DNA of 64,000 nucleotides from assembly GCA_016699245.1 (NCBI GenBank), contig CP064968.1, forward strand, positions 512,317-576,316, read 5' to 3'. Position numbers and translations under genes: made by a program. This stretch comes from Candidatus Kaiserbacteria bacterium. GTDB taxonomy: Bacteria; Patescibacteriota; Minisyncoccia; Phycocordibacterales; UBA918. The notes beneath the pieces are model-generated. The model was given only the letters and a program-made list of their open reading frames with translations, searched no databases and had not been told where the DNA came from. Shown piece after piece: positions 1-64,000 of the stretch (its first letter is position 1; the number at the start of each line of letters is the position of its first letter).

Positions 1-123
1 TACATCGAGGTGTTGTCGATGCTGAGGCAGGACATGTATTGTCGACCACTGAGGCACGGACACAACTCCGAGCAACACTTGATACGCAGATTAAGAAGAC
101 ATGAAAATCTATTGGACCAATGA
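1..123 (+). CDS. 3' end of an ORF truncated at the window edge; possible antitoxin partner of the downstream ParE-like toxin
   Basis: Frame +1 is open from position 1 to the TGA at 121-123 and overlaps the start of the ParE-like ORF by 23 nt, a typical antitoxin-toxin arrangement. The translated fragment carries no recognisable motif. Confidence 0.25.
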   Translation, partial: YIEVLSMLRQDMYCRPLRHGHNSEQHLIRRLRRHENLLDQ

Positions 124-385
124 GTCCCTCTCTGAAATTTCGATTATCCTTGAATACATTGCAAAAGAGAATCTATCAGCATCTGTATCTCTGGTGGACA
201 GTATCTTTGACCGAGTTGAAGAGGTATTAGTCGATAATCCAAAAGCAGGACGACCGGGTAGAGTAGACGGGACGCGAGAACTCGTAATACACTCTTCGTA
301 TATTGTTGTATATCGTATCAATTCTCACTCCATCGAGATACTCACCGTTCGGCATACTGCACGACTTTGGCCCAACAATTTTTAA
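101..385 (+). CDS. parE: Type II toxin-antitoxin system ParE/RelE-family toxin
   Basis: 94-aa protein with the ParE-like pattern (IYWT...GTRELVIHSSYIVVYRI...IEILTVRHTARLW). Small size and overlap with an upstream short ORF fit a TA module. Confidence 0.65.
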   Translation: MKIYWTNESLSEISIILEYIAKENLSASVSLVDSIFDRVEEVLVDNPKAGRPGRVDGTRELVIHSSYIVVYRINSHSIEILTVRHTARLWPNNF

Positions 386-522
386 ATACAGCAAAAAAAT
401 AGTAATGGGGACAGCTGTAATTAAAGCTGTCCCCTTTCTATCTAGGTTAACCCTAGAGAAAATATACCCCCACCCAAAAATCTTTTGCGGCATCTATACA
501 ACTGCGGTACATTATATCAACC

Positions 523-1122
523 ATGAAACTCAAGACCCTACTCTCACTACTGGTACTTATTCTGCTATTCTTGGCTTCCACTTATTTCGCTCAAATCTAT
601 TCTGGCGAACTTGTGCTTTTGGTTGGTGAAAAAAGATTATTAGGAATAGTTGCGTATACACTTGTCGCAGTACTCACTACGGTTATTGCTCCTCTCAACA
701 GTATCCCCCTTATGCCGATAGCGACAAACATTTGGGGACCTATCATTACGGCTCTTGCGAGTATTGTGGGTTGGCTCATTGGTGCTCTCATTGCATTTGG
801 CATAAGTAGAAAGTACGGTCGTGGTTTAGTTGAAAAGATTTTCTCAAGGGAAAAGGTGGATGCTTTTGAAAAAAGAGTTCCACAACAAAATCTCTTTTGG
901 TCTATTGTGTTCTTGCGGATGGCAGTGCCTGTAGACATGCTCAGTTACATACTTGGTCTTTTTAGTACTATTTCATGGACAACGTATACGTTTGCAACGC
1001 TCATCGGGATAACACCTTTTGCCTTTGTTCTCGCATATACGGGTATGCTCCCCTTCCGTTACCAGGTCATGGGGATGGCGGTAGCGCTGATTGCACTCTT
1101 TACTCTGTATAAGAGAAAATAG
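523..1122 (+). CDS. TVP38/TMEM64 (DedA-like) family membrane protein
   Basis: 199 aa, multi-pass membrane protein with a DedA/TVP38-like core (PLNSIPLMPIATNIWGP...GALIAFGISRKYGRGLVEK). Confidence 0.5.
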   Translation: MKLKTLLSLLVLILLFLASTYFAQIYSGELVLLVGEKRLLGIVAYTLVAVLTTVIAPLNSIPLMPIATNIWGPIITALASIVGWLIGALIAFGISRKYGRGLVEKIFSREKVDAFEKRVPQQNLFWSIVFLRMAVPVDMLSYILGLFSTISWTTYTFATLIGITPFAFVLAYTGMLPFRYQVMGMAVALIALFTLYKRK

Positions 1123-1188
1123 AACTTCCCTAGGGTTCCCCTAGGGAGATTTGTGGCATTCTTGGCAATCTTTTTGTATAGTGACTCT

Positions 1189-2355
1189 ATGATAATTCTT
1201 AGTATTGAGACGTCGTGTGATGAAACGGCAGTGAGCATTGTGGAGGCAACGGGTGATTTCCCTCATGCCACCTATCACATACTCGGTAATGCACTTTTTT
1301 CACAAATTGATTTACATCGTGAGTACGGTGGTGTCTTCCCTGCACTTGCTAAGCGGGAGCATGCAAAGACGCTGGTACCGATGCTCATACGTGCTCTAGA
1401 AGAAGCAGGGCTTCTTGAGGCTCGCGTGCACACGCTTACCTCAGAAGAATCTGAAACACTTCAGACAATCCTCTACCGTGAGCCAGGGCTGGGTGATACC
1501 TTTACTGAATTTCTCCAATCGTATGCGGTGCCGAAAGTTGACCTCATTGCAGTCACGAGCGGCCCGGGGCTGGAGCCTGCACTCTGGGTCGGTATCAACT
1601 TTGCTCGAGCACTTTCATACGCATGGGAAATCCCCGTAGTTCCTATTAATCACATGGAGGGACACGTACTTTCCTCCATTTTCACCACAGACAGCATCCC
1701 TGCTATTCCCTTTCCTGCGCTCGCGCTCCTTATCTCAGGTGGACACACCGAACTCGTCCTTATGGAAGAATGGCTCTCGTTTAAAAAGATTGGTGAAACA
1801 CGTGATGATGCAGTGGGGGAAGCATTTGATAAAGTGGCGCGTATGCTCGGACTTCCCTATCCGGGTGGGCCAGAGATTGGCGTGCATGCTGCGCGAGCGC
1901 GTGCAGAAAATCTCCCCGCATTTGCTACCCTTCCTCGCCCAATGATTGATGCTGACAATCTTGATTTTTCATTCTCTGGACTCAAGACTTCCGTACGCTA
2001 CGCTATAGAGGGCAAGACGTTAAGCGAAAATGATGTCGATGCTATCGCGCGTGATTTTGAAGATGCGGTCACTGCTGTCCTCTTGAAAAAATCAGAGCGT
2101 GCGATTGATGCTCATGGTATTCACACACTCATTGTGGGGGGTGGTGTATCTGCAAACACATACATTCGCGAAACCTTCACTTCGTTTTTCAAGCATGAAT
2201 ATCCCGACCTCGCACTCTACTTTCCTCCAAAAAATCTTTCGACCGACAATAGTGTGATGATTGCGCTCGCTGGACATGCGCAAAGTGCACATGCACAGGC
2301 ATACAGTGCGCTTGCCGACCTCAAAGCAGATGGAAATCTTTCGCTTGAGACATAG
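1189..2355 (+). CDS. tsaD: tRNA N6-adenosine threonylcarbamoyltransferase TsaD (Kae1/Gcp family)
   Basis: ILSIETSCDETAVSIV N-terminal signature, the HMEGH metal-binding motif and GGGVSAN near the C-terminus. Likely start is MIILSIETS at 1189 rather than the ORF-track start at 1153. Confidence 0.9.
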   Translation: MIILSIETSCDETAVSIVEATGDFPHATYHILGNALFSQIDLHREYGGVFPALAKREHAKTLVPMLIRALEEAGLLEARVHTLTSEESETLQTILYREPGLGDTFTEFLQSYAVPKVDLIAVTSGPGLEPALWVGINFARALSYAWEIPVVPINHMEGHVLSSIFTTDSIPAIPFPALALLISGGHTELVLMEEWLSFKKIGETRDDAVGEAFDKVARMLGLPYPGGPEIGVHAARARAENLPAFATLPRPMIDADNLDFSFSGLKTSVRYAIEGKTLSENDVDAIARDFEDAVTAVLLKKSERAIDAHGIHTLIVGGGVSANTYIRETFTSFFKHEYPDLALYFPPKNLSTDNSVMIALAGHAQSAHAQAYSALADLKADGNLSLET

Positions 2356-2426
2356 AGTCCACACGATTTCCTGAAACACATCGTACTCTTCGTAGGGGCT
2401 TATTTTCGTGGTATTATCACGCTACT

Positions 2427-4676
2427 ATGAGTGAACAAGAAAAAGACACGCAGCAAACTGCGCACATTCCCGAGATTTTTTTACAGCCCTATAATGCCCA
2501 AGAGCATGAGGAGAAGACCTATGCATTCTGGGAAGAATCTGGGTATTTTAATCCCGACACCTGCATCAAAGATGGAATTGCTGATGAAACAAAAGAGGCT
2601 TTTTCTATCGTCCTCCCTCCGCCAAATGTAACCGGCACACTTCACATGGGGCATGCCGCTATGCTCGCTATCGAGGACATTCTCGTGCGATACAATCGTA
2701 TGCAAGGGAAACCAACACTCTGGCTCCCCGGTACCGACTCCGCTGCTATTGCGACGCAGTCAAAGGTGGAGAAAATGATATACAAGGAAGAAGGCAAAAG
2801 TCGTTACGACTTAGGACGTGATGAACTCCTGCGCCGTATATATGCATTTGCCGAAGAAAGCAAAAACACCATAATCAATCAGACGAAGCACATGGGTTCC
2901 TCACTCGATTGGAGTCGCTACGCATTCACTCTCGATGATGCGCGGTATAAAGCAGTTACAACTGCATTCAAGCGCATGTATGATGCGGGACTTATTTATC
3001 GCGGTGCGCGTATTGTGAACTGGGACCCAAAGGGTCAGACCACTATTTCTGATGATGAGATTGTATACGAGGAGCGCACAACAACGATGTACACGTTTAC
3101 ATACAGCAAGGACTTCCCTATTCCTATCTCAACTACACGCCCCGAAACCAAAGTAGGTGACACTGCTGTTGCTGTACATCCTGATGATGAGCGGTACAAA
3201 GCATACGTGGGCAAGGAGTATGATGTGGTCTTTTGTGATGTACCACTCCATATCACCGTGGTTGCTGATGAGCATGTTGAAAAAGACTTTGGGACCGGTG
3301 CACTCGGTGTTACCCCTGCACACAGCCAAGTGGACTGGGAGATTGCAGACCGTCATAATCTTGCGCGCCCACAAGTAATCAATGAGTATGCAAAAATGAC
3401 GGTAGACGGCCGCCTTAACGGTATGAAGGTCGGTGAGGCACGTGAGAGTGTTGTTGCATTTCTTCGTGAGGAAGGACTTCTTCAAAAGGAAGAAGTCATT
3501 TCGCAAAACGTCTCCACCGCAGAGCGCACGGGCGCAATCATTGAGCCGCTTCCGAAATTGCAATGGTGGATTGATGTGAACAAGGAATTCACCATGGGGC
3601 ACTCAGAAATTCCTGGAATTACAGAAGGCGACACGGTCACTCTCAAAACCCTTATGCATACCGCTGTGGCCGGTGGTGGTATTACTCTTTTTCCTGACCG
3701 TTTTGAACGTGTATACGACAACTGGATTAATAATCTTCGCGACTGGTGTATTTCCCGCCAAATCTGGTATGGCCATCGTATTCCTGTGTGGTATAAAGGT
3801 GCCCTGGGGCAGGGCATCGATACAAATGGTGGAGAAATATACTGTGGTATTACTGCGCCAGAAGGCGAAGGCTGGGAGCAAGATCCCGACACACTCGACA
3901 CCTGGTTCTCTTCAGGTCTTTGGACATTCTCGACACTCGGCTGGCCTAATGAAACCGCCGACATGAAGCGATACCATCCCACCACACTGCTCGAGACAGG
4001 GTACGATATCCTCTTCTTTTGGGTAGCGCGTATGGTGCTCCTGAGCACATTCCACCTCGGGCAAGTGCCCTTTAAACATGTGTACCTTCACGGCCTTGTA
4101 CGTGATGCAAAGGGGAAGAAAATGTCGAAATCACTCGGCAATGTAATAGACCCTCTCGATATGATAGAAAAGTATGGTGCTGATGCCACACGTCTTTCAC
4201 TCATCATTGGTGCCGCACCCGGAAACGATGTACCACTTGCTGAAGACAAGGTGCGTGGATACAAGCACTTTGCAAACAAAGTCTGGAACATCAGTCGTTT
4301 CATCCTTACCAACATCGCTGATGCGGACTTGAGTTTCTCCCCCACTCTTTCACCACGTGACACCGAGATACTTACCGGACTCCATACTGCAGTTGCAGAA
4401 ATAACTACCGATATTGAAAAATACCATCTCTACCTCGCGGCGGAAAAAGCTTATCACTACGTCTGGCACGAACTTGCAGACGTCATACTCGAAGAATCAA
4501 AACCAATATTGAATGGGGAGGATACTGGTGCTCGTGCTGCGCGCCAATACGTGCTTCGTGAATGTCTCATTACCTCCCTCAAGATTCTTCATCCCTTCAT
4601 GCCGTTTGTAACCGAAACAATTTGGCAACATCTTCCAGATAGCATACGCGGAGATGAGCGCAAGAGGGCTGTGTGA
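2427..4676 (+). CDS. valS: Valine--tRNA ligase (class I aaRS), short form lacking the C-terminal coiled-coil
   Basis: PPPNVTGTLHMGHA (HIGH region), KMSKSLGN (KMSKS), WCISRQ, and the editing-domain motif TTRPETKVGDTAVAVHP. At 749 aa it ends right after the anticodon-binding domain. Confidence 0.9.
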   Translation: MSEQEKDTQQTAHIPEIFLQPYNAQEHEEKTYAFWEESGYFNPDTCIKDGIADETKEAFSIVLPPPNVTGTLHMGHAAMLAIEDILVRYNRMQGKPTLWLPGTDSAAIATQSKVEKMIYKEEGKSRYDLGRDELLRRIYAFAEESKNTIINQTKHMGSSLDWSRYAFTLDDARYKAVTTAFKRMYDAGLIYRGARIVNWDPKGQTTISDDEIVYEERTTTMYTFTYSKDFPIPISTTRPETKVGDTAVAVHPDDERYKAYVGKEYDVVFCDVPLHITVVADEHVEKDFGTGALGVTPAHSQVDWEIADRHNLARPQVINEYAKMTVDGRLNGMKVGEARESVVAFLREEGLLQKEEVISQNVSTAERTGAIIEPLPKLQWWIDVNKEFTMGHSEIPGITEGDTVTLKTLMHTAVAGGGITLFPDRFERVYDNWINNLRDWCISRQIWYGHRIPVWYKGALGQGIDTNGGEIYCGITAPEGEGWEQDPDTLDTWFSSGLWTFSTLGWPNETADMKRYHPTTLLETGYDILFFWVARMVLLSTFHLGQVPFKHVYLHGLVRDAKGKKMSKSLGNVIDPLDMIEKYGADATRLSLIIGAAPGNDVPLAEDKVRGYKHFANKVWNISRFILTNIADADLSFSPTLSPRDTEILTGLHTAVAEITTDIEKYHLYLAAEKAYHYVWHELADVILEESKPILNGEDTGARAARQYVLRECLITSLKILHPFMPFVTETIWQHLPDSIRGDERKRAV

Positions 4677-5461
4677 TGAATGGACAAGCCCAAATGGTAA
4701 AAAGGAAATTCTCCTTCCCAGCACCACTGCGGGGATTTCTTAATCTAAGATGGTACAATAGTCAAATGGGTTCGCTCAACTTTGCCATCGCCTTTCTTGC
4801 AGGACTTATTCCTGCACTTTTTTGGCTGTGGTTTTGGCTCCGTGAAGATAGGGCACATCCCGAGCCAAAGGCACTTCTCGCCACATCATTCGTCGCCGGA
4901 ATGCTCATCGTACCGCTCGTGCTTCCCCTTCAGCAATTCGCCATGGAGCGCTTCGACGGCGACAACCTGATTTTTGTATGGGTAATTATTGAAGAAGTAT
5001 TAAAGTACTCTGCGGCACTCATTGTGGTGCTCTGGAACAAAGCAGTCGACGAACCCATCGACGCAATCATCTACATGCTCACGATTGCACTCGGTTTTTC
5101 TGCACTCGAAAACGCCTTTTTCATTTTTAATCCACTCCAAGATGGTGAATTTGCCAACTCATTCATTACCGGCAATTTCCGTTTCCTTGGTGCCACACTT
5201 CTTCATGTACTTGCCTCAAGTACGGTAGGTGTCGCGATGGCACTTTCATACTATGCACGTAGTTGGGTAAAGGTACTCGTTGCTACCTTTGGTTTATTCC
5301 TTGCTGTCATATTGCATGCACTCTTTAATTTCTCTATAATGGATGCAAGCGGTGGTACCGTCCTCGTTGTCTTTATGTTTGTCTGGATGGGTATTGTCGT
5401 CCTCTTTATTCTCTTTGAAAAAGTGAAGTTACTAGAAAAAAAGCATCGTCGCATAATATGA
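4673..5461 (+). CDS. PrsW-like intramembrane metalloprotease family membrane protein
   Basis: Multi-TM protein with motifs spaced like PrsW/M82: EEVLKYSAAL (EExxK), FSALENAFF (FxxxEN), HVLASSTVG (HxxxxxxxG). Start overlaps the valS stop. Confidence 0.5.
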   Translation: MMNGQAQMVKRKFSFPAPLRGFLNLRWYNSQMGSLNFAIAFLAGLIPALFWLWFWLREDRAHPEPKALLATSFVAGMLIVPLVLPLQQFAMERFDGDNLIFVWVIIEEVLKYSAALIVVLWNKAVDEPIDAIIYMLTIALGFSALENAFFIFNPLQDGEFANSFITGNFRFLGATLLHVLASSTVGVAMALSYYARSWVKVLVATFGLFLAVILHALFNFSIMDASGGTVLVVFMFVWMGIVVLFILFEKVKLLEKKHRRII

Positions 5462-5961
5462 AAAAACCATCATTTCTCGAACGTATTACTGGCTCAATTA
5501 AACTCGATGCATCGTCTGATGATGGATTTGGAGAGGCACAAAATTTTGAAAAGGCCGATGTCCCTGAAGATGACACCATAGACCAAGAAACCTGGCGTCA
5601 ACAAGACGAGGAGGAACAAGATGGTGAACTTCCTATTGATATGTATCAAACACGAGATACCGTAGTGATTCGAGCTCTTGTAGCGGGTGTAAGCCCTGAA
5701 GATCTCAATATCTCTATCACCCGCGATATGGTAACTCTCAAGGGTCTTCGTGAAGAAGTACAGGAAGCACCTGACGAAGACTACTACCATCGAGAACTCT
5801 TCTGGGGCTCCTTCTCACGTTCTATCGTCCTTCCTGAGGAAATTGTCATTGATGAAGCAGAAGCGCGCGAGAAACATGGCCTTCTTGAAATTATTTTACC
5901 AAAGCTGGACAAAGGTCGCAGTGCTCGACTTACCGTAAAGAGCCATCACCTCGTGAAGTAA
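5458..5961 (+). CDS. Hsp20/alpha-crystallin family small heat-shock protein with an acidic N-terminal extension
   Basis: Alpha-crystallin domain pattern (PIDMYQTRDTVVIRALVAGVSPEDLNISI...ELFWGSFSRSIVLPEEI...GLLEIILPK). ATGA overlap with the upstream gene. Confidence 0.8.
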   Translation: MKKPSFLERITGSIKLDASSDDGFGEAQNFEKADVPEDDTIDQETWRQQDEEEQDGELPIDMYQTRDTVVIRALVAGVSPEDLNISITRDMVTLKGLREEVQEAPDEDYYHRELFWGSFSRSIVLPEEIVIDEAEAREKHGLLEIILPKLDKGRSARLTVKSHHLVK

Positions 5962-5976
5962 TTTATCAGACATGCA

Positions 5977-6013
5977 ATCCCCCAGACGCCTACGGCGTCT
6001 GGGGGATTTTTAG
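5977..6013 (+). terminator. Rho-independent terminator downstream of the hsp20 gene
   Basis: Perfect stem (atcccccagacgcc / ggcgtctgggggat) with loop tacg, followed by a T-run. Confidence 0.7.
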
Positions 6014-6025
6014 ACTCATCCTGAT

Positions 6026-6739
6026 ATGTTACACTTTTTGTCTATGAAAATACTTTGTCTGAATACGTGGTATGGGGGAAAACTAAAAAATGAGATTACC
6101 CAATTTTTTCATTCACACGCACGCTCCGTTGATATTTTTTGTCTACAAGAAACAGTTGACGCATTTGATACTATCGTCGAACCTTTTCTTGATTCATATA
6201 CACGTATTCAGCATGCAAAATCAATATCAGAGCAAGAAAGTTATACTCTTTCAATATTAATACGCAAAGATATTAAGATTCATGAACACGGGACGATACT
6301 TTCTGCTATACCAAAGACAGGACTTGATCAGTGGGTCATAGTCGAACGAGGTAACGAAAAATACTGGATTTGTAATTTTCATGGTATTGCGTATCCAGGC
6401 GAAAAAGAAGATAATCCCGAACGTCTATTTGCATCGAGGGCACTCATTGAGAAAGGTGCGCACTATACTCTTCCCCGTATTATTATGGGAGACTTTAATC
6501 TTCTTCCAACCACAGAAAGTATTACCATGTTTGATAGCGAAGGATACCGTGACCTTATCAAAGAGTATGAGATCAAGACGACACGGAATGAACATACGTG
6601 GAACCGGTATCCAGAAAAAAAGTTATTGCACTCTGATTATGCGTTTGTGAAGGGTGATGTGCGTGTAGAAGCATTTTCGGTTCTCCCTGATATTGTTTCG
6701 GATCATCAGCCACTCATGCTCGACGTGAGTGTCGTGTAA
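6026..6739 (+). CDS. Endonuclease/exonuclease/phosphatase (EEP) family protein
   Basis: EEP motifs ILCLNTW, CLQE, GDFNLLP and a C-terminal SDHQPL. Probable true start is MKILCLNTW at 6044. Confidence 0.75.
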   Translation: MLHFLSMKILCLNTWYGGKLKNEITQFFHSHARSVDIFCLQETVDAFDTIVEPFLDSYTRIQHAKSISEQESYTLSILIRKDIKIHEHGTILSAIPKTGLDQWVIVERGNEKYWICNFHGIAYPGEKEDNPERLFASRALIEKGAHYTLPRIIMGDFNLLPTTESITMFDSEGYRDLIKEYEIKTTRNEHTWNRYPEKKLLHSDYAFVKGDVRVEAFSVLPDIVSDHQPLMLDVSVV

Positions 6740-6853
6740 CATATCGGTGAACGAAACTACCCCACAGGACCTTTGATGAGTATACGCGCACCAATTTCTG
6801 TTTTATAATATGTATGTCGTTATTATGTTATCAACATATGGAGGTAATTTTTT

Positions 6854-7447
6854 ATGAATGAAATACCAGAACAACAGGCTCCAGAAAACTCACAGACAGA
6901 AGGCAAAAAGCAGGATTATACAAAATGGATTATTATAGGTGTTGTTGGACTTGTATTTATCTATGGTGCACAATCACTCTTCTCTCCTGAGCGTGCTATC
7001 GAGCGAGCTATTGAGGGGGCTTCGGGAGGTGACGTTGATATTAATATCGACGATATCGAAGATAATAGGAGTATGCGTGTTACCGGTGACGATGGTGGAG
7101 AATATAACATCTCTACAGGAAATGATGTTTCTCTTCCAGATAACTGGCCAAGTTCTGTATCTATCCCCTCAAGTGCACGTCTCAGCTACGCTGGTTCTAT
7201 GAATGCGGGTGACGCAGAATCAGTCGGTCTCTCTGCAGTCTATACCACAAAGGAATCTACTACTGAGGTTGCCAAATATTTCAAATCAACACTTGAGACA
7301 GCGGGTTGGGAAATTCAAGGGACAATGGCAACTGGTGATGGATCAATGATTACCGCAACAAAGGGTGAGGAAGAAAATGTTGCTGTTTATATTGGAAGTA
7401 CTGAAGATGAGACGACGGTTACCGTGAGCGTTCAAATGCCGAAGTAA
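6854..7447 (+). CDS. Hypothetical membrane-anchored protein
   Basis: 197 aa with one N-terminal TM (WIIIGVVGLVFIYGA) and an acidic, Ser/Thr/Gly-rich ectodomain. No recognised motifs. Confidence 0.5.
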   Translation: MNEIPEQQAPENSQTEGKKQDYTKWIIIGVVGLVFIYGAQSLFSPERAIERAIEGASGGDVDINIDDIEDNRSMRVTGDDGGEYNISTGNDVSLPDNWPSSVSIPSSARLSYAGSMNAGDAESVGLSAVYTTKESTTEVAKYFKSTLETAGWEIQGTMATGDGSMITATKGEEENVAVYIGSTEDETTVTVSVQMPK

Positions 7448-7625
7448 AGAACCCCACCCCAGAGGGGATGGGGCATTTGCACCCGTCAGTGCTGGGGTGG
7501 GACCGGGGGTTCTTTGCTAGCTGAGGATTCGGCTCCGCCGAAACTATATATTTGTCCATTCATCCACGGGGTCGAACCCCGTGGCATTCTGGACGAACTA
7601 GTAAAGAACCCCACTCCATGAATCG
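7447..7625 (+). repeat. Structured intergenic repeat element, copy A (hairpin plus conserved ~90-nt tail); second copy at 39839-39973
   Basis: Begins with the hairpin aaagaacccc-accccag...ctggggt-gggaccgggggttcttt, then the tail gctagctgaggattcggctccgccgaa..atatatttgtccat.catccacgggg...cattctggacgaac.agta, which copy B shares at roughly 85% identity by eye. It is flanked by the 15-nt direct repeats aaagaaccccac(c/t)cc at 7447 and 7603. Confidence 0.5.
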
Positions 7626-7735
7626 CGCCCAAAAAAAGTGGACAGCCATTGTTATTATTCTAAAATATGGTACTATATATACATTAGGGCTTCGGCCTCC
7701 GAGATACCCCGCAGCAATGCGGGGTATCGATGTAT

Positions 7736-8086
7736 TTAGACAAACTGACTAAAGGATTCTTTAATTTTTGCAAAATCAACTTCTCCAATTACTGCAATTT
7801 TGCGAATAAGTCTTTTACTACTAATCACTCGTGCTTGTGTTAGTTTTACATACACTGTTTTTATATACATCTTTTTTGTTTTTGAATCTTGTGTCTCAAC
7901 TTCTAGTGCGAAATGAAATTTATCTGAGCGTGCTTTGCTTGTGGTAGGCAGAACAAGCATAGTCTCTTTGTTGTAAACACGCATAATAATAACAGGGCGT
8001 TCAAAACTCTCGTTCTTTCCATCAATTTCTGCTCCAACATTTACACCAAGAGAACACCACCACACTTCACGTGGATATCCATACAC
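7736..8086 (-). CDS. MazF/PemK-family type II toxin (endoribonuclease-like), apparently orphan
   Basis: PemK/MazF-like pattern (PREVWWCSLGVNVGAEIDGKNESFERPVIIM...MLVLPTTSKARSDKFHF...SKTKKMYIKTVYVKLTQARVISSKRLIRKIAVIGEVDFAKIKESF). Only a GTG start is available. No convincing antitoxin ORF upstream (just an 18-codon ORF). Confidence 0.55.
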   Translation of the reverse strand: MYGYPREVWWCSLGVNVGAEIDGKNESFERPVIIMRVYNKETMLVLPTTSKARSDKFHFALEVETQDSKTKKMYIKTVYVKLTQARVISSKRLIRKIAVIGEVDFAKIKESFSQFV

Positions 8087-8199
8087 CTCTTTTTCTTCAA
8101 TATCAACTTTTTTTTAAGGTGTTCCACTTATCAAAATTTTTAGTATACTCACCATTCATGTTTTTATTATACCACCGCAGTAATCAATGAGATTATTTT

Positions 8200-8692
8200 G
8201 AGAACTTGGCGACTTCAAATGATTTGGTAGAGGTGAGGGGCGGGCTTGGCGCAACTCACATCAGTATTTTTGTTCGCTTCACTCCAAAAATACTAAGCCT
8301 AAAACAGTACCCCATACTGTTTTAGCTACCCTGACTCACTCGTGGCAGAGCCACATAGTTCCGTCTTTCAAATCATACTGATTCTGTTCAAGTTGCGCCA
8401 CAAGAGCACTTCCATTTTCTAAAACGCAAGCGTTAAGAAAATTTGGTCGTATAAATTTTATTTAAAATTTCGACAACTTTCTGAAATAGTTTCCCAAACT
8501 ATTTCAGCCCGCACGCACGATGCCTATGCATCGTGCTCCCTCCGGGGCGGGCTTGGCGTCCGCTAGTAATTCGCTGACGCTCATAACTAGCACCTGCCCG
8601 CGGTTTGCTGCTTCGTCGCTTTAGGAAAAGCGACTCATATCGCAAACCGTTCAAGCCCGCACGTAACGTGCCTATGCACGTTACTCCCTCAG
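8200..8692. repeat. Degenerate tRNA-Phe 3'-end copies (T-arm/acceptor-like) plus hairpins downstream of tRNA-Phe
   Basis: ggggcgggcttgg, resembling the Phe T-arm GGCGGTTCAAGCCCGCC, recurs at ~8233, ~8552 and in the tRNA at 8743. Two near-identical hairpin units, agcccgcacg[hairpin with ctat loop]ctccctc, sit at 8504-8553 and 8649-8700. An inverted repeat ttggcgcaact / agttgcgccaca brackets ~150 nt at 8247-8405. Confidence 0.45.
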
Positions 8693-8740
8693 CACAGCAC
8701 ATACAAAAAGTCCCCGGAGGGACTTTTTGTATGTGCTGTG
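8693..8740 (-). terminator. Long perfect hairpin immediately 3' of tRNA-Phe whose stem extends into the tRNA acceptor 3' strand
   Basis: cacagcacatacaaaaagtccc-cgga-gggactttttgtatgtgctgtg. On the minus strand the stem extends to CCCTCAGCACAGCACATACAAAAAGTCCC, a 29-bp perfect stem that includes the tRNA 3' acceptor strand CCCTCAGC. Confidence 0.55.
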
Positions 8741-8811
8741 CTGAGGGGCGGGCTTGAACCGCCGACCCTTTGTTCTTCAGACAAATGCTCTACCAACTGA
8801 GCTACCTCAGC
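8739..8811 (-). tRNA. tRNA-Phe (anticodon GAA)
   Basis: The minus-strand reading folds as a cloverleaf: acceptor GCTGAGG/CCTCAGC, D-arm TAGCTCAGTTGGTAGAGCA, anticodon stem-loop TTTGT-CTGAAGA-ACAAA (GAA), T-arm GGCGG-TTCAAGC-CCGCC, discriminator A. No CCA is encoded. Confidence 0.85.
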
Positions 8812-8984
8812 GAATGAGGAACCAAGCGCAAAAATTTACTTTTGCATTTGTGTTCCGAATGCAGCTGCGGGAAGCTATGCTTACCTCAGCGAATGCAGAT
8901 AGTACTCGAAGATTCCTCAACCCCCAGCAAAATCTGCTCACTGATAGTAGCATATTATATAAATCAGTACAGCGCGTTCTTATT

Positions 8985-9275
8985 TTACTGAGGGAGGAGG
9001 TTTTCTAAGCCTTTGAGCCCAGGTATTTCTCCGATACCCTGCCTGAACAAATCGTAATCTGATCCAAATGCTTCAAAATACGGCTGCAGAACATAGAAGT
9101 ATAAGGCGAATGGAAGCCCAATAAGCACCGCATACCACACAACACGTAACCAAAGACCAATCATGTCGTTTCGATACATCTTCTTGAGGAGAATGTTGTT
9201 TTGCTTCGTGAGTTCAGCATTCTCACGGAGAAGAGTCAGTATCTCAGTATGTGTGTCTATTTCCTTTTCATTCAT
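8985..9275 (-). CDS. Hypothetical small membrane protein
   Basis: 96-aa ORF between two tRNAs with one hydrophobic helix (IGLWLRVVWYAVLIGLPFALYFYVL). No recognisable motif. Confidence 0.35.
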   Translation of the reverse strand: MNEKEIDTHTEILTLLRENAELTKQNNILLKKMYRNDMIGLWLRVVWYAVLIGLPFALYFYVLQPYFEAFGSDYDLFRQGIGEIPGLKGLENLLPQ

Positions 9276-9331
9276 ATATGCATTATAGCAGATGACACAT
9301 AGTCAAAATGGGATATGTGGTTACAACGCTG

Positions 9332-9407
9332 TGGTGCCTCCACCCGGAATCGAACCAGGATTTTTTCCTTAGGACGGAATTGTTCTGATCCATTGAACTA
9401 TGGAGGC
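9332..9407 (-). tRNA. tRNA-Arg (anticodon CCT), CCA encoded
   Basis: Minus-strand reading GCCTCCA-TA-GTTC-AATGGATCA-GAAC-A-ATTCC-GTCCTAA-GGAAA-AAAT-CCTGG-TTCGATT-CCGGG-TGGAGGC-A-CCA. Anticodon loop is gTCCTAa, and the T-loop is the canonical TTCGATT. Confidence 0.8.
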
Positions 9408-9490
9408 TTGTTTCCTAATCTATAGGAATTTGTACTGTAACATAAAAACCTCAGTGTCCGAAGGATACCGAGGTTTTTATAGTGGAATAC

Positions 9491-9727
9491 TTATATCCCG
9501 AGCAATTCCTTCACCTTTGCTTCGTCGAAACCAACGATGACATCGTCACCAATGCGAATGACGGGGACTCCCATTTGACCAGTCATATCGACCATCTCCT
9601 TTCGCTTTTCAAGATCTGTTGCAACATTGTGCTCCTCAAAGGGAATATTATTGGCAGTGAAAAAATCTTTGGCCGAGTGACAAAAATGACACGTTGGTGT
9701 GCTGTAAATGATTACGTTTTTATCCAT
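9491..9727 (-). CDS. Glutaredoxin/NrdH-like thioredoxin-fold protein
   Basis: 78 aa with a CxxC active site (IYSTPTCHFCHSAKDFF) and Grx-like GVPVIRIGDDVIVGFD. A hairpin terminator follows at ~9425-9470. Confidence 0.75.
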   Translation of the reverse strand: MDKNVIIYSTPTCHFCHSAKDFFTANNIPFEEHNVATDLEKRKEMVDMTGQMGVPVIRIGDDVIVGFDEAKVKELLGI

Positions 9728-9773
9728 ATGAATAGTTTATATTACTAACTACGTACGAGCAGTATATACTAAA

Positions 9774-10175
9774 TTACCAAAATTTGAACTGTGCAAAAAA
9801 TGAATCGCTCTCATTCTTAGGTATTTCATTACCGAGTGGAAGTATCTCCCGTTTTTCCTCAGCACTCTCTGGTTCGTCTACCAAAATAATCACCTGTTCC
9901 CCTTCTTTTACCACATCAAAACGATTGCGCAATTCTTCTTCGATTCCCCGCTCATCGCGCAGATACTCTACCTTAGACTCAAGTACCGTAGCGCGCTCTT
10001 CGAGTTCATGAAGTTCATCCTCACGTATATTGAGTTTGTGTTTCATCTCTTCTGCCACAATGTAGCGATTATAGACTGAAAACGAAAGTACAATAGTAAT
10101 AAAGGCTAAAAATGCCACCATGGGCTTCGAGTACACAATACTTCGTATTTTGCGCTTTTCATGAAAATCGAACAT
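9774..10175 (-). CDS. FtsB/DivIC-like septum-formation protein (single TM plus coiled coil)
   Basis: 133 aa with an N-terminal TM (MVAFLAFITIVLSFSVY) followed by a heptad-rich coiled coil (EEMKHKLNIREDELHELEERATVLESKVEYLRDE). Confidence 0.45.
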   Translation of the reverse strand: MFDFHEKRKIRSIVYSKPMVAFLAFITIVLSFSVYNRYIVAEEMKHKLNIREDELHELEERATVLESKVEYLRDERGIEEELRNRFDVVKEGEQVIILVDEPESAEEKREILPLGNEIPKNESDSFFAQFKFW

Positions 10176-10398
10176 GTGGTATTATTGTACCATTCTCGCT
10201 TTAGATTTCCTCAAAAGTTCTTAAAATTTTGAGAACTTGGTGGAGATAGATTAATCGAATATGGTACTACCACTATGAGTTTCTTATTTCACAAAAAGAC
10301 AAAGACGGCTATTAAATGGGTTTGGTCTGTCATCGCGATTATTATTGCTTTAAGTATGATTTTTGCATATTCGGCCGGAAGTGGTTTTTAGTTTTAGA

Positions 10399-10437
10399 GA
10401 AAATCCCCTGCAGCCTTTGGCTGCAGGGGATTTTTTA
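10399..10437. terminator. Bidirectional rho-independent terminator at the 3' end of lepA
   Basis: aaaatcccctgcagcc-tttg-gctgcaggggatttttt: perfect 15-bp stem flanked by A/T runs. Confidence 0.7.
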
Positions 10438-12219
10438 TTCCGCCTTAATAATTTTCATAAAGACGTCTGGGGGAATGTTCACTTTCGCATGCGCAAGCAT
10501 GCGTTTCTTTCCCCGTTTTTGCTTTTCACGAAGTTTCATCTTGCGGGTAATGTCCCCACCATACAGATAGCCTGTCACATCCTTTTTCATTGCAGAAAGA
10601 GTGCGTGATGAAATAATACGTCCCATCGCCTTTGCTTGAATTTTTGTCACAAAAAGCTGTCGCGGGAGTGTGTGATAGAGTTTCTCCACAATTGCTTTTG
10701 CGTCTATTTCTGCGCGACGCGTTCCTACCACCCGTGAAAAGGCTGGTACAATCTCCTCTGCAATAAGTACATCAAGACGCGTCACATCCGCAGAGCGCAT
10801 CTCTGCGATTTCATACGAGAGTGATGCGTACCCACTCGTGGCATTTTTCAGTCGGTCAAAGAAATTGCGCATGAGTTCACGAAGTGGCATCTCAACGGTA
10901 AGCAAATTACGTCCGTCCCCAAAAACTTCAGTTTCCAAAACACTTGCCTCGTGGTCATAGAGAAGTGTCATCATAGCGCCCAGGTATGCCGGGGGCAAAA
11001 TAATCTGTGCAAGAATCCATGGCTCTCGTATCTCAACCTTTGTTCCAAAATCGGGAAAACGGGAGGCTGCATATACTTCCTCCATGCGTCCATCGGGATA
11101 CGTTATTTCATACACAATCGACGGTGAGGTGATGGTAATCTCGATAGCAAACTCGCGTCGCAGACGCTCGGTCACTATCTCCAAGTGAAGCATCCCCAGA
11201 AAGCCACAGCGAAAACCACGCCCTAGGAGACCTGAGGATTCCTCTTCATACGAAAGTGAGGAATCAGACATCTTGAGACGGTCGAGTGCTTGTTTTAGAA
11301 TGGTAAAATCATCCTGACTCTCAGGAAACACTGATGCCCATACGACAGGGGGTACCGACTGATACCCCACCAAAGGCTCTCTACTCCCCTTCTCAAGGGC
11401 GAGTGTATCACCCACTGATGCGACACCAGGTTCCTTAATCCCCGTCACAATATACCCAATTTCACCCGCATTGAGTTCTTCTACCGGAGTTTCTTGTGGA
11501 GACTGGACACCCACTTCAAGCACGTTAAATACCCGCCCCGCAGCAATGAAACGGAGTGAATCACCTTTTCGCACTTTACCATCGAAGACACGAAAATACA
11601 CAATAATTCCTCGATGGTTTGAGTAGTGAAAGTCAAACACAAGACCACGGAAGGAATCGTTGGATGCTTCTTTTGGAGGAGGGATACGCTCACAAATACC
11701 ATCAAGTAACTCCTTTACATTCTCCCCCGTCTTCCCTGATACATACTGAATTTCCTCGGGACTACACCCCAAGAGCGTCACAACCTCATTCATCACTTCT
11801 TCACGGCGCGAGTGTGGGACATCAATTTTTGTGAGGACGGGAATAATGGTAAGCCCCTGCTCGCGGGCCATACTGAGCACGGAGAGCGTCTGTGCCTGTA
11901 CTCCCTGTGTACTATCTACCAAAAGAAGTACACCTTCTACCGCCTTGAGTGCCCGCGATACTTCATAGGAAAAGTCTATATGTCCAGGGGTGTCGATGAG
12001 ATTAAGTTCATACACATCACCATTAAAAGTATGCTCCATGCGTACCGGCTGCATTTTAATAGTGATACCACGCTCGCGCTCAAGATCCATCGAGTCTAAG
12101 ACTTGTTCTTTCATTTTACGAGCTTCAACCGTATGCGTGATTTCAAGCATACGATCAGCCAACGTTGACTTGCCGTGGTCAATGTGGGCGATAATAGAAA
12201 AATTTCGTATATGCTTCAT
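10435..12219 (-). CDS. lepA: Elongation factor 4 (translational GTPase LepA)
   Basis: N-terminal IRNFSIIAHIDHGKSTLADR (G1), DTPGHIDF (G3), and a LepA-specific C-terminal domain. 594 aa. Confidence 0.9.
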   Translation of the reverse strand: MKHIRNFSIIAHIDHGKSTLADRMLEITHTVEARKMKEQVLDSMDLERERGITIKMQPVRMEHTFNGDVYELNLIDTPGHIDFSYEVSRALKAVEGVLLLVDSTQGVQAQTLSVLSMAREQGLTIIPVLTKIDVPHSRREEVMNEVVTLLGCSPEEIQYVSGKTGENVKELLDGICERIPPPKEASNDSFRGLVFDFHYSNHRGIIVYFRVFDGKVRKGDSLRFIAAGRVFNVLEVGVQSPQETPVEELNAGEIGYIVTGIKEPGVASVGDTLALEKGSREPLVGYQSVPPVVWASVFPESQDDFTILKQALDRLKMSDSSLSYEEESSGLLGRGFRCGFLGMLHLEIVTERLRREFAIEITITSPSIVYEITYPDGRMEEVYAASRFPDFGTKVEIREPWILAQIILPPAYLGAMMTLLYDHEASVLETEVFGDGRNLLTVEMPLRELMRNFFDRLKNATSGYASLSYEIAEMRSADVTRLDVLIAEEIVPAFSRVVGTRRAEIDAKAIVEKLYHTLPRQLFVTKIQAKAMGRIISSRTLSAMKKDVTGYLYGGDITRKMKLREKQKRGKKRMLAHAKVNIPPDVFMKIIKAE

Positions 12220-12285
12220 AGAATCAATACTCTACCATAGCGCGCAAAAATAGGTACTCCCGTATACCATTTGCATTTTGGTATC

Positions 12286-12320
12286 AAAAAAATAGCAAGG
12301 CGTCGCCTTGCTATTTTTTT
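12286..12320. terminator. Rho-independent terminator downstream of the surface-protein cassette (copy 1 of a duplicated terminator)
   Basis: aaaaaaatagcaaggcg-tc-gccttgctattttttt. An almost identical 50-nt context recurs at 16546-16594. Confidence 0.7.
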
Positions 12321-12346
12321 ATGTATCTTCTGAGTAATAAGACTAA

Positions 12347-14974
12347 CTACGTCTCCTGCCCATACCCCTGCACTTCCACCTTGACTGATTGATCAACAAT
12401 CGGACAATCTATGGTGAATGTGGTGTTCACGCTGACGAAATATGATTGTGACCCAAGGCCTGTGGTTGACGGTACCCAGGGCATGCTATTTCTAGTGATG
12501 GCACAATTAATTTCCATGCCGGTACCCCATTCAACGAGTACGTCTTTCCCACTACTTGGCACCACACGTGGGTCTGCCTTGATAAAGGGTTCTGTATTCA
12601 CATCAACTACTTTACTATCGAGGAGTCCTGGATACGGTGCGCAGGTGAGTGAGTACGTGGTGTCACTTGTGAGGGATGAGGATAGTTCTGAGCCTGATGT
12701 CCCACCCCATGTATCTACACCACCAGTGACTTTTGGTGTACATCCACCTGTGGGTGTAATAGACCAATCGATAGTTGATTTTGTGTCGTATGCAATTGGA
12801 GAAGTGACCGTGAGGTTACCGGTTGGCTTTGGATGTACGGTGAAGCTTTTCTCCATGCAGTTGTTGGTCTCTCCGCCACTCGGTATAAACTCTGGGTTAC
12901 TACGGTTAGAATCGACACAGTACTGAATATACAAGGTGCCTGATCCACTTGGGTCATCTAAGATGACATTGTCTGTGTCAATAGCGTTTACTGCAAAACC
13001 TGCGAAATGTGAGGAAAATGGGATGATGTCTATCCAGGGATCGGAAAGATTCCACCGGTATGAGAAATTATCTTCAAAGTCATAAGGGGTAGGGATAGCT
13101 CCAATATTTGTCATAGTTCCGTCCAAGACAATGTCTTCCCCGTCGAAGAATACGTTTCCTGCTGAGGGGACGGTGGCGGTAAAGTCGAGGGGTTTGAGGT
13201 CAGGGAGTGGACAAGCGTCGGGAGCAGTTGCGTCGACCTGTGCTGACCATGCAGATGAGCCTCGTGCGTTATTGGCACGAACTTTGTATGAATGCAAAGA
13301 ATTTGCAGCGAGACCGCTGTGGGTGTATGTGGTGAGGGTGGTGGGGGTATATACAGTATCAAGTTCAATGTCGTAGCTGGTGGCACCAGTTGAGGCGTTC
13401 CAGGAGAGGTCTATGGCATCATTGCTGCAAATACCACTTGGGATTGCAGTGAGACCGGTGGGAGTTGCAGGAACAGTGAGGAAGGAACTCACCGTGCCGT
13501 AGCCGGTGCCTCCTGCGTTTCCTGCGATAGCACAGTAGTAGTATGTGGTGGCGGGGGTAGTGGTGAGGGGTTGGCTGAATAGCATAGGGGCACTTCCTGC
13601 ACCGAGGGTGGTACCTCCGGCGAGCGGAACACGGGTACCAAAGGTGTCATTGCAGGAGCCAGGGTCGGTAGTGGAATAGCGGAACCAGCCGGTGGCAGCA
13701 CCACCATTGGGGTTACCGGTACCGTATATAGTGTCTCCCACTACAGGGAGGGTAACGACGGTGGGGGCTGCGGGGAGATTGATGGTTGCTTGTGCGGTTC
13801 TCCATGCGGAGACACTACTACTTGTGTCCACGGTGCGTGCTTGGAAGGTCTTTACGCCAGGGGTTGGCCATGTGTATGGAGATGGTTGTGCGGTACCTGA
13901 GGAGACCCATCCAGTGGTGGCATCTACTGTTCCGCTATTGTCCCAGTCGATTTGATAGTAGATATTGTTAACCTCGGGGTCGGTGCCGGTGAAGTTAAAG
14001 GAGTATGCAGTGTTTATGAGACCAGTGAATGGTTGCGGGGTGATGACGGGGGCGGTGGGGGGGTTGTTGGGGTTAACGGCGGTGAGATTGAAGGAAATTG
14101 TCCGAGAGGGGAATGAGACGACGTAGTCGCCATTGTTTAGACAATACTCACCTGAACGAGATCTTCCTACAATTCTTTCAGCAAAACCACTGCAGCTTTG
14201 TATAGTGATTCCATAAGTTGATTCACGTCTAAAGGGTAATCCAGCAGTGCTCTGCAGAGGTACGTTATTACCTCGACATCCTGGTCCAGTGTAGCTGTTT
14301 ATATAACGTACATAAAACTTCCCGTATGTACTCGAAAAATTCATAGAGAGAGACACTGCGCCCGGACTTACTATCGTACACACATTGCCAGCACACGAAA
14401 GATTAGCACTTGGTGAAGATAGCCCAGAAGTCGAGGGGTGCACATTCAAAAGATAGTATGAATGTATTGTATCAGCTCCACCGCCTCCACTCACAACTGG
14501 CCACACTCTTGTACTAGCACGATCACTTTCTAAACAGCCATGAAGAAGAGGCCCAGCACCTGCCACCCAATGGCCAAAAGGACTATCTTGACTGTATCCT
14601 CCACCAAACCAACTAATGTCTGTATCAACAGCGGGTATTTGTTCAATACGAACTCTTGTCCCCACAGGAAGAGAAGAATTATTTGCTATCACTACGCCCG
14701 TATCATGATTCACAAGACGTGCCTTGTAATTTATGTTAGCATTTGCTCCGCTCTCGATACTCGTATTCCAACCGCACGTGCCAACTGGACAGGTGCGTGC
14801 ATTGGATGGGTTTGTGTATTCAATAGCCCAGTTCCAAAAAGCAGCAAGACTTGGCAAAGATCTTACGTCAGCATTCGCATCCTTCATAATCTCCTGCGCC
14901 TCCACCCGCTCCCCCACCCCGAACATCCCAACCATAAGGAGTACCAGAACTGATATCATTAACGTTGTTTTCAT
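12347..14974 (-). CDS. Large secreted surface protein with fibronectin type III-like domains, Thr/Gly/Ser-rich
   Basis: Signal peptide (MKTTLMISVLVLLMVGMFGVGERVEAQE). FN3-like segments (e.g. PTGLTAIPSGICSNDAIDLSWNASTGATSYDIELD...YKVRANNARGSSAWS and ATGWFRYSTTDPGSCNDTFGTRVPL...TTYYYCAIAGNAGGTGYG). 875 aa. Confidence 0.6.
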   Translation of the reverse strand: MKTTLMISVLVLLMVGMFGVGERVEAQEIMKDANADVRSLPSLAAFWNWAIEYTNPSNARTCPVGTCGWNTSIESGANANINYKARLVNHDTGVVIANNSSLPVGTRVRIEQIPAVDTDISWFGGGYSQDSPFGHWVAGAGPLLHGCLESDRASTRVWPVVSGGGGADTIHSYYLLNVHPSTSGLSSPSANLSCAGNVCTIVSPGAVSLSMNFSSTYGKFYVRYINSYTGPGCRGNNVPLQSTAGLPFRRESTYGITIQSCSGFAERIVGRSRSGEYCLNNGDYVVSFPSRTISFNLTAVNPNNPPTAPVITPQPFTGLINTAYSFNFTGTDPEVNNIYYQIDWDNSGTVDATTGWVSSGTAQPSPYTWPTPGVKTFQARTVDTSSSVSAWRTAQATINLPAAPTVVTLPVVGDTIYGTGNPNGGAATGWFRYSTTDPGSCNDTFGTRVPLAGGTTLGAGSAPMLFSQPLTTTPATTYYYCAIAGNAGGTGYGTVSSFLTVPATPTGLTAIPSGICSNDAIDLSWNASTGATSYDIELDTVYTPTTLTTYTHSGLAANSLHSYKVRANNARGSSAWSAQVDATAPDACPLPDLKPLDFTATVPSAGNVFFDGEDIVLDGTMTNIGAIPTPYDFEDNFSYRWNLSDPWIDIIPFSSHFAGFAVNAIDTDNVILDDPSGSGTLYIQYCVDSNRSNPEFIPSGGETNNCMEKSFTVHPKPTGNLTVTSPIAYDTKSTIDWSITPTGGCTPKVTGGVDTWGGTSGSELSSSLTSDTTYSLTCAPYPGLLDSKVVDVNTEPFIKADPRVVPSSGKDVLVEWGTGMEINCAITRNSMPWVPSTTGLGSQSYFVSVNTTFTIDCPIVDQSVKVEVQGYGQET

Positions 14975-16455
14975 ATAGTGTTTTGATTAGCTGGTACCCC
15001 GCGTCGTTTCGTATAGAGGAGTACTGCTCCCATAAGACTCAGCATGAGTGCTGCGATAAGCATAATGTATGTCGAGGGTGACACTGAGTCAGATACCATG
15101 TTCGGAATGATATTGTTTCTCGGTTCGGGGCATGGTGCACCCAAGGCATTGCAATCATAGTGTATGGTGACCTCATCAACGAGTGCACCTTTGTGGGTGA
15201 GTGCTGCGGTAAGGGAAAAGGTGGTGAGGTCTCGTGGTGGCGTGAAGGTATCCTTCACACCCATCATGGCACCGGTTACGTCACCTTCATAGGTATAGGT
15301 ATGAATAACGTCATTGTTCTCATCTTTGAGAGTGAGGGTGAGGAGGTTATCACTCACGATAGGGAGATTGGTGGAGTGGAGGCAGGAGAACACCGTAGTC
15401 TCCTTCCCTGCGGTAAGTGGATACTCAGTAATACTGGGGTAGTTGATGCGGAGCTCTTCGTTTCCATCACGGACGTAGCGTATGTGGAGGATTGATTCTG
15501 CATCTTGGTCTTTGAGGATTGCTTGGATGAACGTGACGGAGGTATCAAGTTTTGGAAGTGTGTATGAGAGTGTCTTCTTTTCCTTAGGTTTGAGGAGTAC
15601 CCCCTGTGTCTCACGCTTCACCTCATGCTTGGCAAGGATACCGTCCCATTGAGAGATGATCCAGGTGACTTCGACGACTCTCTCGGTGTTTGCGGGATTC
15701 ACTGCCTCCACGTGTGCGGTGACGGCTTCGTCTTTGGTGAAGTGTGGAGGAAATGCAGCAAAACTGAAGGGGGTTTTGTTGAGCATCACGGTGTTCTTGT
15801 TGAAGGTAACGGGTGTATTGGTGTCATCGGTAATACTGAAGTTTGCTTTGTTACCGGTGACGTCATCGGTGAATGAGAGACCGAGGAGGTTGTATCTATT
15901 TTCTGTGGTGAAGAAGTAGGCGATGGTGTATGCACCTCCGGCCATGTTCTTTGGGACTTGGTAGGTGAAGGTTGCAGGGATTTCTCCATTTGCGGGGATG
16001 ACGACGTTATCTTGTACGAGGAAGAAGGAGACGAGGGGGTGGCCATTTTGGTGGGTGAGTGGAGTATCACCATCATCTACCTTGAATATCTTTGCGTAGA
16101 CTTGGCCGCCAACCACGGGGTATGCGTTTGCGTTTTTAAGGGTACCAGTGAAAGTGAGGGGCATGCCGGGGATGGTTTGTTCGAGGGTGGGAGAGAGGTG
16201 AACTTGTACGGAGCCGAAGGAGTAGTAGTCGAAGCAGTTGACGGTGTTTGAGGGGGCTGCAGGAGATGTAGATACCGGAGTCATAATTCGAATTTCACTC
16301 AATATTTTCTGTTGCTCCTCTTCAGAGAGTGCTTTGAACTCTGCTTCCGTGAGCGTGGTGGGATCAACTTGTGCAAATGCGAGTTGGGTACTAATAAATA
16401 TAAGCGCGAGCACAAACGATACAAGACGTTTCGTGAACGTGAGGGTTGATATCAT
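14971..16455 (-). CDS. Secreted protein with a C-terminal membrane anchor, co-transcribed with the upstream FN3 protein
   Basis: Signal peptide (LVSFVLALIFISTQLAFAQV), a 494-aa beta-rich ectodomain, and a C-terminal TM (YIMLIAALMLSLMGAVLLYTKRRG). 4-nt overlap with the downstream gene. Confidence 0.55.
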   Translation of the reverse strand: MISTLTFTKRLVSFVLALIFISTQLAFAQVDPTTLTEAEFKALSEEEQQKILSEIRIMTPVSTSPAAPSNTVNCFDYYSFGSVQVHLSPTLEQTIPGMPLTFTGTLKNANAYPVVGGQVYAKIFKVDDGDTPLTHQNGHPLVSFFLVQDNVVIPANGEIPATFTYQVPKNMAGGAYTIAYFFTTENRYNLLGLSFTDDVTGNKANFSITDDTNTPVTFNKNTVMLNKTPFSFAAFPPHFTKDEAVTAHVEAVNPANTERVVEVTWIISQWDGILAKHEVKRETQGVLLKPKEKKTLSYTLPKLDTSVTFIQAILKDQDAESILHIRYVRDGNEELRINYPSITEYPLTAGKETTVFSCLHSTNLPIVSDNLLTLTLKDENNDVIHTYTYEGDVTGAMMGVKDTFTPPRDLTTFSLTAALTHKGALVDEVTIHYDCNALGAPCPEPRNNIIPNMVSDSVSPSTYIMLIAALMLSLMGAVLLYTKRRGVPANQNTI

Positions 16456-16560
16456 ATGCGTTAATTATATATACACCACCATTCTTTAGGAAGATGTGGG
16501 GGGGGTATAAGTGAGTTGAGCGTGTACTGTATAGATACAATACTTTTGCATTTCAATATC

Positions 16561-16594
16561 AAAAAAATAGCAAGGCGACGCCTTGCTATTTTTT
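16561..16594. terminator. Rho-independent terminator downstream of murJ (copy 2 of the duplicated terminator)
   Basis: aaaaaaatagcaaggcg-ac-gccttgctatttttt. Nearly identical to 12286-12320, including the upstream ttgcattt..atc context. Confidence 0.7.
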
Positions 16595-16599
16595 CTTTG

Positions 16600-18321
16600 C
16601 TATACCGCGAGCGTATCTTCGTCTTGAGGTACTGCCACATCACAAAGAGTACCTTTGTTCTGGGGTAGTGGTACACCACGACGTGAGCAGTGTTTATGGA
16701 GTGTTTTAGAAATCTCGATAAGTTCTTCGTTTTTAAACAGGTATTGGAGCACAACATATCCCACTCCCCCACCCACTGCCGCCAAAAAGCCTTGTGCGAA
16801 TACGGTGAAAAGTGTGTCCACGGTAAATGCGAGCACAAAATAATTTAAAAGTATGTATGCTACGTATCCTGCAAAAATAGCCGAAATAAAGGACTGTACA
16901 AATGGGACAACGAGTGTCTTGCCCTGAATATACAAATCCTTGCGCGCGAGAATGAGGAGTATCGCACTGTGCAAAATAAGTGCACATGAATACCCGAGTG
17001 GAAGTGCGAGAACCTCAATACCCGAAACACCCTCAAGACGCATCATTCGCTCCACGAGTGAATAAAAATCACCCTGTGCAAGCAGTACCGTATGAAATGC
17101 ATACGCCCCGAGTAGTGCGAATGCTGAAGAAAAAAGAGTCACTACAAAAGGAAGTCGCGTATTTTCTACCGCATAGAGTGCCCGCACGATGACCAAATGT
17201 ATTGCCTGTGCGGTAAGAGAAAGAATGAAAATGGCGAGGACCGCGGCCGTGAGACGGGTATCACTCCAATCAAATGCTCCTGAGCCGAGCACGACACGTA
17301 CCACCTGTGCACGAATCACGACGAGAAGTGCGATGACGGGCAAAGACCAAAAGAAAATATGCTTGAGCGCAGTAGTGATACTATATGCAAATTGTGCGTA
17401 CTGTTTTTCCGCATACAGCTGTGCAAGAAGTGGAAATGCAGCCACCGAGTAACTCACACCAATAACCGCAAGTGGCACCGACTGCAAATTGTATGCAAAC
17501 TGAAACACCGACACCGAACCCACCGCCATAAGACTTGCAACACTCACAAACCCAAGGAGGACTAACTGGTGGAATGAAAGAGTGAGTGCGCGGGTAAAGG
17601 ATGTCTTGCAGACCATCACGATATCCATATGTACAAAAGTCCACACAAAGCGTGGTGCAAGAGGGCTTCTAATCACGGAAGGTATCTGAATACACACGTG
17701 CCCCATAGCACCTAAAAGCACGCCGAGCACAAGCCCGTATACACCCATACTTGGATACAAGAACAAGAGTCCCGCGATAATACCGAGATTGTAGAGAAGC
17801 GGGCTTAGTGCATAGAGAATAAAACGATGTTCCATCTGCGTCACAATACTAAAAAGACTCGATATCCCAAGAAGAAGTGGTTGAACGAGAAGAATTCGTA
17901 TAAGCGCAACAAGTGTCTCACTTTCCCCTGCAAACCCCGGAAATAGGTACGTCACCATAAGTGGTGCACCTATCATTGCGACGAGTGCGACTGCTCCATA
18001 CAGTAAAATAAAAAGCGAGAAAAATTGCGAGAGTAAATTCTTTGCTGCAGAGGGTACCCCGGTTTCTGCTTTTCGTGCAAGAAATGGAATAAGTACGTAC
18101 ACCGAAAGCGTCGAAGCAAAAATCACGTAGAGTACATCGGGAATACGGAAAGCCGCGTAGTAGAGGTCAAGCTCGGTACTTGCTCCAAACTCATGTGCAA
18201 GGAGTCTGTCACGTACCAATGCAAGTAACTGAGAACCAAACGTAAAAACCGCAAGAACATACGCGGCTTGATGCAAGCCGCGTACCTCCTTATACACAAT
18301 TCTAAATACGTTTTGAACCAT
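16600..18321 (-). CDS. murJ: Lipid II flippase MurJ (MviN)
   Basis: MurJ N-terminal signature (AAYVLAVFTFGSQLLALVRDRLLAHEFGASTELDLYYAAFRIPDVLYVIF), ~14 TM segments, 573 aa. Confidence 0.8.
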   Translation of the reverse strand: MVQNVFRIVYKEVRGLHQAAYVLAVFTFGSQLLALVRDRLLAHEFGASTELDLYYAAFRIPDVLYVIFASTLSVYVLIPFLARKAETGVPSAAKNLLSQFFSLFILLYGAVALVAMIGAPLMVTYLFPGFAGESETLVALIRILLVQPLLLGISSLFSIVTQMEHRFILYALSPLLYNLGIIAGLLFLYPSMGVYGLVLGVLLGAMGHVCIQIPSVIRSPLAPRFVWTFVHMDIVMVCKTSFTRALTLSFHQLVLLGFVSVASLMAVGSVSVFQFAYNLQSVPLAVIGVSYSVAAFPLLAQLYAEKQYAQFAYSITTALKHIFFWSLPVIALLVVIRAQVVRVVLGSGAFDWSDTRLTAAVLAIFILSLTAQAIHLVIVRALYAVENTRLPFVVTLFSSAFALLGAYAFHTVLLAQGDFYSLVERMMRLEGVSGIEVLALPLGYSCALILHSAILLILARKDLYIQGKTLVVPFVQSFISAIFAGYVAYILLNYFVLAFTVDTLFTVFAQGFLAAVGGGVGYVVLQYLFKNEELIEISKTLHKHCSRRGVPLPQNKGTLCDVAVPQDEDTLAV

Positions 18322-20811
18322 TTACTGTACTGTTGTAGACGCTACATTTTCCACATTTGGTTGTGTATTGACCGGTTTTACCAAATCAGTTTCACTGGTC
18401 TGATTGGTACTCACGACGCCATTTTCATCGGTTACCGGTGTTGCCTCATTTACTATTTTTGTAGACTGATTGGCGCTTTCTCGGAGTCGTGCTAACGACC
18501 CTTCTGTTTGTATAGTTTGCAAAAGTATAGTAACTTCTTCATTTCCTGGATTGAGTCGCAACACTGCTTCGAACTGCTGTTTTGCCTCGCCACTACGTCC
18601 TTTTTGATCATAGGCAAGAGCGAGTAGATATCGTGCATTTGCAAAATTTTCATCGAGTGAAATAGCTTTTTCAAAAGATGCTATTGCTCCATCAATGTTA
18701 TCACGTGAACTTTCGAGTACACCAAGTTGGTAATACCGTGCAGGGTTATTCGGCTCGAGTGTAATTACTGACTGTGATGATTTGATTGCAGCCTCAACAT
18801 TTCCTGTAGCTATCTCTAACTGTGAAAGAAGGAAAAATGCTTCAGTATAATTTGGTTTTAAGTTAATCGCTTGCTGAATGTATTCACGAGCAATGTCAAC
18901 ATTTCCTGACCGCGCCTCCAAAAGAGCAGATTCGAGGTACGGGAGTGGGCTCTTTGGATTAAGTTCTCGGGATTTTGCAAGTGCATCAAGCGCACGCTGT
19001 TGTGCGCCCTCCACGGGTACCAATGCCAAAATACTATATATATTCGCAAGTACAGACCAGTTTGACGGTTCCTGACCATCAATGGATACCGCTTGATTCG
19101 CAGCATTAATGCCGAGAATACCTGCATTGTTGAATTGTTCAATTTGAACTTCTGTAGGTTCTTTAGTTGCCATGAGTGCATTCATACGCGCAATCTGAAA
19201 TTCAGCAATACGACGAGCAAACACATCGCTTGATGAGAGTTTGTATGCACTTTCGACACGATCTTCGAGTTCATCAATACTCTTCCCCTGCTGCATTGAA
19301 ATGACACTTTCCATAAAGGTATACACCGATGAGTAATGACGTCCTGTTACATACAAAACACTCACGGAGCCAATAATGACGGTAATCACCACAAGTGTGA
19401 GCACAAAGCCCGAGCGTCGATTTGCACCTACAAAGAATATTCGCGGTGAAATACCATCCAATACTGAAAATGCAGAAAGTGAGACGCCTGTGCAGAGCGC
19501 TCCCAAGAGGAGGATTACCGCGCCTGGTACATAGACTATGGACATTCCCCAAATATAGATTGCGCTTACAAAAGAAGATAGACCGATAAAGTACCACATG
19601 CGGTCACTATCCTCAGTAGCACCAAGAAGTTTTCGAATACCTGTAATAAGATATAGAACTATAAACAGCAACCAAGCGAGTCCTCCAAAAACACCTGTTG
19701 TCACAAAGAATGTTGTAATATAACCATTTCCTGCATTGAAATCAGTATTCCAAAACGGAGTCGAATTTATACTATTATCCTTGTACAAACGCCATGCATC
19801 AGTAAACTTATTGGCACCGATACCAAGAAATGCATTATCTTTGTATACCTGACGTGCTATATCTGCAGTCGCTTCAAGCGAAGGTCGCACCTCCACATAC
19901 GAAACACCCGTGAACTTTGAAATAGCGCCTCCAAGTGTTGCGCCACCGACTACAAAGAGTGCGGATACGGCAAATACAATGAGCGAAGTCGTGAGTGACG
20001 TGCTGTTGAAATTTGATATTGAAGGAGTGAACGAAAGTTGATTTCCACTGAATCTTTCCTTTCCGATTGAGTACACAACCATGACGAGACTGGTGAGGCC
20101 AAGAATAAGCCATACCATGAAAAAATTAATTACTCCAAGCATGAAGAGTGATATGAGTGTGACACTCGCAAAGAGAAGACGACCTATCTTTGTGAGTGCA
20201 ATTTGTTCAAGTGCTACGAGAGACAGAATAACCGTCAAACCGAGGAAGAGCGCAAGGTCATTCCAGCTTCCTACCGGTGTCGATGTGGTGCTTGTAAAGA
20301 TACTGAACGAAAGAAATTCTTGACCGAATTTGAGACGAAATAGATGGTATACGACTAAGATGGTTGTACTTAACGCAAGAAGCACATACATACGCATGAC
20401 TGGAGCTTTGCTTGATTTCAACAATAACCACACGGTTGGAATAAGTGCGAGTATAGCGACAAATGCTGTAGAGTGAATACTAAATAAATCACCTACCAAA
20501 GAATCTCTGAAATCCCCTGAAAGAAACGATGACAAAAATGTGATACCCACAATACCCCAAAGCGCAAGAAGTGGATATGACACACCAACTGAAAATACAC
20601 CCGAACGAAGTACCGAGAGACTATACAGTACAAGTGCAATGAGTAGCCCCCCAATCACTATAAATACTTTTGTGTACTCGAACGGCACAGCCGCGGAAGG
20701 AATAAAAAGGAGAGGTAATAGACCAAAGATTATGACAAGAATATTTTGTGCATATCCGCAAAGCGCACTCGCAATAGGATCATTTTGTGGTAGTTTTTCA
20801 TCAGGCAGCAT
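18322..20811 (-). CDS. O-antigen ligase (Wzy_C)-like polytopic membrane protein with a C-terminal TPR-repeat domain
   Basis: ~500-aa polytopic membrane region with a long external loop, followed by ~6 TPR-like repeats (ALDALAKSRELNPKSPLPYLESALLEARSGNVDIAREYIQQAINLKPNYTEAFFLL...AKQQFEAVLRLNPGN). Confidence 0.55.
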   Translation of the reverse strand: MLPDEKLPQNDPIASALCGYAQNILVIIFGLLPLLFIPSAAVPFEYTKVFIVIGGLLIALVLYSLSVLRSGVFSVGVSYPLLALWGIVGITFLSSFLSGDFRDSLVGDLFSIHSTAFVAILALIPTVWLLLKSSKAPVMRMYVLLALSTTILVVYHLFRLKFGQEFLSFSIFTSTTSTPVGSWNDLALFLGLTVILSLVALEQIALTKIGRLLFASVTLISLFMLGVINFFMVWLILGLTSLVMVVYSIGKERFSGNQLSFTPSISNFNSTSLTTSLIVFAVSALFVVGGATLGGAISKFTGVSYVEVRPSLEATADIARQVYKDNAFLGIGANKFTDAWRLYKDNSINSTPFWNTDFNAGNGYITTFFVTTGVFGGLAWLLFIVLYLITGIRKLLGATEDSDRMWYFIGLSSFVSAIYIWGMSIVYVPGAVILLLGALCTGVSLSAFSVLDGISPRIFFVGANRRSGFVLTLVVITVIIGSVSVLYVTGRHYSSVYTFMESVISMQQGKSIDELEDRVESAYKLSSSDVFARRIAEFQIARMNALMATKEPTEVQIEQFNNAGILGINAANQAVSIDGQEPSNWSVLANIYSILALVPVEGAQQRALDALAKSRELNPKSPLPYLESALLEARSGNVDIAREYIQQAINLKPNYTEAFFLLSQLEIATGNVEAAIKSSQSVITLEPNNPARYYQLGVLESSRDNIDGAIASFEKAISLDENFANARYLLALAYDQKGRSGEAKQQFEAVLRLNPGNEEVTILLQTIQTEGSLARLRESANQSTKIVNEATPVTDENGVVSTNQTSETDLVKPVNTQPNVENVASTTVQ

Positions 20812-20884
20812 AAGTAATAGTTGTAATTAATACGTATCTTTTATTAAACTTCTCCAAAGTATACTTAATATACTATCACACACA

Positions 20885-21250
20885 AAAGCGCCCACATAAT
20901 GGGCACTTGTGTGTACGTTTATAAGCCGAATTCTGTCTGGAAAACCAGTGTGATCATTTACCTAGGCGCATTGTTGCCAATGCGCTCATGCGGCACTCCC
21001 TGGTGAAATGTGCAGAGCACTCTAAGTAGCAAACTACTCTATTTCACTGGGCACGGCCTTGCACACAAGTACGTATTTAGCCGTTTCATCCGAACTAAAT
21101 CGGTTCGTCACTGTTCGCAACGCTATGGTTACCCACGACGGGCGTTACCCGCTACTCTTCCAGGCTTTATCCTGGTGTGTGTTCGGACTTTCCTCCCCTC
21201 GTGCTTTTGGCGAAGGGCGATCACAAACGCATACAAACTATACAACATTT
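20885..21250 (-). ncRNA. rnpB: RNase P RNA (bacterial type)
   Basis: Minus-strand reading contains GAGGAAAGTCCGAACACA (P4, consensus GAGGAAAGUCCGGGCUCC), GGTAACGCCCG (consensus GGUAACGCC), and the 3' ACAGAATTCGGCTTATAA (consensus ACAGAACCCGGCUUAU), then a terminal hairpin. Ends are approximate. Confidence 0.75.
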
Positions 21251-21253
21251 TCA

Positions 21254-21730
21254 CTAATACTCAAGAGGGATACGTACCTTCTGCCCGACATGGATACCTA
21301 TGAGCTCCGGGTACTGCGTTTCAGTTTCAAGTACGTATTTTGCTGGTCTATTTGGACGGAATACACGGGGATAGGTGTTGGGAGATACATTTTTTTCAAT
21401 ACCAATCACCGTTAGGTCTTCGTCAATCCACACAATATCAATAGAAAACTTCATATCCTTCATCCAAATACCAATATAGTCTTCTTCAGGAAAAATAAAG
21501 AACATACCCTTGTATCGATCATCGATTTTTTCTCGTCCAGAAAGTCCTTGCGCACGCTCAATTTCAGAGTCTACTATTTCCACACGTACGGGTAAATCTC
21601 CAAAATGTACCACTGGTGTTTCTGCAAAAAAGAATTCACGCATCGTTACAGTCTCGCCATCAAGATACAAGTACAACCCCCCGAGAGGTATGAGTATTAA
21701 AATAATTAAAACTTGGATTCTATTTCTCAT
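21254..21730 (-). CDS. DUF192 (COG1430)-like protein
   Basis: N-terminal TM, then the DUF192-like core (AQGLSGREKIDDRYKGMFFIFPEEDYIGIWMKDMKFSIDIVWIDEDLTVIGIEKNV). Confidence 0.6.
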   Translation of the reverse strand: MRNRIQVLIILILIPLGGLYLYLDGETVTMREFFFAETPVVHFGDLPVRVEIVDSEIERAQGLSGREKIDDRYKGMFFIFPEEDYIGIWMKDMKFSIDIVWIDEDLTVIGIEKNVSPNTYPRVFRPNRPAKYVLETETQYPELIGIHVGQKVRIPLEY

Positions 21731-21739
21731 ATTACATAA

Positions 21740-22147
21740 CTACCACGGCCAATACATAATGACTCCCACCCCTCCAAAAAACGTGATGACAATAAATACC
21801 CCGTGTACAGCCATATACCTCCATGAGCGAAATTCACGATGGGCTAATAGTATGAGTGATCCAATTAAAAGTAAGCAGATGAGCCCAGCACCTTGGAAAA
21901 AAGTCTGATTATCATCCATTATGTTCATCACCTGCACAGCGCATGCAAAGAAGAATGCATATACCACGACAGAGTAAGCAGTGGCACGAACCATGTGGAG
22001 CGTAGAAATATCCTCGGTGTACTCTGTGTGACCGATAGACTTTTTCCATACAGAGCCAAACAACAGTGGCGAGTACCAGATACTTTCCACTGCAACAGCA
22101 AGAATTGCTGCGACAAGTACTGCAATCTCATTGATAGATGAAAACAT
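21740..22147 (-). CDS. Small 4-TM membrane protein (DUF1761-like)
   Basis: 135 aa, four hydrophobic helices, WYSPLLFGSVWKKSIG motif reminiscent of DUF1761. Confidence 0.4.
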   Translation of the reverse strand: MFSSINEIAVLVAAILAVAVESIWYSPLLFGSVWKKSIGHTEYTEDISTLHMVRATAYSVVVYAFFFACAVQVMNIMDDNQTFFQGAGLICLLLIGSLILLAHREFRSWRYMAVHGVFIVITFFGGVGVIMYWPW

Positions 22148-22161
22148 ACACCTTTAGTATA

Positions 22162-22860
22162 TCACTTCTGTACTTTAGGTCGGCGTTTATACCACCACAC
22201 TCCTCCTATACCTCCCATAATGATACCGAGGGGGATGTATACGTATGGTGACAAAACCATAAAAAAGGCGCTTCGCTCATTGAAACGTTGTACATCAATA
22301 AGTCTTCCCAAAAGGCTGAAGTAACCCAAAGTCATGTCATCACGCTTCCCCACCATAAGGACATATTTTTCTGCATTATCGGGCGTGTGCACCTCAATGC
22401 GATACACTCCGGGTTCCAACTCTTTTTCAAAAGTCGCTCCCTCGCGGTATGAGTTTCCCGTGAGGGTGTCATGCACGGTTTCCCATGCGGCGTCCGCAGC
22501 GTGCATGCGGGTTATTTCAGAGACACCACGTTTTTCCTCTTTAATAATAATCCCCGAAACGGTATTGGTATTAGACGGCAAGTCTGGTGTACGAATGTTG
22601 GCGTAGAGAGTAAAGGGTTCAGAAGCATGGATTTCATACGTCTGTGGAAAACTATCGAGTGTGCCGAAAAATCCTTGTGCCAAAGTGGGGTCGGCAATCT
22701 GTGTAATGTCGTTCAATGACTCTTGCTCTACGAGAACAGGCACATACGCGAGTGCCTGCGGAGCAAAAAACATGTACAACACTAAAAACAAACCTAATCT
22801 CATTGTGAATATCATACCGTATTTACTCTGGTGTGGTATAGGCATTATTAAACATCTCAA
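22162..22860 (-). CDS. Hypothetical secreted protein with a C-terminal TM anchor
   Basis: Probable signal peptide (MRLGLFLVLYMFFAPQALA), ~190-aa ectodomain, C-terminal TM (IPLGIIMGGIGGVWWYKRRPK). True start probably the internal Met near 22804. Confidence 0.45.
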   Translation of the reverse strand: MRCLIMPIPHQSKYGMIFTMRLGLFLVLYMFFAPQALAYVPVLVEQESLNDITQIADPTLAQGFFGTLDSFPQTYEIHASEPFTLYANIRTPDLPSNTNTVSGIIIKEEKRGVSEITRMHAADAAWETVHDTLTGNSYREGATFEKELEPGVYRIEVHTPDNAEKYVLMVGKRDDMTLGYFSLLGRLIDVQRFNERSAFFMVLSPYVYIPLGIIMGGIGGVWWYKRRPKVQK

Positions 22861-23389
22861 AATAATCTGAGAACGTTATAAACAGTGGCTCATTTTCCAA
22901 ATCCTGCACACAGGTATCAAAGGCATATTGTTTGGCGTAATAGGTAATATTGTAGCGATAGCCCGTGCCATCATATTCCACAGGACACGCACCCGTGAAC
23001 GTAGTTTCTAAAAGGGATTCGAGATTAGTACTTTTGAGTGTTTTAAAAAGTGCAGTCTTTTCTCCCGTACTCAGTGTGTCGGCAAAGCGTGTCTCTCCGT
23101 CCTCACGGCTACGCACAATGTATTCATACGTACCATCATCAGAAATGCGGTACGACGCACACCCATCCCCGCGCGCGCAACCACCATACCGATATGCGGT
23201 CACTGAAAGAGCCGATGTTTCCTCAAGCACCACTTCCTCACCATCCCCTCCATTCCCATTATTCCCCGTGTTATTAAAAAGAAAAAGTATTGCCCCTGTC
23301 ACAAACCCAAAAACAAAGGTAGACAAGAGAATCACATACACATGCTTGGTCATAATCCTACTACGATACCCCCTTTCGATTTTTCCCAC
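22823..23389 (-). CDS. Hypothetical membrane-anchored protein
   Basis: N-terminal TM (HVYVILLSTFVFGFVTGAILFLF) followed by a Gly/Asn linker and a Cys-containing ectodomain. No recognisable family. Confidence 0.4.
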   Translation of the reverse strand: MGKIERGYRSRIMTKHVYVILLSTFVFGFVTGAILFLFNNTGNNGNGGDGEEVVLEETSALSVTAYRYGGCARGDGCASYRISDDGTYEYIVRSREDGETRFADTLSTGEKTALFKTLKSTNLESLLETTFTGACPVEYDGTGYRYNITYYAKQYAFDTCVQDLENEPLFITFSDYFEMFNNAYTTPE

Positions 23390-23428
23390 AAATGAGTTAC
23401 ACTATATGCCCCAGAGAAAAATACATAC

Positions 23429-23513
23429 GGAGGCGTCGCATAGTGGTCTAGTGCGCTCGCTTGGAAAGCGAGTAAGGTGAAAGCCTTCGAGGGTTCAAAT
23501 CCCTCCGCCTCCG
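23429..23513 (+). tRNA. tRNA-Ser (anticodon GGA), class II with long variable arm
   Basis: GGAGGCG-TC-GCA-TAGTGGTCTAG-TGC-G-CTCGC-TTGGAAA-GCGAG-[TAAGGTGAAAGCCTTC long variable arm]-GAGGG-TTCAAAT-CCCTC-CGCCTCC-G. Anticodon loop is ttGGAaa. Confidence 0.85.
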
Positions 23514-23822
23514 CTTGAGCTTCGCGAAAGCGGAGGCGGAGCACATGCTGGGAGCATGTGCGAAGGGATTTGAAGCCATTCAGAGATAATTTTGGAGCCG
23601 CAGGCGAACAAAAATATCCAGAATGGGTACTGAACATGTAATGTTCAAATCCCTCCGCCTCCGCAACGAACGAAGTGAGTGGAGGAGGTGGACAGTCTGG
23701 GAGACTGTCCAAGGATTTGAAGAGGTTGTCGATAGTTTCTGAAAGAAAATATCATACAACCTGAACAGAATCTGTGCCGCGTTCCAGTGAACGAAAAGAT
23801 TCAAATCCTCTCGCCTCCGCAC
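23514..23822 (+). repeat. Two tandem structured units downstream of tRNA-Ser, each re-using the tRNA 3' end and its reverse complement
   Basis: GTTCAAATCCCTCCGCCTCCGC (tRNA T-arm plus acceptor 3' strand) at 23492-23513 is repeated at 23643-23664 and, degenerate, at 23798-23820. Each is followed by its complement (gcggaggcggag / ggaggaggtgg), a GGGA-tetraloop hairpin (cacatgct-ggga-gcatgtg; ggacagtct-ggga-gactgtcc), and the T-loop complement (gggatttgaag). Confidence 0.5.
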
Positions 23823-23827
23823 ACAGC

Positions 23828-25273
23828 CTACTCGTCTACGGTGGGTATTTCTTCAAGTCCTGTATCTTCGATAATTTCCTCGGGGACTTCAGGTACAATC
23901 TGGGCAATCGGATCTTCAACATCCTCTGCAACTTCTTCTTCTAATGGCACCTCTTGAACTACTTCATCGGTAGTCACAGGAGGTATGGGCAACATCATGA
24001 GCGGTTCCACGGAGGGCAGCGCTCGAGGCAACGCTATAGGAGTAGGTGCGGTAAAGGTGAGCGATATCTTTTCACTATCATCATACCCCACACCAGTTGG
24101 ACCGGTGGCGTCCCACGCGGTGTATTCAATATCAATCACACATACCTCCCCCTCCCCAAAAGGACCGTAATTGACAGGTAGTGAAAGCGACAGGGTCCAC
24201 GGTTCATCAAATACGACATCTGAGGCACTGAGATTGACGAGTGACCCTTGATACATAAGCGGTGCACCAGCATCAACGAGTATCGACTGACAAAATAACG
24301 TATTATCACCTACAACATTCGTGTGCACACGGTACTTGATATCAGTACTTCCCTCCGCGGGTGTGACCACCGCGATAAGCGCGCCGTCTGCATCGTCAAG
24401 CTCACTTCCAATAAAGCTATATGCAGTGTCATTAACCGACAGTGTGAAATCAAGCGCTTGTGCCTGAAGTGTATTCTGCACAGAAGATTCTGAGTCGCCA
24501 AAATATGAAACCGTTGAACCTACAAACCCGAGACCGACAATACAAACGCTCGCAACCACAGAAAACGCCCCAATCGCAACGTCACCAAAAGACACAGAAT
24601 GACGCTTGGTATTTCGCACAACACTCATGGGGAGATGTCTTGCCTTGGTAACTGGCTGATACGACACTATTGGTCTTCCAATTTCTATCATACGTACTCT
24701 TTGTCGTGTGTCTGGCGGTAAATCCACACGCACGTCATGCACAACGACGCTTCCCGTATCATCTCCTTTGTCTTTTTTATTTTTTCGTATTTCTCGCCAA
24801 ATTTTCTCAATTTCACCAAAAATAATCATGAGTGCAGGTAGCACAATCAAGAAACCAAAGCCCATCGGTTGCCGTGCGAAGTCAAGAATGAATCCCACAT
24901 AGGGAACTGCAACAACCACCTCTCCCAGTATGGCGCTTAAAGGAATTTGTTCTGTATCCGCCTCTTCATTAGCATCGCCTTTGGTTGTAAACCAGGTTGT
25001 CCCATTACGTTCTTCACTACTCACAATTCTGTGTGTTGTTGGAATTTCTGCTGATGGACTTTTAAAGGTAATAACATCGTTAGTTTCATACTTTCCCGTT
25101 GGACCTATAACAACGACTGAGCCCGTAAGGATTGCAGGTTCCATTGACCCTGACTCAACAATCTTGATTTCAATTTTGGTATCGAGTGGTGAAAGTGGCG
25201 CCAAAAAGAGTCCCGCAACACCAATGAGCAGTACCGTGAAGAAACTATAGAAAATGGTGATGAAAATTTTCAT
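23828..25273 (-). CDS. sipW: SipW-type signal peptidase I (S26B) fused in one ORF to a TasA/camelysin-like domain that carries its own SipW-cognate signal
   Basis: N-terminal ~200 aa: TM, catalytic ESGSMEP, TTKGDANEEAD, second TM, as in SipW. From the internal Met at 24626-24628: n-region MSVVRNTKRHS, an h-region, then STVSYFGDSESSVQNTLQAQALDFTLS, which matches the SipW-cognate signal motif (GTxAxFSDxExSxxNxFxAGxLDL). Acidic C-terminal tail. Confidence 0.65.
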   Translation of the reverse strand: MKIFITIFYSFFTVLLIGVAGLFLAPLSPLDTKIEIKIVESGSMEPAILTGSVVVIGPTGKYETNDVITFKSPSAEIPTTHRIVSSEERNGTTWFTTKGDANEEADTEQIPLSAILGEVVVAVPYVGFILDFARQPMGFGFLIVLPALMIIFGEIEKIWREIRKNKKDKGDDTGSVVVHDVRVDLPPDTRQRVRMIEIGRPIVSYQPVTKARHLPMSVVRNTKRHSVSFGDVAIGAFSVVASVCIVGLGFVGSTVSYFGDSESSVQNTLQAQALDFTLSVNDTAYSFIGSELDDADGALIAVVTPAEGSTDIKYRVHTNVVGDNTLFCQSILVDAGAPLMYQGSLVNLSASDVVFDEPWTLSLSLPVNYGPFGEGEVCVIDIEYTAWDATGPTGVGYDDSEKISLTFTAPTPIALPRALPSVEPLMMLPIPPVTTDEVVQEVPLEEEVAEDVEDPIAQIVPEVPEEIIEDTGLEEIPTVDE

Positions 25274-25274
25274 A

Positions 25275-26501
25275 TTATCGTCGCGAAGGTCGGATCACAG
25301 GTGATGAGACGCCACTTGTTACGGGACTTACCACACTCGGTGTTTGTAGTACCGTAGGTTGCACTCCGGGTGTCGGACTTGCGGGTGTTTTGGTTTTCTT
25401 TGCGGGACGGTACTGGTTATCCACCTGGCAATAGAGGGTGCCGTCGTCGATATTCTTATTATCAATGACGATAGTTGTAGAGAACGTACTTCCCTTCTTG
25501 CATTCTCCATACCATCCTGGTCGCCAGTCACCCGCCACAAAGCCCACAGGCCCAACCTCAGTTATTGAATATGTCCCCAGAGGCAACTGTATTGTCCCAT
25601 TTGCTGAATCTACCGTGTAGGGAGTGAGTGTCACTGTTTGATTGATGCCTGCACCAACAACTTGGAATGTGAACTGCTGTGGCAAATACCCTTCTGGTAC
25701 GGGGCCACTGAATTTCTTTTCGAGGTTAAGCGTTACCGTAGGACCCACAGGTGGTGGAGGGACTGAACCATCGCATTGGTACTTTGGATAATCATCCGCA
25801 GTCACGCTACGAAGCGCAAGATCAACGGAAAAAGAATCCGTTTGTGCCCAATTGCCGAGGGCAGAGCCATCACACGTGACCTCGGCGGTTGCGGTATTAA
25901 CCGTTTGGTCACCCGCACACCACTCAATAGCAACATACTTGGTCACGTTCGCAGGAAAATAATTACCCGTAGTCGCGTCAGCGAGAATATATTTCTTGAG
26001 CACAGCAAAACCTGATTGCTCTGTAGTGGTGCCAAAGAGTGTCTTCTCCCCCACTTCATACGTATTATCACCATCGTCAAACCAACCGAAAAACTCTATT
26101 CCTTTCGAGAGTTCCCCTCCGAGTACGCCATCCACATCGAGGAGTGACTCTGGTTCATTATTTCCATTATCGTGGTCAACCAAGTTCGTAAAATCCATAC
26201 AGCCCCATGCATTTTTATCGACATGAAAACTGATGGTATTGATACCGCTATCCCCTGGCTTTATATCAGTGAAGTTAAAGAATTTATCAACACTGGGTAC
26301 GAGATTTTTTAATGCCCAGGTTTGTGATGGTTGCACGACACCATTATAGATTGCATAACTGTCTATCTTTAAATTGAGACCACCCGTAGCAAAGGTTGTA
26401 CCAATAAATCCCTTACTAAACATCATCACAAAAGCAAGGAATACCACTACCCCCACAATGAGGGCAATGCGTATTCCTGTTTTTGTATATGTGCGATTCA
26501 T
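25275..26501 (-). CDS. TasA/camelysin-like (SipW-cognate signal) secreted protein, paralog 1
   Basis: N-terminal TM then FSKGFIGTTFATGGLNLKIDS (variant SipW-cognate motif). Shares KFFNFTDIKPGDSGINTISFHVD and WCAGDQT...TCDGSALGN blocks with the other paralogs. Divergent Pro-rich C-terminus. Confidence 0.6.
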   Translation of the reverse strand: MNRTYTKTGIRIALIVGVVVFLAFVMMFSKGFIGTTFATGGLNLKIDSYAIYNGVVQPSQTWALKNLVPSVDKFFNFTDIKPGDSGINTISFHVDKNAWGCMDFTNLVDHDNGNNEPESLLDVDGVLGGELSKGIEFFGWFDDGDNTYEVGEKTLFGTTTEQSGFAVLKKYILADATTGNYFPANVTKYVAIEWCAGDQTVNTATAEVTCDGSALGNWAQTDSFSVDLALRSVTADDYPKYQCDGSVPPPPVGPTVTLNLEKKFSGPVPEGYLPQQFTFQVVGAGINQTVTLTPYTVDSANGTIQLPLGTYSITEVGPVGFVAGDWRPGWYGECKKGSTFSTTIVIDNKNIDDGTLYCQVDNQYRPAKKTKTPASPTPGVQPTVLQTPSVVSPVTSGVSSPVIRPSRR

Positions 26502-26602
26502 TTTTTTAGGTACTTATCGCTTCTTCTTTGGGCTATGGTGCTATGGGTTGCGTTCTATGGTTGAGTACTGAGGATGCGTCGAGGCATACGTATTCACCAA
26601 TA

Positions 26603-28017
26603 TTACTGACAGATAGGGCTGTAGAGTTTGATGTCGTCTATGAAACTGCCTTGTGAATTTGCGGTGCCAAGGTCGGTGAACTGAAGTCGAGTCACATTCG
26701 AAGTTGCAACAACATTCACCGTGATAACCTGCCATTCGATACCATCATTATTGTCTGCTACATTGCCGGTGTCGTGCACGACTGCTCCTCCCCACTTCAC
26801 CTCAACACGGTTTTCTGCCGATCCTGTGTTCGGACGCGCTGCAAAGGCAAACTTGATGCGGTACGGCCTTCCTATGACCGTTGGAATGTCTTGGTACATC
26901 GTGATGGATGCTGGCTCACCGGTACCACTGTCGCTTGGTCCTCCCCAGTCGCTGTCGAGCTCAGAATACTGGTCACCTTCATACGCACTGCCGAGTACGT
27001 TTTCATGTAACTCAAGTTTTGCAAGTGCGGGACGATTCTGGTTTCCAAATGTCGGGAGAACATCTCCACGCCATTCGATAGTCCAGCCATCGACAGGAGT
27101 CTGAAACACGTCCCATTTCTTTCCATTCGTCACCTCAGGAACTTCGAAACTGTAGTTCTCAAGAATATTTTCTGGTTGCTCTACAATGGTGCAGTTTTTG
27201 GTACACTCAAAGTTTGCATTATGCCTTGCCTGCACTGCTTCAAATACAATGTCGGCAGTGAGTGAGTCGGTCTGACTTTCATTACCGAGGGCAGTACCAT
27301 CGCAAGTATATCCACCGTCTTCGGGCTCGCCGATTGCCGATGTTCCACCGTTATTGTCTGCGGGAGAACTGTAATTACCTGTGGTAGTGGCGCAGGCACA
27401 ATCGTTCCAAAGCACCATGCTTTACCGATGTGTTTTGTTGTATTACCCGGAATAGGTCCTGCCTGATTTGTCCAGATGTTTTTCACGCTGTCGGCAAAGG
27501 TGAGTGCGTATGAATTGCCAACACCAAGTTGGCCAAAGTTGCCCGTATTGATAACGCTCTCACCCACCTCAAGCACGTTATCGCCATCATCAGCCCACCA
27601 GATGAAGTTGACGAGGCCGGCAAGTTCACCTTCGGTTGCACCAGTCGTTAGGTCGACGAGTGCCTCTGGCTCTGTCTGAGCATTCTCATTGTTTGAGGTG
27701 AGTGTGACATTCGCGCAGAGATATGCGTCATTCGTATCAACGTGAAGTGAGATAGTATCCTCTCCGTAGTCATCAGGCTTGAGGTCAAAAAAATTGAAAA
27801 ACTTCTCAATGGTGAGGTTGGTTGCATCCCATGAGGTAGTGCTTGTCGCAACGCCGTTGTAGTAACTTTCGTTGTCTACTTTGAGATCAATTGCCCCTGC
27901 GGTAAACACGTTTGCTACTGAGGTTTCGGTATCACTAAAGAACGCACTCGTTGCTCCGAACACCAGTCCGCCCGTTACCACCCCTATGAGTGCAAGACTG
28001 AGAATAATACGCTGCAT
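26603..28017 (-). pseudogene. TasA/camelysin-like paralog 2, disrupted by a frameshift near 27400-27420
   Basis: ORF 27181-28017 has the canonical N-terminus (GGLVFGATSAFFSDTETSVANVFTAGAIDLKVD...KFFNFFDLKPDD...KHIGKAWC) then runs into out-of-frame sequence. ORF 26603-27418 continues the family-conserved part (TCDGTALGNESQTDSLTADIVFEAVQARHNANFECT) in another frame. Confidence 0.55.
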
Positions 28018-28045
28018 AGTTTGATATATAAATAATTTATTAAAA

Positions 28046-28100
28046 TATGCTGGTTCCCGTCAGCCCGCTAAATCCCAGCCAAGCTGAGATTTAGTACGGC
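28046..28100. promoter_or_regulatory. Conserved structured intergenic motif between TasA-like paralogs (copy 1)
   Basis: tcagcccgctaaatcccagccaagctgagatttagtacggctag. It is ~90% identical to 29403-29450 and contains nested inverted repeats (cagc-cgaa-gctg; gctaaa/tttag). It lies ~60 nt upstream of the next paralog's start codon and downstream of the previous stop. Confidence 0.4.
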
Positions 28101-28109
28101 TAGTGAGGA

Positions 28110-29357
28110 CTAGTTTGGATTAGATACAACCAAGTTTGTAATAACGCACGTTGGATTAACACCTGATACAACATTCATGTTTGCAGTACCTATGTCATCA
28201 ATCTCTGCACAGCTACCACTGAACGACGCATTGTATTGAATTCCAACAGGATCATTTGAGTACACTTCAGAGACGACGTATGCTCCTGGAGTCAGGTTAG
28301 GAAATGCTACCTGATCAACCAAGATATGATCCCCGCCCGGACCAACCAAATGAAGTACGAAGTCGTTAACATCTACTCCTACAACTGAAGCCTGTGTAAA
28401 TTGAACAACTTTATCAAGAGTTACTGTTCCTGTCTCAACAACTACACGTGGTGTACATGTGAAGTTTGGATTGTTTCGAGCCTGTTCTACACGGAACGCA
28501 ATACTTGCTTCCATAGAGTCGGTCTGCACAATATTGCCCAAATTTGAACCATCGCAGGTAATTGTATTTCCCACGATAGCCTGTGTTCCTGCGCACCATG
28601 CTAGACCAATGTAGTTGGTCTGATTTGGTGCCATTGGTGTACTGTTGTTGAGTCCTGGCATAGCAAGCGGATAACTCTTTCCTCCAAGCACATCACTCGC
28701 TGGACCTGAGTCGTTTGAGAACAGAAGTGGCTCAGCTATTTCTCCTTGCCAAATATTATCTCCTTCACCAGCATCATCATTCAGTTCATTTTCATCTGAG
28801 TTCTGCCATCCAAGGGTAGCGCCCTGATCTAACCAAGCTGCGAACTTAATATTCTGCGCGAGTTCACCATCAAACATATCTGCATCTGGCTCACTTGCTT
28901 GAGTATCTAATTCAAGAACTTCTGCATCTTCTGGCTCATTCACTGTCATGTCATCATTCTTGGTGATATTTACATCAACACAAGCCCAAGCGGGGTTTGA
29001 ATCAATGTGAAGTGAAATAGTGTTTTCACCTTCATCACCAGGTTTTACATCTCGGAAATTAAAGAAAGTCTGTGCACCTAAGTCAGTTGCTTCCCAGGTA
29101 CCCGTACAAGGGAGACCAACTGGATACTCTGTACCACCCTGCCAAGTGTAATCAGTTAAATCGTTAGTAGTTAGAAGGTTTAACTGGCAAATACTACCAT
29201 TATAATGTGCTTCACTATCTACCGTTAGGTCAATTGCTCCGGCAGTAAAGACATTTCCTGTTGAGGTTTCTGTGTCAGAGAAGAATGCTCCTGTTCCTCC
29301 GACGATGAGGGCGCCCGCAAACACGAGCATCCCAACACTTGTAATAATTTTTTTCAT
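28110..29357 (-). CDS. TasA/camelysin-like (SipW-cognate signal) secreted protein, paralog 3
   Basis: MKKIITSVGMLVFAGALIVGGTGAFFSDTETSTGNVFTAGAIDLTVDSE. Conserved FFNFRDVKPGDEGENTISLHID, GLAWCAG...TCDGSNLGNIVQTDS and FRVEQARNNPNFTC blocks. Variable C-terminal beta domain. Confidence 0.7.
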   Translation of the reverse strand: MKKIITSVGMLVFAGALIVGGTGAFFSDTETSTGNVFTAGAIDLTVDSEAHYNGSICQLNLLTTNDLTDYTWQGGTEYPVGLPCTGTWEATDLGAQTFFNFRDVKPGDEGENTISLHIDSNPAWACVDVNITKNDDMTVNEPEDAEVLELDTQASEPDADMFDGELAQNIKFAAWLDQGATLGWQNSDENELNDDAGEGDNIWQGEIAEPLLFSNDSGPASDVLGGKSYPLAMPGLNNSTPMAPNQTNYIGLAWCAGTQAIVGNTITCDGSNLGNIVQTDSMEASIAFRVEQARNNPNFTCTPRVVVETGTVTLDKVVQFTQASVVGVDVNDFVLHLVGPGGDHILVDQVAFPNLTPGAYVVSEVYSNDPVGIQYNASFSGSCAEIDDIGTANMNVVSGVNPTCVITNLVVSNPN

Positions 29358-29402
29358 ACAATTATTAATTTATTTGTAATTAATACTTTTAATTTCCTGG
29401 TT

Positions 29403-29450
29403 CTTACCAGCCCGCTAAACCCCAGCCGAAGCTGAGATTTAGAACGGCTA
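29403..29450. promoter_or_regulatory. Conserved structured intergenic motif between TasA-like paralogs (copy 2)
   Basis: ccagcccgctaaaccccagccgaagctgagatttagaacggctag, near-identical to 28046-28100. Confidence 0.4.
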
Positions 29451-29457
29451 GAAATGA

Positions 29458-30963
29458 CTAGATAGCAGGCGCACCTAGGTATAGACGAGCATTATCGAAT
29501 GGCAAATCTGTAAACGGATTGTTTATAAACCATCCATATCGATTACCTCCAACTTCTGCTGGGATAGTGTCAGATGGATCACTTCGAGTCCATGAACCAA
29601 CCACTACGCCAAGACTATTGAGTACTTTCATATCTACAACCAGTACACCAGCTACGTCATGGAAGTAAGCTTGAAGTGTGTACCAACCGGTGGTGTTGAT
29701 AGCCACAGTTCCAACTCCATGTGGGTCACCAGGTGCGTTATTACTTGCATTTGCTGCCCATACACCTACTGCATTAGTACCAAGATGGAAAATAAAGTCA
29801 CGTTGATGATTTCCATCTGATCCATTACTTGCAGATGAGAAATCGAAACGCTTATCTATACCATCAGCATCTGCCATATCAAGATAGACATCTACTTCAG
29901 TTGTATAGCCACCAGCTGGAAATACTGATGAATATCCTCCCCATCGAGTAAAGATATCTCCATTAGCAAGACCATGTTTATTTCCATCAGAAGATGTAAC
30001 ACCACCTGTACCTGAATTTACGATACTGAATGTACCATCATTACTAAACCAGTACGGGTCACCTTGCTGTTCAAAACTTTCTGAAAAGACCAAATCTAAT
30101 GCTGGAGGAATATCTCCGCACGTAAAGTTAGGATTATTTCGTGCTTGTTCAACGCGGAACGCAATATTTGCAACCATAGAGTCAGTTTGCGCAATGTTGC
30201 CCATCGCACCACCGTTACAAGCAATTGTTCCGGCAACTGGCGTGGTGAGATCACCAGCACACCAAGCAAGCCCGACATAACTAGTACTTCCACCTACCAG
30301 TGCTCCGAGAATCGGAGAAGCAATTGTGTAGCTCTCACCATCGAGCACATCGCTCGCTGGACCACTACCATTTGAGAACAATGGTTGCTCATTTGCTTGC
30401 CAGATGTTATCTCCTTCACCTGGATCAGTACCTTGGAATCCTGGTGTTGCTCCGTAGTCTGCCCAAGCAAAAAATTCGATATTTTGAGCGAGCTCTCCAT
30501 CAAAGAGACTGCCGGTATTAACCGCGTCCCCTGCACCAAGTTCTGGTTCTACTGTACTCACATCATCATTAGCAACAAGTGACACATCGACACAAGCATA
30601 CGCATCATTGTTGTCTACATGAAGAGAGATAGTATTTTCTCCTTCGTCGCCTGGCTTGATGTCGGTAAAGTTAAAGAAAGTTTGCGCTCCCAAATTGGCT
30701 GGAAGCCAAGTTCCGGTACATGGTGAATTAAGGACTGGGTACTGTGGATTATCTTCAGTCTCTCCATCATCTAGCACCCATACTCCGTTTGTACAAACAG
30801 CATTGTTGTAGTGTTGTTCACTATCAACCTTTAAATCGATTGCTCCAGCGGTAAACAAGTTACCTGTTGAGGTTTCTGTATCACTAAAGAATGCGCCTGT
30901 GCCGCCAGCGACAAGTGCGCCGACGAAGACAATCATTCCCAAACTCATAATAATTTTTTTCAT
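29458..30963 (-). CDS. TasA/camelysin-like (SipW-cognate signal) secreted protein, paralog 4, with a long divergent C-terminal domain
   Basis: Likely start MKKIIMSLGMIVFVGALVAGGTGAFFSDTETSTGNLFTAGAIDLKVDSE at 30963. Conserved FFNFTDIKPGDEGENTISLHVD, GLAWCAG...ACNGGAMGNIAQTDS and FRVEQARNNPNFTC, then ~230 aa of unique C-terminus. Confidence 0.7.
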   Translation of the reverse strand: MKKIIMSLGMIVFVGALVAGGTGAFFSDTETSTGNLFTAGAIDLKVDSEQHYNNAVCTNGVWVLDDGETEDNPQYPVLNSPCTGTWLPANLGAQTFFNFTDIKPGDEGENTISLHVDNNDAYACVDVSLVANDDVSTVEPELGAGDAVNTGSLFDGELAQNIEFFAWADYGATPGFQGTDPGEGDNIWQANEQPLFSNGSGPASDVLDGESYTIASPILGALVGGSTSYVGLAWCAGDLTTPVAGTIACNGGAMGNIAQTDSMVANIAFRVEQARNNPNFTCGDIPPALDLVFSESFEQQGDPYWFSNDGTFSIVNSGTGGVTSSDGNKHGLANGDIFTRWGGYSSVFPAGGYTTEVDVYLDMADADGIDKRFDFSSASNGSDGNHQRDFIFHLGTNAVGVWAANASNNAPGDPHGVGTVAINTTGWYTLQAYFHDVAGVLVVDMKVLNSLGVVVGSWTRSDPSDTIPAEVGGNRYGWFINNPFTDLPFDNARLYLGAPAI

Positions 30964-31320
30964 GTGTATATAAATGCTATGTATAATGAATACCAATAAA
31001 CACGTTGGGGCTTCCTAAGCGCGTTCCCTACCACACGAGTATTCCCATAAAACGTCTGATAATAATATCGTATGCTGTCAAATCGAGGTATTTGAGGAAA
31101 AAAAGAAAAAATAGTACTCATTTTTGAGCAAATATGTGCATAAGTCGTAACAGCTTTGTTGAAGATACTGATTATTGTAAAATTTTGTATAGTTGATAAC
31201 GTGTGCTTAACGTGTGCTTAACAGATGTATATTCTGTTCATAGTGCTGTAGACAACACTTTTTGTAGGTAATAGAACACACAAAAAAAGAAGTTCAATAC
31301 GTGCGTATGACACTTCTTAA

Positions 31321-31959
31321 TTATTGCTTGAGTGAGGCGTATACAACGAGGTTGTGACTGTACTTCTCTTCTCCTTTGTCGTATGTTCCGGTACAGGTGA
31401 CCAAGCGAAGTGTTGGTGTGTCTGTACTGCCATAGACTAGTTCTGTGGGGAAATCATCCTGACTGTATCGTGCGAGAGAATCGACGGTAAATACAGCAAC
31501 ACTTCCGTCTTCACGTGTAATTTCTATCTCATCACCTGCTTCCAATTTTCTGAGTGGCCAAAATACTGCAGGTCCTTTGTATGAGTCCACGTGCCCCAGC
31601 ACCACTGCTGCCCCTACTTCACCCGGGGTCGGGCCGTTTTTGTACCACCCCACCTGTGTGTACGAATCGGGTACTTCAATAGTCTTATCTTCCTTCAGTC
31701 CAAGGGGCTTTTCAAATGTGGCCTCTACTTCAATTTTTGGAATAGAAATACGTGTCGGAGCCGAGCGAGAAAATGCGACTGATGTTGTTGCACTCGGTAC
31801 TTCAGACGTTGGTGCTTGTTGTGGCGACTCTTTCAAAAGAAAAAGAATTCCAAGACTACTCAGTGCTCCCACCACCATCCCCGCAACAGCAAACGCCACT
31901 ACCTTTTGGTACTGGCGGTTTGCTATACATGCACGTATGTTTTTGAATACATTAGCCAT
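31321..31959 (-). CDS. Sortase-family transpeptidase (membrane-anchored)
   Basis: N-terminal TM. Sortase His region AVVLGHVDS, conserved TLxTC catalytic motif PTLRLVTCTG, and a beta-barrel-like length of 212 aa. Overlaps by 8 nt with the upstream substrate gene. Confidence 0.6.
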   Translation of the reverse strand: MANVFKNIRACIANRQYQKVVAFAVAGMVVGALSSLGILFLLKESPQQAPTSEVPSATTSVAFSRSAPTRISIPKIEVEATFEKPLGLKEDKTIEVPDSYTQVGWYKNGPTPGEVGAAVVLGHVDSYKGPAVFWPLRKLEAGDEIEITREDGSVAVFTVDSLARYSQDDFPTELVYGSTDTPTLRLVTCTGTYDKGEEKYSHNLVVYASLKQ

Positions 31960-33232
31960 TCTTCACTTTTCGAACTGATGTTGAAAGAGGAAGGATTGCC
32001 GTGAGTATTGGGAATTGTACTGCGTGAGGAGCGGTTCCTCCAGCACCCGTGTTTGGTGCTCCAATAGGCATTATGCTCGTTGATTCACCGAGTACTTCAC
32101 CCTCTGGTTCATCATCATTATTATTGGAAGAGTGTCGTCTACTTCCGCGGCGAGGACCTGAACCATCGCTTCCACTACTTGAACTATCATCTTCTTGTAC
32201 ATTACCAAAGTTGTATGGACCGTATGTTGTGGGAAGTACCGATGCGTACGCTGTAGGAACCACAAAGTCCATTAGTTTTGCAAAGAAATGAGTCTCTTCA
32301 CTAAACGTAACCTCTCCAAGCACTTCTACCACATGCCCATTGACATTAGGAAATGTTTTACTCCATCCCTCTTCTATGATTTCGTTGATTGTCCATGTTC
32401 CCGCAGGCACATAAAAGTAATAGTATCCAGATGCATCAGTCGTTGTTGAATACGTTACACCACCGTTCGTTATTTGTACTGTCCATCCATCAAGATCGCT
32501 CTCATCATCCACTGGGTTTGGCTGTTCTACATCCCATGCATCATTTTCGTTTTCATCGTGCCATACGTATCCGAATACGAGCCATTTTGGAACGGTATTC
32601 TCTCCTCCACCATCGAGTGTGTTGGTAATCACACAGGTCACGGTCTCGTTTGCCTGAAGTGAAATTGCGGTGATAGGGCTTCCATCACTACACACCGCGC
32701 TTGTCTGTGTCCAGTTTGTCTCGAGTGTTTCAACAACATTGTATACGCCAACGGCCAATCCTGATTGAGTATGTTGTCCACCATCACTAAGTGTAAAATT
32801 CACTTCGCTCCAACTTGGATTAAAGGTGAAGACCGTCTGATTACCATCGGGAAGTGTTTGTTTTTCAATAATAATTGTTCCTTTTTCTCCTCCTCCAGTA
32901 TCACCGTTTAACGTGTTTGTAACGACACAGGTCACTGTTTCTCCCGATTGAAGTGCAATAGCGTTTATAGGGCTTCCGTCACTACATACCGCACTTGTCT
33001 GCGTCCATCCCGTTATCGGAGACTCCACAACACTATACGTTCCTGTCGCAAGCTTTGAAGAAGTGCTCTGTCCACCATCACTGAGTGTAAAATCCACGTC
33101 GCTCCAACTTGGATTAAAGGTGAAGAGAGTCTGATTACCATCTGGGATAGTCTGTTTTTGTATGATGATAGTCCCTTTGTCTGGGTCACCATTTCCGCCT
33201 CCGTTATATGTATTGGTAATGACACACGTCAC
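31952..33232 (-). CDS. Sortase-substrate surface protein, C-terminal part: three tandem Ig-like repeats and a cell-wall sorting signal. Probably one gene with 33262-34026, split by a frameshift
   Basis: Three ~95-aa tandem repeats (TCVITNT...GTIIIEKQTIPDGNQT.FTFNPSWS.V.FTLSDGGQ...GWTQTSAVCSDGSPI). C-terminus is PIGAPNTGAGG, then a hydrophobic stretch (AVQFPILTAILPLSTSV), then a basic tail RKVKNG: sorting-signal architecture. The repeat reading frame continues upstream of the annotated Met (AQLATTDHGWTQTSAVCTDGSP). Confidence 0.6.
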   Translation of the reverse strand: MTCVITNTYNGGGNGDPDKGTIIIQKQTIPDGNQTLFTFNPSWSDVDFTLSDGGQSTSSKLATGTYSVVESPITGWTQTSAVCSDGSPINAIALQSGETVTCVVTNTLNGDTGGGEKGTIIIEKQTLPDGNQTVFTFNPSWSEVNFTLSDGGQHTQSGLAVGVYNVVETLETNWTQTSAVCSDGSPITAISLQANETVTCVITNTLDGGGENTVPKWLVFGYVWHDENENDAWDVEQPNPVDDESDLDGWTVQITNGGVTYSTTTDASGYYYFYVPAGTWTINEIIEEGWSKTFPNVNGHVVEVLGEVTFSEETHFFAKLMDFVVPTAYASVLPTTYGPYNFGNVQEDDSSSSGSDGSGPRRGSRRHSSNNNDDEPEGEVLGESTSIMPIGAPNTGAGGTAPHAVQFPILTAILPLSTSVRKVKNG

Positions 33233-33261
33233 TGTTTCGTTTGCCTGAAGTGAAATAGCGT

Positions 33262-34026
33262 TTATAGGACTTCCATCAGTACAGACCGCGCTTGTCTGTG
33301 TCCACCCATGATCCGTGGTGGCAAGTTGTGCTTTTGTTCGCCATCACCACATAAGTCAACTACATCCCAGCTTGGATTAAACGTAAAATCAGTCTGATTA
33401 CCATCAGGAATAGTCTGCTTTTCTATGATGATAGTTCCTCTGTCAGGATCACCATTTTCATACTCGCAAGACCCATCATTCTCTTCAGCTGCGGGGTCGT
33501 AGTTTGTAGCTTCCGAGTCAGTACAGCCGAGTATTGGAGCAGGTTCCCCTGGCCACTGATTGTCAGCTTTGCAGGCATTACCGACGTCATCTGCGAGTGG
33601 ATAGTCGACACTGGTTTCAACCACAGTAATCTCTATCGGCCGTACAGGTCCATTCCCATCATTGGCTGTCTCGCAGCCAGGACCAGACCACTGAAGTGTC
33701 CAATCCGCGGGTACAAATCCCGCAGGACCAACTTCTGAAACGGTGTGGGTCCCCGCAGTAAGATAGACCACTTTTTCAGCAGTATCAGGAGTTAACGCAT
33801 CTAATGTAACGATACCGTAACCACTGACATTGAATTTAAATTCGTCGGCTGTATATGGATCAGGGGTGTAGTTATCACTGATGCTTTTCGTAAGCTTAAA
33901 TGGATATGTTGCTACTGTAGCCTCTGCTGTCGTAGGTTGTACAAGTTGAAACGCGACGAACACGGTAAGGAGCAGTGTTGCGAAGAGCGCAACACGCGCA
34001 AACTTAAGATTGATACGAGTAATCAT
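33262..34026 (-). CDS. Sortase-substrate surface protein, N-terminal part (signal peptide plus first repeat), frameshifted relative to 31952-33232
   Basis: Signal peptide (FARVALFATLLLTVFVAFQLVQPTTAEA). Ends with GTIIIEKQTIPDGNQTDFTFNPSW, i.e. runs into the same repeat unit before losing frame around 33300-33340 (near gatggcgaacaaaag). Confidence 0.55.
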   Translation of the reverse strand: MITRINLKFARVALFATLLLTVFVAFQLVQPTTAEATVATYPFKLTKSISDNYTPDPYTADEFKFNVSGYGIVTLDALTPDTAEKVVYLTAGTHTVSEVGPAGFVPADWTLQWSGPGCETANDGNGPVRPIEITVVETSVDYPLADDVGNACKADNQWPGEPAPILGCTDSEATNYDPAAEENDGSCEYENGDPDRGTIIIEKQTIPDGNQTDFTFNPSWDVVDLCGDGEQKHNLPPRIMGGHRQARSVLMEVL

Positions 34027-34154
34027 AGTAAAAAATATTAATACCTCTAAATAATTATAGTGACCCTACTCGGTACTATGCTTTGTTTCAACAATACAAC
34101 GTATAATTTTGTTTAGCAATTGACAAAATTTAAAACTGTGATGATGAACTAATC

Positions 34155-37100
34155 TTATCTGAAGAAACCAAAAACGTTCTTCACAAATCCGGCAACACCC
34201 CCCTGTTTTTGCTCTGCTGGCGCTTGTGCGGTTGGTTTCGGTTCAGGTGTTGGAGCAGGTGCTGGAGTCGGTGCTGGTGCTGGTGGTACGTACTTTGGCT
34301 TTGGCGCCACAGGAGCCGGTACCGGAGCGGTTATAGAAGCACCCGCAACGGCTGGGTTTGCGTTCGTTGGGAAAGCGAGTGTCAACTTCAAGATGGTAGA
34401 TGGCACCGTGAATGTGTACTCTCGACTCGTGGTAACAAACGTATCACTTTGTGCGTGGATGCGGTACGCATACGTACGACCCGGTTGAAGATTCGTTATA
34501 ATCATCACATGTTTTGGTCTCACGGTAGGGAACTTGAAACTTGCGTACGGATAGCCCATGTTGAGTGCACTTTGGTTATAGGGTGAGACTGCTTGTGCGA
34601 CACCATAGAATACCTGGCTTAATGAAGGCTTTGACGTCTCCCATGTCGCAAGTGCTGAGACGGTTCCATTTGCTCCGGGGAAGTATGCAAGAACGGAAAC
34701 GTTGCCGACTGCAAGATCAAGTCCTTTTACCTGTATGGTGTACACGGCATCTTTAATTTTCAGTGGAGCTTTCTTCGCCTCCTTCATGCCGTCCTTAAGG
34801 TATGCTTTTATACTTGCGGTATTGGTATACATGCCACTTGGCGTGTTTTCATTGTACTCAGTGGTATACGTGAGTTTAATCACTTCACCAGGGAGTATGG
34901 TATCAAGCACCCACGACTGCTCAGCCACAATTGACCCAATCGGATTTGTGAGCACATCAAATACCTCAACGTCATACGCATTGCCTCCCGTATTGGTAAC
35001 CGTAATCTTGTAGTCAACACTTTCTCCTGCGTTTACAACATCCCCTTCATCAACGTTGACAGCATCTTTCTTAATAACGAGATGCGGTGCCTTACTTGGA
35101 TCAATTGCTTTTACTTCTGCACGCTCAACTTTTGTTTTCTTTGGACCTCCGCTTTTACCACCGCTCGGTGAAGTTTGTGAAGGTGTTTGTGTAGTACTAG
35201 TATCAGTATTCCCTTCCTCACCACCTCCCACGGGGTCAGTGGTGCCCGTACCATCGTCGGTCGTTGTTCCGGTACCATTACCCGTCGTTGTGCCTGTACC
35301 ATTCCCGGTAGTTGTTCCGGTACCAGTGCCACTACCTGTCGTTGTACTTGTTGTCGAACCCGTTCCTCCTCCGCCTGAACCAGCCGGTTGTGGTTTAAAC
35401 GCGTCTTTACTCAGCATGAGCGAGTTGTCAGCGATGTTTTCATCACCTTTATCACTCGAGACAGCGGCATACGCAGTAACGGTAGTAGTGCCAAAAGGAA
35501 TATCTGAGTTTACGATTGCGGTGAGGACACCTTGCTTACTCTGGCCCGGCTCTATACTACCCAAAGACTTGCTCTGTGTAGTTCCATTTGAGGTTGTACG
35601 CGCCGACTCGAGTACTTGATCAATCACCACGTTGGTTGCAGTCGTGTTGCTATGGTTTGTCACCGTGTATGTATAGGTAAGTGTGTCACCAATACCAAGC
35701 GATGCGTCTGAAGCGGAGACAGTACCGGTAAGCGCGATGTCAGTGGCTGCAAAAGAAACATTTCCTTCAAAATCTCCAAGAATGTTGATGACCGCAAACG
35801 TCCAGTTCGTACCGATGATGTTGGTGTTTGCAATGTTCATCACGTTTGCACTTGCAAAAGCGTTTCCGGTGTTGATGCTTCCAATCAATGCATCAATGTC
35901 GTTCTCCCCCGTGATGGCATTGATAGAAAGATTGTTTTCAAGCGCAACACGGTTGTTGTTATCAAAATTTGCGGTATATGCATCGAGGTCTTTCGTACTG
36001 AGAAATTCGGATGGAGTAATCTCAGCATCTGCATTGTATATAACAATTCCTTGCGGTGTCCATTCCCACAGGAGACCCTCAGGGAGACCAACGACATCTC
36101 CACTCCACACACCATGCACACGGATAAGCATGTACATTGAATCACCACCGTAGGTGTTTTCATTAATCTTATTGAGCACGTTCGATTCAGACTCTGCCCT
36201 TCCCGTGGTGATATTTGATGCAAAAGATGTTGTTGACTCATTCAGTCCCGTTTCAGCATAAGCATCGATATTATTATCCACCACGGCATCATTCAGGTTG
36301 TTCACACGCACATTGAAGTCTTCATATTTCCCCTGTCGGCTTTCTTCAGAAACAGCTATGCCGTTTGCGCGTCCAAAAAATGCGTCAAAAAGTTCTCCTG
36401 TGGGGAGCACGAGGTCACCCTCGAGGTCGCCAATAGCGTTATAGGTAAAAAGTCTATAGTTGGAGTCAATGATGTTGCTGTTAACGACGTTGATGACGTT
36501 TGCTGCCGCGTAGGCGTCACCCGTGGTAATCTCTGCGCTTGAAATTCCCACTGCTTCATTGTAACCAGTCACTGCTTCCACAACGGCGTTGTTGGTGATG
36601 GTTGCATTATTCATCTGCGATACGTTGTACACAACATCTTCAGCAATACATGAAAGCAATGAACAGGTGTTTGAAAGTGCCTCTTCCTGTGCTGGATCGG
36701 GGAAAAATGAACTCGTGAGGTCGAGTGATTGACCTTCATCGAGGATTTTGTTCGCGAGATAAATAAAGCCATTCGAGTTGATGACGTTGGTATTGACCAC
36801 GTTTGCGATATTAAACGCTGCAATCGAATCTCCCGTGTTCACTTCCGCAGTACTTCGTCCTCGAGCATAGTTGTCACCAGAGGTGGAGCGAGTTAAACCA
36901 TCGTTCGTTATAATTGCGTCATTGGTGCCTGTGGCAACAAAGGTATAGATATCAAAATCATTTGGAACAGGACCGATGAGTTCACTGCGAATATCGTTTG
37001 AGTTTGCGTCAGTGGAAAGCTCTCCCTGTGCAGTCGCGATTCCCGTCTCAATAAGCGCAAAAGTCTCTCTTTGTGTTATATCACCCGTAGTTTCTTCTTC

Positions 37101-37535
37101 TTGAGGAACACCAACATCCCCAAGTAGTCCGTCGGAAATAATGTCAACAGGCGTTATTTCATCATCGGGCGTTGCCCCTGCGGTCGCATCAGCTCCGTCT
37201 TGACCTTGCGGTGTCGTTTCAGGGGTTTCTTCTGATGGTGATTCTACTGCAACTGGTGATGCTTCAGATGATGGGGTGTTTTCTGTAATCACCGGGTCAG
37301 GAATTATTTCTGGAGGTGTCGTTTCGGTATCAGGTACTCCTCCTGCTGTGCCGTCATTCCCTTCTTGTCCATCTACACCTTGGGATGGAATCTCTATAGT
37401 AGTGGGTTCTACAGGTGGTAGCGTGTCCTCAGCAAAAACAGCGAGCGGAATGAGCGACGAGAGTATTGAGACGATAATTATCGTCGCCAAAAAGCGATTT
37501 AATTTCTCCGCTACTTTAAAATAGTATGCTGACAT
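34155..37535 (-). CDS. Giant (1126 aa) cell-surface protein with beta-helix-like N-x-N repeats, DUF11-like domains, a Gly/Thr low-complexity linker and a Pro-rich C-terminus
   Basis: N-terminal signal anchor. ~5 repeats of the type N.A.I.N...TG.N.A......TG.A.AANV.NVVN.N.I.SN. Two DUF11-like segments (TYTYTVTNHSNTTATNVVIDQVL; DYKITVTNTGGNAYDVEVFDVL). TGSGTGTGTTTGNGTG linker. PAPAPTPAPAPTPEPKP tail. Confidence 0.55.
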   Translation of the reverse strand: MSAYYFKVAEKLNRFLATIIIVSILSSLIPLAVFAEDTLPPVEPTTIEIPSQGVDGQEGNDGTAGGVPDTETTPPEIIPDPVITENTPSSEASPVAVESPSEETPETTPQGQDGADATAGATPDDEITPVDIISDGLLGDVGVPQEEETTGDITQRETFALIETGIATAQGELSTDANSNDIRSELIGPVPNDFDIYTFVATGTNDAIITNDGLTRSTSGDNYARGRSTAEVNTGDSIAAFNIANVVNTNVINSNGFIYLANKILDEGQSLDLTSSFFPDPAQEEALSNTCSLLSCIAEDVVYNVSQMNNATITNNAVVEAVTGYNEAVGISSAEITTGDAYAAANVINVVNSNIIDSNYRLFTYNAIGDLEGDLVLPTGELFDAFFGRANGIAVSEESRQGKYEDFNVRVNNLNDAVVDNNIDAYAETGLNESTTSFASNITTGRAESESNVLNKINENTYGGDSMYMLIRVHGVWSGDVVGLPEGLLWEWTPQGIVIYNADAEITPSEFLSTKDLDAYTANFDNNNRVALENNLSINAITGENDIDALIGSINTGNAFASANVMNIANTNIIGTNWTFAVINILGDFEGNVSFAATDIALTGTVSASDASLGIGDTLTYTYTVTNHSNTTATNVVIDQVLESARTTSNGTTQSKSLGSIEPGQSKQGVLTAIVNSDIPFGTTTVTAYAAVSSDKGDENIADNSLMLSKDAFKPQPAGSGGGGTGSTTSTTTGSGTGTGTTTGNGTGTTTGNGTGTTTDDGTGTTDPVGGGEEGNTDTSTTQTPSQTSPSGGKSGGPKKTKVERAEVKAIDPSKAPHLVIKKDAVNVDEGDVVNAGESVDYKITVTNTGGNAYDVEVFDVLTNPIGSIVAEQSWVLDTILPGEVIKLTYTTEYNENTPSGMYTNTASIKAYLKDGMKEAKKAPLKIKDAVYTIQVKGLDLAVGNVSVLAYFPGANGTVSALATWETSKPSLSQVFYGVAQAVSPYNQSALNMGYPYASFKFPTVRPKHVMIITNLQPGRTYAYRIHAQSDTFVTTSREYTFTVPSTILKLTLAFPTNANPAVAGASITAPVPAPVAPKPKYVPPAPAPTPAPAPTPEPKPTAQAPAEQKQGGVAGFVKNVFGFFR

Positions 37536-38037
37536 AGGTAATTAACATTAACTGCAATGAAAAAAGTGCCTCCGAAAACTTCGAAAATACACTTTGAGAT
37601 GCATCTTCACTCGTCGTATTTTGGAAGTTTTCAAGAACCAAAGTTTCGGTAGTCGTGGTTGTGTGTGTTGCAAAAACAAAAGACGAGTCAGCGGGTGAAG
37701 ATTGAGTTTTTTGAATATCTAAAACTGGTACTTCATCCACAGTAGATTCGATGATACTTGAAGCATGGTTTATATTGTTTTTGGTAACAATACTGCCTGA
37801 TGTTCCTGGTGCACCATCTGTCCCAGGTTTTCCATCTTCACCATCTTGGCCACTTTGGCCATCTTCACCATCTTGACCCCTTTGGTGTATCCCGCCAGTG
37901 TTCTCACTTGTATACACGACGTTTGTAATGAGGTGTGCATCATCTGCACATACACGTTCTGTCGCAACTGTACTAAAAACAGCCACAATTGCAAGCACGA
38001 CAAATATTTGTTTGTAATTTCTCACTGATTGCATCAT
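37516..38037 (-). CDS. Small secreted collagen-like (G-x-x) repeat protein
   Basis: Signal peptide (IFVVLAIVAVFSTVATERVCA). Motif DDAHLITNVVYTSENTGGIHQRG is followed by the G-x-x tract GQDGEDGQSGQDGEDGKPGTDGAPGTSG. The N-terminal motif is shared with the neighbouring genes. Confidence 0.5.
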   Translation of the reverse strand: MMQSVRNYKQIFVVLAIVAVFSTVATERVCADDAHLITNVVYTSENTGGIHQRGQDGEDGQSGQDGEDGKPGTDGAPGTSGSIVTKNNINHASSIIESTVDEVPVLDIQKTQSSPADSSFVFATHTTTTTETLVLENFQNTTSEDASQSVFSKFSEALFSLQLMLITYVSILF

Positions 38038-38119
38038 CCCTCTATAAAGTCAGAATACATTTCCGACTTTACGAGAGGGCCCCTTTGTGAAAAGGGGTTC
38101 TCCTCTCAGTCAGTCACAA

Positions 38120-39232
38120 TTATTGACGAACAACTCGAGTAGTGTTTCGGTTTACAATGTTTGTAACCGTACTCCATGAGTCAGCCTTTCCAGTGCGAAC
38201 AGCTCCGCCGTTACCTCCAGCGTCGCCATTACCACCTGAGCCTCCTACACCAGTGTTTCCACCAGCTGCTCCAGCTCCACTAGTACCGCCGTTACCAGCA
38301 GCTCCGGTGTTTCCACCGTTGCCACCTGTTCCGCCGTTACCAGCAAGTTGTGTTCCATCAACTTCATGTGGTGCTTGTGAGGTAGCGTCTCCGCCATTGC
38401 CTCCTTCTGCACCATCACCAGCTGAACCTGAAGTTCCGCCCTGTGAGTTATTTTGACTTGATCCACCGTCTCCAGCGCCACATTCGCAGTCGTTACTGCC
38501 GCCGTTTCCGCCGTCATTACCGTTGCCTCCTTCTCCGCCTTCTGAATCATTGTTACCTGAATCAGAAGTTGCTACGCCCATATTGAGAAGAGCAACTTGG
38601 TTGAGGTCAGTTACGATTGCTGCAGTTTCATCAAGATCAGATTCGCTTCCATCGCGGATTACTTCTGTATCGCTGTTGTTTACATCGTTAGCGATGTCTG
38701 AAGTTGAGATAGCGTCACCCGATGTGATGTCGCCACCGTTTCCTCCAACTGCTCCATCACCACCGTGTCCACCAGCTCCTGTTGAGCCACCTGCTCCACC
38801 GTTTCCAGAGTTACCTCCGTTTCCAGCAGCTCCTGAAGTGCCTCCAGTTCCGCCATTTCCACCCTGTCCGCCCATTTGAAGAGCGTCAACACCGTCAACG
38901 TCTCCGTTCGCATCTCCTCCGTTACCTGCGTTTCCAGCATCTCCAGCTGATCCAGTGTTTCCACCGTCTCCGTTGTTTATGCTTGATCCGCCAGTTCCCG
39001 CATTGTCGCCTCCGTTACCACCTTCTCCACCACGTCCACCTCGAGCTCCTCGTGAAGAGTTTCCTCCGGTGTTTGATGAAGCGATTGAAACGTTAGCGAT
39101 CATTGCTGAATTAGCATTTGTTACCATAACAAGATCGTTTTCGTACGCTTGTGCTGGCGCAATAGCCACAAGTCCAAGAGCGAGTGCTGCAAGAGAGATT
39201 GCTGCTGTTGATTTATACATTACTGATGTCAT
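38120..39232 (-). CDS. Secreted glycine-rich (GGNGG-repeat) protein
   Basis: Signal peptide (AAISLAALALGLVAIAPAQA-YE). NDLVMVTNANSAMIANVSIASSNTGGNSSRG motif then ~300 aa of GGNGG/GTGG repeats with interspersed acidic segments. Opposite-strand ORFs here are repeat artefacts. Confidence 0.5.
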   Translation of the reverse strand: MTSVMYKSTAAISLAALALGLVAIAPAQAYENDLVMVTNANSAMIANVSIASSNTGGNSSRGARGGRGGEGGNGGDNAGTGGSSINNGDGGNTGSAGDAGNAGNGGDANGDVDGVDALQMGGQGGNGGTGGTSGAAGNGGNSGNGGAGGSTGAGGHGGDGAVGGNGGDITSGDAISTSDIANDVNNSDTEVIRDGSESDLDETAAIVTDLNQVALLNMGVATSDSGNNDSEGGEGGNGNDGGNGGSNDCECGAGDGGSSQNNSQGGTSGSAGDGAEGGNGGDATSQAPHEVDGTQLAGNGGTGGNGGNTGAAGNGGTSGAGAAGGNTGVGGSGGNGDAGGNGGAVRTGKADSWSTVTNIVNRNTTRVVRQ

Positions 39233-39838
39233 AACTATATTTATTTAACGTTAAATAATTTAATAAGAAATTTACTCCCTCTCCCATTCAGAGAGAAAAG
39301 AGACGCTCCTTGTTTCGACCATGGTCGGGTATGTAGCACATACCCATATGATGAAATCTGTCGTGCAGACATCATCGTATGGATACACGAAGTGTCACGA
39401 ACACAAATAACTCCTTTGCTGAGAACAACAAAAAAATCGGTTACTTTTAAAGTAAGTTTTCCATTGGTAAGCGCTATAAACGCGATGTGGAAACTGCATA
39501 GTAAATAGTACCTTGCTTAGTATGGTTCCCACGCCAGACCAGATTTTGGTGTCTATATTTTATGCTTCTTTTTGATATCGTCAATTTTTTACACATTCCA
39601 GAACGATAAAGAAACTACGTCAATCTTTCCACTATGCACAGAGTACCGAATATTTCATACTCTGATAATTACTTATTGCTATACTAGTTATACGAAACAA
39701 AAATAAGCCCTCTGATGAACCGACATTCTGTGGGAACAATCTCCTTATAACGGGAGATTGGTAGAAGTCGGTTCATCAGAAGGCTTATTACGCGTCTGGA
39801 TAAAGCAATATAGGCGAAAAAACGCAGAAGTCAAGGAA

Positions 39839-39973
39839 TAAAGAACCACCCCACTTCAGAGGAGTGGGGTCAGGGGTTCTTTGCTCGCAGAGGATTCGGC
39901 TCCGCCGAAGCGCTATATATGTCCATGCATCCACGGGGCACAGCCTCGTATCATTCTGGACGAACGAGTAGAA
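39839..39973 (+). repeat. Structured intergenic repeat element, copy B (see 7447-7625)
   Basis: Hairpin aaagaacc-accccac-ttcagagga-gtggggt-caggggttcttt followed by gctcgcagaggattcggctccgccgaagcgctatatatgtccatgcatccacgggg...cattctggacgaacgagta. Same orientation as copy A. Confidence 0.5.
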
Positions 39974-39978
39974 ATATT

Positions 39979-40383
39979 TTATTTTTCTGTTGTTGTGCCT
40001 TCAAAGTCTTCTTCATGACTCTCCGCATACTCCTTTGTAGGATGTATGGTGCCATCCATATGGTGGGGTGGCGTGTAGATGGTGTACATCGTTAGAGGAT
40101 TTTCGGAAGAAATATTGATGATATTGTGCTTGGCGCCCTTGGGCACAATGACACAATCTCCATCACTCACGTGATGCTCGGTTTCATTAACCACCACTTT
40201 TCCCTCACCTGACTCAAAGCGAAAAAATTGATCATTCTCGTGATGGGTCTCCATACCAATCTCTTCCAGAGGAGCGAGTGTCATAAGGACCAACTGAAGC
40301 GACTCTGCTGTATAGAGTACGCGCCGAAAATCTGTGTTTTCTTCGGTGAGTCTTTCGATGTGTGCATGATATCCTTTTTTCAT
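39979..40383 (-). CDS. Cupin-domain protein
   Basis: 134 aa with a cupin-like two-motif pattern (METHHENDQFFRFESGEG...VSDGDCVIVPKGAKHNIINIS). Confidence 0.65.
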   Translation of the reverse strand: MKKGYHAHIERLTEENTDFRRVLYTAESLQLVLMTLAPLEEIGMETHHENDQFFRFESGEGKVVVNETEHHVSDGDCVIVPKGAKHNIINISSENPLTMYTIYTPPHHMDGTIHPTKEYAESHEEDFEGTTTEK

Positions 40384-40393
40384 ATTATAAAAA

Positions 40394-40816
40394 CTATTTA
40401 ATAAAGACGGTCACGAGCACGCCTGCGGTCACCAAGGTACCGCCAAGCACATTACCCAGTGTAGGCTTTTCTGCGAGAAACACAAACGCGAGAATAATCG
40501 TAAGTGCAATGGAGATTTTATCAATAGGAGCCACGCGGGATACCTCACCGAGTTGCAGGGCTTTGTAATAAAAAAGCCATGAAGCGCCGGTCGCGAGTGC
40601 AGAGAGAAAAATGAAAATATATGAGTACTTTGATATTTTAAACACATCAGACCAGTTACCTTGGATGAGCACAATGCCCCACGCAAACACCACAATGACG
40701 ACGGTGCGGAGTGCAACAGCGAGATTGCTATCAACACCCTTGATACCAATTTTCCCAAAGATGGCGACAAGTGATGCAAAAAATGCCGAAAGTACTGCGT
40801 ATATTGCCCAATTCAT
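40394..40816 (-). CDS. EamA-like (DMT superfamily) small transporter, single 4-TM EamA domain
   Basis: 140 aa, four TM helices, EamA-like pattern (AIYAVLSAFFASLVAIFGKIG...VAPIDKISIALTIILAFVFLAEKPT). Confidence 0.7.
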   Translation of the reverse strand: MNWAIYAVLSAFFASLVAIFGKIGIKGVDSNLAVALRTVVIVVFAWGIVLIQGNWSDVFKISKYSYIFIFLSALATGASWLFYYKALQLGEVSRVAPIDKISIALTIILAFVFLAEKPTLGNVLGGTLVTAGVLVTVFIK

Positions 40817-40830
40817 ATTTTCTTATTATT

Positions 40831-41025
40831 TTATATCGGATACATACCTCCCAGAGTACTCATGAGGATGGGGAGAGTAATGACTGCAATAATAATCGGC
40901 AATACAATAGTAACCACGGTAATAATAACCATCGTGAGCAGATACTTGCGACTCTTTTCGACTGATGCATACACGGCATCTATTTTATCTTCGAGACGCG
41001 CCAACTCTGTTTCATTTGATTCCAT
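40831..41025 (-). CDS. Hypothetical small membrane protein (64 aa)
   Basis: N-terminal amphipathic helix (ELARLEDKIDAVYASVEKSRK) and one TM (LLTMVIITVVTIVLPIIIAVITLPIL). Tightly spaced upstream of the EamA gene. Confidence 0.3.
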   Translation of the reverse strand: MESNETELARLEDKIDAVYASVEKSRKYLLTMVIITVVTIVLPIIIAVITLPILMSTLGGMYPI

Positions 41026-41069
41026 AGCAAAATGGTATCACACTTATGAAGCAATGTTTGAAACAAAAG

Positions 41070-41816
41070 TTATTTTCTTAAAATCACATTTGGAGTGTCT
41101 CCATAGGGGTCAGACCAAAATTCGAGTGAGGACCACGGAGTACCCGCGACCATGTCACGAATTGCATCATTATGATCTATGTCCGCTTCCATGTAGAGCG
41201 TCCCTCCCGGATTAAGATAATTCCAGGCTTCGCGAATGAGGATTCGCTGAAACTCGTGCCCATCATCGTGTGCAAAAAATGCAAGGTGTGGCTCATAGTC
41301 TCTCATTTCTGCATCAAGTTCAGGAAGTGCGCTATGGGGTATGTATGGCGGAATTGCAAAGAGTGCATCGTAGGTACCCGTAAGTCCTTCAAGTGCTGAT
41401 GCGGTAATAACGCGCGCACGACTCTCTTCGATATTATTCTTTTTAAGATTGAGTTCTATCTGTGCCTTAAGTGCAGGATCAAGTTCACAGATATCGACAG
41501 TTGCGTTCGGAAGATTCGTGAGAAGTGCAAGCCCCACATTCCCTGCTCCAGAAAAAGTGTCTGCGAGGCGCAGTGTGCCTTCTTTTTGTCTTAATTCTTC
41601 GATGGCCCTTTGTATCCAAAAGGCGCTCTCCGGACGAGGAATCATGGGATGAAATGAAAGGTCGATGTGTGCACCGAGGAAGTCGACATACCCGAGCACG
41701 TACTCATATGGCTCACCTTTCTCAAGGCGCAGACAATCAGATTCGTACGCAGGTGATGACACGCCCCCATACTTCTCATGGAATAATTTTTGTTTTTGTA
41801 CTTCGAGGTATGTCAT
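41070..41816 (-). CDS. prmC: Release-factor glutamine N5-methyltransferase PrmC/HemK-family
   Basis: EYVLGYVDFLGAHIDLSFHPMIPRPESAFWIQ (the PRPETE region of PrmC), SAM-binding ADTFSGAGNVGLAL, and the catalytic AIPPYIP (NPPY-type). Confidence 0.75.
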   Translation of the reverse strand: MTYLEVQKQKLFHEKYGGVSSPAYESDCLRLEKGEPYEYVLGYVDFLGAHIDLSFHPMIPRPESAFWIQRAIEELRQKEGTLRLADTFSGAGNVGLALLTNLPNATVDICELDPALKAQIELNLKKNNIEESRARVITASALEGLTGTYDALFAIPPYIPHSALPELDAEMRDYEPHLAFFAHDDGHEFQRILIREAWNYLNPGGTLYMEADIDHNDAIRDMVAGTPWSSLEFWSDPYGDTPNVILRK

Positions 41817-42316
41817 AAAAATAGAAGAGTGTCACGTAGTGACACTCTCTGGAGGGTTTCGGTTTATGACCTGAACACAATAACAAATCACCGTTCTCCA
41901 ATCCTTGCCGTGTTTTTAAGCGAGGCCTGCATTACGCATGATGCGTCTCCTTATATCCCCACACGAGTCTGTGTGTACGTGTACTGTATCAAATCTAAGG
42001 GTACGATTCAAGAAAGGTCACTCCATTTCCAAGAGCCTATCCAATGACCCCAGATACGAGGCATCGAGGACTGAAAACGTGAGGCGTGAGAATGTGCACA
42101 AAGCACATTCGCAAGACTCATTGAGGGCTTTTGTGAATGAAATGAAACAAAAGACCCAATGAGTGGACAGTTCCTGTAAGGAATTTAATGTACGTTTTGA
42201 AGGACTCATTCGTCGCAGTTTCTTCCGTGGGGAAGAAACTGCGACAGACTCGGAACGTATTGTCGCTACGCTCTGTACGTTCCGGCCACGAAGTAGGTGG
42301 GGTTAGTGGGTAGGCT

Positions 42317-43210
42317 CTAGGGCATTTCACGAAGAATCTTAATCCGATCCTCTGCGGGTGGGTGTGTCTGAAAAAGGCCTCCAATTTTTTGACCCATAGT
42401 CTTTTCACCACTTCCATAAGGGTCTGAGATGAAGAGATGCGCTGTCGCATGACTCACGCGCTCCATCGGCCTACCGTAACTCGAGATCTTCTCCAGTGCT
42501 GATGCAAGCCCTTCAGGGTACCGTGTGAGAAGCGCCCCCGATGCGTCGGCAAGATACTCACGCTTCCGAGAAATTGCGAGTTTTATAAGTTGCGCTGCAA
42601 TAGGGACAAGAATGATGCCTGCGATACCAATAATAAGAAAGATAGGGCTCTTTTGTCTGTCTCCGCCACCTCCATGAATGAGCGCACGAGAAAGAAAGTC
42701 TGCGAGCATTGCAAGGAAACCAGCAAGTACCACCGCAACCGTCATTACGAGCATATCTCTGTTCCCCACATGCGAGAGTTCATGTGCCATCACTCCCTCA
42801 AGTTCCGTCCTACTCAACATCGAAAGGAGGCCGGTAGTCGCTGCAACCACCGCATGTTCGGGGTCGCGCCCCGTAGCAAACGCATTGGGTGCTGGGTCGT
42901 CTACCACAAACACTTTTGGCATCGGAAGCCCTGCGGTAATAGAGAGATTTTCAACCACATTAAAGAGATCAGGAAATTCAGCATGTGTCGCTTCCCTGGC
43001 GCCCGTCATGCTAAGTACTATCTTATCTGAAAACCAGTAGCTCCCCACGTTCATGAGAAGTGCGAAAATAATTGCGATGTAGAGAAATGCAGACGAGCCC
43101 ATATACCAACTCACCGCGTACCCTACTGCAATGACAAGCACAAGAAACACCGTCATCAACATCCATGTCTTACGTAGGTTTTCACCTTGATGTGTATACA
43201 GTGTTGCCAT
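42317..43210 (-). CDS. htpX: M48-family zinc metalloprotease HtpX
   Basis: HELSHVGNRD (HExxH), GVMAHE, four TM segments and an HtpX-like layout. Likely start MATLYTHQGEN at 43210 rather than the ORF-track start at 43294. Confidence 0.85.
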   Translation of the reverse strand: MATLYTHQGENLRKTWMLMTVFLVLVIAVGYAVSWYMGSSAFLYIAIIFALLMNVGSYWFSDKIVLSMTGAREATHAEFPDLFNVVENLSITAGLPMPKVFVVDDPAPNAFATGRDPEHAVVAATTGLLSMLSRTELEGVMAHELSHVGNRDMLVMTVAVVLAGFLAMLADFLSRALIHGGGGDRQKSPIFLIIGIAGIILVPIAAQLIKLAISRKREYLADASGALLTRYPEGLASALEKISSYGRPMERVSHATAHLFISDPYGSGEKTMGQKIGGLFQTHPPAEDRIKILREMP

Positions 43211-43366
43211 AAAAAATGAATTACATGTCCAATACAAATACTGATGGACACTTCTATAGTACCGAAGAAATGGGTGCACGTAAATATTGCTCAAGATAAT
43301 ACTCTTGTGCTACAAGGCAAAAAAAGGTCGCCTCGTGAGCGACCGGACCCTTGTGGGACTAGATGG

Positions 43367-43543
43367 AGCTAGTTGTTACCAAGAACTGCTACACCAGCAG
43401 ATTCTTTACTCGTTTTTACTCCTATTTCGGCGCGTATACGCAACGCTTCGAAGGAAATTTGGCGATTTGTAATTTTTGCATCATCCGACATGAAATCGAA
43501 TTCTGTTTGAACTGGCACTCTCTCAAGTTCTTCTGTACTCATG
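43367..43543 (-). CDS. Small hypothetical protein (58 aa) with a strong RBS
   Basis: MSTEELERVPVQTEFDFMSDDAKITNRQISFEALRIRAEIGVKTSKESAGVAVLGNN, preceded by AGGAGTGAAAC-ATG. It falls below the 60-aa cut-off of the supplied ORF track. Confidence 0.4.
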
Positions 43544-43647
43544 TTTCACTCCTGTAAAATGGAACCATAAGTTTACTCCTTGTCATTCAGGGAGTCAAAA
43601 AATATCTGCCAGAGAAAAAATATAGGGGCTCTGCCTTTGGCGATTTT

Positions 43648-43732
43648 GGGGGGGGGGGGGTATAGTGTTTTTTTGGGGTGGGGTGGGGTTTCCCCCTTCT
43701 TGGGGGGGGGGGGGGGAGGGGGGGAAAAAAAA
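43648..43732. repeat. Poly-G homopolymer / low-complexity tract
   Basis: G13 at 43648-43660, G15 at 43702-43716, G7 at 43718-43724, then A8. Flanked by direct repeats gggctctgcc at ~43626 and ~43732. Confidence 0.6.
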
Positions 43733-43784
43733 GGGCTCTGCCCGTTATTTTTCGGTTCTCTTACAGAGACTGTTCAGGTTGTAT

Positions 43785-43820
43785 GACAAAATCCTTCAGA
43801 AAATTTCTGAAGGATTTTGT
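43785..43820. terminator. Perfect 36-bp palindrome (bidirectional terminator-like) downstream of the DUF2207 gene
   Basis: gacaaaatccttcagaaa|tttctgaaggattttgtc. Confidence 0.5.
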
Positions 43821-43908
43821 CGACAACCTCTTGCGCGACCAAATTTTCAGGGAGTGTAACGACCATGAAAATTGAAGTACTCCTGTGGTGAAAGCGCCCC
43901 GCGCTTTC

Positions 43909-45645
43909 TCACCAACTCCCTCCACCGCCTCCGCCGCTTCCACCTCCTGAAGAGCCGCCGCCGCTTGAGGCACTTGAGCCGGAGGCGCTGGCGAAGGCGG
44001 TGGAAAAACCTCCAAGACTCTGCGTAAGCGCTACAGAATTAAAAGTACCTACACTATTTCCCCCGTCATACCATGAAGGGTTCGGGATAGTGATTTTCTC
44101 AAAAGTCTTTGCCCACTCTTTTTCTACACCAAAGGCAATCGCATACGGCAAATACTCCATGAATTGATCTGCATTGATACCGGGTGCATTATGGAAAATA
44201 AATCTCTGTGAGTCAGTAACACGAAGAAAATCTTTAAATCCTTTAAGGTGGTCAAGTGCTTCATATCCTTTTTTAGTGCGTCTTCCGTCAATAAGCACAA
44301 CAAACACAATGAGCATGAAAACCGCAGTAGCAATAAATAAGTCACGGGAAATCAACGAAGCGAGTACACACGACACAATTCCCGTCACTGCCCATATCCT
44401 GCCACCCATAGAAACAAAACTGAATCCGGTATAAAAACCCTGTGCTTTCATGTCTTTACGTAACCCCTCGGTCATACTGCGAATAATACCTCTATTACGC
44501 GTCTGCACAGAAATGTTATTTTTCAAATCACTCAAGGTAACTATAGTTCCAACTTCTGCTCCATCACCAAAGATGAGTGCAAGGAGTTCTGATTCAAAAT
44601 TATGAAGAACTGCATCGGCATCAGTCTTCGGTTGAGTACGGGTAAATGCAAAATCATCGACTTCAAAGAAAAAGAGGACTTTTGATTCAGTTTTTTTGAT
44701 AGTCAAATAGCCCTGCTCTGCGAGATATACAATACCTGCGGTTATATCGCGTGGGTCGAGAATCTTATCAAAGAGGTACCCTGCGTACATCGGCTTTACT
44801 CCTGGATATGGCTCATACTGGGGTATGATCGGTGCGTCTGTTTTTTCCTTCGTTTTATATCGATAGAGTCCGATTCCAAAACCACATGCGACAACCCCTA
44901 CAAAAGCAAGTATTTTCCACAATATGCCATACCGTTCTCGTACATCTATAGGAAGATTCGCACGATTGAGTGCTTGTGCGACCGTTATCCCTTCCCCAGG
45001 AAAAAGATTCCGTGCAGTAAAGATAGGTTCGCCGTCAACGCTTGTACGCATTTCACATGAAGAGTCATCGCCCGTCACTCCACGGTAACATGCACGCTCG
45101 CGCAAGAGGAGTCCCTCGGTACCTCGGATATATACCTCTACCAAATCTATGGGTACTTCCCAATCATTTCCGGTTGCGTTCCAATACAGTTCAGCACCAC
45201 CATACTCAAGATATGACAGTCCTCCACTCACTACATAGTGTATTGTGTACACATGTTTACCATCGATAGTTGTATCAGGATCTCCAATGCGTACACAGGT
45301 ATTTTTTCCATCTCGTTCACGTGTATATGGTACATCTGTTCCATCCATCGATACCGATTCAAAGGTGACGTCTATGTATCGTTCTTGTAATAGTGACGCT
45401 GGTTGCTCTGCGTGAAGTGTAGGGACACAGCGATATATGCCGTGCTTCTCATCGGGAAAATTATACGTAATATGCTCGGTCACCCACACATCGGCGTTTT
45501 GCTGTACTTCAATATCTACCACAAAAGACTCAATGCGTTCTAACGACTGCGCATGAAGGAGTATCGGTATTACGCATACAAAAAGCATACCCGCAAGAAC
45601 TGCGAATATGCTCTTTATTACTTTTGGTGCACACGTATATAACAT
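43909..45645 (-). CDS. DUF2207-like membrane protein (extracellular beta-rich domain, TM segments, Gly/Ser-rich C-terminal tail)
   Basis: Signal peptide. ~250-aa ectodomain, TM helices (ILAFVGVVACGFGIGLY; IWAVTGIVSCVLASLI; IATAVFMLIVFVVLI), and a C-terminal SGSSASSGGGSSGGGSGGGGGGSW tail typical of DUF2207. Confidence 0.6.
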   Translation of the reverse strand: MLYTCAPKVIKSIFAVLAGMLFVCVIPILLHAQSLERIESFVVDIEVQQNADVWVTEHITYNFPDEKHGIYRCVPTLHAEQPASLLQERYIDVTFESVSMDGTDVPYTRERDGKNTCVRIGDPDTTIDGKHVYTIHYVVSGGLSYLEYGGAELYWNATGNDWEVPIDLVEVYIRGTEGLLLRERACYRGVTGDDSSCEMRTSVDGEPIFTARNLFPGEGITVAQALNRANLPIDVRERYGILWKILAFVGVVACGFGIGLYRYKTKEKTDAPIIPQYEPYPGVKPMYAGYLFDKILDPRDITAGIVYLAEQGYLTIKKTESKVLFFFEVDDFAFTRTQPKTDADAVLHNFESELLALIFGDGAEVGTIVTLSDLKNNISVQTRNRGIIRSMTEGLRKDMKAQGFYTGFSFVSMGGRIWAVTGIVSCVLASLISRDLFIATAVFMLIVFVVLIDGRRTKKGYEALDHLKGFKDFLRVTDSQRFIFHNAPGINADQFMEYLPYAIAFGVEKEWAKTFEKITIPNPSWYDGGNSVGTFNSVALTQSLGGFSTAFASASGSSASSGGGSSGGGSGGGGGGSW

Positions 45646-45678
45646 TTCGTATATGCACTACATCATTTCACTTATCCC

Positions 45679-46053
45679 CTAATCGTCAAACCCCCCACGT
45701 CCTTGGTCGTGTGAACTATAGTCAGTATCTGAAGACCATGAGAGATAGAGTCTTTCCTCATACCCTCCCTTCTCCTCAATACTTTTTTCAACTGCACCAT
45801 CGAGTTCTGCATCAGTAATGCTATACTCTTTTTTTACCGCATCAATCGTAATGAGTAGGTCGGCGAGTTCTTTAAGGAGACTCGAGCGACCAGAATGATT
45901 GGAGACGCCACTTGCTTCTTCATACACTTTTCTGACAATTTCGCGCTGATATTCCTCATGGTCTACTTCACGGACGTCACACTCAAAACCTTTCCCTATA
46001 ATAATTTCAGGCACCTTATCGCGACAGAGTTTGTTGTAATAAATCTTCTCCAT
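45679..46053 (-). CDS. MazG-like / HisE-like nucleoside triphosphate pyrophosphohydrolase family protein
   Basis: YNKLCRDKVPEII...LLKELADLLITIDAV...EKGGYEERLYL pattern of the small all-alpha NTP pyrophosphohydrolase family. Confidence 0.55.
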   Translation of the reverse strand: MEKIYYNKLCRDKVPEIIIGKGFECDVREVDHEEYQREIVRKVYEEASGVSNHSGRSSLLKELADLLITIDAVKKEYSITDAELDGAVEKSIEEKGGYEERLYLSWSSDTDYSSHDQGRGGFDD

Positions 46054-46090
46054 ATTTATATTTTAGTTATATGATTTATTAATTTGCTCA

Positions 46091-47005
46091 TTATACTCCT
46101 TGTCCTGGCTGAGGAATAGGTGCTGGCACGCTTTTACGCCCAAGCATACTTTCGAGCAATTCTTGATTAAAGTTTTGGGGAACTATGTGTTCAGACGCAT
46201 ATACATACAAAAGTGTACGTAAAACGCTTTCCAAAACTGCACTCAAAAGACTTGCGAAGATAATTGCAAAAATCAGTACTCCTCCCCCCATAAGCATTAT
46301 AACAGGTGATATTTTTACAATGAAAGCGAATCCTATGAATGCAAAAATGATAACCACGAAGAATACAAAGAACATGAGGCCAAGAGAAAAATTCGCAATT
46401 AATGTCTCCCCCCACGTGCGCTTAAACACACTGCCTGAGTGACCTATCGCACCAAAGGCAGACTTTTTATCAATCACAATTGCAGGTACCACAAAGTAGG
46501 TGAGTACCGACCACATCGCACCCATCACCGCTACCAGTATTTTTACCAAAAGTTGTGAACGTTCGGCGATGGTGCGTAAAAGTATTCCCACAGTACTTGT
46601 AATACATGCCCAGACAAGAAGTGCTGATGCGTGTGATGCAGCAACTTTAATGCCATCTCCCAGTGTTGCATCACCACCGTGGATACGAGTGTACACAATA
46701 TGTGTAATGACTGCCTGCGAAAACGCGAGCACAAATGCACTCATCACATAAAAAGCAAAGAGTGCCACGTATTCAGGTGTTGAAAGCTGCACAGTATCTC
46801 CACCCTCAACAAACACCCCTGCCGGAATACATACAGCAACAACCGCGACTCCTAAAATAAAGAGTTGCGCGATGAGTGCAATAACGGGCACAAAGAGCAT
46901 TTCCTTGTCTGCCCAAAAGAATCGAAAGGTTTCGGTAAAGAGTAATCTGCTTGCACGAAAACGACCAATTTTCTGGCCATTAAGGACTATCGGTGTTTGT
47001 GACAT
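46091..47005 (-). CDS. Hypothetical polytopic membrane protein
   Basis: 304 aa, ~6 TM helices, no recognised motif. Immediately downstream of lemA (3-nt gap), suggesting an operon. Confidence 0.45.
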   Translation of the reverse strand: MSQTPIVLNGQKIGRFRASRLLFTETFRFFWADKEMLFVPVIALIAQLFILGVAVVAVCIPAGVFVEGGDTVQLSTPEYVALFAFYVMSAFVLAFSQAVITHIVYTRIHGGDATLGDGIKVAASHASALLVWACITSTVGILLRTIAERSQLLVKILVAVMGAMWSVLTYFVVPAIVIDKKSAFGAIGHSGSVFKRTWGETLIANFSLGLMFFVFFVVIIFAFIGFAFIVKISPVIMLMGGGVLIFAIIFASLLSAVLESVLRTLLYVYASEHIVPQNFNQELLESMLGRKSVPAPIPQPGQGV

Positions 47006-47007
47006 AT

Positions 47008-47688
47008 CTAGAAACTAACTTTTACCGGCTCTTTTTCTACACTTCCCTCTTCGAGTTCAAAGAATGACTCACCCTTAAATCCAAACATGTTACCAATGAC
47101 ATTTGAAGGAAACGACTGCAGCGCAATCGAAAGATCGCGTACATTGCCGTTGTAGAAACGACGAGCGGCCTGAATCTTGTTTTCAGTATCACTGAGTTCA
47201 CGCTGAAGCTCGAGAAAGTTTGTATTTGCCTTGAGGTCTGGGTATGCCTCTGCTACTGCAAGGAGTTTCCCGAGAGCCTGTCCGAGTCCTGCCTCTGCGC
47301 CTGCCATTGCTGCAAGTGTTTCAGGAGTAATGTTGCTTGGATCCACGTGCACCTTTGTGGCTTCTGCACGTGCATTGGTCACCGCGTCAAACGTCTCGCG
47401 TTCATGAGACGCGTATCCCTTTACCGTTTCGACGAGGTTTGGAATAAGGTCATATCGACGCTTCAATTGCACATCAATATCTGCCCACGCTTCCTTGGTC
47501 CGCTGAATGAGTTTTATAAAGTTGTTGTACGCAACAATAGCCCAAAAGACTATCACTCCAACAACCGCTAAAATAATATATGTAGGTGTCATAAAAATTA
47601 AAATATTCCTTATAATCAAAGGTACATATAGTATATCACCGCAGAATAGGAATAAAAGCGTCAATATGCAGAAAACCAGCGCGACCAA
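47008..47688 (-). CDS. lemA: LemA-family protein
   Basis: N-terminal TM then the LemA signature (AIVAYNNFIKLIQRTKEAWADIDVQLKRRYDLIPNLVETVKGYASHERETF...ARRFYNGNVRDLSIALQSFPSNVIGNMFGF). True start probably MTPTYIIL near 47590. Confidence 0.8.
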   Translation of the reverse strand: MVALVFCILTLLFLFCGDILYVPLIIRNILIFMTPTYIILAVVGVIVFWAIVAYNNFIKLIQRTKEAWADIDVQLKRRYDLIPNLVETVKGYASHERETFDAVTNARAEATKVHVDPSNITPETLAAMAGAEAGLGQALGKLLAVAEAYPDLKANTNFLELQRELSDTENKIQAARRFYNGNVRDLSIALQSFPSNVIGNMFGFKGESFFELEEGSVEKEPVKVSF

Positions 47689-47744
47689 AGGTCGCGCTGG
47701 TTTTATTTTCTATTCCCTATTATCTTTTTTCTATCTTCTATCCT

Positions 47745-49394
47745 TTAGTACATTCCGCCTCCTCCCATGCCTCCCATGCCCATATCAGGCATTGCGGGCT
47801 TTTCTGGCTCGGGGGCATCGGCGATAGCCACTTCTGACGTAAGGAGAATCGCAACGGCGGATACCGCGTGCTGGACCCCTGCACGTCCTACTTTCACCGG
47901 GTCGATGATACCTGCCTTTATCATGTCGTCTACCATCTCTGCCTTCGCAGCATCGTAGCCGGCATTTCCTCCTGCGTCCTTCACCTTTTGTACAATAACT
48001 GCCCCATCATCCTTCCCTACATTGTCTGCAAGTTGCTTGAGTGGTTCTTCAAGTGCCTTAAGTACAATGCGGTAGCCGATGAGCTCGTCACGGCCGAGTG
48101 TCTTATCAACACGGCCTTCAACGATTCCTGCAACGCGTGAGAGTGACGTACCGCCTCCTGGCACAATCCCTTCTTCAATCGCTGCCTTGGTAGCATTTAC
48201 TGCATCTTCAATCTTGAGTTTGAGATACTTCATCTCTGTCTCAGTCGCAGCACCTACCTTGATAACTGCTACACCACCCGAAAGTTTTGCAATACGTTCC
48301 TCAAGTTTTTCCTTATCAAATTTCGAATCAGTCTGAGCGAGTTGTGCGCGAAGAGTTTCAACACGAGCAGTAATTGCTTCCTTCTTACCCTGCCCACCCA
48401 CAATCACGGTCTTGTCTTTTGTTGCTACTACACGGTCTGCTTTTCCAAGTTGGCTTAGTTCGGCCTTCTCAAGTGAAAGTCCTACTTCCTCAGAAATTAC
48501 CTGCCCACCGGTCATCACCGCAATATCATTCAGTATTTCTTTCTTTCGATCGCCGTACCCTGGTGCCTTTACCGCAAGAACAGAGAATCCGCCACGAAGT
48601 TTGTTCACCACAAATGTGGCAAGCGCTTCACCGTCTACATCATCAGCAATAATAACGAGTTCCTTCTTCCCTGTTTGCGCAACTTGTTCGAGGAGTGGAA
48701 GGATATCCTTTGCAGAACTCACTTTCTTGTCGGTAATAAGCACGAGTGCATTCTTGTACTCAGCTTCCATGCGCTCGGTGTTGGTAATCATGTATGGAGA
48801 CACGTAGCCACGGTCAAACTCCATACCCTCGGTAAATTCTGTTTCGATTCCAAATGACTGTGACTCTTCTACGGTCACCACACCATCTTTCCCCACTTTC
48901 TCGATAGTCTCAGCAATCTTTGCACCAATTTCCTCGCTCTCTGCAGAGATGGTTGCTACTTGCTTGATTTCCTCGGTTGTAGAAATCTGTTTTGCCATTT
49001 CGCGAAGTGCCTTCACGACATCTACAGACGCCATCTCCATACCACGGCGTACTCCCATAGCATTCACACCCATAGTGGTGTGCTTGAGTCCTTCCGTGAG
49101 GAGTGCTTGTGTGAGGATAGTCGCGGTAGTGGTACCGTCTCCTGCAAGTTCATTGGTTTTATTTGCTACTTCTTTCACAATCTCAGCACCCATGTTCTCA
49201 AACTTATCTTTGAGTGTGATTTCCTTTGCGATTGATACGCCGTCGTTCGTAATCGTTGGGCTACCGTAGCCTTTATCAATGATTGCATTCCGTCCACGGG
49301 GACCGAGTGTTACTTTCACGGCGTTTGCTACCGTATCAACACCTTTCTTGAGTCGCTTTTTTACATCTTCTCCATAGATTACTTCTTTTGCCAT
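47745..49394 (-). CDS. groL: Chaperonin GroEL (Cpn60)
   Basis: MAKEVIYGEDVKKRL N-terminus, canonical GroEL blocks throughout (AVKVTLGPRGRNAI, DGTTTATIL), and a C-terminal GGM tail (MGMGGMGGGGMY). Confidence 0.95.
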   Translation of the reverse strand: MAKEVIYGEDVKKRLKKGVDTVANAVKVTLGPRGRNAIIDKGYGSPTITNDGVSIAKEITLKDKFENMGAEIVKEVANKTNELAGDGTTTATILTQALLTEGLKHTTMGVNAMGVRRGMEMASVDVVKALREMAKQISTTEEIKQVATISAESEEIGAKIAETIEKVGKDGVVTVEESQSFGIETEFTEGMEFDRGYVSPYMITNTERMEAEYKNALVLITDKKVSSAKDILPLLEQVAQTGKKELVIIADDVDGEALATFVVNKLRGGFSVLAVKAPGYGDRKKEILNDIAVMTGGQVISEEVGLSLEKAELSQLGKADRVVATKDKTVIVGGQGKKEAITARVETLRAQLAQTDSKFDKEKLEERIAKLSGGVAVIKVGAATETEMKYLKLKIEDAVNATKAAIEEGIVPGGGTSLSRVAGIVEGRVDKTLGRDELIGYRIVLKALEEPLKQLADNVGKDDGAVIVQKVKDAGGNAGYDAAKAEMVDDMIKAGIIDPVKVGRAGVQHAVSAVAILLTSEVAIADAPEPEKPAMPDMGMGGMGGGGMY

Positions 49395-49544
49395 GCTTAG
49401 ATTCTGTTATGAGCGTAAGCGAATTAGAGAATCTTAGCCGTCTCAAAATCCTATTCCTAATGGATTTTGTGACGCACCAGCTCCAACGCTTAGCTTGTTA
49501 AGGTTTGTAAAAGATCCTTCTCAATTAAAATTACTAATTTCGAA

Positions 49545-49856
49545 TCATTGGATAATCCCCAAAATACTTGAAGCCGATACAATATAGAGTTCTTCTCCTC
49601 CCATCTTCACCTCATCAAATCCGTATTTCGAGAAAATAATCCTATCACCTACCTTTACATCCATAGGAATTCGTTTTTCGCCATCTTCGTCCCATTTACC
49701 CGCTCCCACTGCAACGACAATTCCCTGTTCTGGCTTCTCTTTGCTTACCGTATCAGGAATAATAATACCTGATGCTGATTTTGTGCCCGCTTCTTCATCG
49801 GTGAGGCGTCTGACGACCACACGGTCTAGAAGTGGCTTTATAGTATTTGAACTCAT
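49545..49856 (-). CDS. groS: Co-chaperonin GroES (Cpn10)
   Basis: IKPLLDRVVVRR...SGIIIPDTVSKEKPEQGIVVAVGAG...VKVGDRIIFSKYG. Likely start MSSNTIKPL at 49856. Confidence 0.9.
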   Translation of the reverse strand: MSSNTIKPLLDRVVVRRLTDEEAGTKSASGIIIPDTVSKEKPEQGIVVAVGAGKWDEDGEKRIPMDVKVGDRIIFSKYGFDEVKMGGEELYIVSASSILGIIQ

Positions 49857-49902
49857 ATACAAATATTTTTTCCTTAATGCTTTTAATGTCTACTGCGGGG
49901 GT

Positions 49903-49931
49903 ATTATACGAGCGACTCAACGTAGTGTCCA
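49903..49931 (-). promoter_or_regulatory. Putative sigma-70-type promoter of groES-groEL
   Basis: On the minus strand, TGGACA, a 17-bp spacer, then TATAAT, ~45 nt upstream of the groES start. No CIRCE-like element seen between promoter and start. Confidence 0.45.
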
Positions 49932-50167
49932 GAGATTGTGTTTTTACGTCATTAAAAAGACATTTTTAATGTGACAAAAATAAAAAAGGGCCCGTGATGC
50001 GTGTTGCATCCGGTGCCCTTTGTGAACGCATTTCATACGTAAAGAAGTCATACCGTAGATGCTTTATATTAAGTACTACACATGTATATACTCCAAATGG
50101 CTTATAATAAAGATATTCCTCACTGAACTTTGATTATTTGAGAGTCTGTGATACTATCTTCACTATC

Positions 50168-50398
50168 ATGGAAATAGTCCGTACCATACTGCCGTACGCA
50201 CAAATTATTCTCTCCATCATTCTCATTGCAGCAATTTTGCTTCAACAGCGAGGATCAAGCATGGGTGGCGCCTTCGGAGGAGACAATTTTAGTGCGACGT
50301 ACCATACACGACGAGGAGCAGAACTCTTCTTATATCGCTTGTCTATAGTACTTGCTATCTTGTTTGTAGCATCTACTTTCCTGAGTTTTATCATCTAA
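50168..50398 (+). CDS. secG: Preprotein translocase subunit SecG
   Basis: IILSIILIAAILLQQRGSSMGGAFGGDNFSATYHTRRGAELFLYRLSIVLAILFVASTFL matches the SecG pattern (LLQ..KG.G.GGAFGG...RG.E..L.R.T). Start MEIVRTIL at 50168. Confidence 0.8.
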   Translation: MEIVRTILPYAQIILSIILIAAILLQQRGSSMGGAFGGDNFSATYHTRRGAELFLYRLSIVLAILFVASTFLSFII

Positions 50399-50464
50399 TA
50401 TCAGTACACGGTTTTTGTGTATACACCTTCTTTAGTGTGCTCCTCACAAAGCACATAGCCATAC

Positions 50465-52216
50465 TTGGCCTCTCGTATGTCCTTACGTAATTCTTTTTCT
50501 CAAAAAAAGCACTCACTCATTGATGCATATTTTGCAAAGATGCACGCACTCCGTGCGAGCGACGCATTCTTTCTCAAATTAGCGCTTTTCATTACAGCGT
50601 TCTGTGGACTCATCCTTCTTGCACAAGCAAGTCTTCGAGAAACTGTGCAAATCCCCGCATTTGGTGGAACTTTCAGTGAGGGAATCATTGGTACGCCACG
50701 TTTTGTTAACCCAGTACTAGCAGTCACGCGTGCCGACCGTGACCTTTCGACACTTATCTATGACGGTCTTATGCGCCTCGGTGTTGATGGCACACTCGTC
50801 CCAAGTATCGCCGAATCAGTAACCATCTCTGAAGATGGTCTCACGTATAGTATTGTCGTAAAGCAAAACATCTACTTTCATGATGGAACGCCCCTTACCG
50901 CACGCGATGTTGTATTTACCGCTTCGCGCATTCAGGACCCTGCACTCAACAGTCCGCTTAGCGGTAATTTTGATGGCGTCGTCGTTGAGGAAATAGGTGA
51001 ATATGAACTTAACTTTATACTCCCAGAAGCATACGGGCCTTTCACTGAAAATCTTACCTTTGGTATTATCCCCGAACATATATGGAAAGAAGCTGGTACT
51101 GATGAATTTCCTTTTAGCCAATACAATAGTGAACCAATCGGCTCAGGTCCGTACCAAATCAAAACCATTGCACGGAACACCTCGGGTATTCCCGTCTCAT
51201 ACACACTCACCGCCAACAAAGGTTTCCACATCACGGCACCAAAAATTGAAACATTAGAGTTTTACTTTTATCCCACAGAAGACCAGTTACGAGATGCTTT
51301 CACAAAAGGCATTATCGAGAGTGTTGTAGGGATTGACCCAGCGTACATCGATCAATTTGGTCTTGCCCCACTGACACACCACCTTGAGCGCATTCCACTC
51401 CCCCGTACGTTTGCACTCTTTATCAATCAGAATAAATCCCTTGCACTCCGCGATCCTGCGGCACGAGAAGCACTAAATGTTGCCGTAGACCGTACGACAC
51501 TCATCGAGAGCACGTTAGGTGGATATGGGAATGCACTCACGTCACCAGTCCCTCCGGGATTTACTCAGGTCACAAGTGCAACTGCCACTCTCCCGAGTGT
51601 CGACACTGCGCGTGAAATACTTCGAAACGGTGGGTGGAAGATGAATGATGAAACACAACACTGGGAAAAGACTATCGGTGGAGAAGTAGTCCCTCTTATC
51701 TTTAGTATCTCAACAGCAAACAATGGCACTTTTGAAGCAACCGCAGAATATTTACGAAATGTCTGGACGAGTCTGGGTGCAGAAGTAACGGTAAAACAGT
51801 TTGAACAGTCCGACCTTACCCAAGCAGTGATTCGTCCACGCGACTATGAGACACTCCTCTTTGGGACTCAGTTGGGACGCTCGCTCGATTACTACTCATT
51901 CTGGCACTCATCCCAGCGTACCAATCCCGGTCTCAACGTGGCACTCTACGCCAACATCACCACTGACTCAATCCTTTCAGAGATGCGCAGAAGTGCCGAC
52001 CACACTGGCCGCGATGCAGCAATTCAGAAATTCATCGAAGAACTCAATACCGAAACGCCTGCAATCTTTCTCTACGCACCAGAACTCTTATACATTGTTC
52101 CAAATAAAATTACCGGAGCGACATTTACAGGAGTGAGTGAACCATACGAGCGATTTAGCACCATATATGATTGGTACATTCAGACCGAATCCATTTGGCC
52201 ATTTTTCAAAAAATAA
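50465..52216 (+). CDS. ABC transporter substrate-binding protein, family 5 (peptide/nickel type), membrane-anchored
   Basis: N-terminal TM anchor. SBP_bac_5-like blocks (GGTFSEGIIGTPRFVNPVLAVTRADRDLSTLIYDGLMRL...ESVTISEDGLTYSIVVKQNIYFHDGTPLTARDVVFT). Confidence 0.7.
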   Translation: MASRMSLRNSFSQKKHSLIDAYFAKMHALRASDAFFLKLALFITAFCGLILLAQASLRETVQIPAFGGTFSEGIIGTPRFVNPVLAVTRADRDLSTLIYDGLMRLGVDGTLVPSIAESVTISEDGLTYSIVVKQNIYFHDGTPLTARDVVFTASRIQDPALNSPLSGNFDGVVVEEIGEYELNFILPEAYGPFTENLTFGIIPEHIWKEAGTDEFPFSQYNSEPIGSGPYQIKTIARNTSGIPVSYTLTANKGFHITAPKIETLEFYFYPTEDQLRDAFTKGIIESVVGIDPAYIDQFGLAPLTHHLERIPLPRTFALFINQNKSLALRDPAAREALNVAVDRTTLIESTLGGYGNALTSPVPPGFTQVTSATATLPSVDTAREILRNGGWKMNDETQHWEKTIGGEVVPLIFSISTANNGTFEATAEYLRNVWTSLGAEVTVKQFEQSDLTQAVIRPRDYETLLFGTQLGRSLDYYSFWHSSQRTNPGLNVALYANITTDSILSEMRRSADHTGRDAAIQKFIEELNTETPAIFLYAPELLYIVPNKITGATFTGVSEPYERFSTIYDWYIQTESIWPFFKK

Positions 52217-52245
52217 TTACACACATAAATTAATAACACTATAGT

Positions 52246-54300
52246 ATGGAACCAACACAAAATAGACCACTAGGAGGAGAGCCTCGAAAGCGGCGCACCG
52301 CACATTTTTCTCACACAAAACAACGTCCTTTGATTCGTGTATCACGCCACACCGGCACTACTTCTCCTTCAGGAGCACCACGGGTAGCGGCACCGGGAGC
52401 AACTGCACATGCAGCCACAGGAGATGCTCGAGGAGGACAGCACAGCCGCCGCGGCGGTAATCGGAAGCCCACAGATCGCCAAAATAACGGCGGACGCACC
52501 CAAGGTAACGGAAAGCCAGTGCGCCACGAGCGTGTACGCAAGGGACGTCAAATGACGAGTCCAGCACTCAATCAGCGTATGGCGATTCACGATCCAAAAG
52601 TAATTCCTGTACCTCCTCTTACCGACCCCGACATTGTGCGCATTGTCCCTCTCGGCGGTGTCGAAGAAGTGGGAAAGAACATGATTGCAGTGGAAACTGT
52701 CGACGATATTCTTATCTTCGATGCAGGATTCCAGTTTGTGTCATCTGAAAATGATGCTCCGGGAGTCAATTACATTCTTCCCAACACACAGTATCTCGAA
52801 CAAAATAAACACAAAATCAAAGGACTCATCATTACGCACGGTCACCTCGACCACATCGGTGGTATTCCTTTCCTTATTGAGCGTATTGGCAATCCACCAA
52901 TATACACCCGCTACCTCACCTCCCTTATGATTTTGAAGCGTCAGGAGGAATTTCCACATCTTCCCAAAGTAACCATGAACGTGGTGGAACTTAATCAGCG
53001 AATCAAGATTGGCAACACGTACATCAAACCATTCCCCGTGACACACTCAATTCCCGACTCAATGGGCATCTCTGTTGAAACAAAACACGGTAACGTGGTG
53101 ATTTCGGGAGACCTCAAACTCGATCACGATGGTACTGATCCATCACCAAAAGAAAAAGAAACGTGGGGTGGCCTCGGTAAGGATAAGAACATTCTTTTCA
53201 TAGGAGACTCCACCAACGCAGAGCGCGATGGTTTCTCCATTCCTGAGTTGCGTGTTCATACCAACATCGAACAAATTATTCGAAACGTGCGTGGACGACT
53301 TATTGTCGGCACCTTTGCGTCCCAGTTTGAGCGCATGATTCGCATCATTATGATTTGTGAGGAACTCGGGAAGAAAATAGTCCTTGAGGGTCGCTCTATC
53401 AAGACAAACCTCGAAATTGCTGAACTCGCTGGCCTCATGAAAGTACAAAAAGACACCATCATTCCTATTCAAGATATTGGTAACTACCCTTCCGATCGTA
53501 TTGTGGTACTCGCTACCGGTGCACAGGGTGAGGAGTTTGCCGCACTCATGCGTATTGCAACCCAACGTCATAAGTTTATTACCCTCAATGACCGTGACAC
53601 CATTATGCTTTCATCATCGGTTATTCCGGGCAACGAACTGTCTGTACAGACACTGAAAGACAATCTGTACCGTCGCGGTGTGCACATTATTCACTACCGT
53701 GCATCAGATGTGCACTCGACTGGTCACGGAAACTCCGGTGAACTCGTGTGGATTCGTGAACAAGTAAAACCAACATTCGTAATGCCTGCATACGGCTACC
53801 ACTCAATGCTTCGTTGTCATGCATACGCCAATATAGAAGCAGGCTTCCCCCGCGAGAATATCATTCTCGCCGACAATGGCTCCGTGATTGAAATCAAAAA
53901 TGGTACTGAGATGGTCATACGAAAGGAAAAGGCCCCATCAGAAATTATGATGGTGGATGGCTTCACGGTAGGTACGAGGCAAGAGGTCGTGATTCGCGAT
54001 CGCCAATCGCTTTCTGAAGATGGTATGTTTGTCATCATTGCTACCATCAACACCAAGACGGGTACACTTCGTAAGTCACCTGATATTATTTCCCGCGGAT
54101 TTGTGTACCTTCGTGAAAACCAACAATTGCTTTCAGAAGCCCGTGTCCTCATCAAGAAAACTGTTGAACGGAATACAGAAAAAGCAAATCCAATCGACCT
54201 TGATTTTGTAAAAGATGAAATTACACAAGTGGTATCTGGCTTCCTTCTTCAGAAAACAAATAAAACCCCAATGGTGATTCCAGTTCTTATCGGCATATAA
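52246..54300 (+). CDS. rnj: Ribonuclease J (metallo-beta-lactamase / beta-CASP) with an Arg/Gly-rich N-terminal extension
   Basis: LIITHGHLDHIGG (HxHxDH), beta-CASP motifs, and the RNase J C-terminal domain. First ~100 aa are basic and low-complexity. Alternative start at Met 52552 (MTSPALNQ). Confidence 0.8.
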   Translation: MEPTQNRPLGGEPRKRRTAHFSHTKQRPLIRVSRHTGTTSPSGAPRVAAPGATAHAATGDARGGQHSRRGGNRKPTDRQNNGGRTQGNGKPVRHERVRKGRQMTSPALNQRMAIHDPKVIPVPPLTDPDIVRIVPLGGVEEVGKNMIAVETVDDILIFDAGFQFVSSENDAPGVNYILPNTQYLEQNKHKIKGLIITHGHLDHIGGIPFLIERIGNPPIYTRYLTSLMILKRQEEFPHLPKVTMNVVELNQRIKIGNTYIKPFPVTHSIPDSMGISVETKHGNVVISGDLKLDHDGTDPSPKEKETWGGLGKDKNILFIGDSTNAERDGFSIPELRVHTNIEQIIRNVRGRLIVGTFASQFERMIRIIMICEELGKKIVLEGRSIKTNLEIAELAGLMKVQKDTIIPIQDIGNYPSDRIVVLATGAQGEEFAALMRIATQRHKFITLNDRDTIMLSSSVIPGNELSVQTLKDNLYRRGVHIIHYRASDVHSTGHGNSGELVWIREQVKPTFVMPAYGYHSMLRCHAYANIEAGFPRENIILADNGSVIEIKNGTEMVIRKEKAPSEIMMVDGFTVGTRQEVVIRDRQSLSEDGMFVIIATINTKTGTLRKSPDIISRGFVYLRENQQLLSEARVLIKKTVERNTEKANPIDLDFVKDEITQVVSGFLLQKTNKTPMVIPVLIGI

Positions 54301-54392
54301 CTTAAGATGGCTTGCCCCGTACGAAACTCTGCTTTGTACTGGGGTTATCCCTGTACTCATTGGTATTTAGTTACGTCGCTTTTGATGACACC

Positions 54393-54421
54393 AAAAAACT
54401 GGGCTTAATACCCAGTTTTTC
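54393..54421. terminator. Bidirectional hairpin terminator between rnj and the toxin gene
   Basis: aaaaactggg-cttaata-cccagttttt. Confidence 0.6.
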
Positions 54422-54441
54422 GTGCTAAACAGAGTCACCCA

Positions 54442-54777
54442 CTATACAATGAAATCGTTAATTGCAGTGGTGAGTTTTTTATACAATACATTCTCAAGTA
54501 CACCGACTATACCGAGAGACATTTTTGTATCGAGGGTTGCAATTTTTGTGTATCGAATATATGACACCGCCTTGAGTCGATTCTGCGGTGTTGGTTTTAT
54601 TTCTATATTGAGTTCACTTTTTGGCTTCATGGTTGTGACAAAGACAACGGTCATGTCATTTTGGTCATGTCCAATAACAATACATGGTCGTAATTTATTT
54701 TGCGAAAGGTCAGTAAATGGAAATGGGATGAGATGTATTTCACCTTTCACTGGTTGAATAGTTTTTTTTGAATGCAT
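54442..54777 (-). CDS. MazF/PemK-family type II toxin
   Basis: GEIHLIPFPFTDLSQNKLRPCIVIGHD...VVFVTTMK...LKAVSYIRYTKIATLDTKMSLGIVGVLEN. PemK-like layout, immediately downstream of the antitoxin gene. Confidence 0.65.
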   Translation of the reverse strand: MHSKKTIQPVKGEIHLIPFPFTDLSQNKLRPCIVIGHDQNDMTVVFVTTMKPKSELNIEIKPTPQNRLKAVSYIRYTKIATLDTKMSLGIVGVLENVLYKKLTTAINDFIV

Positions 54778-54783
54778 ATGAAA

Positions 54784-55026
54784 CTACCGAAGAATATCTG
54801 CAATCGAATAGAGGTCTGGTTCATCATCTAAGAAATCGAAACTTGCGGAATTTGCATTCACGTTCGTGATATCGCTCACTTCCTTGCGATAGTGGGATGG
54901 GAATTTGATAAGTATCGCTTCAGGAACATTTCGACGCCCAATCACAAATACACCATCACGCTCCTTGAGCGCTTCTATAATTTGCGGAAGTGTGTTTCGT
55001 GCTTTGCTTGTTGATATCACATTCAT
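54784..55026 (-). CDS. Phd/YefM-family type II antitoxin
   Basis: MNVISTSKARNTLPQIIEALKERDGVFVIGRRNVPEAILI (Phd/YefM N-terminal fold pattern) with an acidic C-terminal tail. 6-nt gap to the toxin gene. Confidence 0.65.
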   Translation of the reverse strand: MNVISTSKARNTLPQIIEALKERDGVFVIGRRNVPEAILIKFPSHYRKEVSDITNVNANSASFDFLDDEPDLYSIADILR

Positions 55027-55153
55027 ACCTGTATGATATCAACAATCACTATTTTGTGCAAATTGTACAAAATCAAAAATATTGATAAAAATAAAGGGCT
55101 GAACTACTCTGAAAACACCCTGTTTCCGAGATACGCTGTGATAAAATAGGCAC

Positions 55154-56371
55154 ATGCCCACACCAGTAACTCCTGAATATCGCTTTGCATCGCGACACAA
55201 AGCAGAGTTTGCGCACTATACTGCGCTCTTGCTTCTTTGCTTACACTGGGCGTTTGTGCTCTACATCAACTCTTCATACCTCGAACAACTTGCATCTCAT
55301 CGCATCATCGACATTCTCTATGTTGTGGGAGCAATCGTAACGATTGGAAGCTTTTTCTACGCCTCTCATATACTTACGCGATTTGGTAATATTTTTCTCA
55401 TTAAGGTACTTACGTTTATTGAGTTTTGTGCGCTTGTTGGTATGGGTCTCACGGTGAATCCATATATTGGACTTTCTCTCTTTGTAGTGCACCAGGCCGT
55501 TGTGCCCATTTTGCTCTTTAACCTCGATATCATTATGGAGGTGATTATTGGTGACAAAGAGGAATCCACTGGCAGGCAACGGGGCATTCTACTCACTATC
55601 ATGAGCCTTACCACCGCACTTGCGCCCCTCGCACTCGGTAGGCTCACGAGCGCTGCGCACCACGTGAGTGCGAATGCATCAGAGTTTGTCCTCGTCTACC
55701 TTCTGAGTGCCTTTTTCCTTGTTCCCTTTATTTTTGTCGTGCTTAAATATTTCAAAACATTTAAAGATCCTGTGTATCCACACTTCAGATTCAGAGAAGG
55801 ACTTCTTGAATTTTGGCAGTATAAAGATATTCGCAACGTATTTTTTGCCCACTTTCTACTGCAATTTTTCTTTACGTGGATGGTTATCTACACCCCTCTC
55901 TATCTCACGAATGTCATTGGACTTTCTTGGGATGAAGTTGGCTCCATACTTTTTGTGGGACTCATGGCGTACGTGTTTCTCGAGTACGCCATCGGTAAGG
56001 TTGCCGACACATACATTGGTGAAAAAGAAATGATGGCTTTTGGATTTGCGGTCATTGCGATGGCAACAGCGTCATTTGTATTTCTTGATAACTCATCTAT
56101 TCCTCTATGGATGACCGCGATGTTCCTTACCCGTGTCGGCGCAAGTTTTATTGAAGTGACTACCGAGAGTTACTTTTTTAAACATACCGCAGGAAAGGAT
56201 ACGAATGTCATAAGTCTCTTTCGTATCACGCGCCCCCTCTCATACGTCGTCGGCCCTGTATTGGGCGTTCTCACGCTACACTTCTTCTCATTTAGTTTCC
56301 TTTTTGTGATACTCGGAACCCTCATGATCCCTGGCCTTTTCTTTGCCATGGCGCTCAAAGACACCAAATAA
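55154..56371 (+). CDS. MFS-type transporter (12 TM)
   Basis: 405 aa, ~12 hydrophobic helices in a 6+6 arrangement with a central loop (KYFKTFKDPVYPHFRF). No substrate-specific motif recognised. Confidence 0.55.
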   Translation: MPTPVTPEYRFASRHKAEFAHYTALLLLCLHWAFVLYINSSYLEQLASHRIIDILYVVGAIVTIGSFFYASHILTRFGNIFLIKVLTFIEFCALVGMGLTVNPYIGLSLFVVHQAVVPILLFNLDIIMEVIIGDKEESTGRQRGILLTIMSLTTALAPLALGRLTSAAHHVSANASEFVLVYLLSAFFLVPFIFVVLKYFKTFKDPVYPHFRFREGLLEFWQYKDIRNVFFAHFLLQFFFTWMVIYTPLYLTNVIGLSWDEVGSILFVGLMAYVFLEYAIGKVADTYIGEKEMMAFGFAVIAMATASFVFLDNSSIPLWMTAMFLTRVGASFIEVTTESYFFKHTAGKDTNVISLFRITRPLSYVVGPVLGVLTLHFFSFSFLFVILGTLMIPGLFFAMALKDTK

Positions 56372-56404
56372 TAAAAGTGTTTAATAATGTCACACAGTCC
56401 TCCG

Positions 56405-57268
56405 TTACTCAGGTAACGCAAATTGTTTTTTGCAAAGCACGATAAGTCCTTCACTCAGAAGTTTTTCACATTGTGCGTCGATGCGATCAATCTCATATGG
56501 GAGTGCCTTGTGCATCTCTATGCGTGAGTAATTTTGAGTAGCCAGTAGACGGAGGATTGCACCACGGATTTGCCTATCAGAGTTTTTAAAAGTGGATTGC
56601 TTTGTGTAGTGGCGACTACGGCTATTTTGATTTCCTATGGTCTTCTTAAGAAATGCACCATAGTCCATGAGAGCGTAGTACCATTCACGAGGATTCTCTA
56701 TGTCGAGTGTACGTGCGACGTACTTTTGAATATCAGTATCACATACATCGGTATCATCATGAAAAAAGTGATGAATAAATACCGTGCGAATATTAGTCTC
56801 AATGATTGGTACACTTTCCTGAAAAGCAAATGCCATTACTGCACCTGCGGTGTAGTGCCCGATGCCGGGGAGCTTCATGAGTTCATTCTGCGTGCTGGGG
56901 AGTCGCCCCTTGTATTCCTGTACAACAGACTGTGCACACTGATGAAGCATTTTCGCCCGACGATTGTATCCGAGCCCCTGCCACTCACGGAGTACGTCAC
57001 CAAGAGATGCTTTCGCAAGCACTTGAAGTGAGGGGAACCTTTTAATAAAAGCAGTATACTTGGGCAATACCCTATCCACTTGCGTTTGTTGAAGCATTAT
57101 TTCTGAAACGAGTATACGATACGCATTTTTTGTTTTGCGCCACGGAAGGCTATGCCTTCCGTGGCGCTCATAATATTTCCACACTTCTTCCACAAATTTC
57201 TCTTCCTTTCTCGTCACAGTACCTATAGGGTGTATATTACATCTTTGCGTTCCACGATTACTTGCCAC
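56405..57268 (-). CDS. mutY: A/G-specific adenine DNA glycosylase MutY-like (HhH-GPD family)
   Basis: WKYYERHGRHSLPWRKTKNAYRILVSEIMLQQTQVDRVLPKY (MutY N-terminus), LPGIGHYTAGAVMAFAF (HhH-GPD). Confidence 0.7.
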   Translation of the reverse strand: MASNRGTQRCNIHPIGTVTRKEEKFVEEVWKYYERHGRHSLPWRKTKNAYRILVSEIMLQQTQVDRVLPKYTAFIKRFPSLQVLAKASLGDVLREWQGLGYNRRAKMLHQCAQSVVQEYKGRLPSTQNELMKLPGIGHYTAGAVMAFAFQESVPIIETNIRTVFIHHFFHDDTDVCDTDIQKYVARTLDIENPREWYYALMDYGAFLKKTIGNQNSRSRHYTKQSTFKNSDRQIRGAILRLLATQNYSRIEMHKALPYEIDRIDAQCEKLLSEGLIVLCKKQFALPE

Positions 57269-57906
57269 CCCTTCTTCTGCGCGTGGCGGTAGAGCGTTTG
57301 ATTCGGATTAAAGCAGATAGGTTTTGCCACTGACTCAAGGAGTGGAATATCACTCTCGGTATCTCCGACACCAATAGAATCTTCAAGGGTAAGTCCCTCT
57401 TTCTCAAGTACCCGCTCTATTACTTTTGCTTTGTTTGCAATAAAATCTACATCATTCACCACTCCCGTAAAAAGATCGCGGGGGCCTAATTCATAGATCC
57501 TCCCATACACTTTATCAAAACCATACGCAGCACAAAACTCGTCGAGGATAGTCTTTGGTGATTGCGAAATTGCCACAACAAAGTATCCCTGTGCGCGGAG
57601 CGTCTGGATTAAATCTCGTGTATAGCGATACGTCTGTTTCCCTTGCGTGGTGACCACGCTTCGTCCCACATCCGCAAAATCGCCATAATAGACACCACGA
57701 ATATGCTCCATAAAAGCCTCCACCACCGCAGTAACATACGCCTCATACGAGCCCTCGCGATTTTGCCATGCGTGATACTCGCGCGCATACGCCTTTTGTG
57801 TGTCTTTTGGAAACACACCTGCCTTAATACACCCCTCCACAACCTCAATAAAAAGACTCGAACGAAATACGGTCCCATCAATATCAAAAAAAGCGACTTT
57901 TTGCAT
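57223..57906 (-). CDS. HAD-superfamily hydrolase (HAD-IB/SerB-like)
   Basis: FFDIDGTV (motif I), VVAISQSPK (motif II region), IGVGDTESDIPLL (motif IV). Confidence 0.65.
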   Translation of the reverse strand: MQKVAFFDIDGTVFRSSLFIEVVEGCIKAGVFPKDTQKAYAREYHAWQNREGSYEAYVTAVVEAFMEHIRGVYYGDFADVGRSVVTTQGKQTYRYTRDLIQTLRAQGYFVVAISQSPKTILDEFCAAYGFDKVYGRIYELGPRDLFTGVVNDVDFIANKAKVIERVLEKEGLTLEDSIGVGDTESDIPLLESVAKPICFNPNQTLYRHAQKKGWQVIVERKDVIYTL

Positions 57907-57950
57907 ATAGTATGTAGTGTATCAAAATTACGACTTCACGCATCCTGTCT

Positions 57951-58928
57951 TTATAACACCGTCATAAAAACGGGATGTAACTCTTTCCATTCTTCTTTCG
58001 TGAGCACACGTTCATTATAAATTCCCCCATCAGGAAAATTTGCTTCAGAAATAGTAATGGTATGGTCTGGAAACACTGCCTCCACATACGCCACATGTCC
58101 CATTTCAGAAGAAAGCATATACTCCATCACGGCACCGACTTTAGGCATTACACCAATATGAATCTGTCGTGAGCCACGCAATATGGTATGCCACACACCA
58201 GGTACACGAGGGCGAATTTCTGGCCACACAATGTGTCTTCCCTTACGCCAAAGCCGATAGAGCACATATTCTCCTGACTGGAGCGCAAACTCTGAGCGCG
58301 CGATACCAAAAACATCCCTGAGAATTGCCCGTGTATGCGCGGTATTGGGATGGTCAACACCATTCTCCTCTCCAATAACAAAAACGGGATACACGCGAAG
58401 TGCTCTATCAGCAATATCTTCTTTGAGTACCCATCCCTCAATCGTATTCCACATTATGTGATAAAAGCGCCCGCGTGGCTCGAGCACAATCACCATTTCA
58501 CCAAAAGATACTTCCCCTATCTGACCATCGAATTCAATGGTTGGATTTTTAAATATCGGAACGCGGACACTTCTCACATACATCACGGTATTCTTTTGAA
58601 TACGCACACCTTCATCTATTGTCTGTACCTCTGTGTGTGCGACAGCTTTTTTAAGCGCGGTGACCACAGGAGAATCCTGATATACTTCGGACACTACCTC
58701 CCTTCCTGCGAGCATGCGTTTTGGATATGCATACAGTACATCCTTCATTGTCTTAAAGGTTGACGTAACTTTCTCGTGCATGGTTACCGCATCGCTCAGC
58801 ACCGTATCTTTTTGTGTTTCCACTTTGGTCCGAGGTGCGTATGTTTCAAGCACACTATTCACCACACGGAGACTTAAACGCATCATCCATGCATACACCG
58901 TATCTATCGTTGCAACCATAATCTGCAT
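57951..58928 (-). CDS. Hypothetical protein, possible CHAP/amidase-like C-terminal domain
   Basis: 325 aa. C-terminal segment GHVAYVEAVFPDHTITISEANFPDGGIY is reminiscent of CHAP/NlpC-type hydrolases. No signal peptide. Weak. Confidence 0.3.
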   Translation of the reverse strand: MQIMVATIDTVYAWMMRLSLRVVNSVLETYAPRTKVETQKDTVLSDAVTMHEKVTSTFKTMKDVLYAYPKRMLAGREVVSEVYQDSPVVTALKKAVAHTEVQTIDEGVRIQKNTVMYVRSVRVPIFKNPTIEFDGQIGEVSFGEMVIVLEPRGRFYHIMWNTIEGWVLKEDIADRALRVYPVFVIGEENGVDHPNTAHTRAILRDVFGIARSEFALQSGEYVLYRLWRKGRHIVWPEIRPRVPGVWHTILRGSRQIHIGVMPKVGAVMEYMLSSEMGHVAYVEAVFPDHTITISEANFPDGGIYNERVLTKEEWKELHPVFMTVL

Positions 58929-59012
58929 AATACCTATACTATAGCACTTTAGAGAAAAAGGAGCCTATTGACGAGAATGTATTAGGTCAGCAAAGTTGTC
59001 TCTTTGAATCAT

Positions 59013-59681
59013 TTAATGAGCTTTTGGCCATACTTTTTCTGCCTGAGGATACACTATAGTGAGGGAATGTGCGGTGCATACGTGCTTCCGTGCAGGACAA
59101 TAATCCCGCCCATAATGTACGAGCCGATGATTGAATCCCCACCACTCGGACATAGGCATGATTTCCATCAAATCCTGCTCAATTCGCTTTGGGTCAGTGT
59201 AGTCAGAGAGGTCAAAACGAATTGCAAAACGACGCACGTGTGTATCAACAGCAATACCCTCGTGTATGCCAAATGCGTTTGAGAGCATTACGTTTGCGGT
59301 TTTGCGCGCAACCCCTGGGAGCAAAAGAAGCTCTTCCATAGTGCGTGGTACCTCACCCTTAAAATCACTGATGAGCATCTGTGCCGCCTCTCGAATATGC
59401 TTTGCCTTATTGCGATAAAAGCCACATTGAAAAACTGCTTTTTCCATCTCGTGCTGTGGAGCACGCGCATACTCTTCAATATGCGGATACGAAACAAAGA
59501 GTGTTTTCGTCACCCGATTCACCCGAGCATCCGTACATTGTGCGGAAAGTATGACCGCGACAAGCAGTTCCCATGTGGTGCTGTGATTGAGTGCAATTTT
59601 AGGATTGGGATACAGCGTGCGGAGTATCACATTCATTTTTTGTACACGCACCGTACGTGCCTTTTTCTGTGCCTTTGTCAT
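59013..59681 (-). CDS. nth: Endonuclease III (Nth; HhH-GPD with Fe-S cluster)
   Basis: ELLVAVILSAQCTDARVN, LPGVARKTANVML (HhH), and a C-terminal Cys cluster (YCPARKHVCTAHSL). Likely start MTKAQKKARTV at 59681. Confidence 0.85.
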   Translation of the reverse strand: MTKAQKKARTVRVQKMNVILRTLYPNPKIALNHSTTWELLVAVILSAQCTDARVNRVTKTLFVSYPHIEEYARAPQHEMEKAVFQCGFYRNKAKHIREAAQMLISDFKGEVPRTMEELLLLPGVARKTANVMLSNAFGIHEGIAVDTHVRRFAIRFDLSDYTDPKRIEQDLMEIMPMSEWWGFNHRLVHYGRDYCPARKHVCTAHSLTIVYPQAEKVWPKAH

Positions 59682-59940
59682 GAGTGTGTAGTATAACAAA
59701 AAACACCGATGTGAACCGTACTACTTTTAGTAGACCCTGAAAGGGGTACGGTTCATCTTGGGGATTTTTCATTTGCGGATGTTGGGGACAGTCTGGAGAC
59801 TGTCTTGTCACAAACAAGGTAATGCATGCATTTTACAATCACATTGACATACTGTATTAAATGTGTTAATTTGCATTTATCGTGGAATGTTTCTGCGATA
59901 TGCTTCTGTGAAGCGTAACCCAAGAGAAGGAGTTCATTTT

Positions 59941-60435
59941 ATGATCGCAAAGTTCGACGGAATTTCAGGTGACAACCTGGCAGCACTACTCACCTACATC
60001 CATGGGGATGAAAATCGAGTGGCCATCCCTCAGCTTGAGGACCGACTAATGATTATTCGTGTGAAGGCAGTCAATCCTGTCAACCAGGGTGATGACACCC
60101 GGTACGGCCTCACGCTCGACATCATCGAGTGGGTTCCGAAAAGAGACACCTCTGGGCAGTATCGCGTCGACCCCAAGTTTTTACTGAAGGTCTATGAGAT
60201 CCTTGGTCAAGACCGCGCGACAGAAGGTGTCTCATCGGGTATTCGAGTGAAAACTACCCAGCCGAACCTTTTGTATCGCCACATGTGGAACGACACAGCT
60301 TGGGAAAAGCGCAAGTGGGGCGTTCATGGGACCGCCGCCGTTAATTACGATTCACGTGGTCAATGCTACGTAGTGCAACACGAAGACGGGACGGTAGCGA
60401 CTTACGATGCCTCTGAAATAGAAATTATATCGTAA
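59941..60435 (+). CDS. Hypothetical protein
   Basis: Start MIAKFDGISGDN, preceded by AAGGAG 8 nt upstream. 164 aa, no recognisable motif. Followed by a clean terminator. Confidence 0.5.
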   Translation: MIAKFDGISGDNLAALLTYIHGDENRVAIPQLEDRLMIIRVKAVNPVNQGDDTRYGLTLDIIEWVPKRDTSGQYRVDPKFLLKVYEILGQDRATEGVSSGIRVKTTQPNLLYRHMWNDTAWEKRKWGVHGTAAVNYDSRGQCYVVQHEDGTVATYDASEIEIIS

Positions 60436-60461
60436 AACGTAAGTCAAAAAAAACGTAACCC

Positions 60462-60493
60462 GAGTCGTCCAGCAACCCTGGACGACTCTTTCT
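60462..60493 (+). terminator. Rho-independent terminator
   Basis: gagtcgtccag-caacc-ctggacgactc followed by tttct. Confidence 0.7.
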
Positions 60494-60590
60494 ATACTGG
60501 AGTTGTTGATCTTATTTAATTCTTCATACCATCAGTGATATTAGGAAGCAATGCATCTAGTGGTTTATATGCTAATAGTGCAAGGAATAT

Positions 60591-60620
60591 AAAAAGTGGA
60601 CACTTTCGTGTCCACTTTTT
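60591..60620. terminator. Bidirectional hairpin terminator (3' of the 60676-61788 gene)
   Basis: aaaaagtggacac-tttc-gtgtccactttttat. Confidence 0.6.
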
Positions 60621-60675
60621 ATGTTACGGTTAAATGTCGTACAGAAGTGCGTAATTAGTGTCTTAATACCATTCG

Positions 60676-61788
60676 TTACCCGTGAAGCACGTGATATGCA
60701 GTCGTACCCAATGCTCCCAATGTTATAACGAAACATGCAAACAAGATGAGTCCACCAGCCACCGAGAAGAGACTGAGGAGTACACAGAGTGCCACCCCGC
60801 CAATAACCGTATAAAGTGTAATTCCCTCACGACGTAATGCCACTTTCTGCAGTGCGTACCCTACAAAAATAGGCATAAGCGCGAGTGCCATGAGTATCAT
60901 GAGCATGTATCCAAAGAGGAAAATAATACCCGCAAATATGCCGAGTACACTCACAAAAAGGAGCGTTGCGATAAAGGGAAAGGCAAAGAGTATTCCGAGA
61001 CCCATGAGTCCCGACATACCCAGCCGAGCGAATGAATATTCCACCACACGCACCACATGTCTTCGTCCAATCACATAGAGTGTGAGCGCAACAAAAAGCA
61101 AAATACTTAATTCAAAAAGTGCAAACTGTGCCGTAGGCATCGAGTACTCACGCTCACGCACCTGTACTTGTTTCATCTCTCCTGCGACGACTGCATTTTG
61201 CGCACGGACGACTTCATGTGCACTTTCATAGGTCACGTTGCCTTGCAAATTTGCTTTATCACCCACCGTAAAGAGATTTTCGACACGGAGTGATACATCA
61301 CCCTCTACTTCAGTATTGAGGCGTGCTGTCTCCGCAACACCATGAATGCCTCCCATCACCGAACCCTCAATTACGAGCGTTTGTCCCATAAAAAGTACAT
61401 CGCCTTCCACTTGTGCAGTAGAGAGGATAGTGAGCGTTCCACCAAACACGACCACATCTCCCTTCACCGGACTTGCAAGCACTACTTCACCACCCACAAT
61501 ACGTACATCATCTCCAATATCACCATGTATCTGCACAACACCCCCGACAACGGTAAGATCTTCCAAAATAGGCGCATTAATAGTCACCGTTCCTCCTGCA
61601 ATATATACATCATTATCACCCTGACCTGAGATACTAACCGTAGAACCGAAGCCATAGAAGTCACCTTTAAGGGACTGAGCTGCATCTACCGAGATAGTTT
61701 CTCCCGTACGCAAAATAGGACCCGCAAACGCGGAAACCGGAATAAAAATAAGCGCACAAAACGCCAGACATACAAAAATTCTGTTCAT
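60676..61788 (-). CDS. Membrane protein with an N-terminal secreted beta-helical (bactofilin-like) repeat domain and a C-terminal polytopic domain
   Basis: Signal peptide. ~170 aa of V.G.V...GDV repeats (VVGGVVQIHGDIGDDVRIVGGEVVLASPVKGDVVVFGGTLTI...) typical of polymer-forming beta-helix proteins, then ~5 TM helices. Confidence 0.4.
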   Translation of the reverse strand: MNRIFVCLAFCALIFIPVSAFAGPILRTGETISVDAAQSLKGDFYGFGSTVSISGQGDNDVYIAGGTVTINAPILEDLTVVGGVVQIHGDIGDDVRIVGGEVVLASPVKGDVVVFGGTLTILSTAQVEGDVLFMGQTLVIEGSVMGGIHGVAETARLNTEVEGDVSLRVENLFTVGDKANLQGNVTYESAHEVVRAQNAVVAGEMKQVQVREREYSMPTAQFALFELSILLFVALTLYVIGRRHVVRVVEYSFARLGMSGLMGLGILFAFPFIATLLFVSVLGIFAGIIFLFGYMLMILMALALMPIFVGYALQKVALRREGITLYTVIGGVALCVLLSLFSVAGGLILFACFVITLGALGTTAYHVLHG

Positions 61789-61824
61789 GCGTGCATTATA
61801 CCACTTTTCTAGTTTTTTTCTAGT

Positions 61825-62260
61825 CTACTGCTTAAAGCAAGGGAGGAGTTTCAAAGATTCCATGGGGCTCGGTGCCGCACCGTCCATAATCCCCTTGAGT
61901 CGTGCTGCCCCCACCGCGTCTTCAGCACACGTAATCATTTCCTTAGTAATGGTAACGGTATCTTTCGTATATCCCATAGATTTGAGCATCGTCTGTTGCG
62001 TTTCAGAAAGTGTTTCGGTTTCTATCACCGTGGGTGGAACACTTTCAGTTTTTGTCACCGTGGTCTCTGGCTTTTCCTCTGTAGGTACCGTGATTTTTGT
62101 AGCACTTTCATCTGAAGTAACTTGGGATGATTCCTGGAGCATCGGAATGTCAGCCGCTGTGGGAATATTTTGAATGGTGTACCACACGTATACACTAAAA
62201 CCGATACCGAACACAAGGAGCACAACAATGATGACGATACATATTTTTATAACTTTCATA
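61825..62260 (-). CDS. Hypothetical membrane-anchored protein
   Basis: Probable start MKVIKICIVIIVVLLVFGIGFSVYVWY (TM) followed by a Thr/Glu-rich ectodomain. The upstream part of the ORF-track call looks non-coding. Confidence 0.4.
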
Positions 62261-62497
62261 CAGTAGGTGAAATATACACTGTGGGCGACTGGAGCATGGC
62301 CGCAATCACAATACCGAGGACAAGGAAAAACAGACCCATAGAAACAAGGATAAGGCGTGCACGCGAAAACTCCCACGAACCATCGTACCAATTACGCACA
62401 AAAAGAAACGGAAAAATAAATCGAACGATACGCATATTTGTATGTGTGTATCATACCCCAGCATTCTGTATTCATACAGATAGGATATACACGGGGA

Positions 62498-63502
62498 CTA
62501 TTGATTAAATAATTGTATACCCCGCTCCCACATTTCGGGGTGTCCCTGCTCACGAAGCCAATACCACCATTCACCACCCCAGAGGAACTGTGTCTCATAG
62601 CGCGTGTCACGAGCGTACTCAATGATTTCATTAAACTTCTTCATGTCCATACGTGAGTATTGTGTCTCTACAGGCACTTCAGTGACTGGCTCGAGGAGCC
62701 ATGGCTCAAGCGAGAGTTCTATGAGGAAGGTTTCTTTTTCTCCATGTATAAGCGCCATGATATTTTCTTTTACACGATAGAACCATGGAGGAAGAATTGT
62801 TTTGAATTGGCCGAGTTCGGGATTCCAGAAATACACATACACACTCGTCCCAAAAGAATCACCGTGGGAGTACGCACCATTCCAGGTGCCGAGATTGCCA
62901 CTATCAGTCACGAGTATCGGACGTGTAGGATCGAGTGATTTCACGAGCGCAATTTCCTCTTCAAGAAAGGATTCATCAATATCACCACAATGATCATATG
63001 CAAACAGACCGAGGTATGGTTCATTCTCCACTTGCCAATGGGTAATTGCCTTGGAATCTTTATAACGATTTACGACCGCAGTGATGTACTCTCGAATCTC
63101 GACTTTTTTATCTTCCCACGAGAGTGACTGTGCCCATGAGGGAATATGGCACTCAGGCCAGCGCGGAAGCCGCCGACCCACACCAAAAATTATTTTAGCG
63201 TCCGCTGTCTCGGCTTTCTGAATATCTCTGTCCATCCATGCAAAATCATAATCATCTTTATCTGGCTCAATGAGTGTCCAGTGTGCACTCAAACGGAAAT
63301 AGCGCACATTGAGTTCATTAAGAAATGCATCGAAGACATCATCGGGATTAAGTCCAAGTTCAAGTACGTACGGCACGTTATATGAGATACCGTACGTAAT
63401 GTGCTCAGGCTTTTCTTTACGCGCAAGAAAAACAAGTGTAATAAGTACACATGTACACAACACCGCAACACCCGCAAGTGTTCGAAGGAGCCATCTTTTC
63501 AT
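62498..63502 (-). CDS. Glycoside hydrolase, GH-A clan (GH5-like TIM barrel), membrane-anchored
   Basis: N-terminal TM. ITHWQVENEP (NEP acid/base motif of clan GH-A) and a later candidate nucleophile region (FLIELSLEPWL). Confidence 0.5.
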   Translation of the reverse strand: MKRWLLRTLAGVAVLCTCVLITLVFLARKEKPEHITYGISYNVPYVLELGLNPDDVFDAFLNELNVRYFRLSAHWTLIEPDKDDYDFAWMDRDIQKAETADAKIIFGVGRRLPRWPECHIPSWAQSLSWEDKKVEIREYITAVVNRYKDSKAITHWQVENEPYLGLFAYDHCGDIDESFLEEEIALVKSLDPTRPILVTDSGNLGTWNGAYSHGDSFGTSVYVYFWNPELGQFKTILPPWFYRVKENIMALIHGEKETFLIELSLEPWLLEPVTEVPVETQYSRMDMKKFNEIIEYARDTRYETQFLWGGEWWYWLREQGHPEMWERGIQLFNQ

Positions 63503-63990
63503 TATCTAAATAGTACTAGAAAACCAAGGGTAATGACAGTCACAAATAGTACTTTCTTGAGGATTGTGCCCCGATCGTACGTTTCACCGATGTTGAGTTT
63601 GGTTGGACGCATACTAAAGAAAATACCGAGAAGCAGGATGAACACGAACTGAAGCCCGCCCAAGGCCTGTACCACCGCCACATCGCCTAGGTCCGTTGCT
63701 TTCAAAATAAGAATCGTAGAAACACCTGCCAAGAGTTTATTGACAATGACGAGTACGGCAGTACCTTTTGTTGTTGACTTCGTCTGCTCCTTAATTTTTT
63801 CAAAATAATTTGGAATCATGAGGAGAGTACCCGCAAAAAATACAAAGGCAATACGTGACCAAAAAAATCCATTATCAAACGAGGTGCTCAGAAAAAGTCC
63901 CTTGATAGTGATGTAGTGGAGCGCAAAAAAGATTCCTGAATAGAGTGCCACCATTGCTGTTTTCACAGGGAACTGCAAACGCGATACCAA
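63502..63990 (-). CDS. EamA/DMT-like membrane protein fragment (may continue beyond the window edge)
   Basis: 162 aa with 4-5 TM helices. ORF start lies 10 nt from the window end, so the true N-terminus may be outside. Confidence 0.35.
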   Translation of the reverse strand: MVSRLQFPVKTAMVALYSGIFFALHYITIKGLFLSTSFDNGFFWSRIAFVFFAGTLLMIPNYFEKIKEQTKSTTKGTAVLVIVNKLLAGVSTILILKATDLGDVAVVQALGGLQFVFILLLGIFFSMRPTKLNIGETYDRGTILKKVLFVTVITLGFLVLFR

Positions 63991-64000
63991 AAAAGTACCC

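Follow-up and report, generated by a model that had tools for sequence, protein, structure and literature searches.

The 64,000-nt stretch of DNA analyzed here (the window), from Candidatus Kaiserbacteria, an uncultured lineage of the Paceibacteria in the candidate phyla radiation (CPR), contains an array of four paralogous genes, termed A to D, whose products are 100% matches of the Ca. Kaiserbacteria proteins IPH92_026xx. The following features were assigned to the array and its surroundings:

23828 to 25273, minus strand: SipW-type (archaeal/ER-type) signal peptidase I (TIGR02228, 100.5 bits versus a cutoff of 51.85), continued after the peptidase by a third TM helix, the SipW-type motif YFGDSESS, an Ig-like domain (aa 270-410), and an acidic tail
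25275 to 26501, minus strand: paralog D, 408 aa; its hydrophobic N-terminus bears a degenerate form of the signal motif, and the core (243 aa) is followed by a SpaA_2-like domain and a tail rich in Pro, Ser, and Thr
26603 to 28017, minus strand: paralog C, 471 aa once repaired, with a core and a DUF642/CBM6/choice-of-anchor-C-like domain; the frame is broken
28039 to 28112, minus strand: RNA motif, copy 2, beginning at the B stop codon
28110 to 29357, minus strand: paralog B, 415 aa; signal, donor strand, and core (301 aa) precede a C-terminal domain of 114 aa
29386 to 29460, minus strand: RNA motif, copy 1, beginning at the A stop codon, with an outer stem AGCCG/CGGCU around a 12-bp hairpin
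29458 to 30963, minus strand: paralog A, 501 aa; a SipW-type signal and the donor strand precede the TasA-like core (282 aa), which is followed by a C-terminal module of 219 aa
31321 to 31959, minus strand: class F sortase (NF033748, 189.7 bits versus a cutoff of 166)
31952 to 34026, minus strand: sortase-substrate surface protein with SpaA-like repeats (weak SpaA-family Pfam matches), split by a 1-nt deletion

An ORF check recovered all four minus-strand frames where the initial annotation had placed them, except that the array had been started at a TTG codon (30996), and the start of A is most likely the ATG at 30963, which gives the 501-aa protein of NCBI record QQR64443.1. Pairwise BLASTP alignments of the cores extended over 243-301 aa (E 1e-35 to 1e-115), with 59% identity between A and B and 32-37% for every other pair, the D core being 32-34% identical to those of A-C. 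The similarity therefore reaches far beyond the signal peptide. The products of A, B, and C scored above the cutoffs of both TIGR04088 and PF12389 (for A, 24.9 bits and 33.4 bits over aa 2-49, respectively). D matched neither family in the profile searches and lacks the FFSDTETS segment, so that the processing motif ascribed to all four paralogs holds for three of them. Searches at E <= 0.001 yielded at least 1,914 homologs for B and at least 2,028 for C; all sources naming an organism were candidate-phyla (Patescibacteria-type) lineages, bar one NCBI record labelled Acetobacteraceae. The occurrence of PF12389 in Patescibacteria has been noted previously (Wang et al. 2022, PMC9245690).

The D stop codon is located 1 nt from the start of the SipW gene. 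The catalytic residues S43, H81, D100, and D106 of the peptidase are conserved, and its AF2 model was matched by Foldseek to SEC11 (7p2q_A) and Streptococcus pyogenes SipA (4n31). A fifth SipW-type motif in the window lies inside this gene (aa 240-271), upstream of the Ig-like domain, which weakly matches the fold of chaperone-usher chaperones (FimC, FaeE, Caf1M) and pilins (AggA, MrkA, CsuA/B) at E about 1e-3 and TM 0.33-0.48. The Ig-like domain is fused to the peptidase in 32 loci and encoded by a separate downstream gene in 34. An Ig-like fold such as this one is common. A dedicated archaeal/ER-type peptidase beside its substrates is likewise found in tapA-sipW-tasA of Bacillus subtilis (8AUR, 5OF1) and sipW-tasA-calY of Bacillus cereus, which also share with the array multiple paralogous substrates per operon and, in these substrates, a signal of the TIGR04088 type with a conserved strand behind it that can be aligned to the donor strand of TasA.

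Using hhalign with a TasA sequence validated against 8AUR, we found that the N-terminus of B aligns with the signal and donor strand of TasA (~46 N-terminal columns, probability 53%), and the family profile had no match among PDB sequences. Recognizable likeness to TasA is thus confined, at the sequence level, to the signal peptide and donor strand. The AF2 model of B had a mean pLDDT of 87, falling below 50 at aa 25-37; this post-cleavage strand is modelled as unstructured, as expected for a donor strand. The predicted beta-rich core matched the TasA fibre subunit 8aur_A moderately (Foldseek probability 0.99, TM 0.44, 239 columns, rmsd 8.3 A, rank 25), and also matched Gram-positive pilins. 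Together with the family assignments, the fold match supports the description of the locus as a tandem array of TasA-like, SipW-dependent paralogs. An unlikely alternative is that the paralogs form no fibre and act independently of one another, as adhesins or enzymes (such as camelysin-like proteases or carbohydrate-binding proteins) that are secreted or cell-bound and have in common only a SipW-dependent export signal and a scaffold domain. It is in line with the weak TasA similarity past the N-terminus, the Pfam classification of the N-terminal match as Peptidase_M73 ('camelysin'), and the resemblance of the C-terminal modules to carbohydrate-binding and adhesin domains. However, the protein sequences inspected contain no HExxH-type metalloprotease motif, the unstructured conserved post-cleavage strand and the match to fibre-form TasA fit donor-strand subunits, and the gene order (see below), which is strict, looks stoichiometric, and places a hairpin behind the first genes, mirrors pilus operons.

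The C-terminal parts of A, B, C, and D (219, 114, 199, and 165 aa) showed no pairwise similarity in BLAST, as the initial annotation had claimed; rather than hypervariable, as it had termed them, they are discrete shuffled domains. The module of A has no Pfam family but is widespread, matching 1003 cluster representatives in proteins of 212-5710 aa. The C-terminal domain of B is SpaA/prealbumin-like, and that of C matched TIGR04362 at 5e-13 (below the cutoff of that family) and, weakly, CBM_6 and DUF642. The SpaA-like domain of D is 35% identical (E 1.6e-13) to the N-terminal domain of the protein encoded at 33262-34026, within the sortase-substrate gene; once repaired, the product of this gene comprises 691 aa and ends in the sorting signal IGAPNTG. 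The SpaA/prealbumin-like domains of B and D, and the class F sortase and LPXTG-like substrate directly upstream of the array, recall SpaA-type sortase pili. In contrast to such pili, A-D carry no sorting signal in their sequences, and only 9 of 83 loci have a sortase in the vicinity of the array; the sortase is thus an occasional neighbour and not a core component.

We further assessed the array in other genomes. SipW loci were found 415 times in GTDB species genomes, and the record titles of the best 80 of these 415, which were kept, named candidate-phyla lineages or unclassified organisms in all 80 cases. Architectures were counted in 58 species-level Paceibacteria loci whose array does not run into the end of the locus. 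Three genes was the most frequent array size, and a recurrent arrangement among these loci has A/B-type, C-type, and D-type genes in this order, followed by the SipW peptidase: D-type genes come last in 44 of 58 and C-type genes next to last in 49 of 56. The canonical signal is present in 106 of 107 non-last genes versus only 17 of 58 last genes. Orthologs elsewhere (52-78% identity) are closer to each paralog than its array neighbours are, with identities of 72% for C and 52% for D at the same positions in one locus (L001) and 78% for C in another (P0121). The proposed recent tandem duplication is contradicted by the 32-59% identity among paralogs, the position-specific orthologs in other species, and the gene order in the 58 loci. 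As judged from these comparisons, the array is ancient and its paralogs are old conserved operon members.

The structured intergenic motif reported between the paralogs exists and folds, although it spans ~60-75 nt rather than 45 and is present in two copies only, with none after C. Copy 1 has an MFE of -28.6 kcal/mol (z -4.36; CM R1, 80.7 bits) and copy 2 an MFE of -26.5 kcal/mol (z -3.88; CM R1, 87.7 bits), with 0 chance matches expected. Compensatory changes were observed at 12-14 of its 17 pairs, and 96.6-98.5% of cells were paired, compared to 29-52% in slid controls and a level reached by 0 of 500 shuffles. Of 51 plus-strand matches in the CM search, 44 started no more than ~27 nt from where array gene 1 or 2 ends, and none followed a C- or D-type gene; about 40 of the searched loci have the hairpin behind these first two array genes. 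The motif is thus a covarying RNA hairpin, previously unlisted and without an Rfam counterpart.

Any function given to the hairpin, which has no U tract, is a guess. In the chaperone-usher pilus operons pap and fim, a stem-loop follows the major pilin gene (the papA hairpin), and the array would share with them the succession of major-subunit gene, stable hairpin, and downstream minor or adhesin subunits. In contrast to these operons, the Kaiserbacteria system has no usher, no periplasm, and another subunit fold, and its operon-specific hairpin has conserved flanking sequence. Sequence variation is almost absent from the flanks TAGCCGT and GCGGGCTG, a constraint beyond what base pairing alone needs. 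In two close relatives (L002 and L003), one different 264-aa gene replaces A and B; one breakpoint (window ~30835) falls in the conserved stretch that encodes the signal peptide, and the other (window ~28121) where the hairpin starts. Both observations would fit a hairpin that serves primarily as an anchor for recombination or cassette exchange, or as a protein-binding regulatory site, rather than as an mRNA stabiliser or attenuator. We consider this improbable as its primary role given the extensive compensatory covariation, which reflects selection on RNA (or single-strand) pairing and not on sequence alone, although the roles of anchor and RNA element are not mutually exclusive.

Three-frame translation and ortholog alignment showed that C lacks one nucleotide between 27379 and 27380, which breaks the gene into two frames. 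The first frame (27181-28017) encodes the core as far as AWCFGTIVPAPLPQ, and the second (26603-27418) takes over with NYSSPADNN...TCDG. The C gene is intact in L002 and L003 (~90% DNA identity), and DNA alignment with them, CCACAG-A-GTAATTAC versus CCACAGGTAATTAC, displays a single-base gap. The reported frameshifted member is therefore real as a feature of this sequence, but its site is not at 27400-27420. The site, CAG|GTA, contains neither a repeat tract nor a slippery X XXY YYZ heptamer, more than 100 full-length intact C orthologs were found, and dN/dS was 0.107 for the part upstream of the shift and 0.067 for the downstream half, on which purifying selection thus still acts. These results point to an assembly error or a very recent lesion and not to on/off variation; the frameshift is neither programmed nor phase-variable.

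A second 1-nt deletion in the window, in the A4 run 33332-33335 of the sortase-substrate gene, was detected by three-frame translation and repeat comparison. Both frameshifts thus fall within one 13-kb surface locus, whereas 20 other ORFs tested appear intact, with complete domains, which is also consistent with real decay of this locus. If both are genuine, for which the chances are somewhat below even, the strain very recently lost subunit C together with a sortase-anchored adhesin, in the course of a turnover of the surface locus that is still under way. The position of the C lesion outside any homopolymer, the differing array content of L002 and L003, and a broken C-type gene in a Yonathbacteria locus (L050, from an assembly that we take to be Illumina-based) speak for such losses. 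Conversely, C has no second disabling change in 1.4 kb, besides its low downstream dN/dS; both lesions are 1-nt deletions, one in an A4 run, as is typical of residual long-read consensus errors; and the source, a 1.05-Mb single-contig MAG, suggests a long-read assembly. The missing base in C is in itself indistinguishable from an assembly error, and we slightly favor a consensus error that was left uncorrected over a genuine lesion of very recent date.

The scenario suggested by the initial annotation combines recent tandem duplication and fast-diverging C-termini with a frameshift in C that might act as a reversible on/off switch. The same-strand tandem arrangement with repeated intergenic sequence, the location of both frameshifts within surface-protein genes, and the frameshift of L050 in the same AWC...TCDG loop, at a G5 run, are compatible with this scenario. 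It is already largely refuted, and very improbable in our estimate, by the divergence and conserved positions of the paralogs described above, the nature of the intergenic repeat as a conserved functional RNA rather than a duplication scar, the composition of the CAG|GTA site, and the intact C genes of relatives; the coincidence of loop position in two genomes has a chance probability of about 7%.

We propose, with a probability of about 0.7, that the four genes encode the subunits in an operon, both conserved and ancient, for TasA-like proteins of the cell surface that depend on SipW. Compared to TasA operons, the Kaiserbacteria cores are larger (243-301 aa), sequence-recognisable over about 46 residues only, and contain the conserved Cys-containing blocks AWCxG, TCDG, and NFxC, and every subunit has an extra C-terminal domain. 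Moreover, CPR arrays have 2-5 subunit genes of types in fixed order, SipW last with its Ig-like domain fused or downstream, and a conserved RNA hairpin after the first genes, and the host is an ultra-small, cell-wall-poor CPR bacterium. In the AbpA/AbpB bundling pili of Pyrobaculum calidifontis, TasA-superfamily jelly-roll subunits are joined by donor-strand insertion, and a larger partner protein with distal beta domains was proposed as adhesin or initiator (PMC9245690). Unlike the Kaiserbacteria array, the ABP operon has no dedicated peptidase (PMC9245690), its subunits are about 200 aa without C-terminal modules, and no sequence-level link between AbpA/AbpB and the array proteins was found.

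In the proposed operon, the N-terminal hydrophobic helix would export each protein, and the adjacent peptidase would cut A, B, and C, with the cut in B predicted after A24 (GTGA|FFSDTE) from alignment with the A27|A28 site of TasA. The freed N-terminal strand (FFSDTETSTGNxFTAGAIDL) could then enter a neighbouring subunit, as in TasA fibres, so that jelly-roll-like cores polymerise and each subunit shows its own C-terminal binding module, namely the unnamed lectin-like module, the SpaA-like domains, or the DUF642/CBM6-like domain. D, which lacks the cleavage-proximal motif and always adjoins SipW, is the strongest candidate for a base subunit that stays in the membrane, and the SipW-fused Ig-like domain, with its own SipW-type motif, may be a fifth substrate or an assembly partner. 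The covarying hairpin at the A and B stop codons would most likely fix subunit stoichiometry, whether by stabilising mRNA 3' ends, by serving as a processing site, or by partially terminating transcription downstream of the major-subunit genes.

The surface-protein locus is a TasA/SipW-kind operon that carries an undescribed RNA motif and a fusion of its signal peptidase to a partner domain. The Candidatus Kaiserbacteria proteins IPH92_02610 to IPH92_02630 (QQR64438-QQR64444) are 100% identical to the window proteins and are encoded on a 1,054,716-nt contig; the genes are arranged as listed.

Genes of the surface-protein locus (window coordinates)
34155-37535, minus strand: surface protein with DUF11/DUF7507, 1126 aa
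31952-34026, minus strand: sortase substrate with SpaA repeats (Spa protein), split by a 1-nt deletion
31321-31959, minus strand: class F sortase
29458-30963, minus strand: paralog A, 501 aa
28110-29357, minus strand: paralog B, 415 aa
26603-28017, minus strand: paralog C, split
25275-26501, minus strand: paralog D, 408 aa
23828-25273, minus strand: SipW-kind signal peptidase I of the archaeal/ER type (SipW), 481 aa, starting 1 nt past the D stop codon

The gene for a small protein with collagen-like repeats (37516-38037, minus strand) overlaps the start of the gene for the 1126-aa protein (34155-37535, minus strand) by 20 nt, which indicates that the surface-protein neighbourhood reaches beyond the array. 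The sortase was discarded as a core array component, being found near the array in just 9 of 83 loci. A promoter and terminator scan of 23300-34300 returned fewer sites than were obtained in shuffled sequences. The window otherwise presents an ordinary chromosomal context, with the class A RNase P RNA (20906-21235, minus strand), tRNA-Phe (8738-8811, minus strand), tRNA-Arg (9332-9407, minus strand), and a complete ParE toxin gene (95-385, plus strand). Just past SipW, at the exact point where synteny with a close relative (Logan contig L002) breaks, lie two copies of a Y-shaped structured element (23487-23585 and 23637-23725, plus strand) with minimum free energies of -61.8 kcal/mol (z -7.8) and -40.4 kcal/mol (z -5.3), followed by a degenerate third copy at 23799-23820. 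Both copies open with the exact last 22 nt of tRNA-Ser(GGA) (23429-23514), and they may be left over from integration sites or constitute a REP-like element.

The initial annotation of four paralogs with a common processing motif and conserved blocks was confirmed with small corrections. Pairwise BLAST alignment showed that their similarity extends well past the signal peptide, over cores of 243-301 aa that are 59% identical between A and B and 32-37% identical in the other pairs (E 1e-35 to 1e-115). All of the listed blocks (KPGD...TISLHVD, AWCxG, TCDG..LGN..QTDS, and F.VEQAR.NPNF.C) were found, and the shared core blocks are invariant or almost so across 98 family members. Paralogs A, B, and C score 33.4, 28.7, and 23.0 bits against PF12389 (Peptidase_M73; gathering cutoff 22.5), with matches that span just profile positions 4-51 of 196, and 24.9, 27.8, and 24.2 bits against the SipW-dependent signal TIGR04088 (cutoff 19), with the gene for the SipW-like peptidase nearby. 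Paralog D matches neither PF12389 nor TIGR04088; it retains the hydrophobic helix as well as the FATGGLNLKIDS strand and is devoid of the FFSDTETS segment. The only mention of such proteins in the searchable literature is a passing one, of PF12389 in Patescibacteria (PMC9245690); these CPR arrays are not described there.

A recent tandem duplication had been suggested for the array, and this was not borne out by the comparison with other genomes. More than 100 orthologs of the repaired C are intact and full-length (463-490 aa), with up to 78% identity, and the orthologs of B reach 75%. A locus whose SipW is just 42% identical (L001) shows the same order of A-like, B-like, C-like (72%), and D-like (52%) genes followed by SipW. 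A SipW profile run against the GTDB species genomes hit 415 loci, and the best 80 were analyzed with HMMs made for the core, for the signal motif, and for the C-terminal domains. Among the 58 arrays from these best 80 of 415 loci that are complete within their locus (not cut by its end), array size varied from one to four genes with a mode of three; the last gene was D-type in 44 of 58 and the penultimate C-type in 49 of 56, with A/B-type or C-like genes at the earlier positions. In the same set, the canonical signal motif was present in 106 of 107 non-last genes but in just 17 of 58 last genes. With position-matched orthologs in L001 and a gene-type order that recurs over 58 loci, the array is an old, conserved surface-protein operon of Paceibacteria.

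The likeness of the A-D family to Bacillus subtilis TasA is confined, at the sequence level, to the signal peptide and the first mature strand. Using hhalign, we aligned the family profile with TasA (sequence checked against 8AUR) over 46 N-terminal columns only (probability 52.7%, E 1.4e-4), and the family profile found no match among PDB sequences at E <= 10. In a Foldseek search, the model that AlphaFold2 gave for B (pLDDT 87) matched the TasA fibre subunit 8aur_A at rank 25 with a probability of 0.99 and E 5.8e-3, a moderate similarity in terms of TM-score (0.44) and rmsd (8.3 A over 239 columns). The sole low-confidence core segment of this model is aa 25-37 (pLDDT < 50 in the monomer), located just past the predicted cleavage site as the counterpart of the TasA donor strand, and a putative donor strand for exchange between fibre subunits; low confidence is expected of a strand in need of a partner. 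Given the N-terminal sequence match and the moderate fold match, the A-D family likely works like TasA, and the function proposed initially, TasA-like and SipW-dependent, is supported. Formal membership of the TasA family applies in part only: A-C match PF12389, whereas homology over the whole mature domain was not recovered by sequence, the hhalign alignment being limited to the N-terminus.

The adjacent peptidase scores 100.5 bits against TIGR02228 (cutoff 51.85), and its SGSMEP Ser43, His81, and Asp100/106 are invariant or almost so across 111 homologs. The model of its catalytic domain matched human SEC11 (SEC11A/C) and Streptococcus pyogenes SipA in Foldseek, and this domain is a bona fide SipW/SEC11-type enzyme; against NF046067, the equivalog model of Bacillus SipW, the protein scores 101.8, below the cutoff of 190. 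In the model, the catalytic domain is followed by a disordered linker and then by a third TM helix; next come a SipW-type motif, TVSYFGDSESSVQNTLQAQALDF, and an Ig-like sandwich (aa 270-410) that is modeled with confidence. The internal motif, modeled with low confidence, reaches 16.4 bits against TIGR04088 (below the cutoff of 19) and is almost invariant across the 111 homologs, as are two cysteines (fully invariant) in the C-terminal domain. This C-terminal domain was also considered as a truncated TasA-like core and rejected in that role, as the shared score came from the first ~33 positions (the motif) only. Foldseek matches of the sandwich to the chaperone-usher chaperones FimC, FaeE, and Caf1M and the pilins AggA, MrkA, and CsuA/B were weak (E about 1e-3, TM 0.33-0.48). 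Across the 82 SipW genes in the retrieved loci, the Ig-like domain was fused in 32, encoded by a separate gene directly downstream in 34, and undetected in 12, and the locus end was too near in 4. Its occurrence as a fusion in some genomes and as a separate gene in others points to a functional partnership of the Ig-like domain with SipW.

The C-terminal parts of A, B, C, and D (219, 114, 199, and 165 aa) had been described as unrelated and hypervariable. They are indeed mutually unrelated, showing no pairwise similarity by BLAST, but they are shuffled domains rather than hypervariable sequences. Family-wide, the same core occurs alone (about 290-310 aa) or joined to SpaA_2, VWA, PF22842, and other modules. 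The C-terminal domain of B is SpaA/prealbumin-like, with PF19403 detected in its orthologs and model matches to Gram-positive pilins, and that of C resembles choice-of-anchor C, DUF642, and CBM6 domains. The C-terminal domain of D is weakly SpaA_2-like. It also shares 35% identity (107 aa, E 1.6e-13) with the N-terminal domain of the sortase substrate (33262-34026); thus, one module is used on both export/anchoring routes, SipW-dependent and sortase-dependent, within one locus. The C-terminal module of A (aa 286-501, 216 aa; 29458-30108, minus strand) had no match in Pfam, NCBIfam, or PDB. It recurs in 1003 cluster representatives, 771 of them at E <= 1e-10; these proteins are 212-5710 aa long and contain it once or repeatedly, and among them are carriers of SLH or Big_7 domains and carriers of a camelysin-like domain of more canonical type. 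The module is a candidate new extracellular domain family. No LPXTG-type sorting signal (motif, hydrophobic stretch, and basic tail) was found in A-D, which end in ...LGAPAI, ...VSNPN, ...SPICQ, and ...IRPSRR; the neighbouring Spa protein carries IGAPNTG.

Strain-level differences were assessed against L002 and a second closely related Logan contig, L003. Both are 89.6% identical in DNA to window positions 23858-28121, which include SipW, D, C, and the second intergenic hairpin, and 88-92% identical to 30835-32654, which cover the sortase region together with the initial 129 nt of A. Between these segments, A, the first hairpin, and B (28122-30834) are replaced by a single 264-aa core-only gene (L002 1687-2481; L003 938-1732) that is just 37% identical to A. 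The breakpoints lie where the conserved signal peptide is encoded and at the hairpin, and the swap looks like a cassette-style replacement of the leading subunit. The leading position therefore turns over by replacement, and it is this replacement, not a frameshift, that is the real source of strain-level variation at the locus.

Paralog C does contain a frameshift, as had been noted, and comparison with 12 orthologs and, at the DNA level, with the two ~90% identical relatives moved it from the site first proposed to 27379/27380. Both relatives read CCACAG-A-GTAATTAC (PQSNYSS), whereas the window reads CCACAG|GTAATT, without that single A, which is flanked by G's in the relatives. The suggested on/off variation did not hold, as there is no simple-sequence repeat tract at the site and more than 100 orthologs are intact. 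A programmed -1 ribosomal frameshift was likewise rejected, since no X XXY YYZ heptamer is present and the more than 100 orthologs, including the ~90% DNA-identical relatives, are single ORFs. Relative to L002, dN/dS is 0.107 upstream and 0.067 downstream of the lesion, compared to 0.10-0.17 in neighbouring genes; the downstream value indicates that this half of C has not drifted. The Spa gene is split into ORFs 33262-34026 and 31952-33232 by another 1-nt deletion, located in an A4 run (33332-33335, within 33328-33339), and adding one A restores a 691-aa protein with the IGAPNTG sorting signal. We lean toward residual consensus errors in both genes: each has lost a base, and the single-contig 1.05-Mb MAG from which the sequence derives is apparently a long-read assembly; a very recent real loss is somewhat less likely. 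Exact look-ups of B, SipW, and the sortase for an independent assembly of the strain gave no other contig, and none of seven repaired versions of C occurred in a 15-billion-protein collection. The 20 ORFs at suspicious frame overlaps elsewhere in the window had complete, unsplit Pfam domains or no match. Among about 250 core genes examined, a genuine-looking frameshift was seen only in C of the window and in a C-type gene of Ca. Yonathbacteria (PFQT01000059.1; L050 2-841 and 676-1371), where it affects the same AWCxG...TCDG loop at the CCGGGGGAG G5 run; the shared location is probably a coincidence (chance probability about 7%). The split C-type gene of another locus, L006, is a run-of-N scaffolding gap and not a frameshift.

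The structured intergenic motif reported between the paralogs proved real and more restricted than described, as it occurs after A and B only. A search of 1.28 Mb with nhmmer and then a covariance model, seeded with the two window copies, recovered 51 plus-strand copies in about 40 of the loci. Of these copies, 44 begin no more than about 27 nt from where array gene 1 or 2 ends, in many cases right at its stop codon, and none follows a C- or D-type gene. The motif consists of a 5-bp outer stem AGCCG/CGGCU around a 12-bp hairpin, with almost invariant flanks TAGCCGT and GCGGGCTG. Compensatory changes were observed at 12 of 17 pairs in a 21-sequence alignment and at 14 of 17 in a 60-sequence alignment; 96.6-98.5% of cells were paired versus 29-52% in slid controls, and 0 of 500 shuffles reached the observed values. 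Rfam 15 yielded nothing at gathering thresholds, and a permissive scan of 27990-29500 gave chance-level matches only (E >= 0.42). An intrinsic (Rho-independent) terminator does not fit this hairpin, which has no U tract: no T run stands behind the motif in the 21 aligned copies, and the terminator scan made no call at it. Hairpin-guided stop-codon read-through was rejected because the stop-to-motif distance is not frame-consistent across species (1, 7, 9, 16, 19, 22, 26, and 27 nt). By analogy with pilus operons, we infer that the hairpin may stabilise or end the upstream transcript and thereby set how much major subunit is made relative to minor subunits.

Taken jointly, these features could be read as a CPR-specific heteropolymeric surface fibre, a tentative proposal to which we assign a probability of about one in five. 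The membrane-embedded SipW, fused to its Ig-like chaperone/pilin-like domain, would serve as a platform for both processing and assembly, comparable to a chaperone-usher machine reduced to a minimum and to a single membrane, and D would stay in the membrane as the base. The A/B-type major subunits would be interchangeable, with strains swapping them through recombination at the conserved signal-peptide region and at the RNA hairpin; the hairpin would also represent a new RNA family devoted to subunit stoichiometry.

The present analysis removes a false lead, in that the array is neither young nor phase-variable, and points out, in a complete genome that has been deposited, two single-base changes that are probably errors (or else very recent lesions). 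It defines a conserved operon of wide distribution, detected at 415 loci in GTDB species genomes, in which the subunit types follow a fixed order and the peptidase is fused to or paired with a partner domain, as well as a strongly covarying RNA motif absent from Rfam. Paceibacteria (Parcubacteria) are abundant ultra-small bacteria that are thought to live attached to other cells. The parts of this operon are concrete candidates for a CPR surface fibre, and such a fibre, if the joint reading is true, would be a prime candidate for the attachment of Paceibacteria to their hosts.

Follow-up and report, generated by a model that had tools for sequence, protein, structure and literature searches.

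A probable class F sortase and Ig-repeat substrate gene pair with an interrupted reading frame in Candidatus Kaiserbacteria

The sortase gene and its predicted active site

The window (the whole stretch of DNA analyzed here, 64,000 nt from the genome of a tiny uncultured bacterium, Candidatus Kaiserbacteria) carries, at 31321..31959 on its minus strand, a CDS for a protein of 212 aa that is 100% identical to NCBI entry QQR64444.1, annotated as 'class F sortase [Candidatus Kaiserbacteria bacterium]'. Upstream of it on the same strand lie two annotated ORFs, ORF2 (31952..33232, 426 aa, QQR64445.1, IPH92_02640) and ORF1 (33262..34026, 254 aa, QQR64446.1, IPH92_02645). An earlier reading of the DNA made from the sequence alone had proposed, within 31321-34026, a sortase, the class to be assigned by profile searches, and an overlapping substrate gene upstream, and both proposals were borne out. 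The whole protein scored 189.7 bits against the class F model of NCBIfam (NF033748, class_F_sortase; curated cutoff 166), the next-best sortase class being E with 28.1 bits, and the Pfam Sortase domain (PF04203) was matched with E=2.6e-24 over profile positions 1-124 of 125. The AF2 model is a beta-barrel with a mean pLDDT of 76, and a Foldseek search with this model matched sortases A, C, D and E at E values of about 1e-8 to 1e-7; 106 PDB matches were returned at E<=0.001, and the best 50 of the 106 were all sortases. An N-terminal membrane anchor is predicted at residues ~20-42 (31834..31902, minus strand) from hydrophobicity (top 19-residue Kyte-Doolittle window 2.28, from residue 24) and from an AF2 helix spanning residues 2-42. 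The gene is under purifying selection, with a dN/dS of 0.17 relative to L001, the closest related locus.

Conservation of the active site was counted over 151 representatives of the class F family, which as a whole comprises 12,237 cluster representatives. The predicted catalytic residues His123 (GHVD motif, codon at 31591..31593, minus strand) and Cys189 (LRLVTC motif, 31393..31395, minus strand) were found in 151/151, and sit at the ends of the AF2-predicted strands 116-123 and 182-189, respectively. Thr188 is also conserved in all 151, and the residue four positions before the cysteine, Arg185 (31405-31407, minus strand), is Arg in 146. In the His-Cys-Arg triad of the sortase superfamily, the third residue opens strand beta8, and at this position the protein has Asn203 (31351..31353, minus strand): the last predicted strand (203-210) starts with it, and the HMMER alignment sets SHNLVVYA opposite SHRLIVHA of Thermobifida fusca sortase E. 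The sequence-only reading had made its sortase depend on a conserved catalytic Arg and Cys; the Cys was found and the Arg was not, but taking this as a refutation would misfire, since Asn occupies the position in 149 of the 151 representatives and Asn203 is therefore a class F trait rather than a lesion of this gene. With the canonical Arg replaced in this way, catalytic details may differ from those of sortase A.

The substrate gene, its sorting signal and their conservation

ORF1 begins with a predicted signal peptide (33919-34026, minus strand; start MITRINLKFARVALFATLLLTVFVAFQLVQPTTAEA) whose top 15-residue Kyte-Doolittle window is 2.68, and continues through an N-terminal Ig-like domain and a Cys-containing linker to the start of the first repeat. 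ORF2 covers the C-terminal 62% of the substrate gene; its annotated GTG 'start' falls within a repeat and is not followed by a signal peptide. Read together, the two ORFs make up one minus-strand gene of ~691 codons (34026 to 31952), as judged from the sequence, and the order of the encoded parts is a Sec signal peptide, the N-terminal Ig-like domain, the short Cys-containing linker, three tandem SpaA/CnaB-like repeats of ~96 aa, of which the first is shortened, an SdrD_B/SpaA-like domain, a spacer rich in Gly, Ser and Arg, and the sorting signal.

Four copies of a ~95-aa repeat had been claimed from the sequence, a number that hmmsearch reduced to three, at residues 193-276, 281-375 and 380-472 of the repaired protein (E values 1.7e-38, 1.1e-52 and 3.3e-53), corresponding to 33206..33450, 32909..33187 and 32615..32893 on the minus strand. 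The N-terminal and SdrD_B/SpaA-like domains are different Ig-like domains, distantly related to the repeats. Repeat 1 contains the frameshift, and its DNA alignment with repeats 2 and 3 shows gaps of 3, 7 and 24 nt, making it 34 nt shorter: about 10 codons are lost in frame, plus one out-of-frame base. Even after frame repair it lacks the G-x-Y-x-x-x-E strand that is conserved in the other copies. The SdrD_B/SpaA-type domain, putatively prealbumin-like, occupies ORF2 residues 222-296 (32345..32569, minus strand), where PF17802 (SpaA) was matched at residues 242-285 with 25.7 bits (cutoff 23.1) and PF17210 (SdrD_B) with E=1.9e-4. The ~96-aa repeat itself gave sub-cutoff Pfam scores, 22.2 for PF19403 (SpaA_2) in repeat 2 (cutoff 25) and 18.0 for SpaA_4 (cutoff 27.3), while orthologues have precomputed matches to PF17802, PF19403, PF24514 and PF17210. 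These families include the stalk domains of Gram-positive pilins and adhesins (SpaA, CnaB, SdrD_B), which are likewise tandem Ig-like domains of ~95 aa. As in those domains, the repeat has a conserved Lys in the first strand (IIIEKQT), a Glu (G-x-Y-x-V-x-E) and an Asn in the last strand (VITNT), conserved as K12, E56 and N92 in the repeat alignment, a pattern we take to be that of isopeptide-forming CnaB domains. It differs from them in its sub-cutoff Pfam scores, in having two invariant Cys and in that no sequence relative was found in the PDB; structure prediction for the repeat returned a pLDDT of 38.

The C-terminal sorting signal (31955..32098, minus strand; core 32036-32068) consists of EVLGESTSIM and PIGAPNTGAGG followed by a hydrophobic stretch and RKVKNG. 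The C-terminus of the substrate reads EVLGESTSIMPIGAPNTGAGG, then 21 hydrophobic residues and RKVKNG; after PIGAPNTGAGG (32068-32036) comes TAPHAVQFPILTAILPLSTSV and the same basic end, the distance from motif to stop being 27 residues. The hydrophobic segment has a Kyte-Doolittle value of 1.47 and the tail three K/R residues. Motif, hydrophobic segment and basic tail thus lie at the extreme end of a protein with a signal peptide, in agreement with the sequence-only reading, which had described a signal peptide and a non-LPXTG, PNTG-like signal with a hydrophobic stretch and an RKVK tail. A search of all six frames of the 64-kb window found no second copy, the sole match being 31955-32098. The tail matched NF058571 (GVDTG_CTERM) with E=0.007 and 16.6-16.7 bits, below the cutoff of 29, and covers only the first 23 of the 44 profile positions. 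The LPXTG model TIGR01167 gave no match to this tail at a maximum E-value of 10, a setting at which HMMER filters drop most matches above about 0.1. With the GVDTG sorting domain the signal shares the three-part C-terminal layout and a G-x-x-T-G-x-G-G core, and it departs from it in its sub-cutoff score and in its CPR form, G-A-P-N-T-G with an extra upstream stretch. With LPXTG substrates of sortase A it has in common the signal peptide, a T-G motif, the hydrophobic segment and the basic tail, but Ala or Gly stands in place of Leu and there are added conserved positions, Pro(-6), Gly(-4), Gly(+3) and Gly(+4).

With the substrate stop codon at 31952-31954 and the sortase ATG at 31957-31959, the two genes overlap by 8 nt (31952..31959, minus strand, AATGGCTAA context), the length that the sequence-only reading had given. 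A sortase start 8 nt before the substrate stop fits translational coupling. An identical overlap is present in seven related loci (L002, L006, L014, L015, L021, L031 and L062), with substrates ending in NG before the stop.

Altogether 81 related sortase loci were compared, ~73 of them evaluable. In ~66 of the ~73, spanning CPR classes and Actinobacteria (e.g., Acidimicrobiia, Nocardia), the gene immediately upstream ends in P-x-G-A-P-x-T-G-x-G-G, a hydrophobic stretch and K/R, and the closest relative, L001 (88% identical), keeps PIGAPNTGGGG and RKVKNG, so that the conservation in homologues on which the sequence-only reading had staked its motif is found. Over 66 C-termini, Pro is present at -6 in 64 and Gly at -4 in 62; neither position was imposed by the search, and the motif is therefore far beyond chance. 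The residue at the presumed scissile position is Thr in 53/66 and Ala in 12/66 (~18%), which weakens the assumption of cleavage between T and G. NF058571 matches 36/62 tails of sortase-adjacent genes (best E 1.5e-9), the actinobacterial tails of such loci scoring 28.8 bits or better, whereas the LPXTG model matches only 2/62 at E<=0.1. CPR tails have G-A-P-N-T-G and, upstream of it, an additional conserved [EQ]-V-L-G-E-x-x-S-x-x-P that is missing from the actinobacterial ones. At the level of sequence comparison, the pairing of sortase and substrate and the signal are established. The pairing is real and widespread, and is already catalogued, and the signal is already modelled as the NF058571 'GVDTG sorting domain'.

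The break in the substrate reading frame

The ORF2 frame is open upstream of its annotated start as far as 33343, and it is open jointly with the upstream frame only from 33343 to 33265, so the change of frame must fall within 33265-33343. This fits the earlier observation that the repeat frame continues upstream of the ORF2 start and is lost around 33300-33340. Within this interval, one extra A in an A4 run (33332..33335, minus strand) restores a single frame of 691 aa, reading ...GDGEQKAQLATTDHGW... across the break. Three orthologues, P0122 (538 aa), P0125 (520 aa) and P0130 (552 aa), are single genes spanning both halves, with the N-terminal domain of ORF1, a repeat, the SdrD-like domain and the signal all in one frame. 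Given these intact orthologues and the one-base repair, ORF1 and ORF2 are halves of one gene, as had been proposed together with the choice between a genuine frameshift and a single-base error. As assembled, an exported and anchored product is impossible, since ORF1 has no anchor and ORF2 no signal peptide. The region downstream of the break has a dN/dS of 0.22 relative to L001 and 426 codons with zero stops, and the flanks of repeat 1 on both sides of the break have a pN/pS of 0.13-0.22, the same as repeat 2 against repeat 3. Purifying selection on both sides points to either a very recent inactivating mutation or an assembly or consensus error.

A second single-base frameshift occurs 6 kb away in a TasA-like gene, which reads CCACAG-GTAATT where the intact L001 orthologue has CCACAGAGTAATT. 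The housekeeping genes that were checked (LepA, a class I tRNA synthetase, GroEL, RNase J, TsaD and MurJ) are intact, with full domain coverage.

We give a little under an even chance to an error of assembly or consensus as the source of the frameshift, in which case the true genome would have A5 (or another added base of the same effect) at 33332-33335, and the gene, encoding 691 aa, would be intact and functional. Insertion of a single A mends the frame at a site that is a homopolymer, selection flanking the break is strong and the downstream frame is free of stops, and the TasA-like gene also lacks one base relative to L001. The record is a single contig of 1.05 Mb with QQR protein accessions; such records are typical of long-read closed MAGs, in which the usual residual errors are deletions. 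However, the TasA-like site is not a homopolymer, a search for an independent assembly of the strain found none, and both frameshifts fall in a cluster of surface-protein genes while the checked housekeeping genes are intact, a clustering that uniform errors would produce ~7% of the time by a rough estimate ((15 kb / 55 kb) squared).

This same distribution, two frameshifts in ~7 kb confined to dispensable surface-protein genes and zero in the checked housekeeping genes, is what a genuine, very recent inactivating mutation would account for, an explanation to which we assign close to half of the probability. The gene would then be a pseudogene of recent origin, perhaps as one allele of a heterogeneous population, and the sortase would now be without a functional partner at the locus. 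The earlier loss of ~10 codons and a conserved strand from repeat 1 suggests relaxed constraint on that domain, and the NCBI annotation has two separate ORFs. Against this, dN/dS is not raised and secondary stops are absent downstream, so the event must be extremely recent, and the sortase is itself under purifying selection with no other substrate visible in the window. A deliberate bypass yielding a regulated anchored protein, whether the ribosome slips by -1 on CAA-AAG or phase variation alters the length of the A run, appears highly improbable. Phase variation often targets surface proteins, and from a reading of the sequence, tRNA-Lys moving by -1 from AAG to AAA at GAA-CAA-AAG would restore the exact frame. 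However, an A4 run lacks the length for efficient slippage, be it slipped-strand or transcriptional, the site departs from the canonical X-XXY-YYZ heptamer, none of the three orthologues has a split gene, and the TasA-like frameshift has no slippery context.

Proposed mechanism and significance

The locus very probably represents a dedicated class F sortase and its substrate gene of ~691 codons in a member of the CPR (Patescibacteria), the frame of the latter being interrupted where one base is missing, within the A4 run or close to it. By analogy with known sortases, the precursor would be exported, its C-terminal hydrophobic segment and basic tail retaining it in the membrane, and the membrane-anchored sortase would cut within A-P-N-T|G using Cys189 and His123. 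A thioacyl intermediate would arise, and the protein would be transferred to an amine, most likely of a peptidoglycan precursor, to give a wall-linked stalk of five Ig-like domains. We infer the chemistry, cleavage site and acceptor from this analogy; a peptidoglycan context is provided in the window by a MurJ gene at 16600-18321 (Pfam E=9e-59).

Rather than attaching single molecules to peptidoglycan, the sortase might polymerize its substrate into a covalent pilus-like fiber in the manner of class C enzymes. The dedicated one-to-one pairing and the SpaA/CnaB-type domains, as in Gram-positive pilins, are compatible with this, and pilus sortases C are among the top Foldseek matches, although Foldseek scores fail to separate sortase classes and AF2 gives no confident lid segment. 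Inspection by eye identified neither a pilin-motif lysine (WxxxVxVYPK) nor an E-box, and the N-terminal YPFK of the mature protein seems to belong to the first strand of an Ig-like domain; on balance we regard polymerization as unlikely. That Asn203 marks a catalytically dead or repurposed 'sortase', with the C-terminal motif processed by something else, is very hard to credit in view of the family-wide Asn with invariant His and Cys and the Arg at Cys-4, the very large size of the family, the purifying selection on the gene and the tight linkage of sortase to motif-bearing gene.

The wall-anchoring enzyme proposed here resembles class F sortases in its above-cutoff score, beta-barrel, N-terminal membrane anchor and invariant His and Cys, and actinobacterial members (Nocardia, Aldersonia, Acidimicrobiia) in its YxxN-hydrophobic beta8 motif and LRLxTC motif. 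With SrtA of Staphylococcus aureus it shares the sortase fold and, as predicted, a Cys/His transpeptidase mechanism, but has Asn at the beta8 Arg position. Class F sortases (NF033748; InterPro IPR042001) are known mainly from Actinobacteria, and the sole one studied biochemically, as cited in PMC13251363 and PMC8225981, is that of Cutibacterium (Propionibacterium) acnes, for which PMC8225981 reports LPXTG. Alone among the sortase classes, class F still has a physiological role and natural substrates that recent papers (PMC13251363, 2026; PMC11231552, 2024) call unknown, its function and structure likewise being given there as undetermined, and a quadruple class F knockout in Actinoplanes had no phenotype. 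The present case differs in its host, a CPR bacterium with a genome of roughly 1 Mb, in a partner signal of the form P-x-G-A-P-N-T-G-A-G-G instead of the LPXTG of the C. acnes enzyme, and in being a dedicated overlapping gene pair instead of one housekeeping sortase that serves many substrates. Among CPR bacteria, sortase genes occur in more than half (PMC6744442).

Taken alone, the locus carries little weight, as both of its parts are already covered by the NCBI model library. It does show that a single gene, broken or mis-assembled, stands in the public record as two 'hypothetical proteins' (QQR64445.1 and QQR64446.1), and that the NF058571 model overlooks the CPR form of the signal. The one-to-one pairing across CPR and Actinobacteria names a candidate substrate and a candidate recognition sequence for class F, and the family-wide Asn in place of a 'universal' catalytic Arg poses a concrete structural question. 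As a tentative proposal that we rate well below even chance, class F enzymes, including this one, may use an active site departing from the His-Cys-Arg triad (Asn on beta8, Arg four residues before the Cys on beta7) and read an extended Gly-rich signal, P-x-G-A-P-x-(T/A)-G-x-G-G, preceded by VLGE in CPR, each serving one translationally coupled Ig-repeat protein. If this is true, the pair would supply a natural substrate and a testable hypothesis of specificity and active site for the whole class. As CPR bacteria live attached to other cells, wall-anchored Ig-repeat stalks of this kind would be candidate host-contact structures.

The class F sortase and its active site

Three successive minus-strand ORFs lie between 34026 and 31321: ORF1 (33262-34026, 254 aa), ORF2 (31952-33232, 426 aa, GTG start) and a sortase gene (31321-31959, 212 aa). 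The products of ORF1 and ORF2 are identical to QQR64446.1 and QQR64445.1, each annotated as 'hypothetical protein', and the third is identical to QQR64444.1, annotated as 'class F sortase'; all three records belong to a 1,054,716-bp contig of Candidatus Kaiserbacteria, which places the locus in the CPR/Patescibacteria. A scan for promoters and terminators returned nothing beyond shuffled expectation. The 212-aa product matches Pfam PF04203 (E=2.6e-24) and scores 189.7 bits against the NCBIfam class F model NF033748 (cutoff 166), with the next best sortase class at 28 bits; the sortase proposed from sequence alone is therefore a class F sortase. In an AlphaFold2 model (25 homologues as input, mean pLDDT 76), residues 2-42 form an N-terminal helix whose hydrophobic core is 20-42, and a beta-barrel comes after it; His123 and Cys189 are each the final residue of a predicted strand, and Asn203 is the first residue of the last one. 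Among the matches listed by Foldseek against the PDB there were only sortases, of classes A, C, D and E (E ~1e-8 to 1e-7), and no class F structure.

Conservation was assessed in an alignment of the sortase with 150 proteins (P0241-P0390), each standing for a cluster at 50% identity and drawn from 12,237 cluster representatives with E<=1e-3. His123, Thr188 and Cys189 are kept in all 151 class F sortases, as is Tyr200 (codon 31360-31362, minus strand), three residues before Asn203. Asn203 itself (codon 31351-31353, minus strand) is kept in 149/151, and Arg185 (codon 31405-31407, minus strand), four residues before Cys189, in 146/151, being otherwise Gln. HMMER pairs the segment ...SHNLVVYA... 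of the sortase with ...SHRLIVHA... of Thermobifida fusca sortase E, where the aligned Arg lies nine residues past the Cys, as the catalytic Arg does in class E enzymes. Judged from sequence alignment and predicted secondary structure, Asn appears to take the place of the canonical beta8 Arg in this enzyme and throughout class F, while reviews state a His-Cys-Arg triad for all sortases. Alignment of the family with S. aureus SrtA by hhalign ended at the Cys and was uninformative on the Arg. An HMMER alignment to C. perfringens SrtD set the SrtD Arg opposite family position 199, a placement that was rejected on three grounds: the alignment terminates there, the 151 sequences differ at this position (R in 52, S in 37, H in 24), and with the alignment anchored on beta8 the Arg once more falls opposite Asn203. 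The sequence-only reading had counted lack of the catalytic Arg as evidence against a sortase, but this does not hold: the substitution is conserved across the family, beside an invariant His and Cys, and purifying selection acts on the gene (dN/dS 0.17 relative to the sortase of the closest relative locus, L001, which is 88% identical).

The sorting signal and its pairing with the sortase

The C-terminus of ORF2 reads ...EGEVLGESTSIMPIGAPNTGAGG-TAPHAVQFPILTAILPLSTSV-RKVKNG, with the sorting motif 27 residues from the stop, a best 15-residue Kyte-Doolittle window of 1.47 and three K/R residues in the tail; GESTSIMPIGAPNTGAGGTAP is a candidate substrate peptide of the sortase. All frames of the 64-kb window were scanned, and no other ORF carries the signal. 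Eighty loci encoding sortase relatives were collected, with one genome per species, and the same type of tail occurs on the upstream gene in about 66 of the approximately 73 loci where that gene is readable, including L001 (PIGAPNTGGGG...RKVKNG), so that the PNTG motif is indeed kept in orthologues. The stop of the substrate gene overlaps the sortase start by 8 nt, an arrangement also seen in seven loci whose substrates likewise end in ..NG, and which fits translational coupling.

Residues were counted over 66 tails, taking the Thr as position 0; the anchor pattern imposed Gly at +1 and +3 and left positions -16 to -1 free. Pro predominates at -6 (64/66), Gly at -4 (62/66) and Ala at -3 (54/66), position -2 is Pro (48/66) or Ala (16/66), Asn occurs at -1 in 29/66, and Gly at +4 in 60/66. 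Position 0 is Thr in 53 tails, Ala in 12 and Met in one. An [EQ]-V-L-G-E-x-x-S element upstream of the motif is common to CPR tails; those of Acidimicrobiia, Nocardia and other Actinobacteria are without it and keep [VI]-P-x-G-A-P-x-T-G-x-G-G. Ala replaces the Thr of the T-G pair in loci L004, L007, L015, L020, L029 and L031 (e.g., GAPNAGAGG), and also in L032, L035, L055, L060, L072 and L078. With 12 of the 66 signals affected, recognition in this family does not require the Thr side chain. Together with the conserved Pro(-6), Gly(-4) and Gly(+3, +4), these signals suggest an extended recognition surface and make Thr-Gly no more than the presumed scissile bond.

Some related loci depart from the usual arrangement. 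At L061:6349-6975, in Candidatus Doudnabacteria, the place of the substrate gene upstream of the class F sortase is taken by another class F sortase gene, whose product ends ...RYSHNLVVYASVVN. The substrates of L063 and L069 end a few residues past the motif (GAPATGRGGLRMCIE, SAPATGFGGLQMCLF) and are without a hydrophobic tail; either truncation or a frameshift could account for this, or these signals may represent another type of tail, with M-C-[IL]-x at its end.

At the level of curated models, this sorting signal is already known. Of 62 related tails, 36 are hit by NF058571 ('GVDTG sorting domain-containing protein'), the best at E=1.5e-9; one actinobacterial tail scores 28.8 bits, just below the 29-bit cutoff. 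The window tail scores 16.6 bits (E=0.007; cutoff 29) over the first 23 of the 44 profile positions. For the window tail there is no match to the LPXTG model TIGR01167, and only 2/62 related tails match it at E<=0.1. The locus adds a further example to a pairing already catalogued, that of class F sortases with GVDTG-type sorting domains; a literature search for 'GVDTG' as a sorting signal gave no relevant paper. According to recent papers, neither the roles nor the structure of class F sortases are known, characterisation is limited to the C. acnes enzyme, reported to use LPXTG, and deleting four class F genes together in Actinoplanes produced no phenotype (PMC13251363, PMC11231552, PMC8225981). 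Sortases are already known to be common among CPR bacteria (PMC6744442). A link to the CPR 'Pam' pili was considered and rejected, as these are a donor-strand exchange system in whose description sortases receive only a background mention (bioRxiv 10.64898/2026.03.03.709456).

The substrate protein and its split gene

Substrate orthologues adjoining related sortases are single genes (P0122, 538 aa; P0125, 520 aa; P0130, 552 aa; P0136, 620 aa). Their common layout begins with a signal peptide and an N-terminal domain (YPFKLTKSISDNY...CKADNQWRGE) with a match in ORF1; next come small modules with Cys (GCTDP..NYNP...SC.Y), one or two per protein, and then a repeat (GTIIIEKQT...FNPSW...WTQTS..C.DGS...TC..TNT) usually in one copy, a SdrD_B/SpaA-like domain (YLVFGYVWHDENE...), a Gly/Ser-rich spacer and the sorting signal. 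As these orthologues are intact and have the same layout, ORF1 and ORF2 are halves of one gene, bearing out the split noticed from the sequence alone. The two frames are jointly open only within 33343 to 33265, and adding one A to the A4 run at 33332-33335 gives a continuous 691-aa ORF reading ...GDGEQKAQLATTDHGWTQTS....

Four repeat copies had been claimed, but a profile search of the repaired protein finds three (residues 193-276, 281-375 and 380-472), with chance-level echoes only on two other Ig-like domains; the repaired substrate has five Ig-like domains in total, three of them repeat copies. The repeat alignment contains two invariant Cys; the Lys of the first strand, the Glu of G-x-Y-x-V-x-E and the Asn of ..TNT are also conserved, a pattern that appears to resemble isopeptide-forming CnaB/SpaA domains. 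Pfam matches of the repeat are all below cutoff, its profile found no relative among PDB sequences (a single chance match, E=0.64), and a single-sequence structure model of ORF2 was unusable (pLDDT 38). Tandem Repeats Finder reported nothing; the repeats are about 80% identical with linkers between, and they were studied by DNA and protein alignments instead. Between the N-terminal domain and the repeats, at ORF1 residues ~165-190 (~33457-33534), lies the two-Cys module GCTD(P/S)xAxNY(N/D)PxAxxDDxSCxY, present once here and twice in some orthologues (P0122, P0130).

Repeat 1 is 245 nt long versus 279 nt for repeats 2 and 3. Its alignment gaps of 3, 7 and 24 nt amount to about 11 codons plus one base, and the conserved G-x-Y-x-x-x-E strand is among what is lost. 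Repeat 1 therefore represents an older, shortened copy in which one further base is out of frame. Compared with repeats 2 and 3, the repeat 1 flanks on both sides of the break have pN/pS of 0.13-0.22; repeats 2 and 3 fall in the same range when compared with each other, where synonymous divergence is near saturation. Downstream of the break the frame runs for 426 codons without a stop, with dN/dS of 0.22 against L001, which spans the last 231 substrate codons only, the junction lying outside it. Both halves were therefore translated in one frame until very recently, and the break is either recent or artefactual.

A second single-base deletion occurs in a TasA/camelysin-like gene with a SipW-type signal peptide (26603-28017, minus strand), split at ~27376-27379, where one A is missing (CCACAG-GTAATT versus CCACAGAGTAATT in L001). 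The L001 orthologue is intact (474 aa), and the two halves give dN/dS of 0.10 and 0.07, indicating strong purifying selection. The housekeeping genes checked in the window (LepA, a class I tRNA synthetase, GroEL, RNase J, TsaD and MurJ) are intact, and 22162-23712, considered as a further split gene, was found to hold separate small genes and a tRNA. That both deletions are confined to the surface-protein cluster fits genuine mutations of recent date, or strain heterogeneity, in genes that are dispensable, and it fits equally residual deletion errors of an assembly that is presumably long-read-based; the odds of the two explanations are roughly even, with programmed slippage a distant third. 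An independent assembly of the strain, to compare the A run, was sought by exact look-up of the sortase in a contig index (nothing on record), by matching a DNA pattern spanning the break to metagenome contigs (0 matches), by an ORF1 protein-guided scan of metagenome contigs (no relatives) and by a junction-peptide protein search (no candidates). The substrate frameshift is an annotation and assembly issue of local interest only.

Surrounding genes and a proposed mechanism

Directly downstream of the sortase is a minus-strand TasA-like cluster (23828-30996). Three of its genes, 29458-30996, 28110-29357 and the split 26603-28017, encode TasA-like proteins with SipW-dependent signal peptides (TIGR04088), 25275-26501 is a divergent fourth paralogue, and 23828-25273 encodes a SipW/archaeal-type signal peptidase I (TIGR02228, 100.5 bits, cutoff 51.85) with a C-terminal extension of ~300 aa. 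The order of sortase, TasA-like genes and peptidase is also kept in L001. The C-terminal ~140 aa of the 25275-26501 product (LEKKFSGPVPEGY...CQVDNQYRP) are homologous to the N-terminal Ig-like domain of the substrates, and its L001 orthologue matches 33553-33864 (tblastn E=1e-10); this domain is therefore common to both surface-protein systems. Upstream of the substrate gene, 34155-39232 (minus strand) encodes three further secreted proteins, none with a sortase signal: a DUF11/DUF7507 repeat protein (1126 aa), a 173-aa protein with a short collagen-like G-x-x stretch, and a 370-aa protein of mostly Gly/Asn/Ser/Asp low complexity. RNA genes in the window are those for RNase P RNA, class A (20906-21235, minus, 116 bits), tRNA-Phe (GAA) (8738-8811, minus), tRNA-Arg (CCT) (9332-9407, minus) and tRNA-Ser (GGA) (23429-23514, plus). 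A listed ORF (23350-23712), antisense to the tRNA-Ser gene and overlapping it, is probably spurious.

Comparison across loci shows a predicted membrane-anchored sortase with one putative cognate substrate gene, co-oriented and overlapping, that carries a conserved non-LPXTG signal. By analogy with studied sortases, the substrate would be exported by Sec and held by its hydrophobic and basic tail, Cys189 would attack the Thr-Gly bond to form a thioacyl intermediate, and the protein would then be transferred to a peptidoglycan amine; the gene for MurJ, the peptidoglycan precursor flippase, is encoded in the same 64-kb window. Transfer to a Lys of another subunit, instead of to peptidoglycan, would be the less likely outcome. 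Overall, the sortase and substrate pair noticed in the sequence-only reading is real and was correctly read; the apparent family-wide replacement of Arg by Asn and the clear substrate pairing are the points that merit the attention of specialists.
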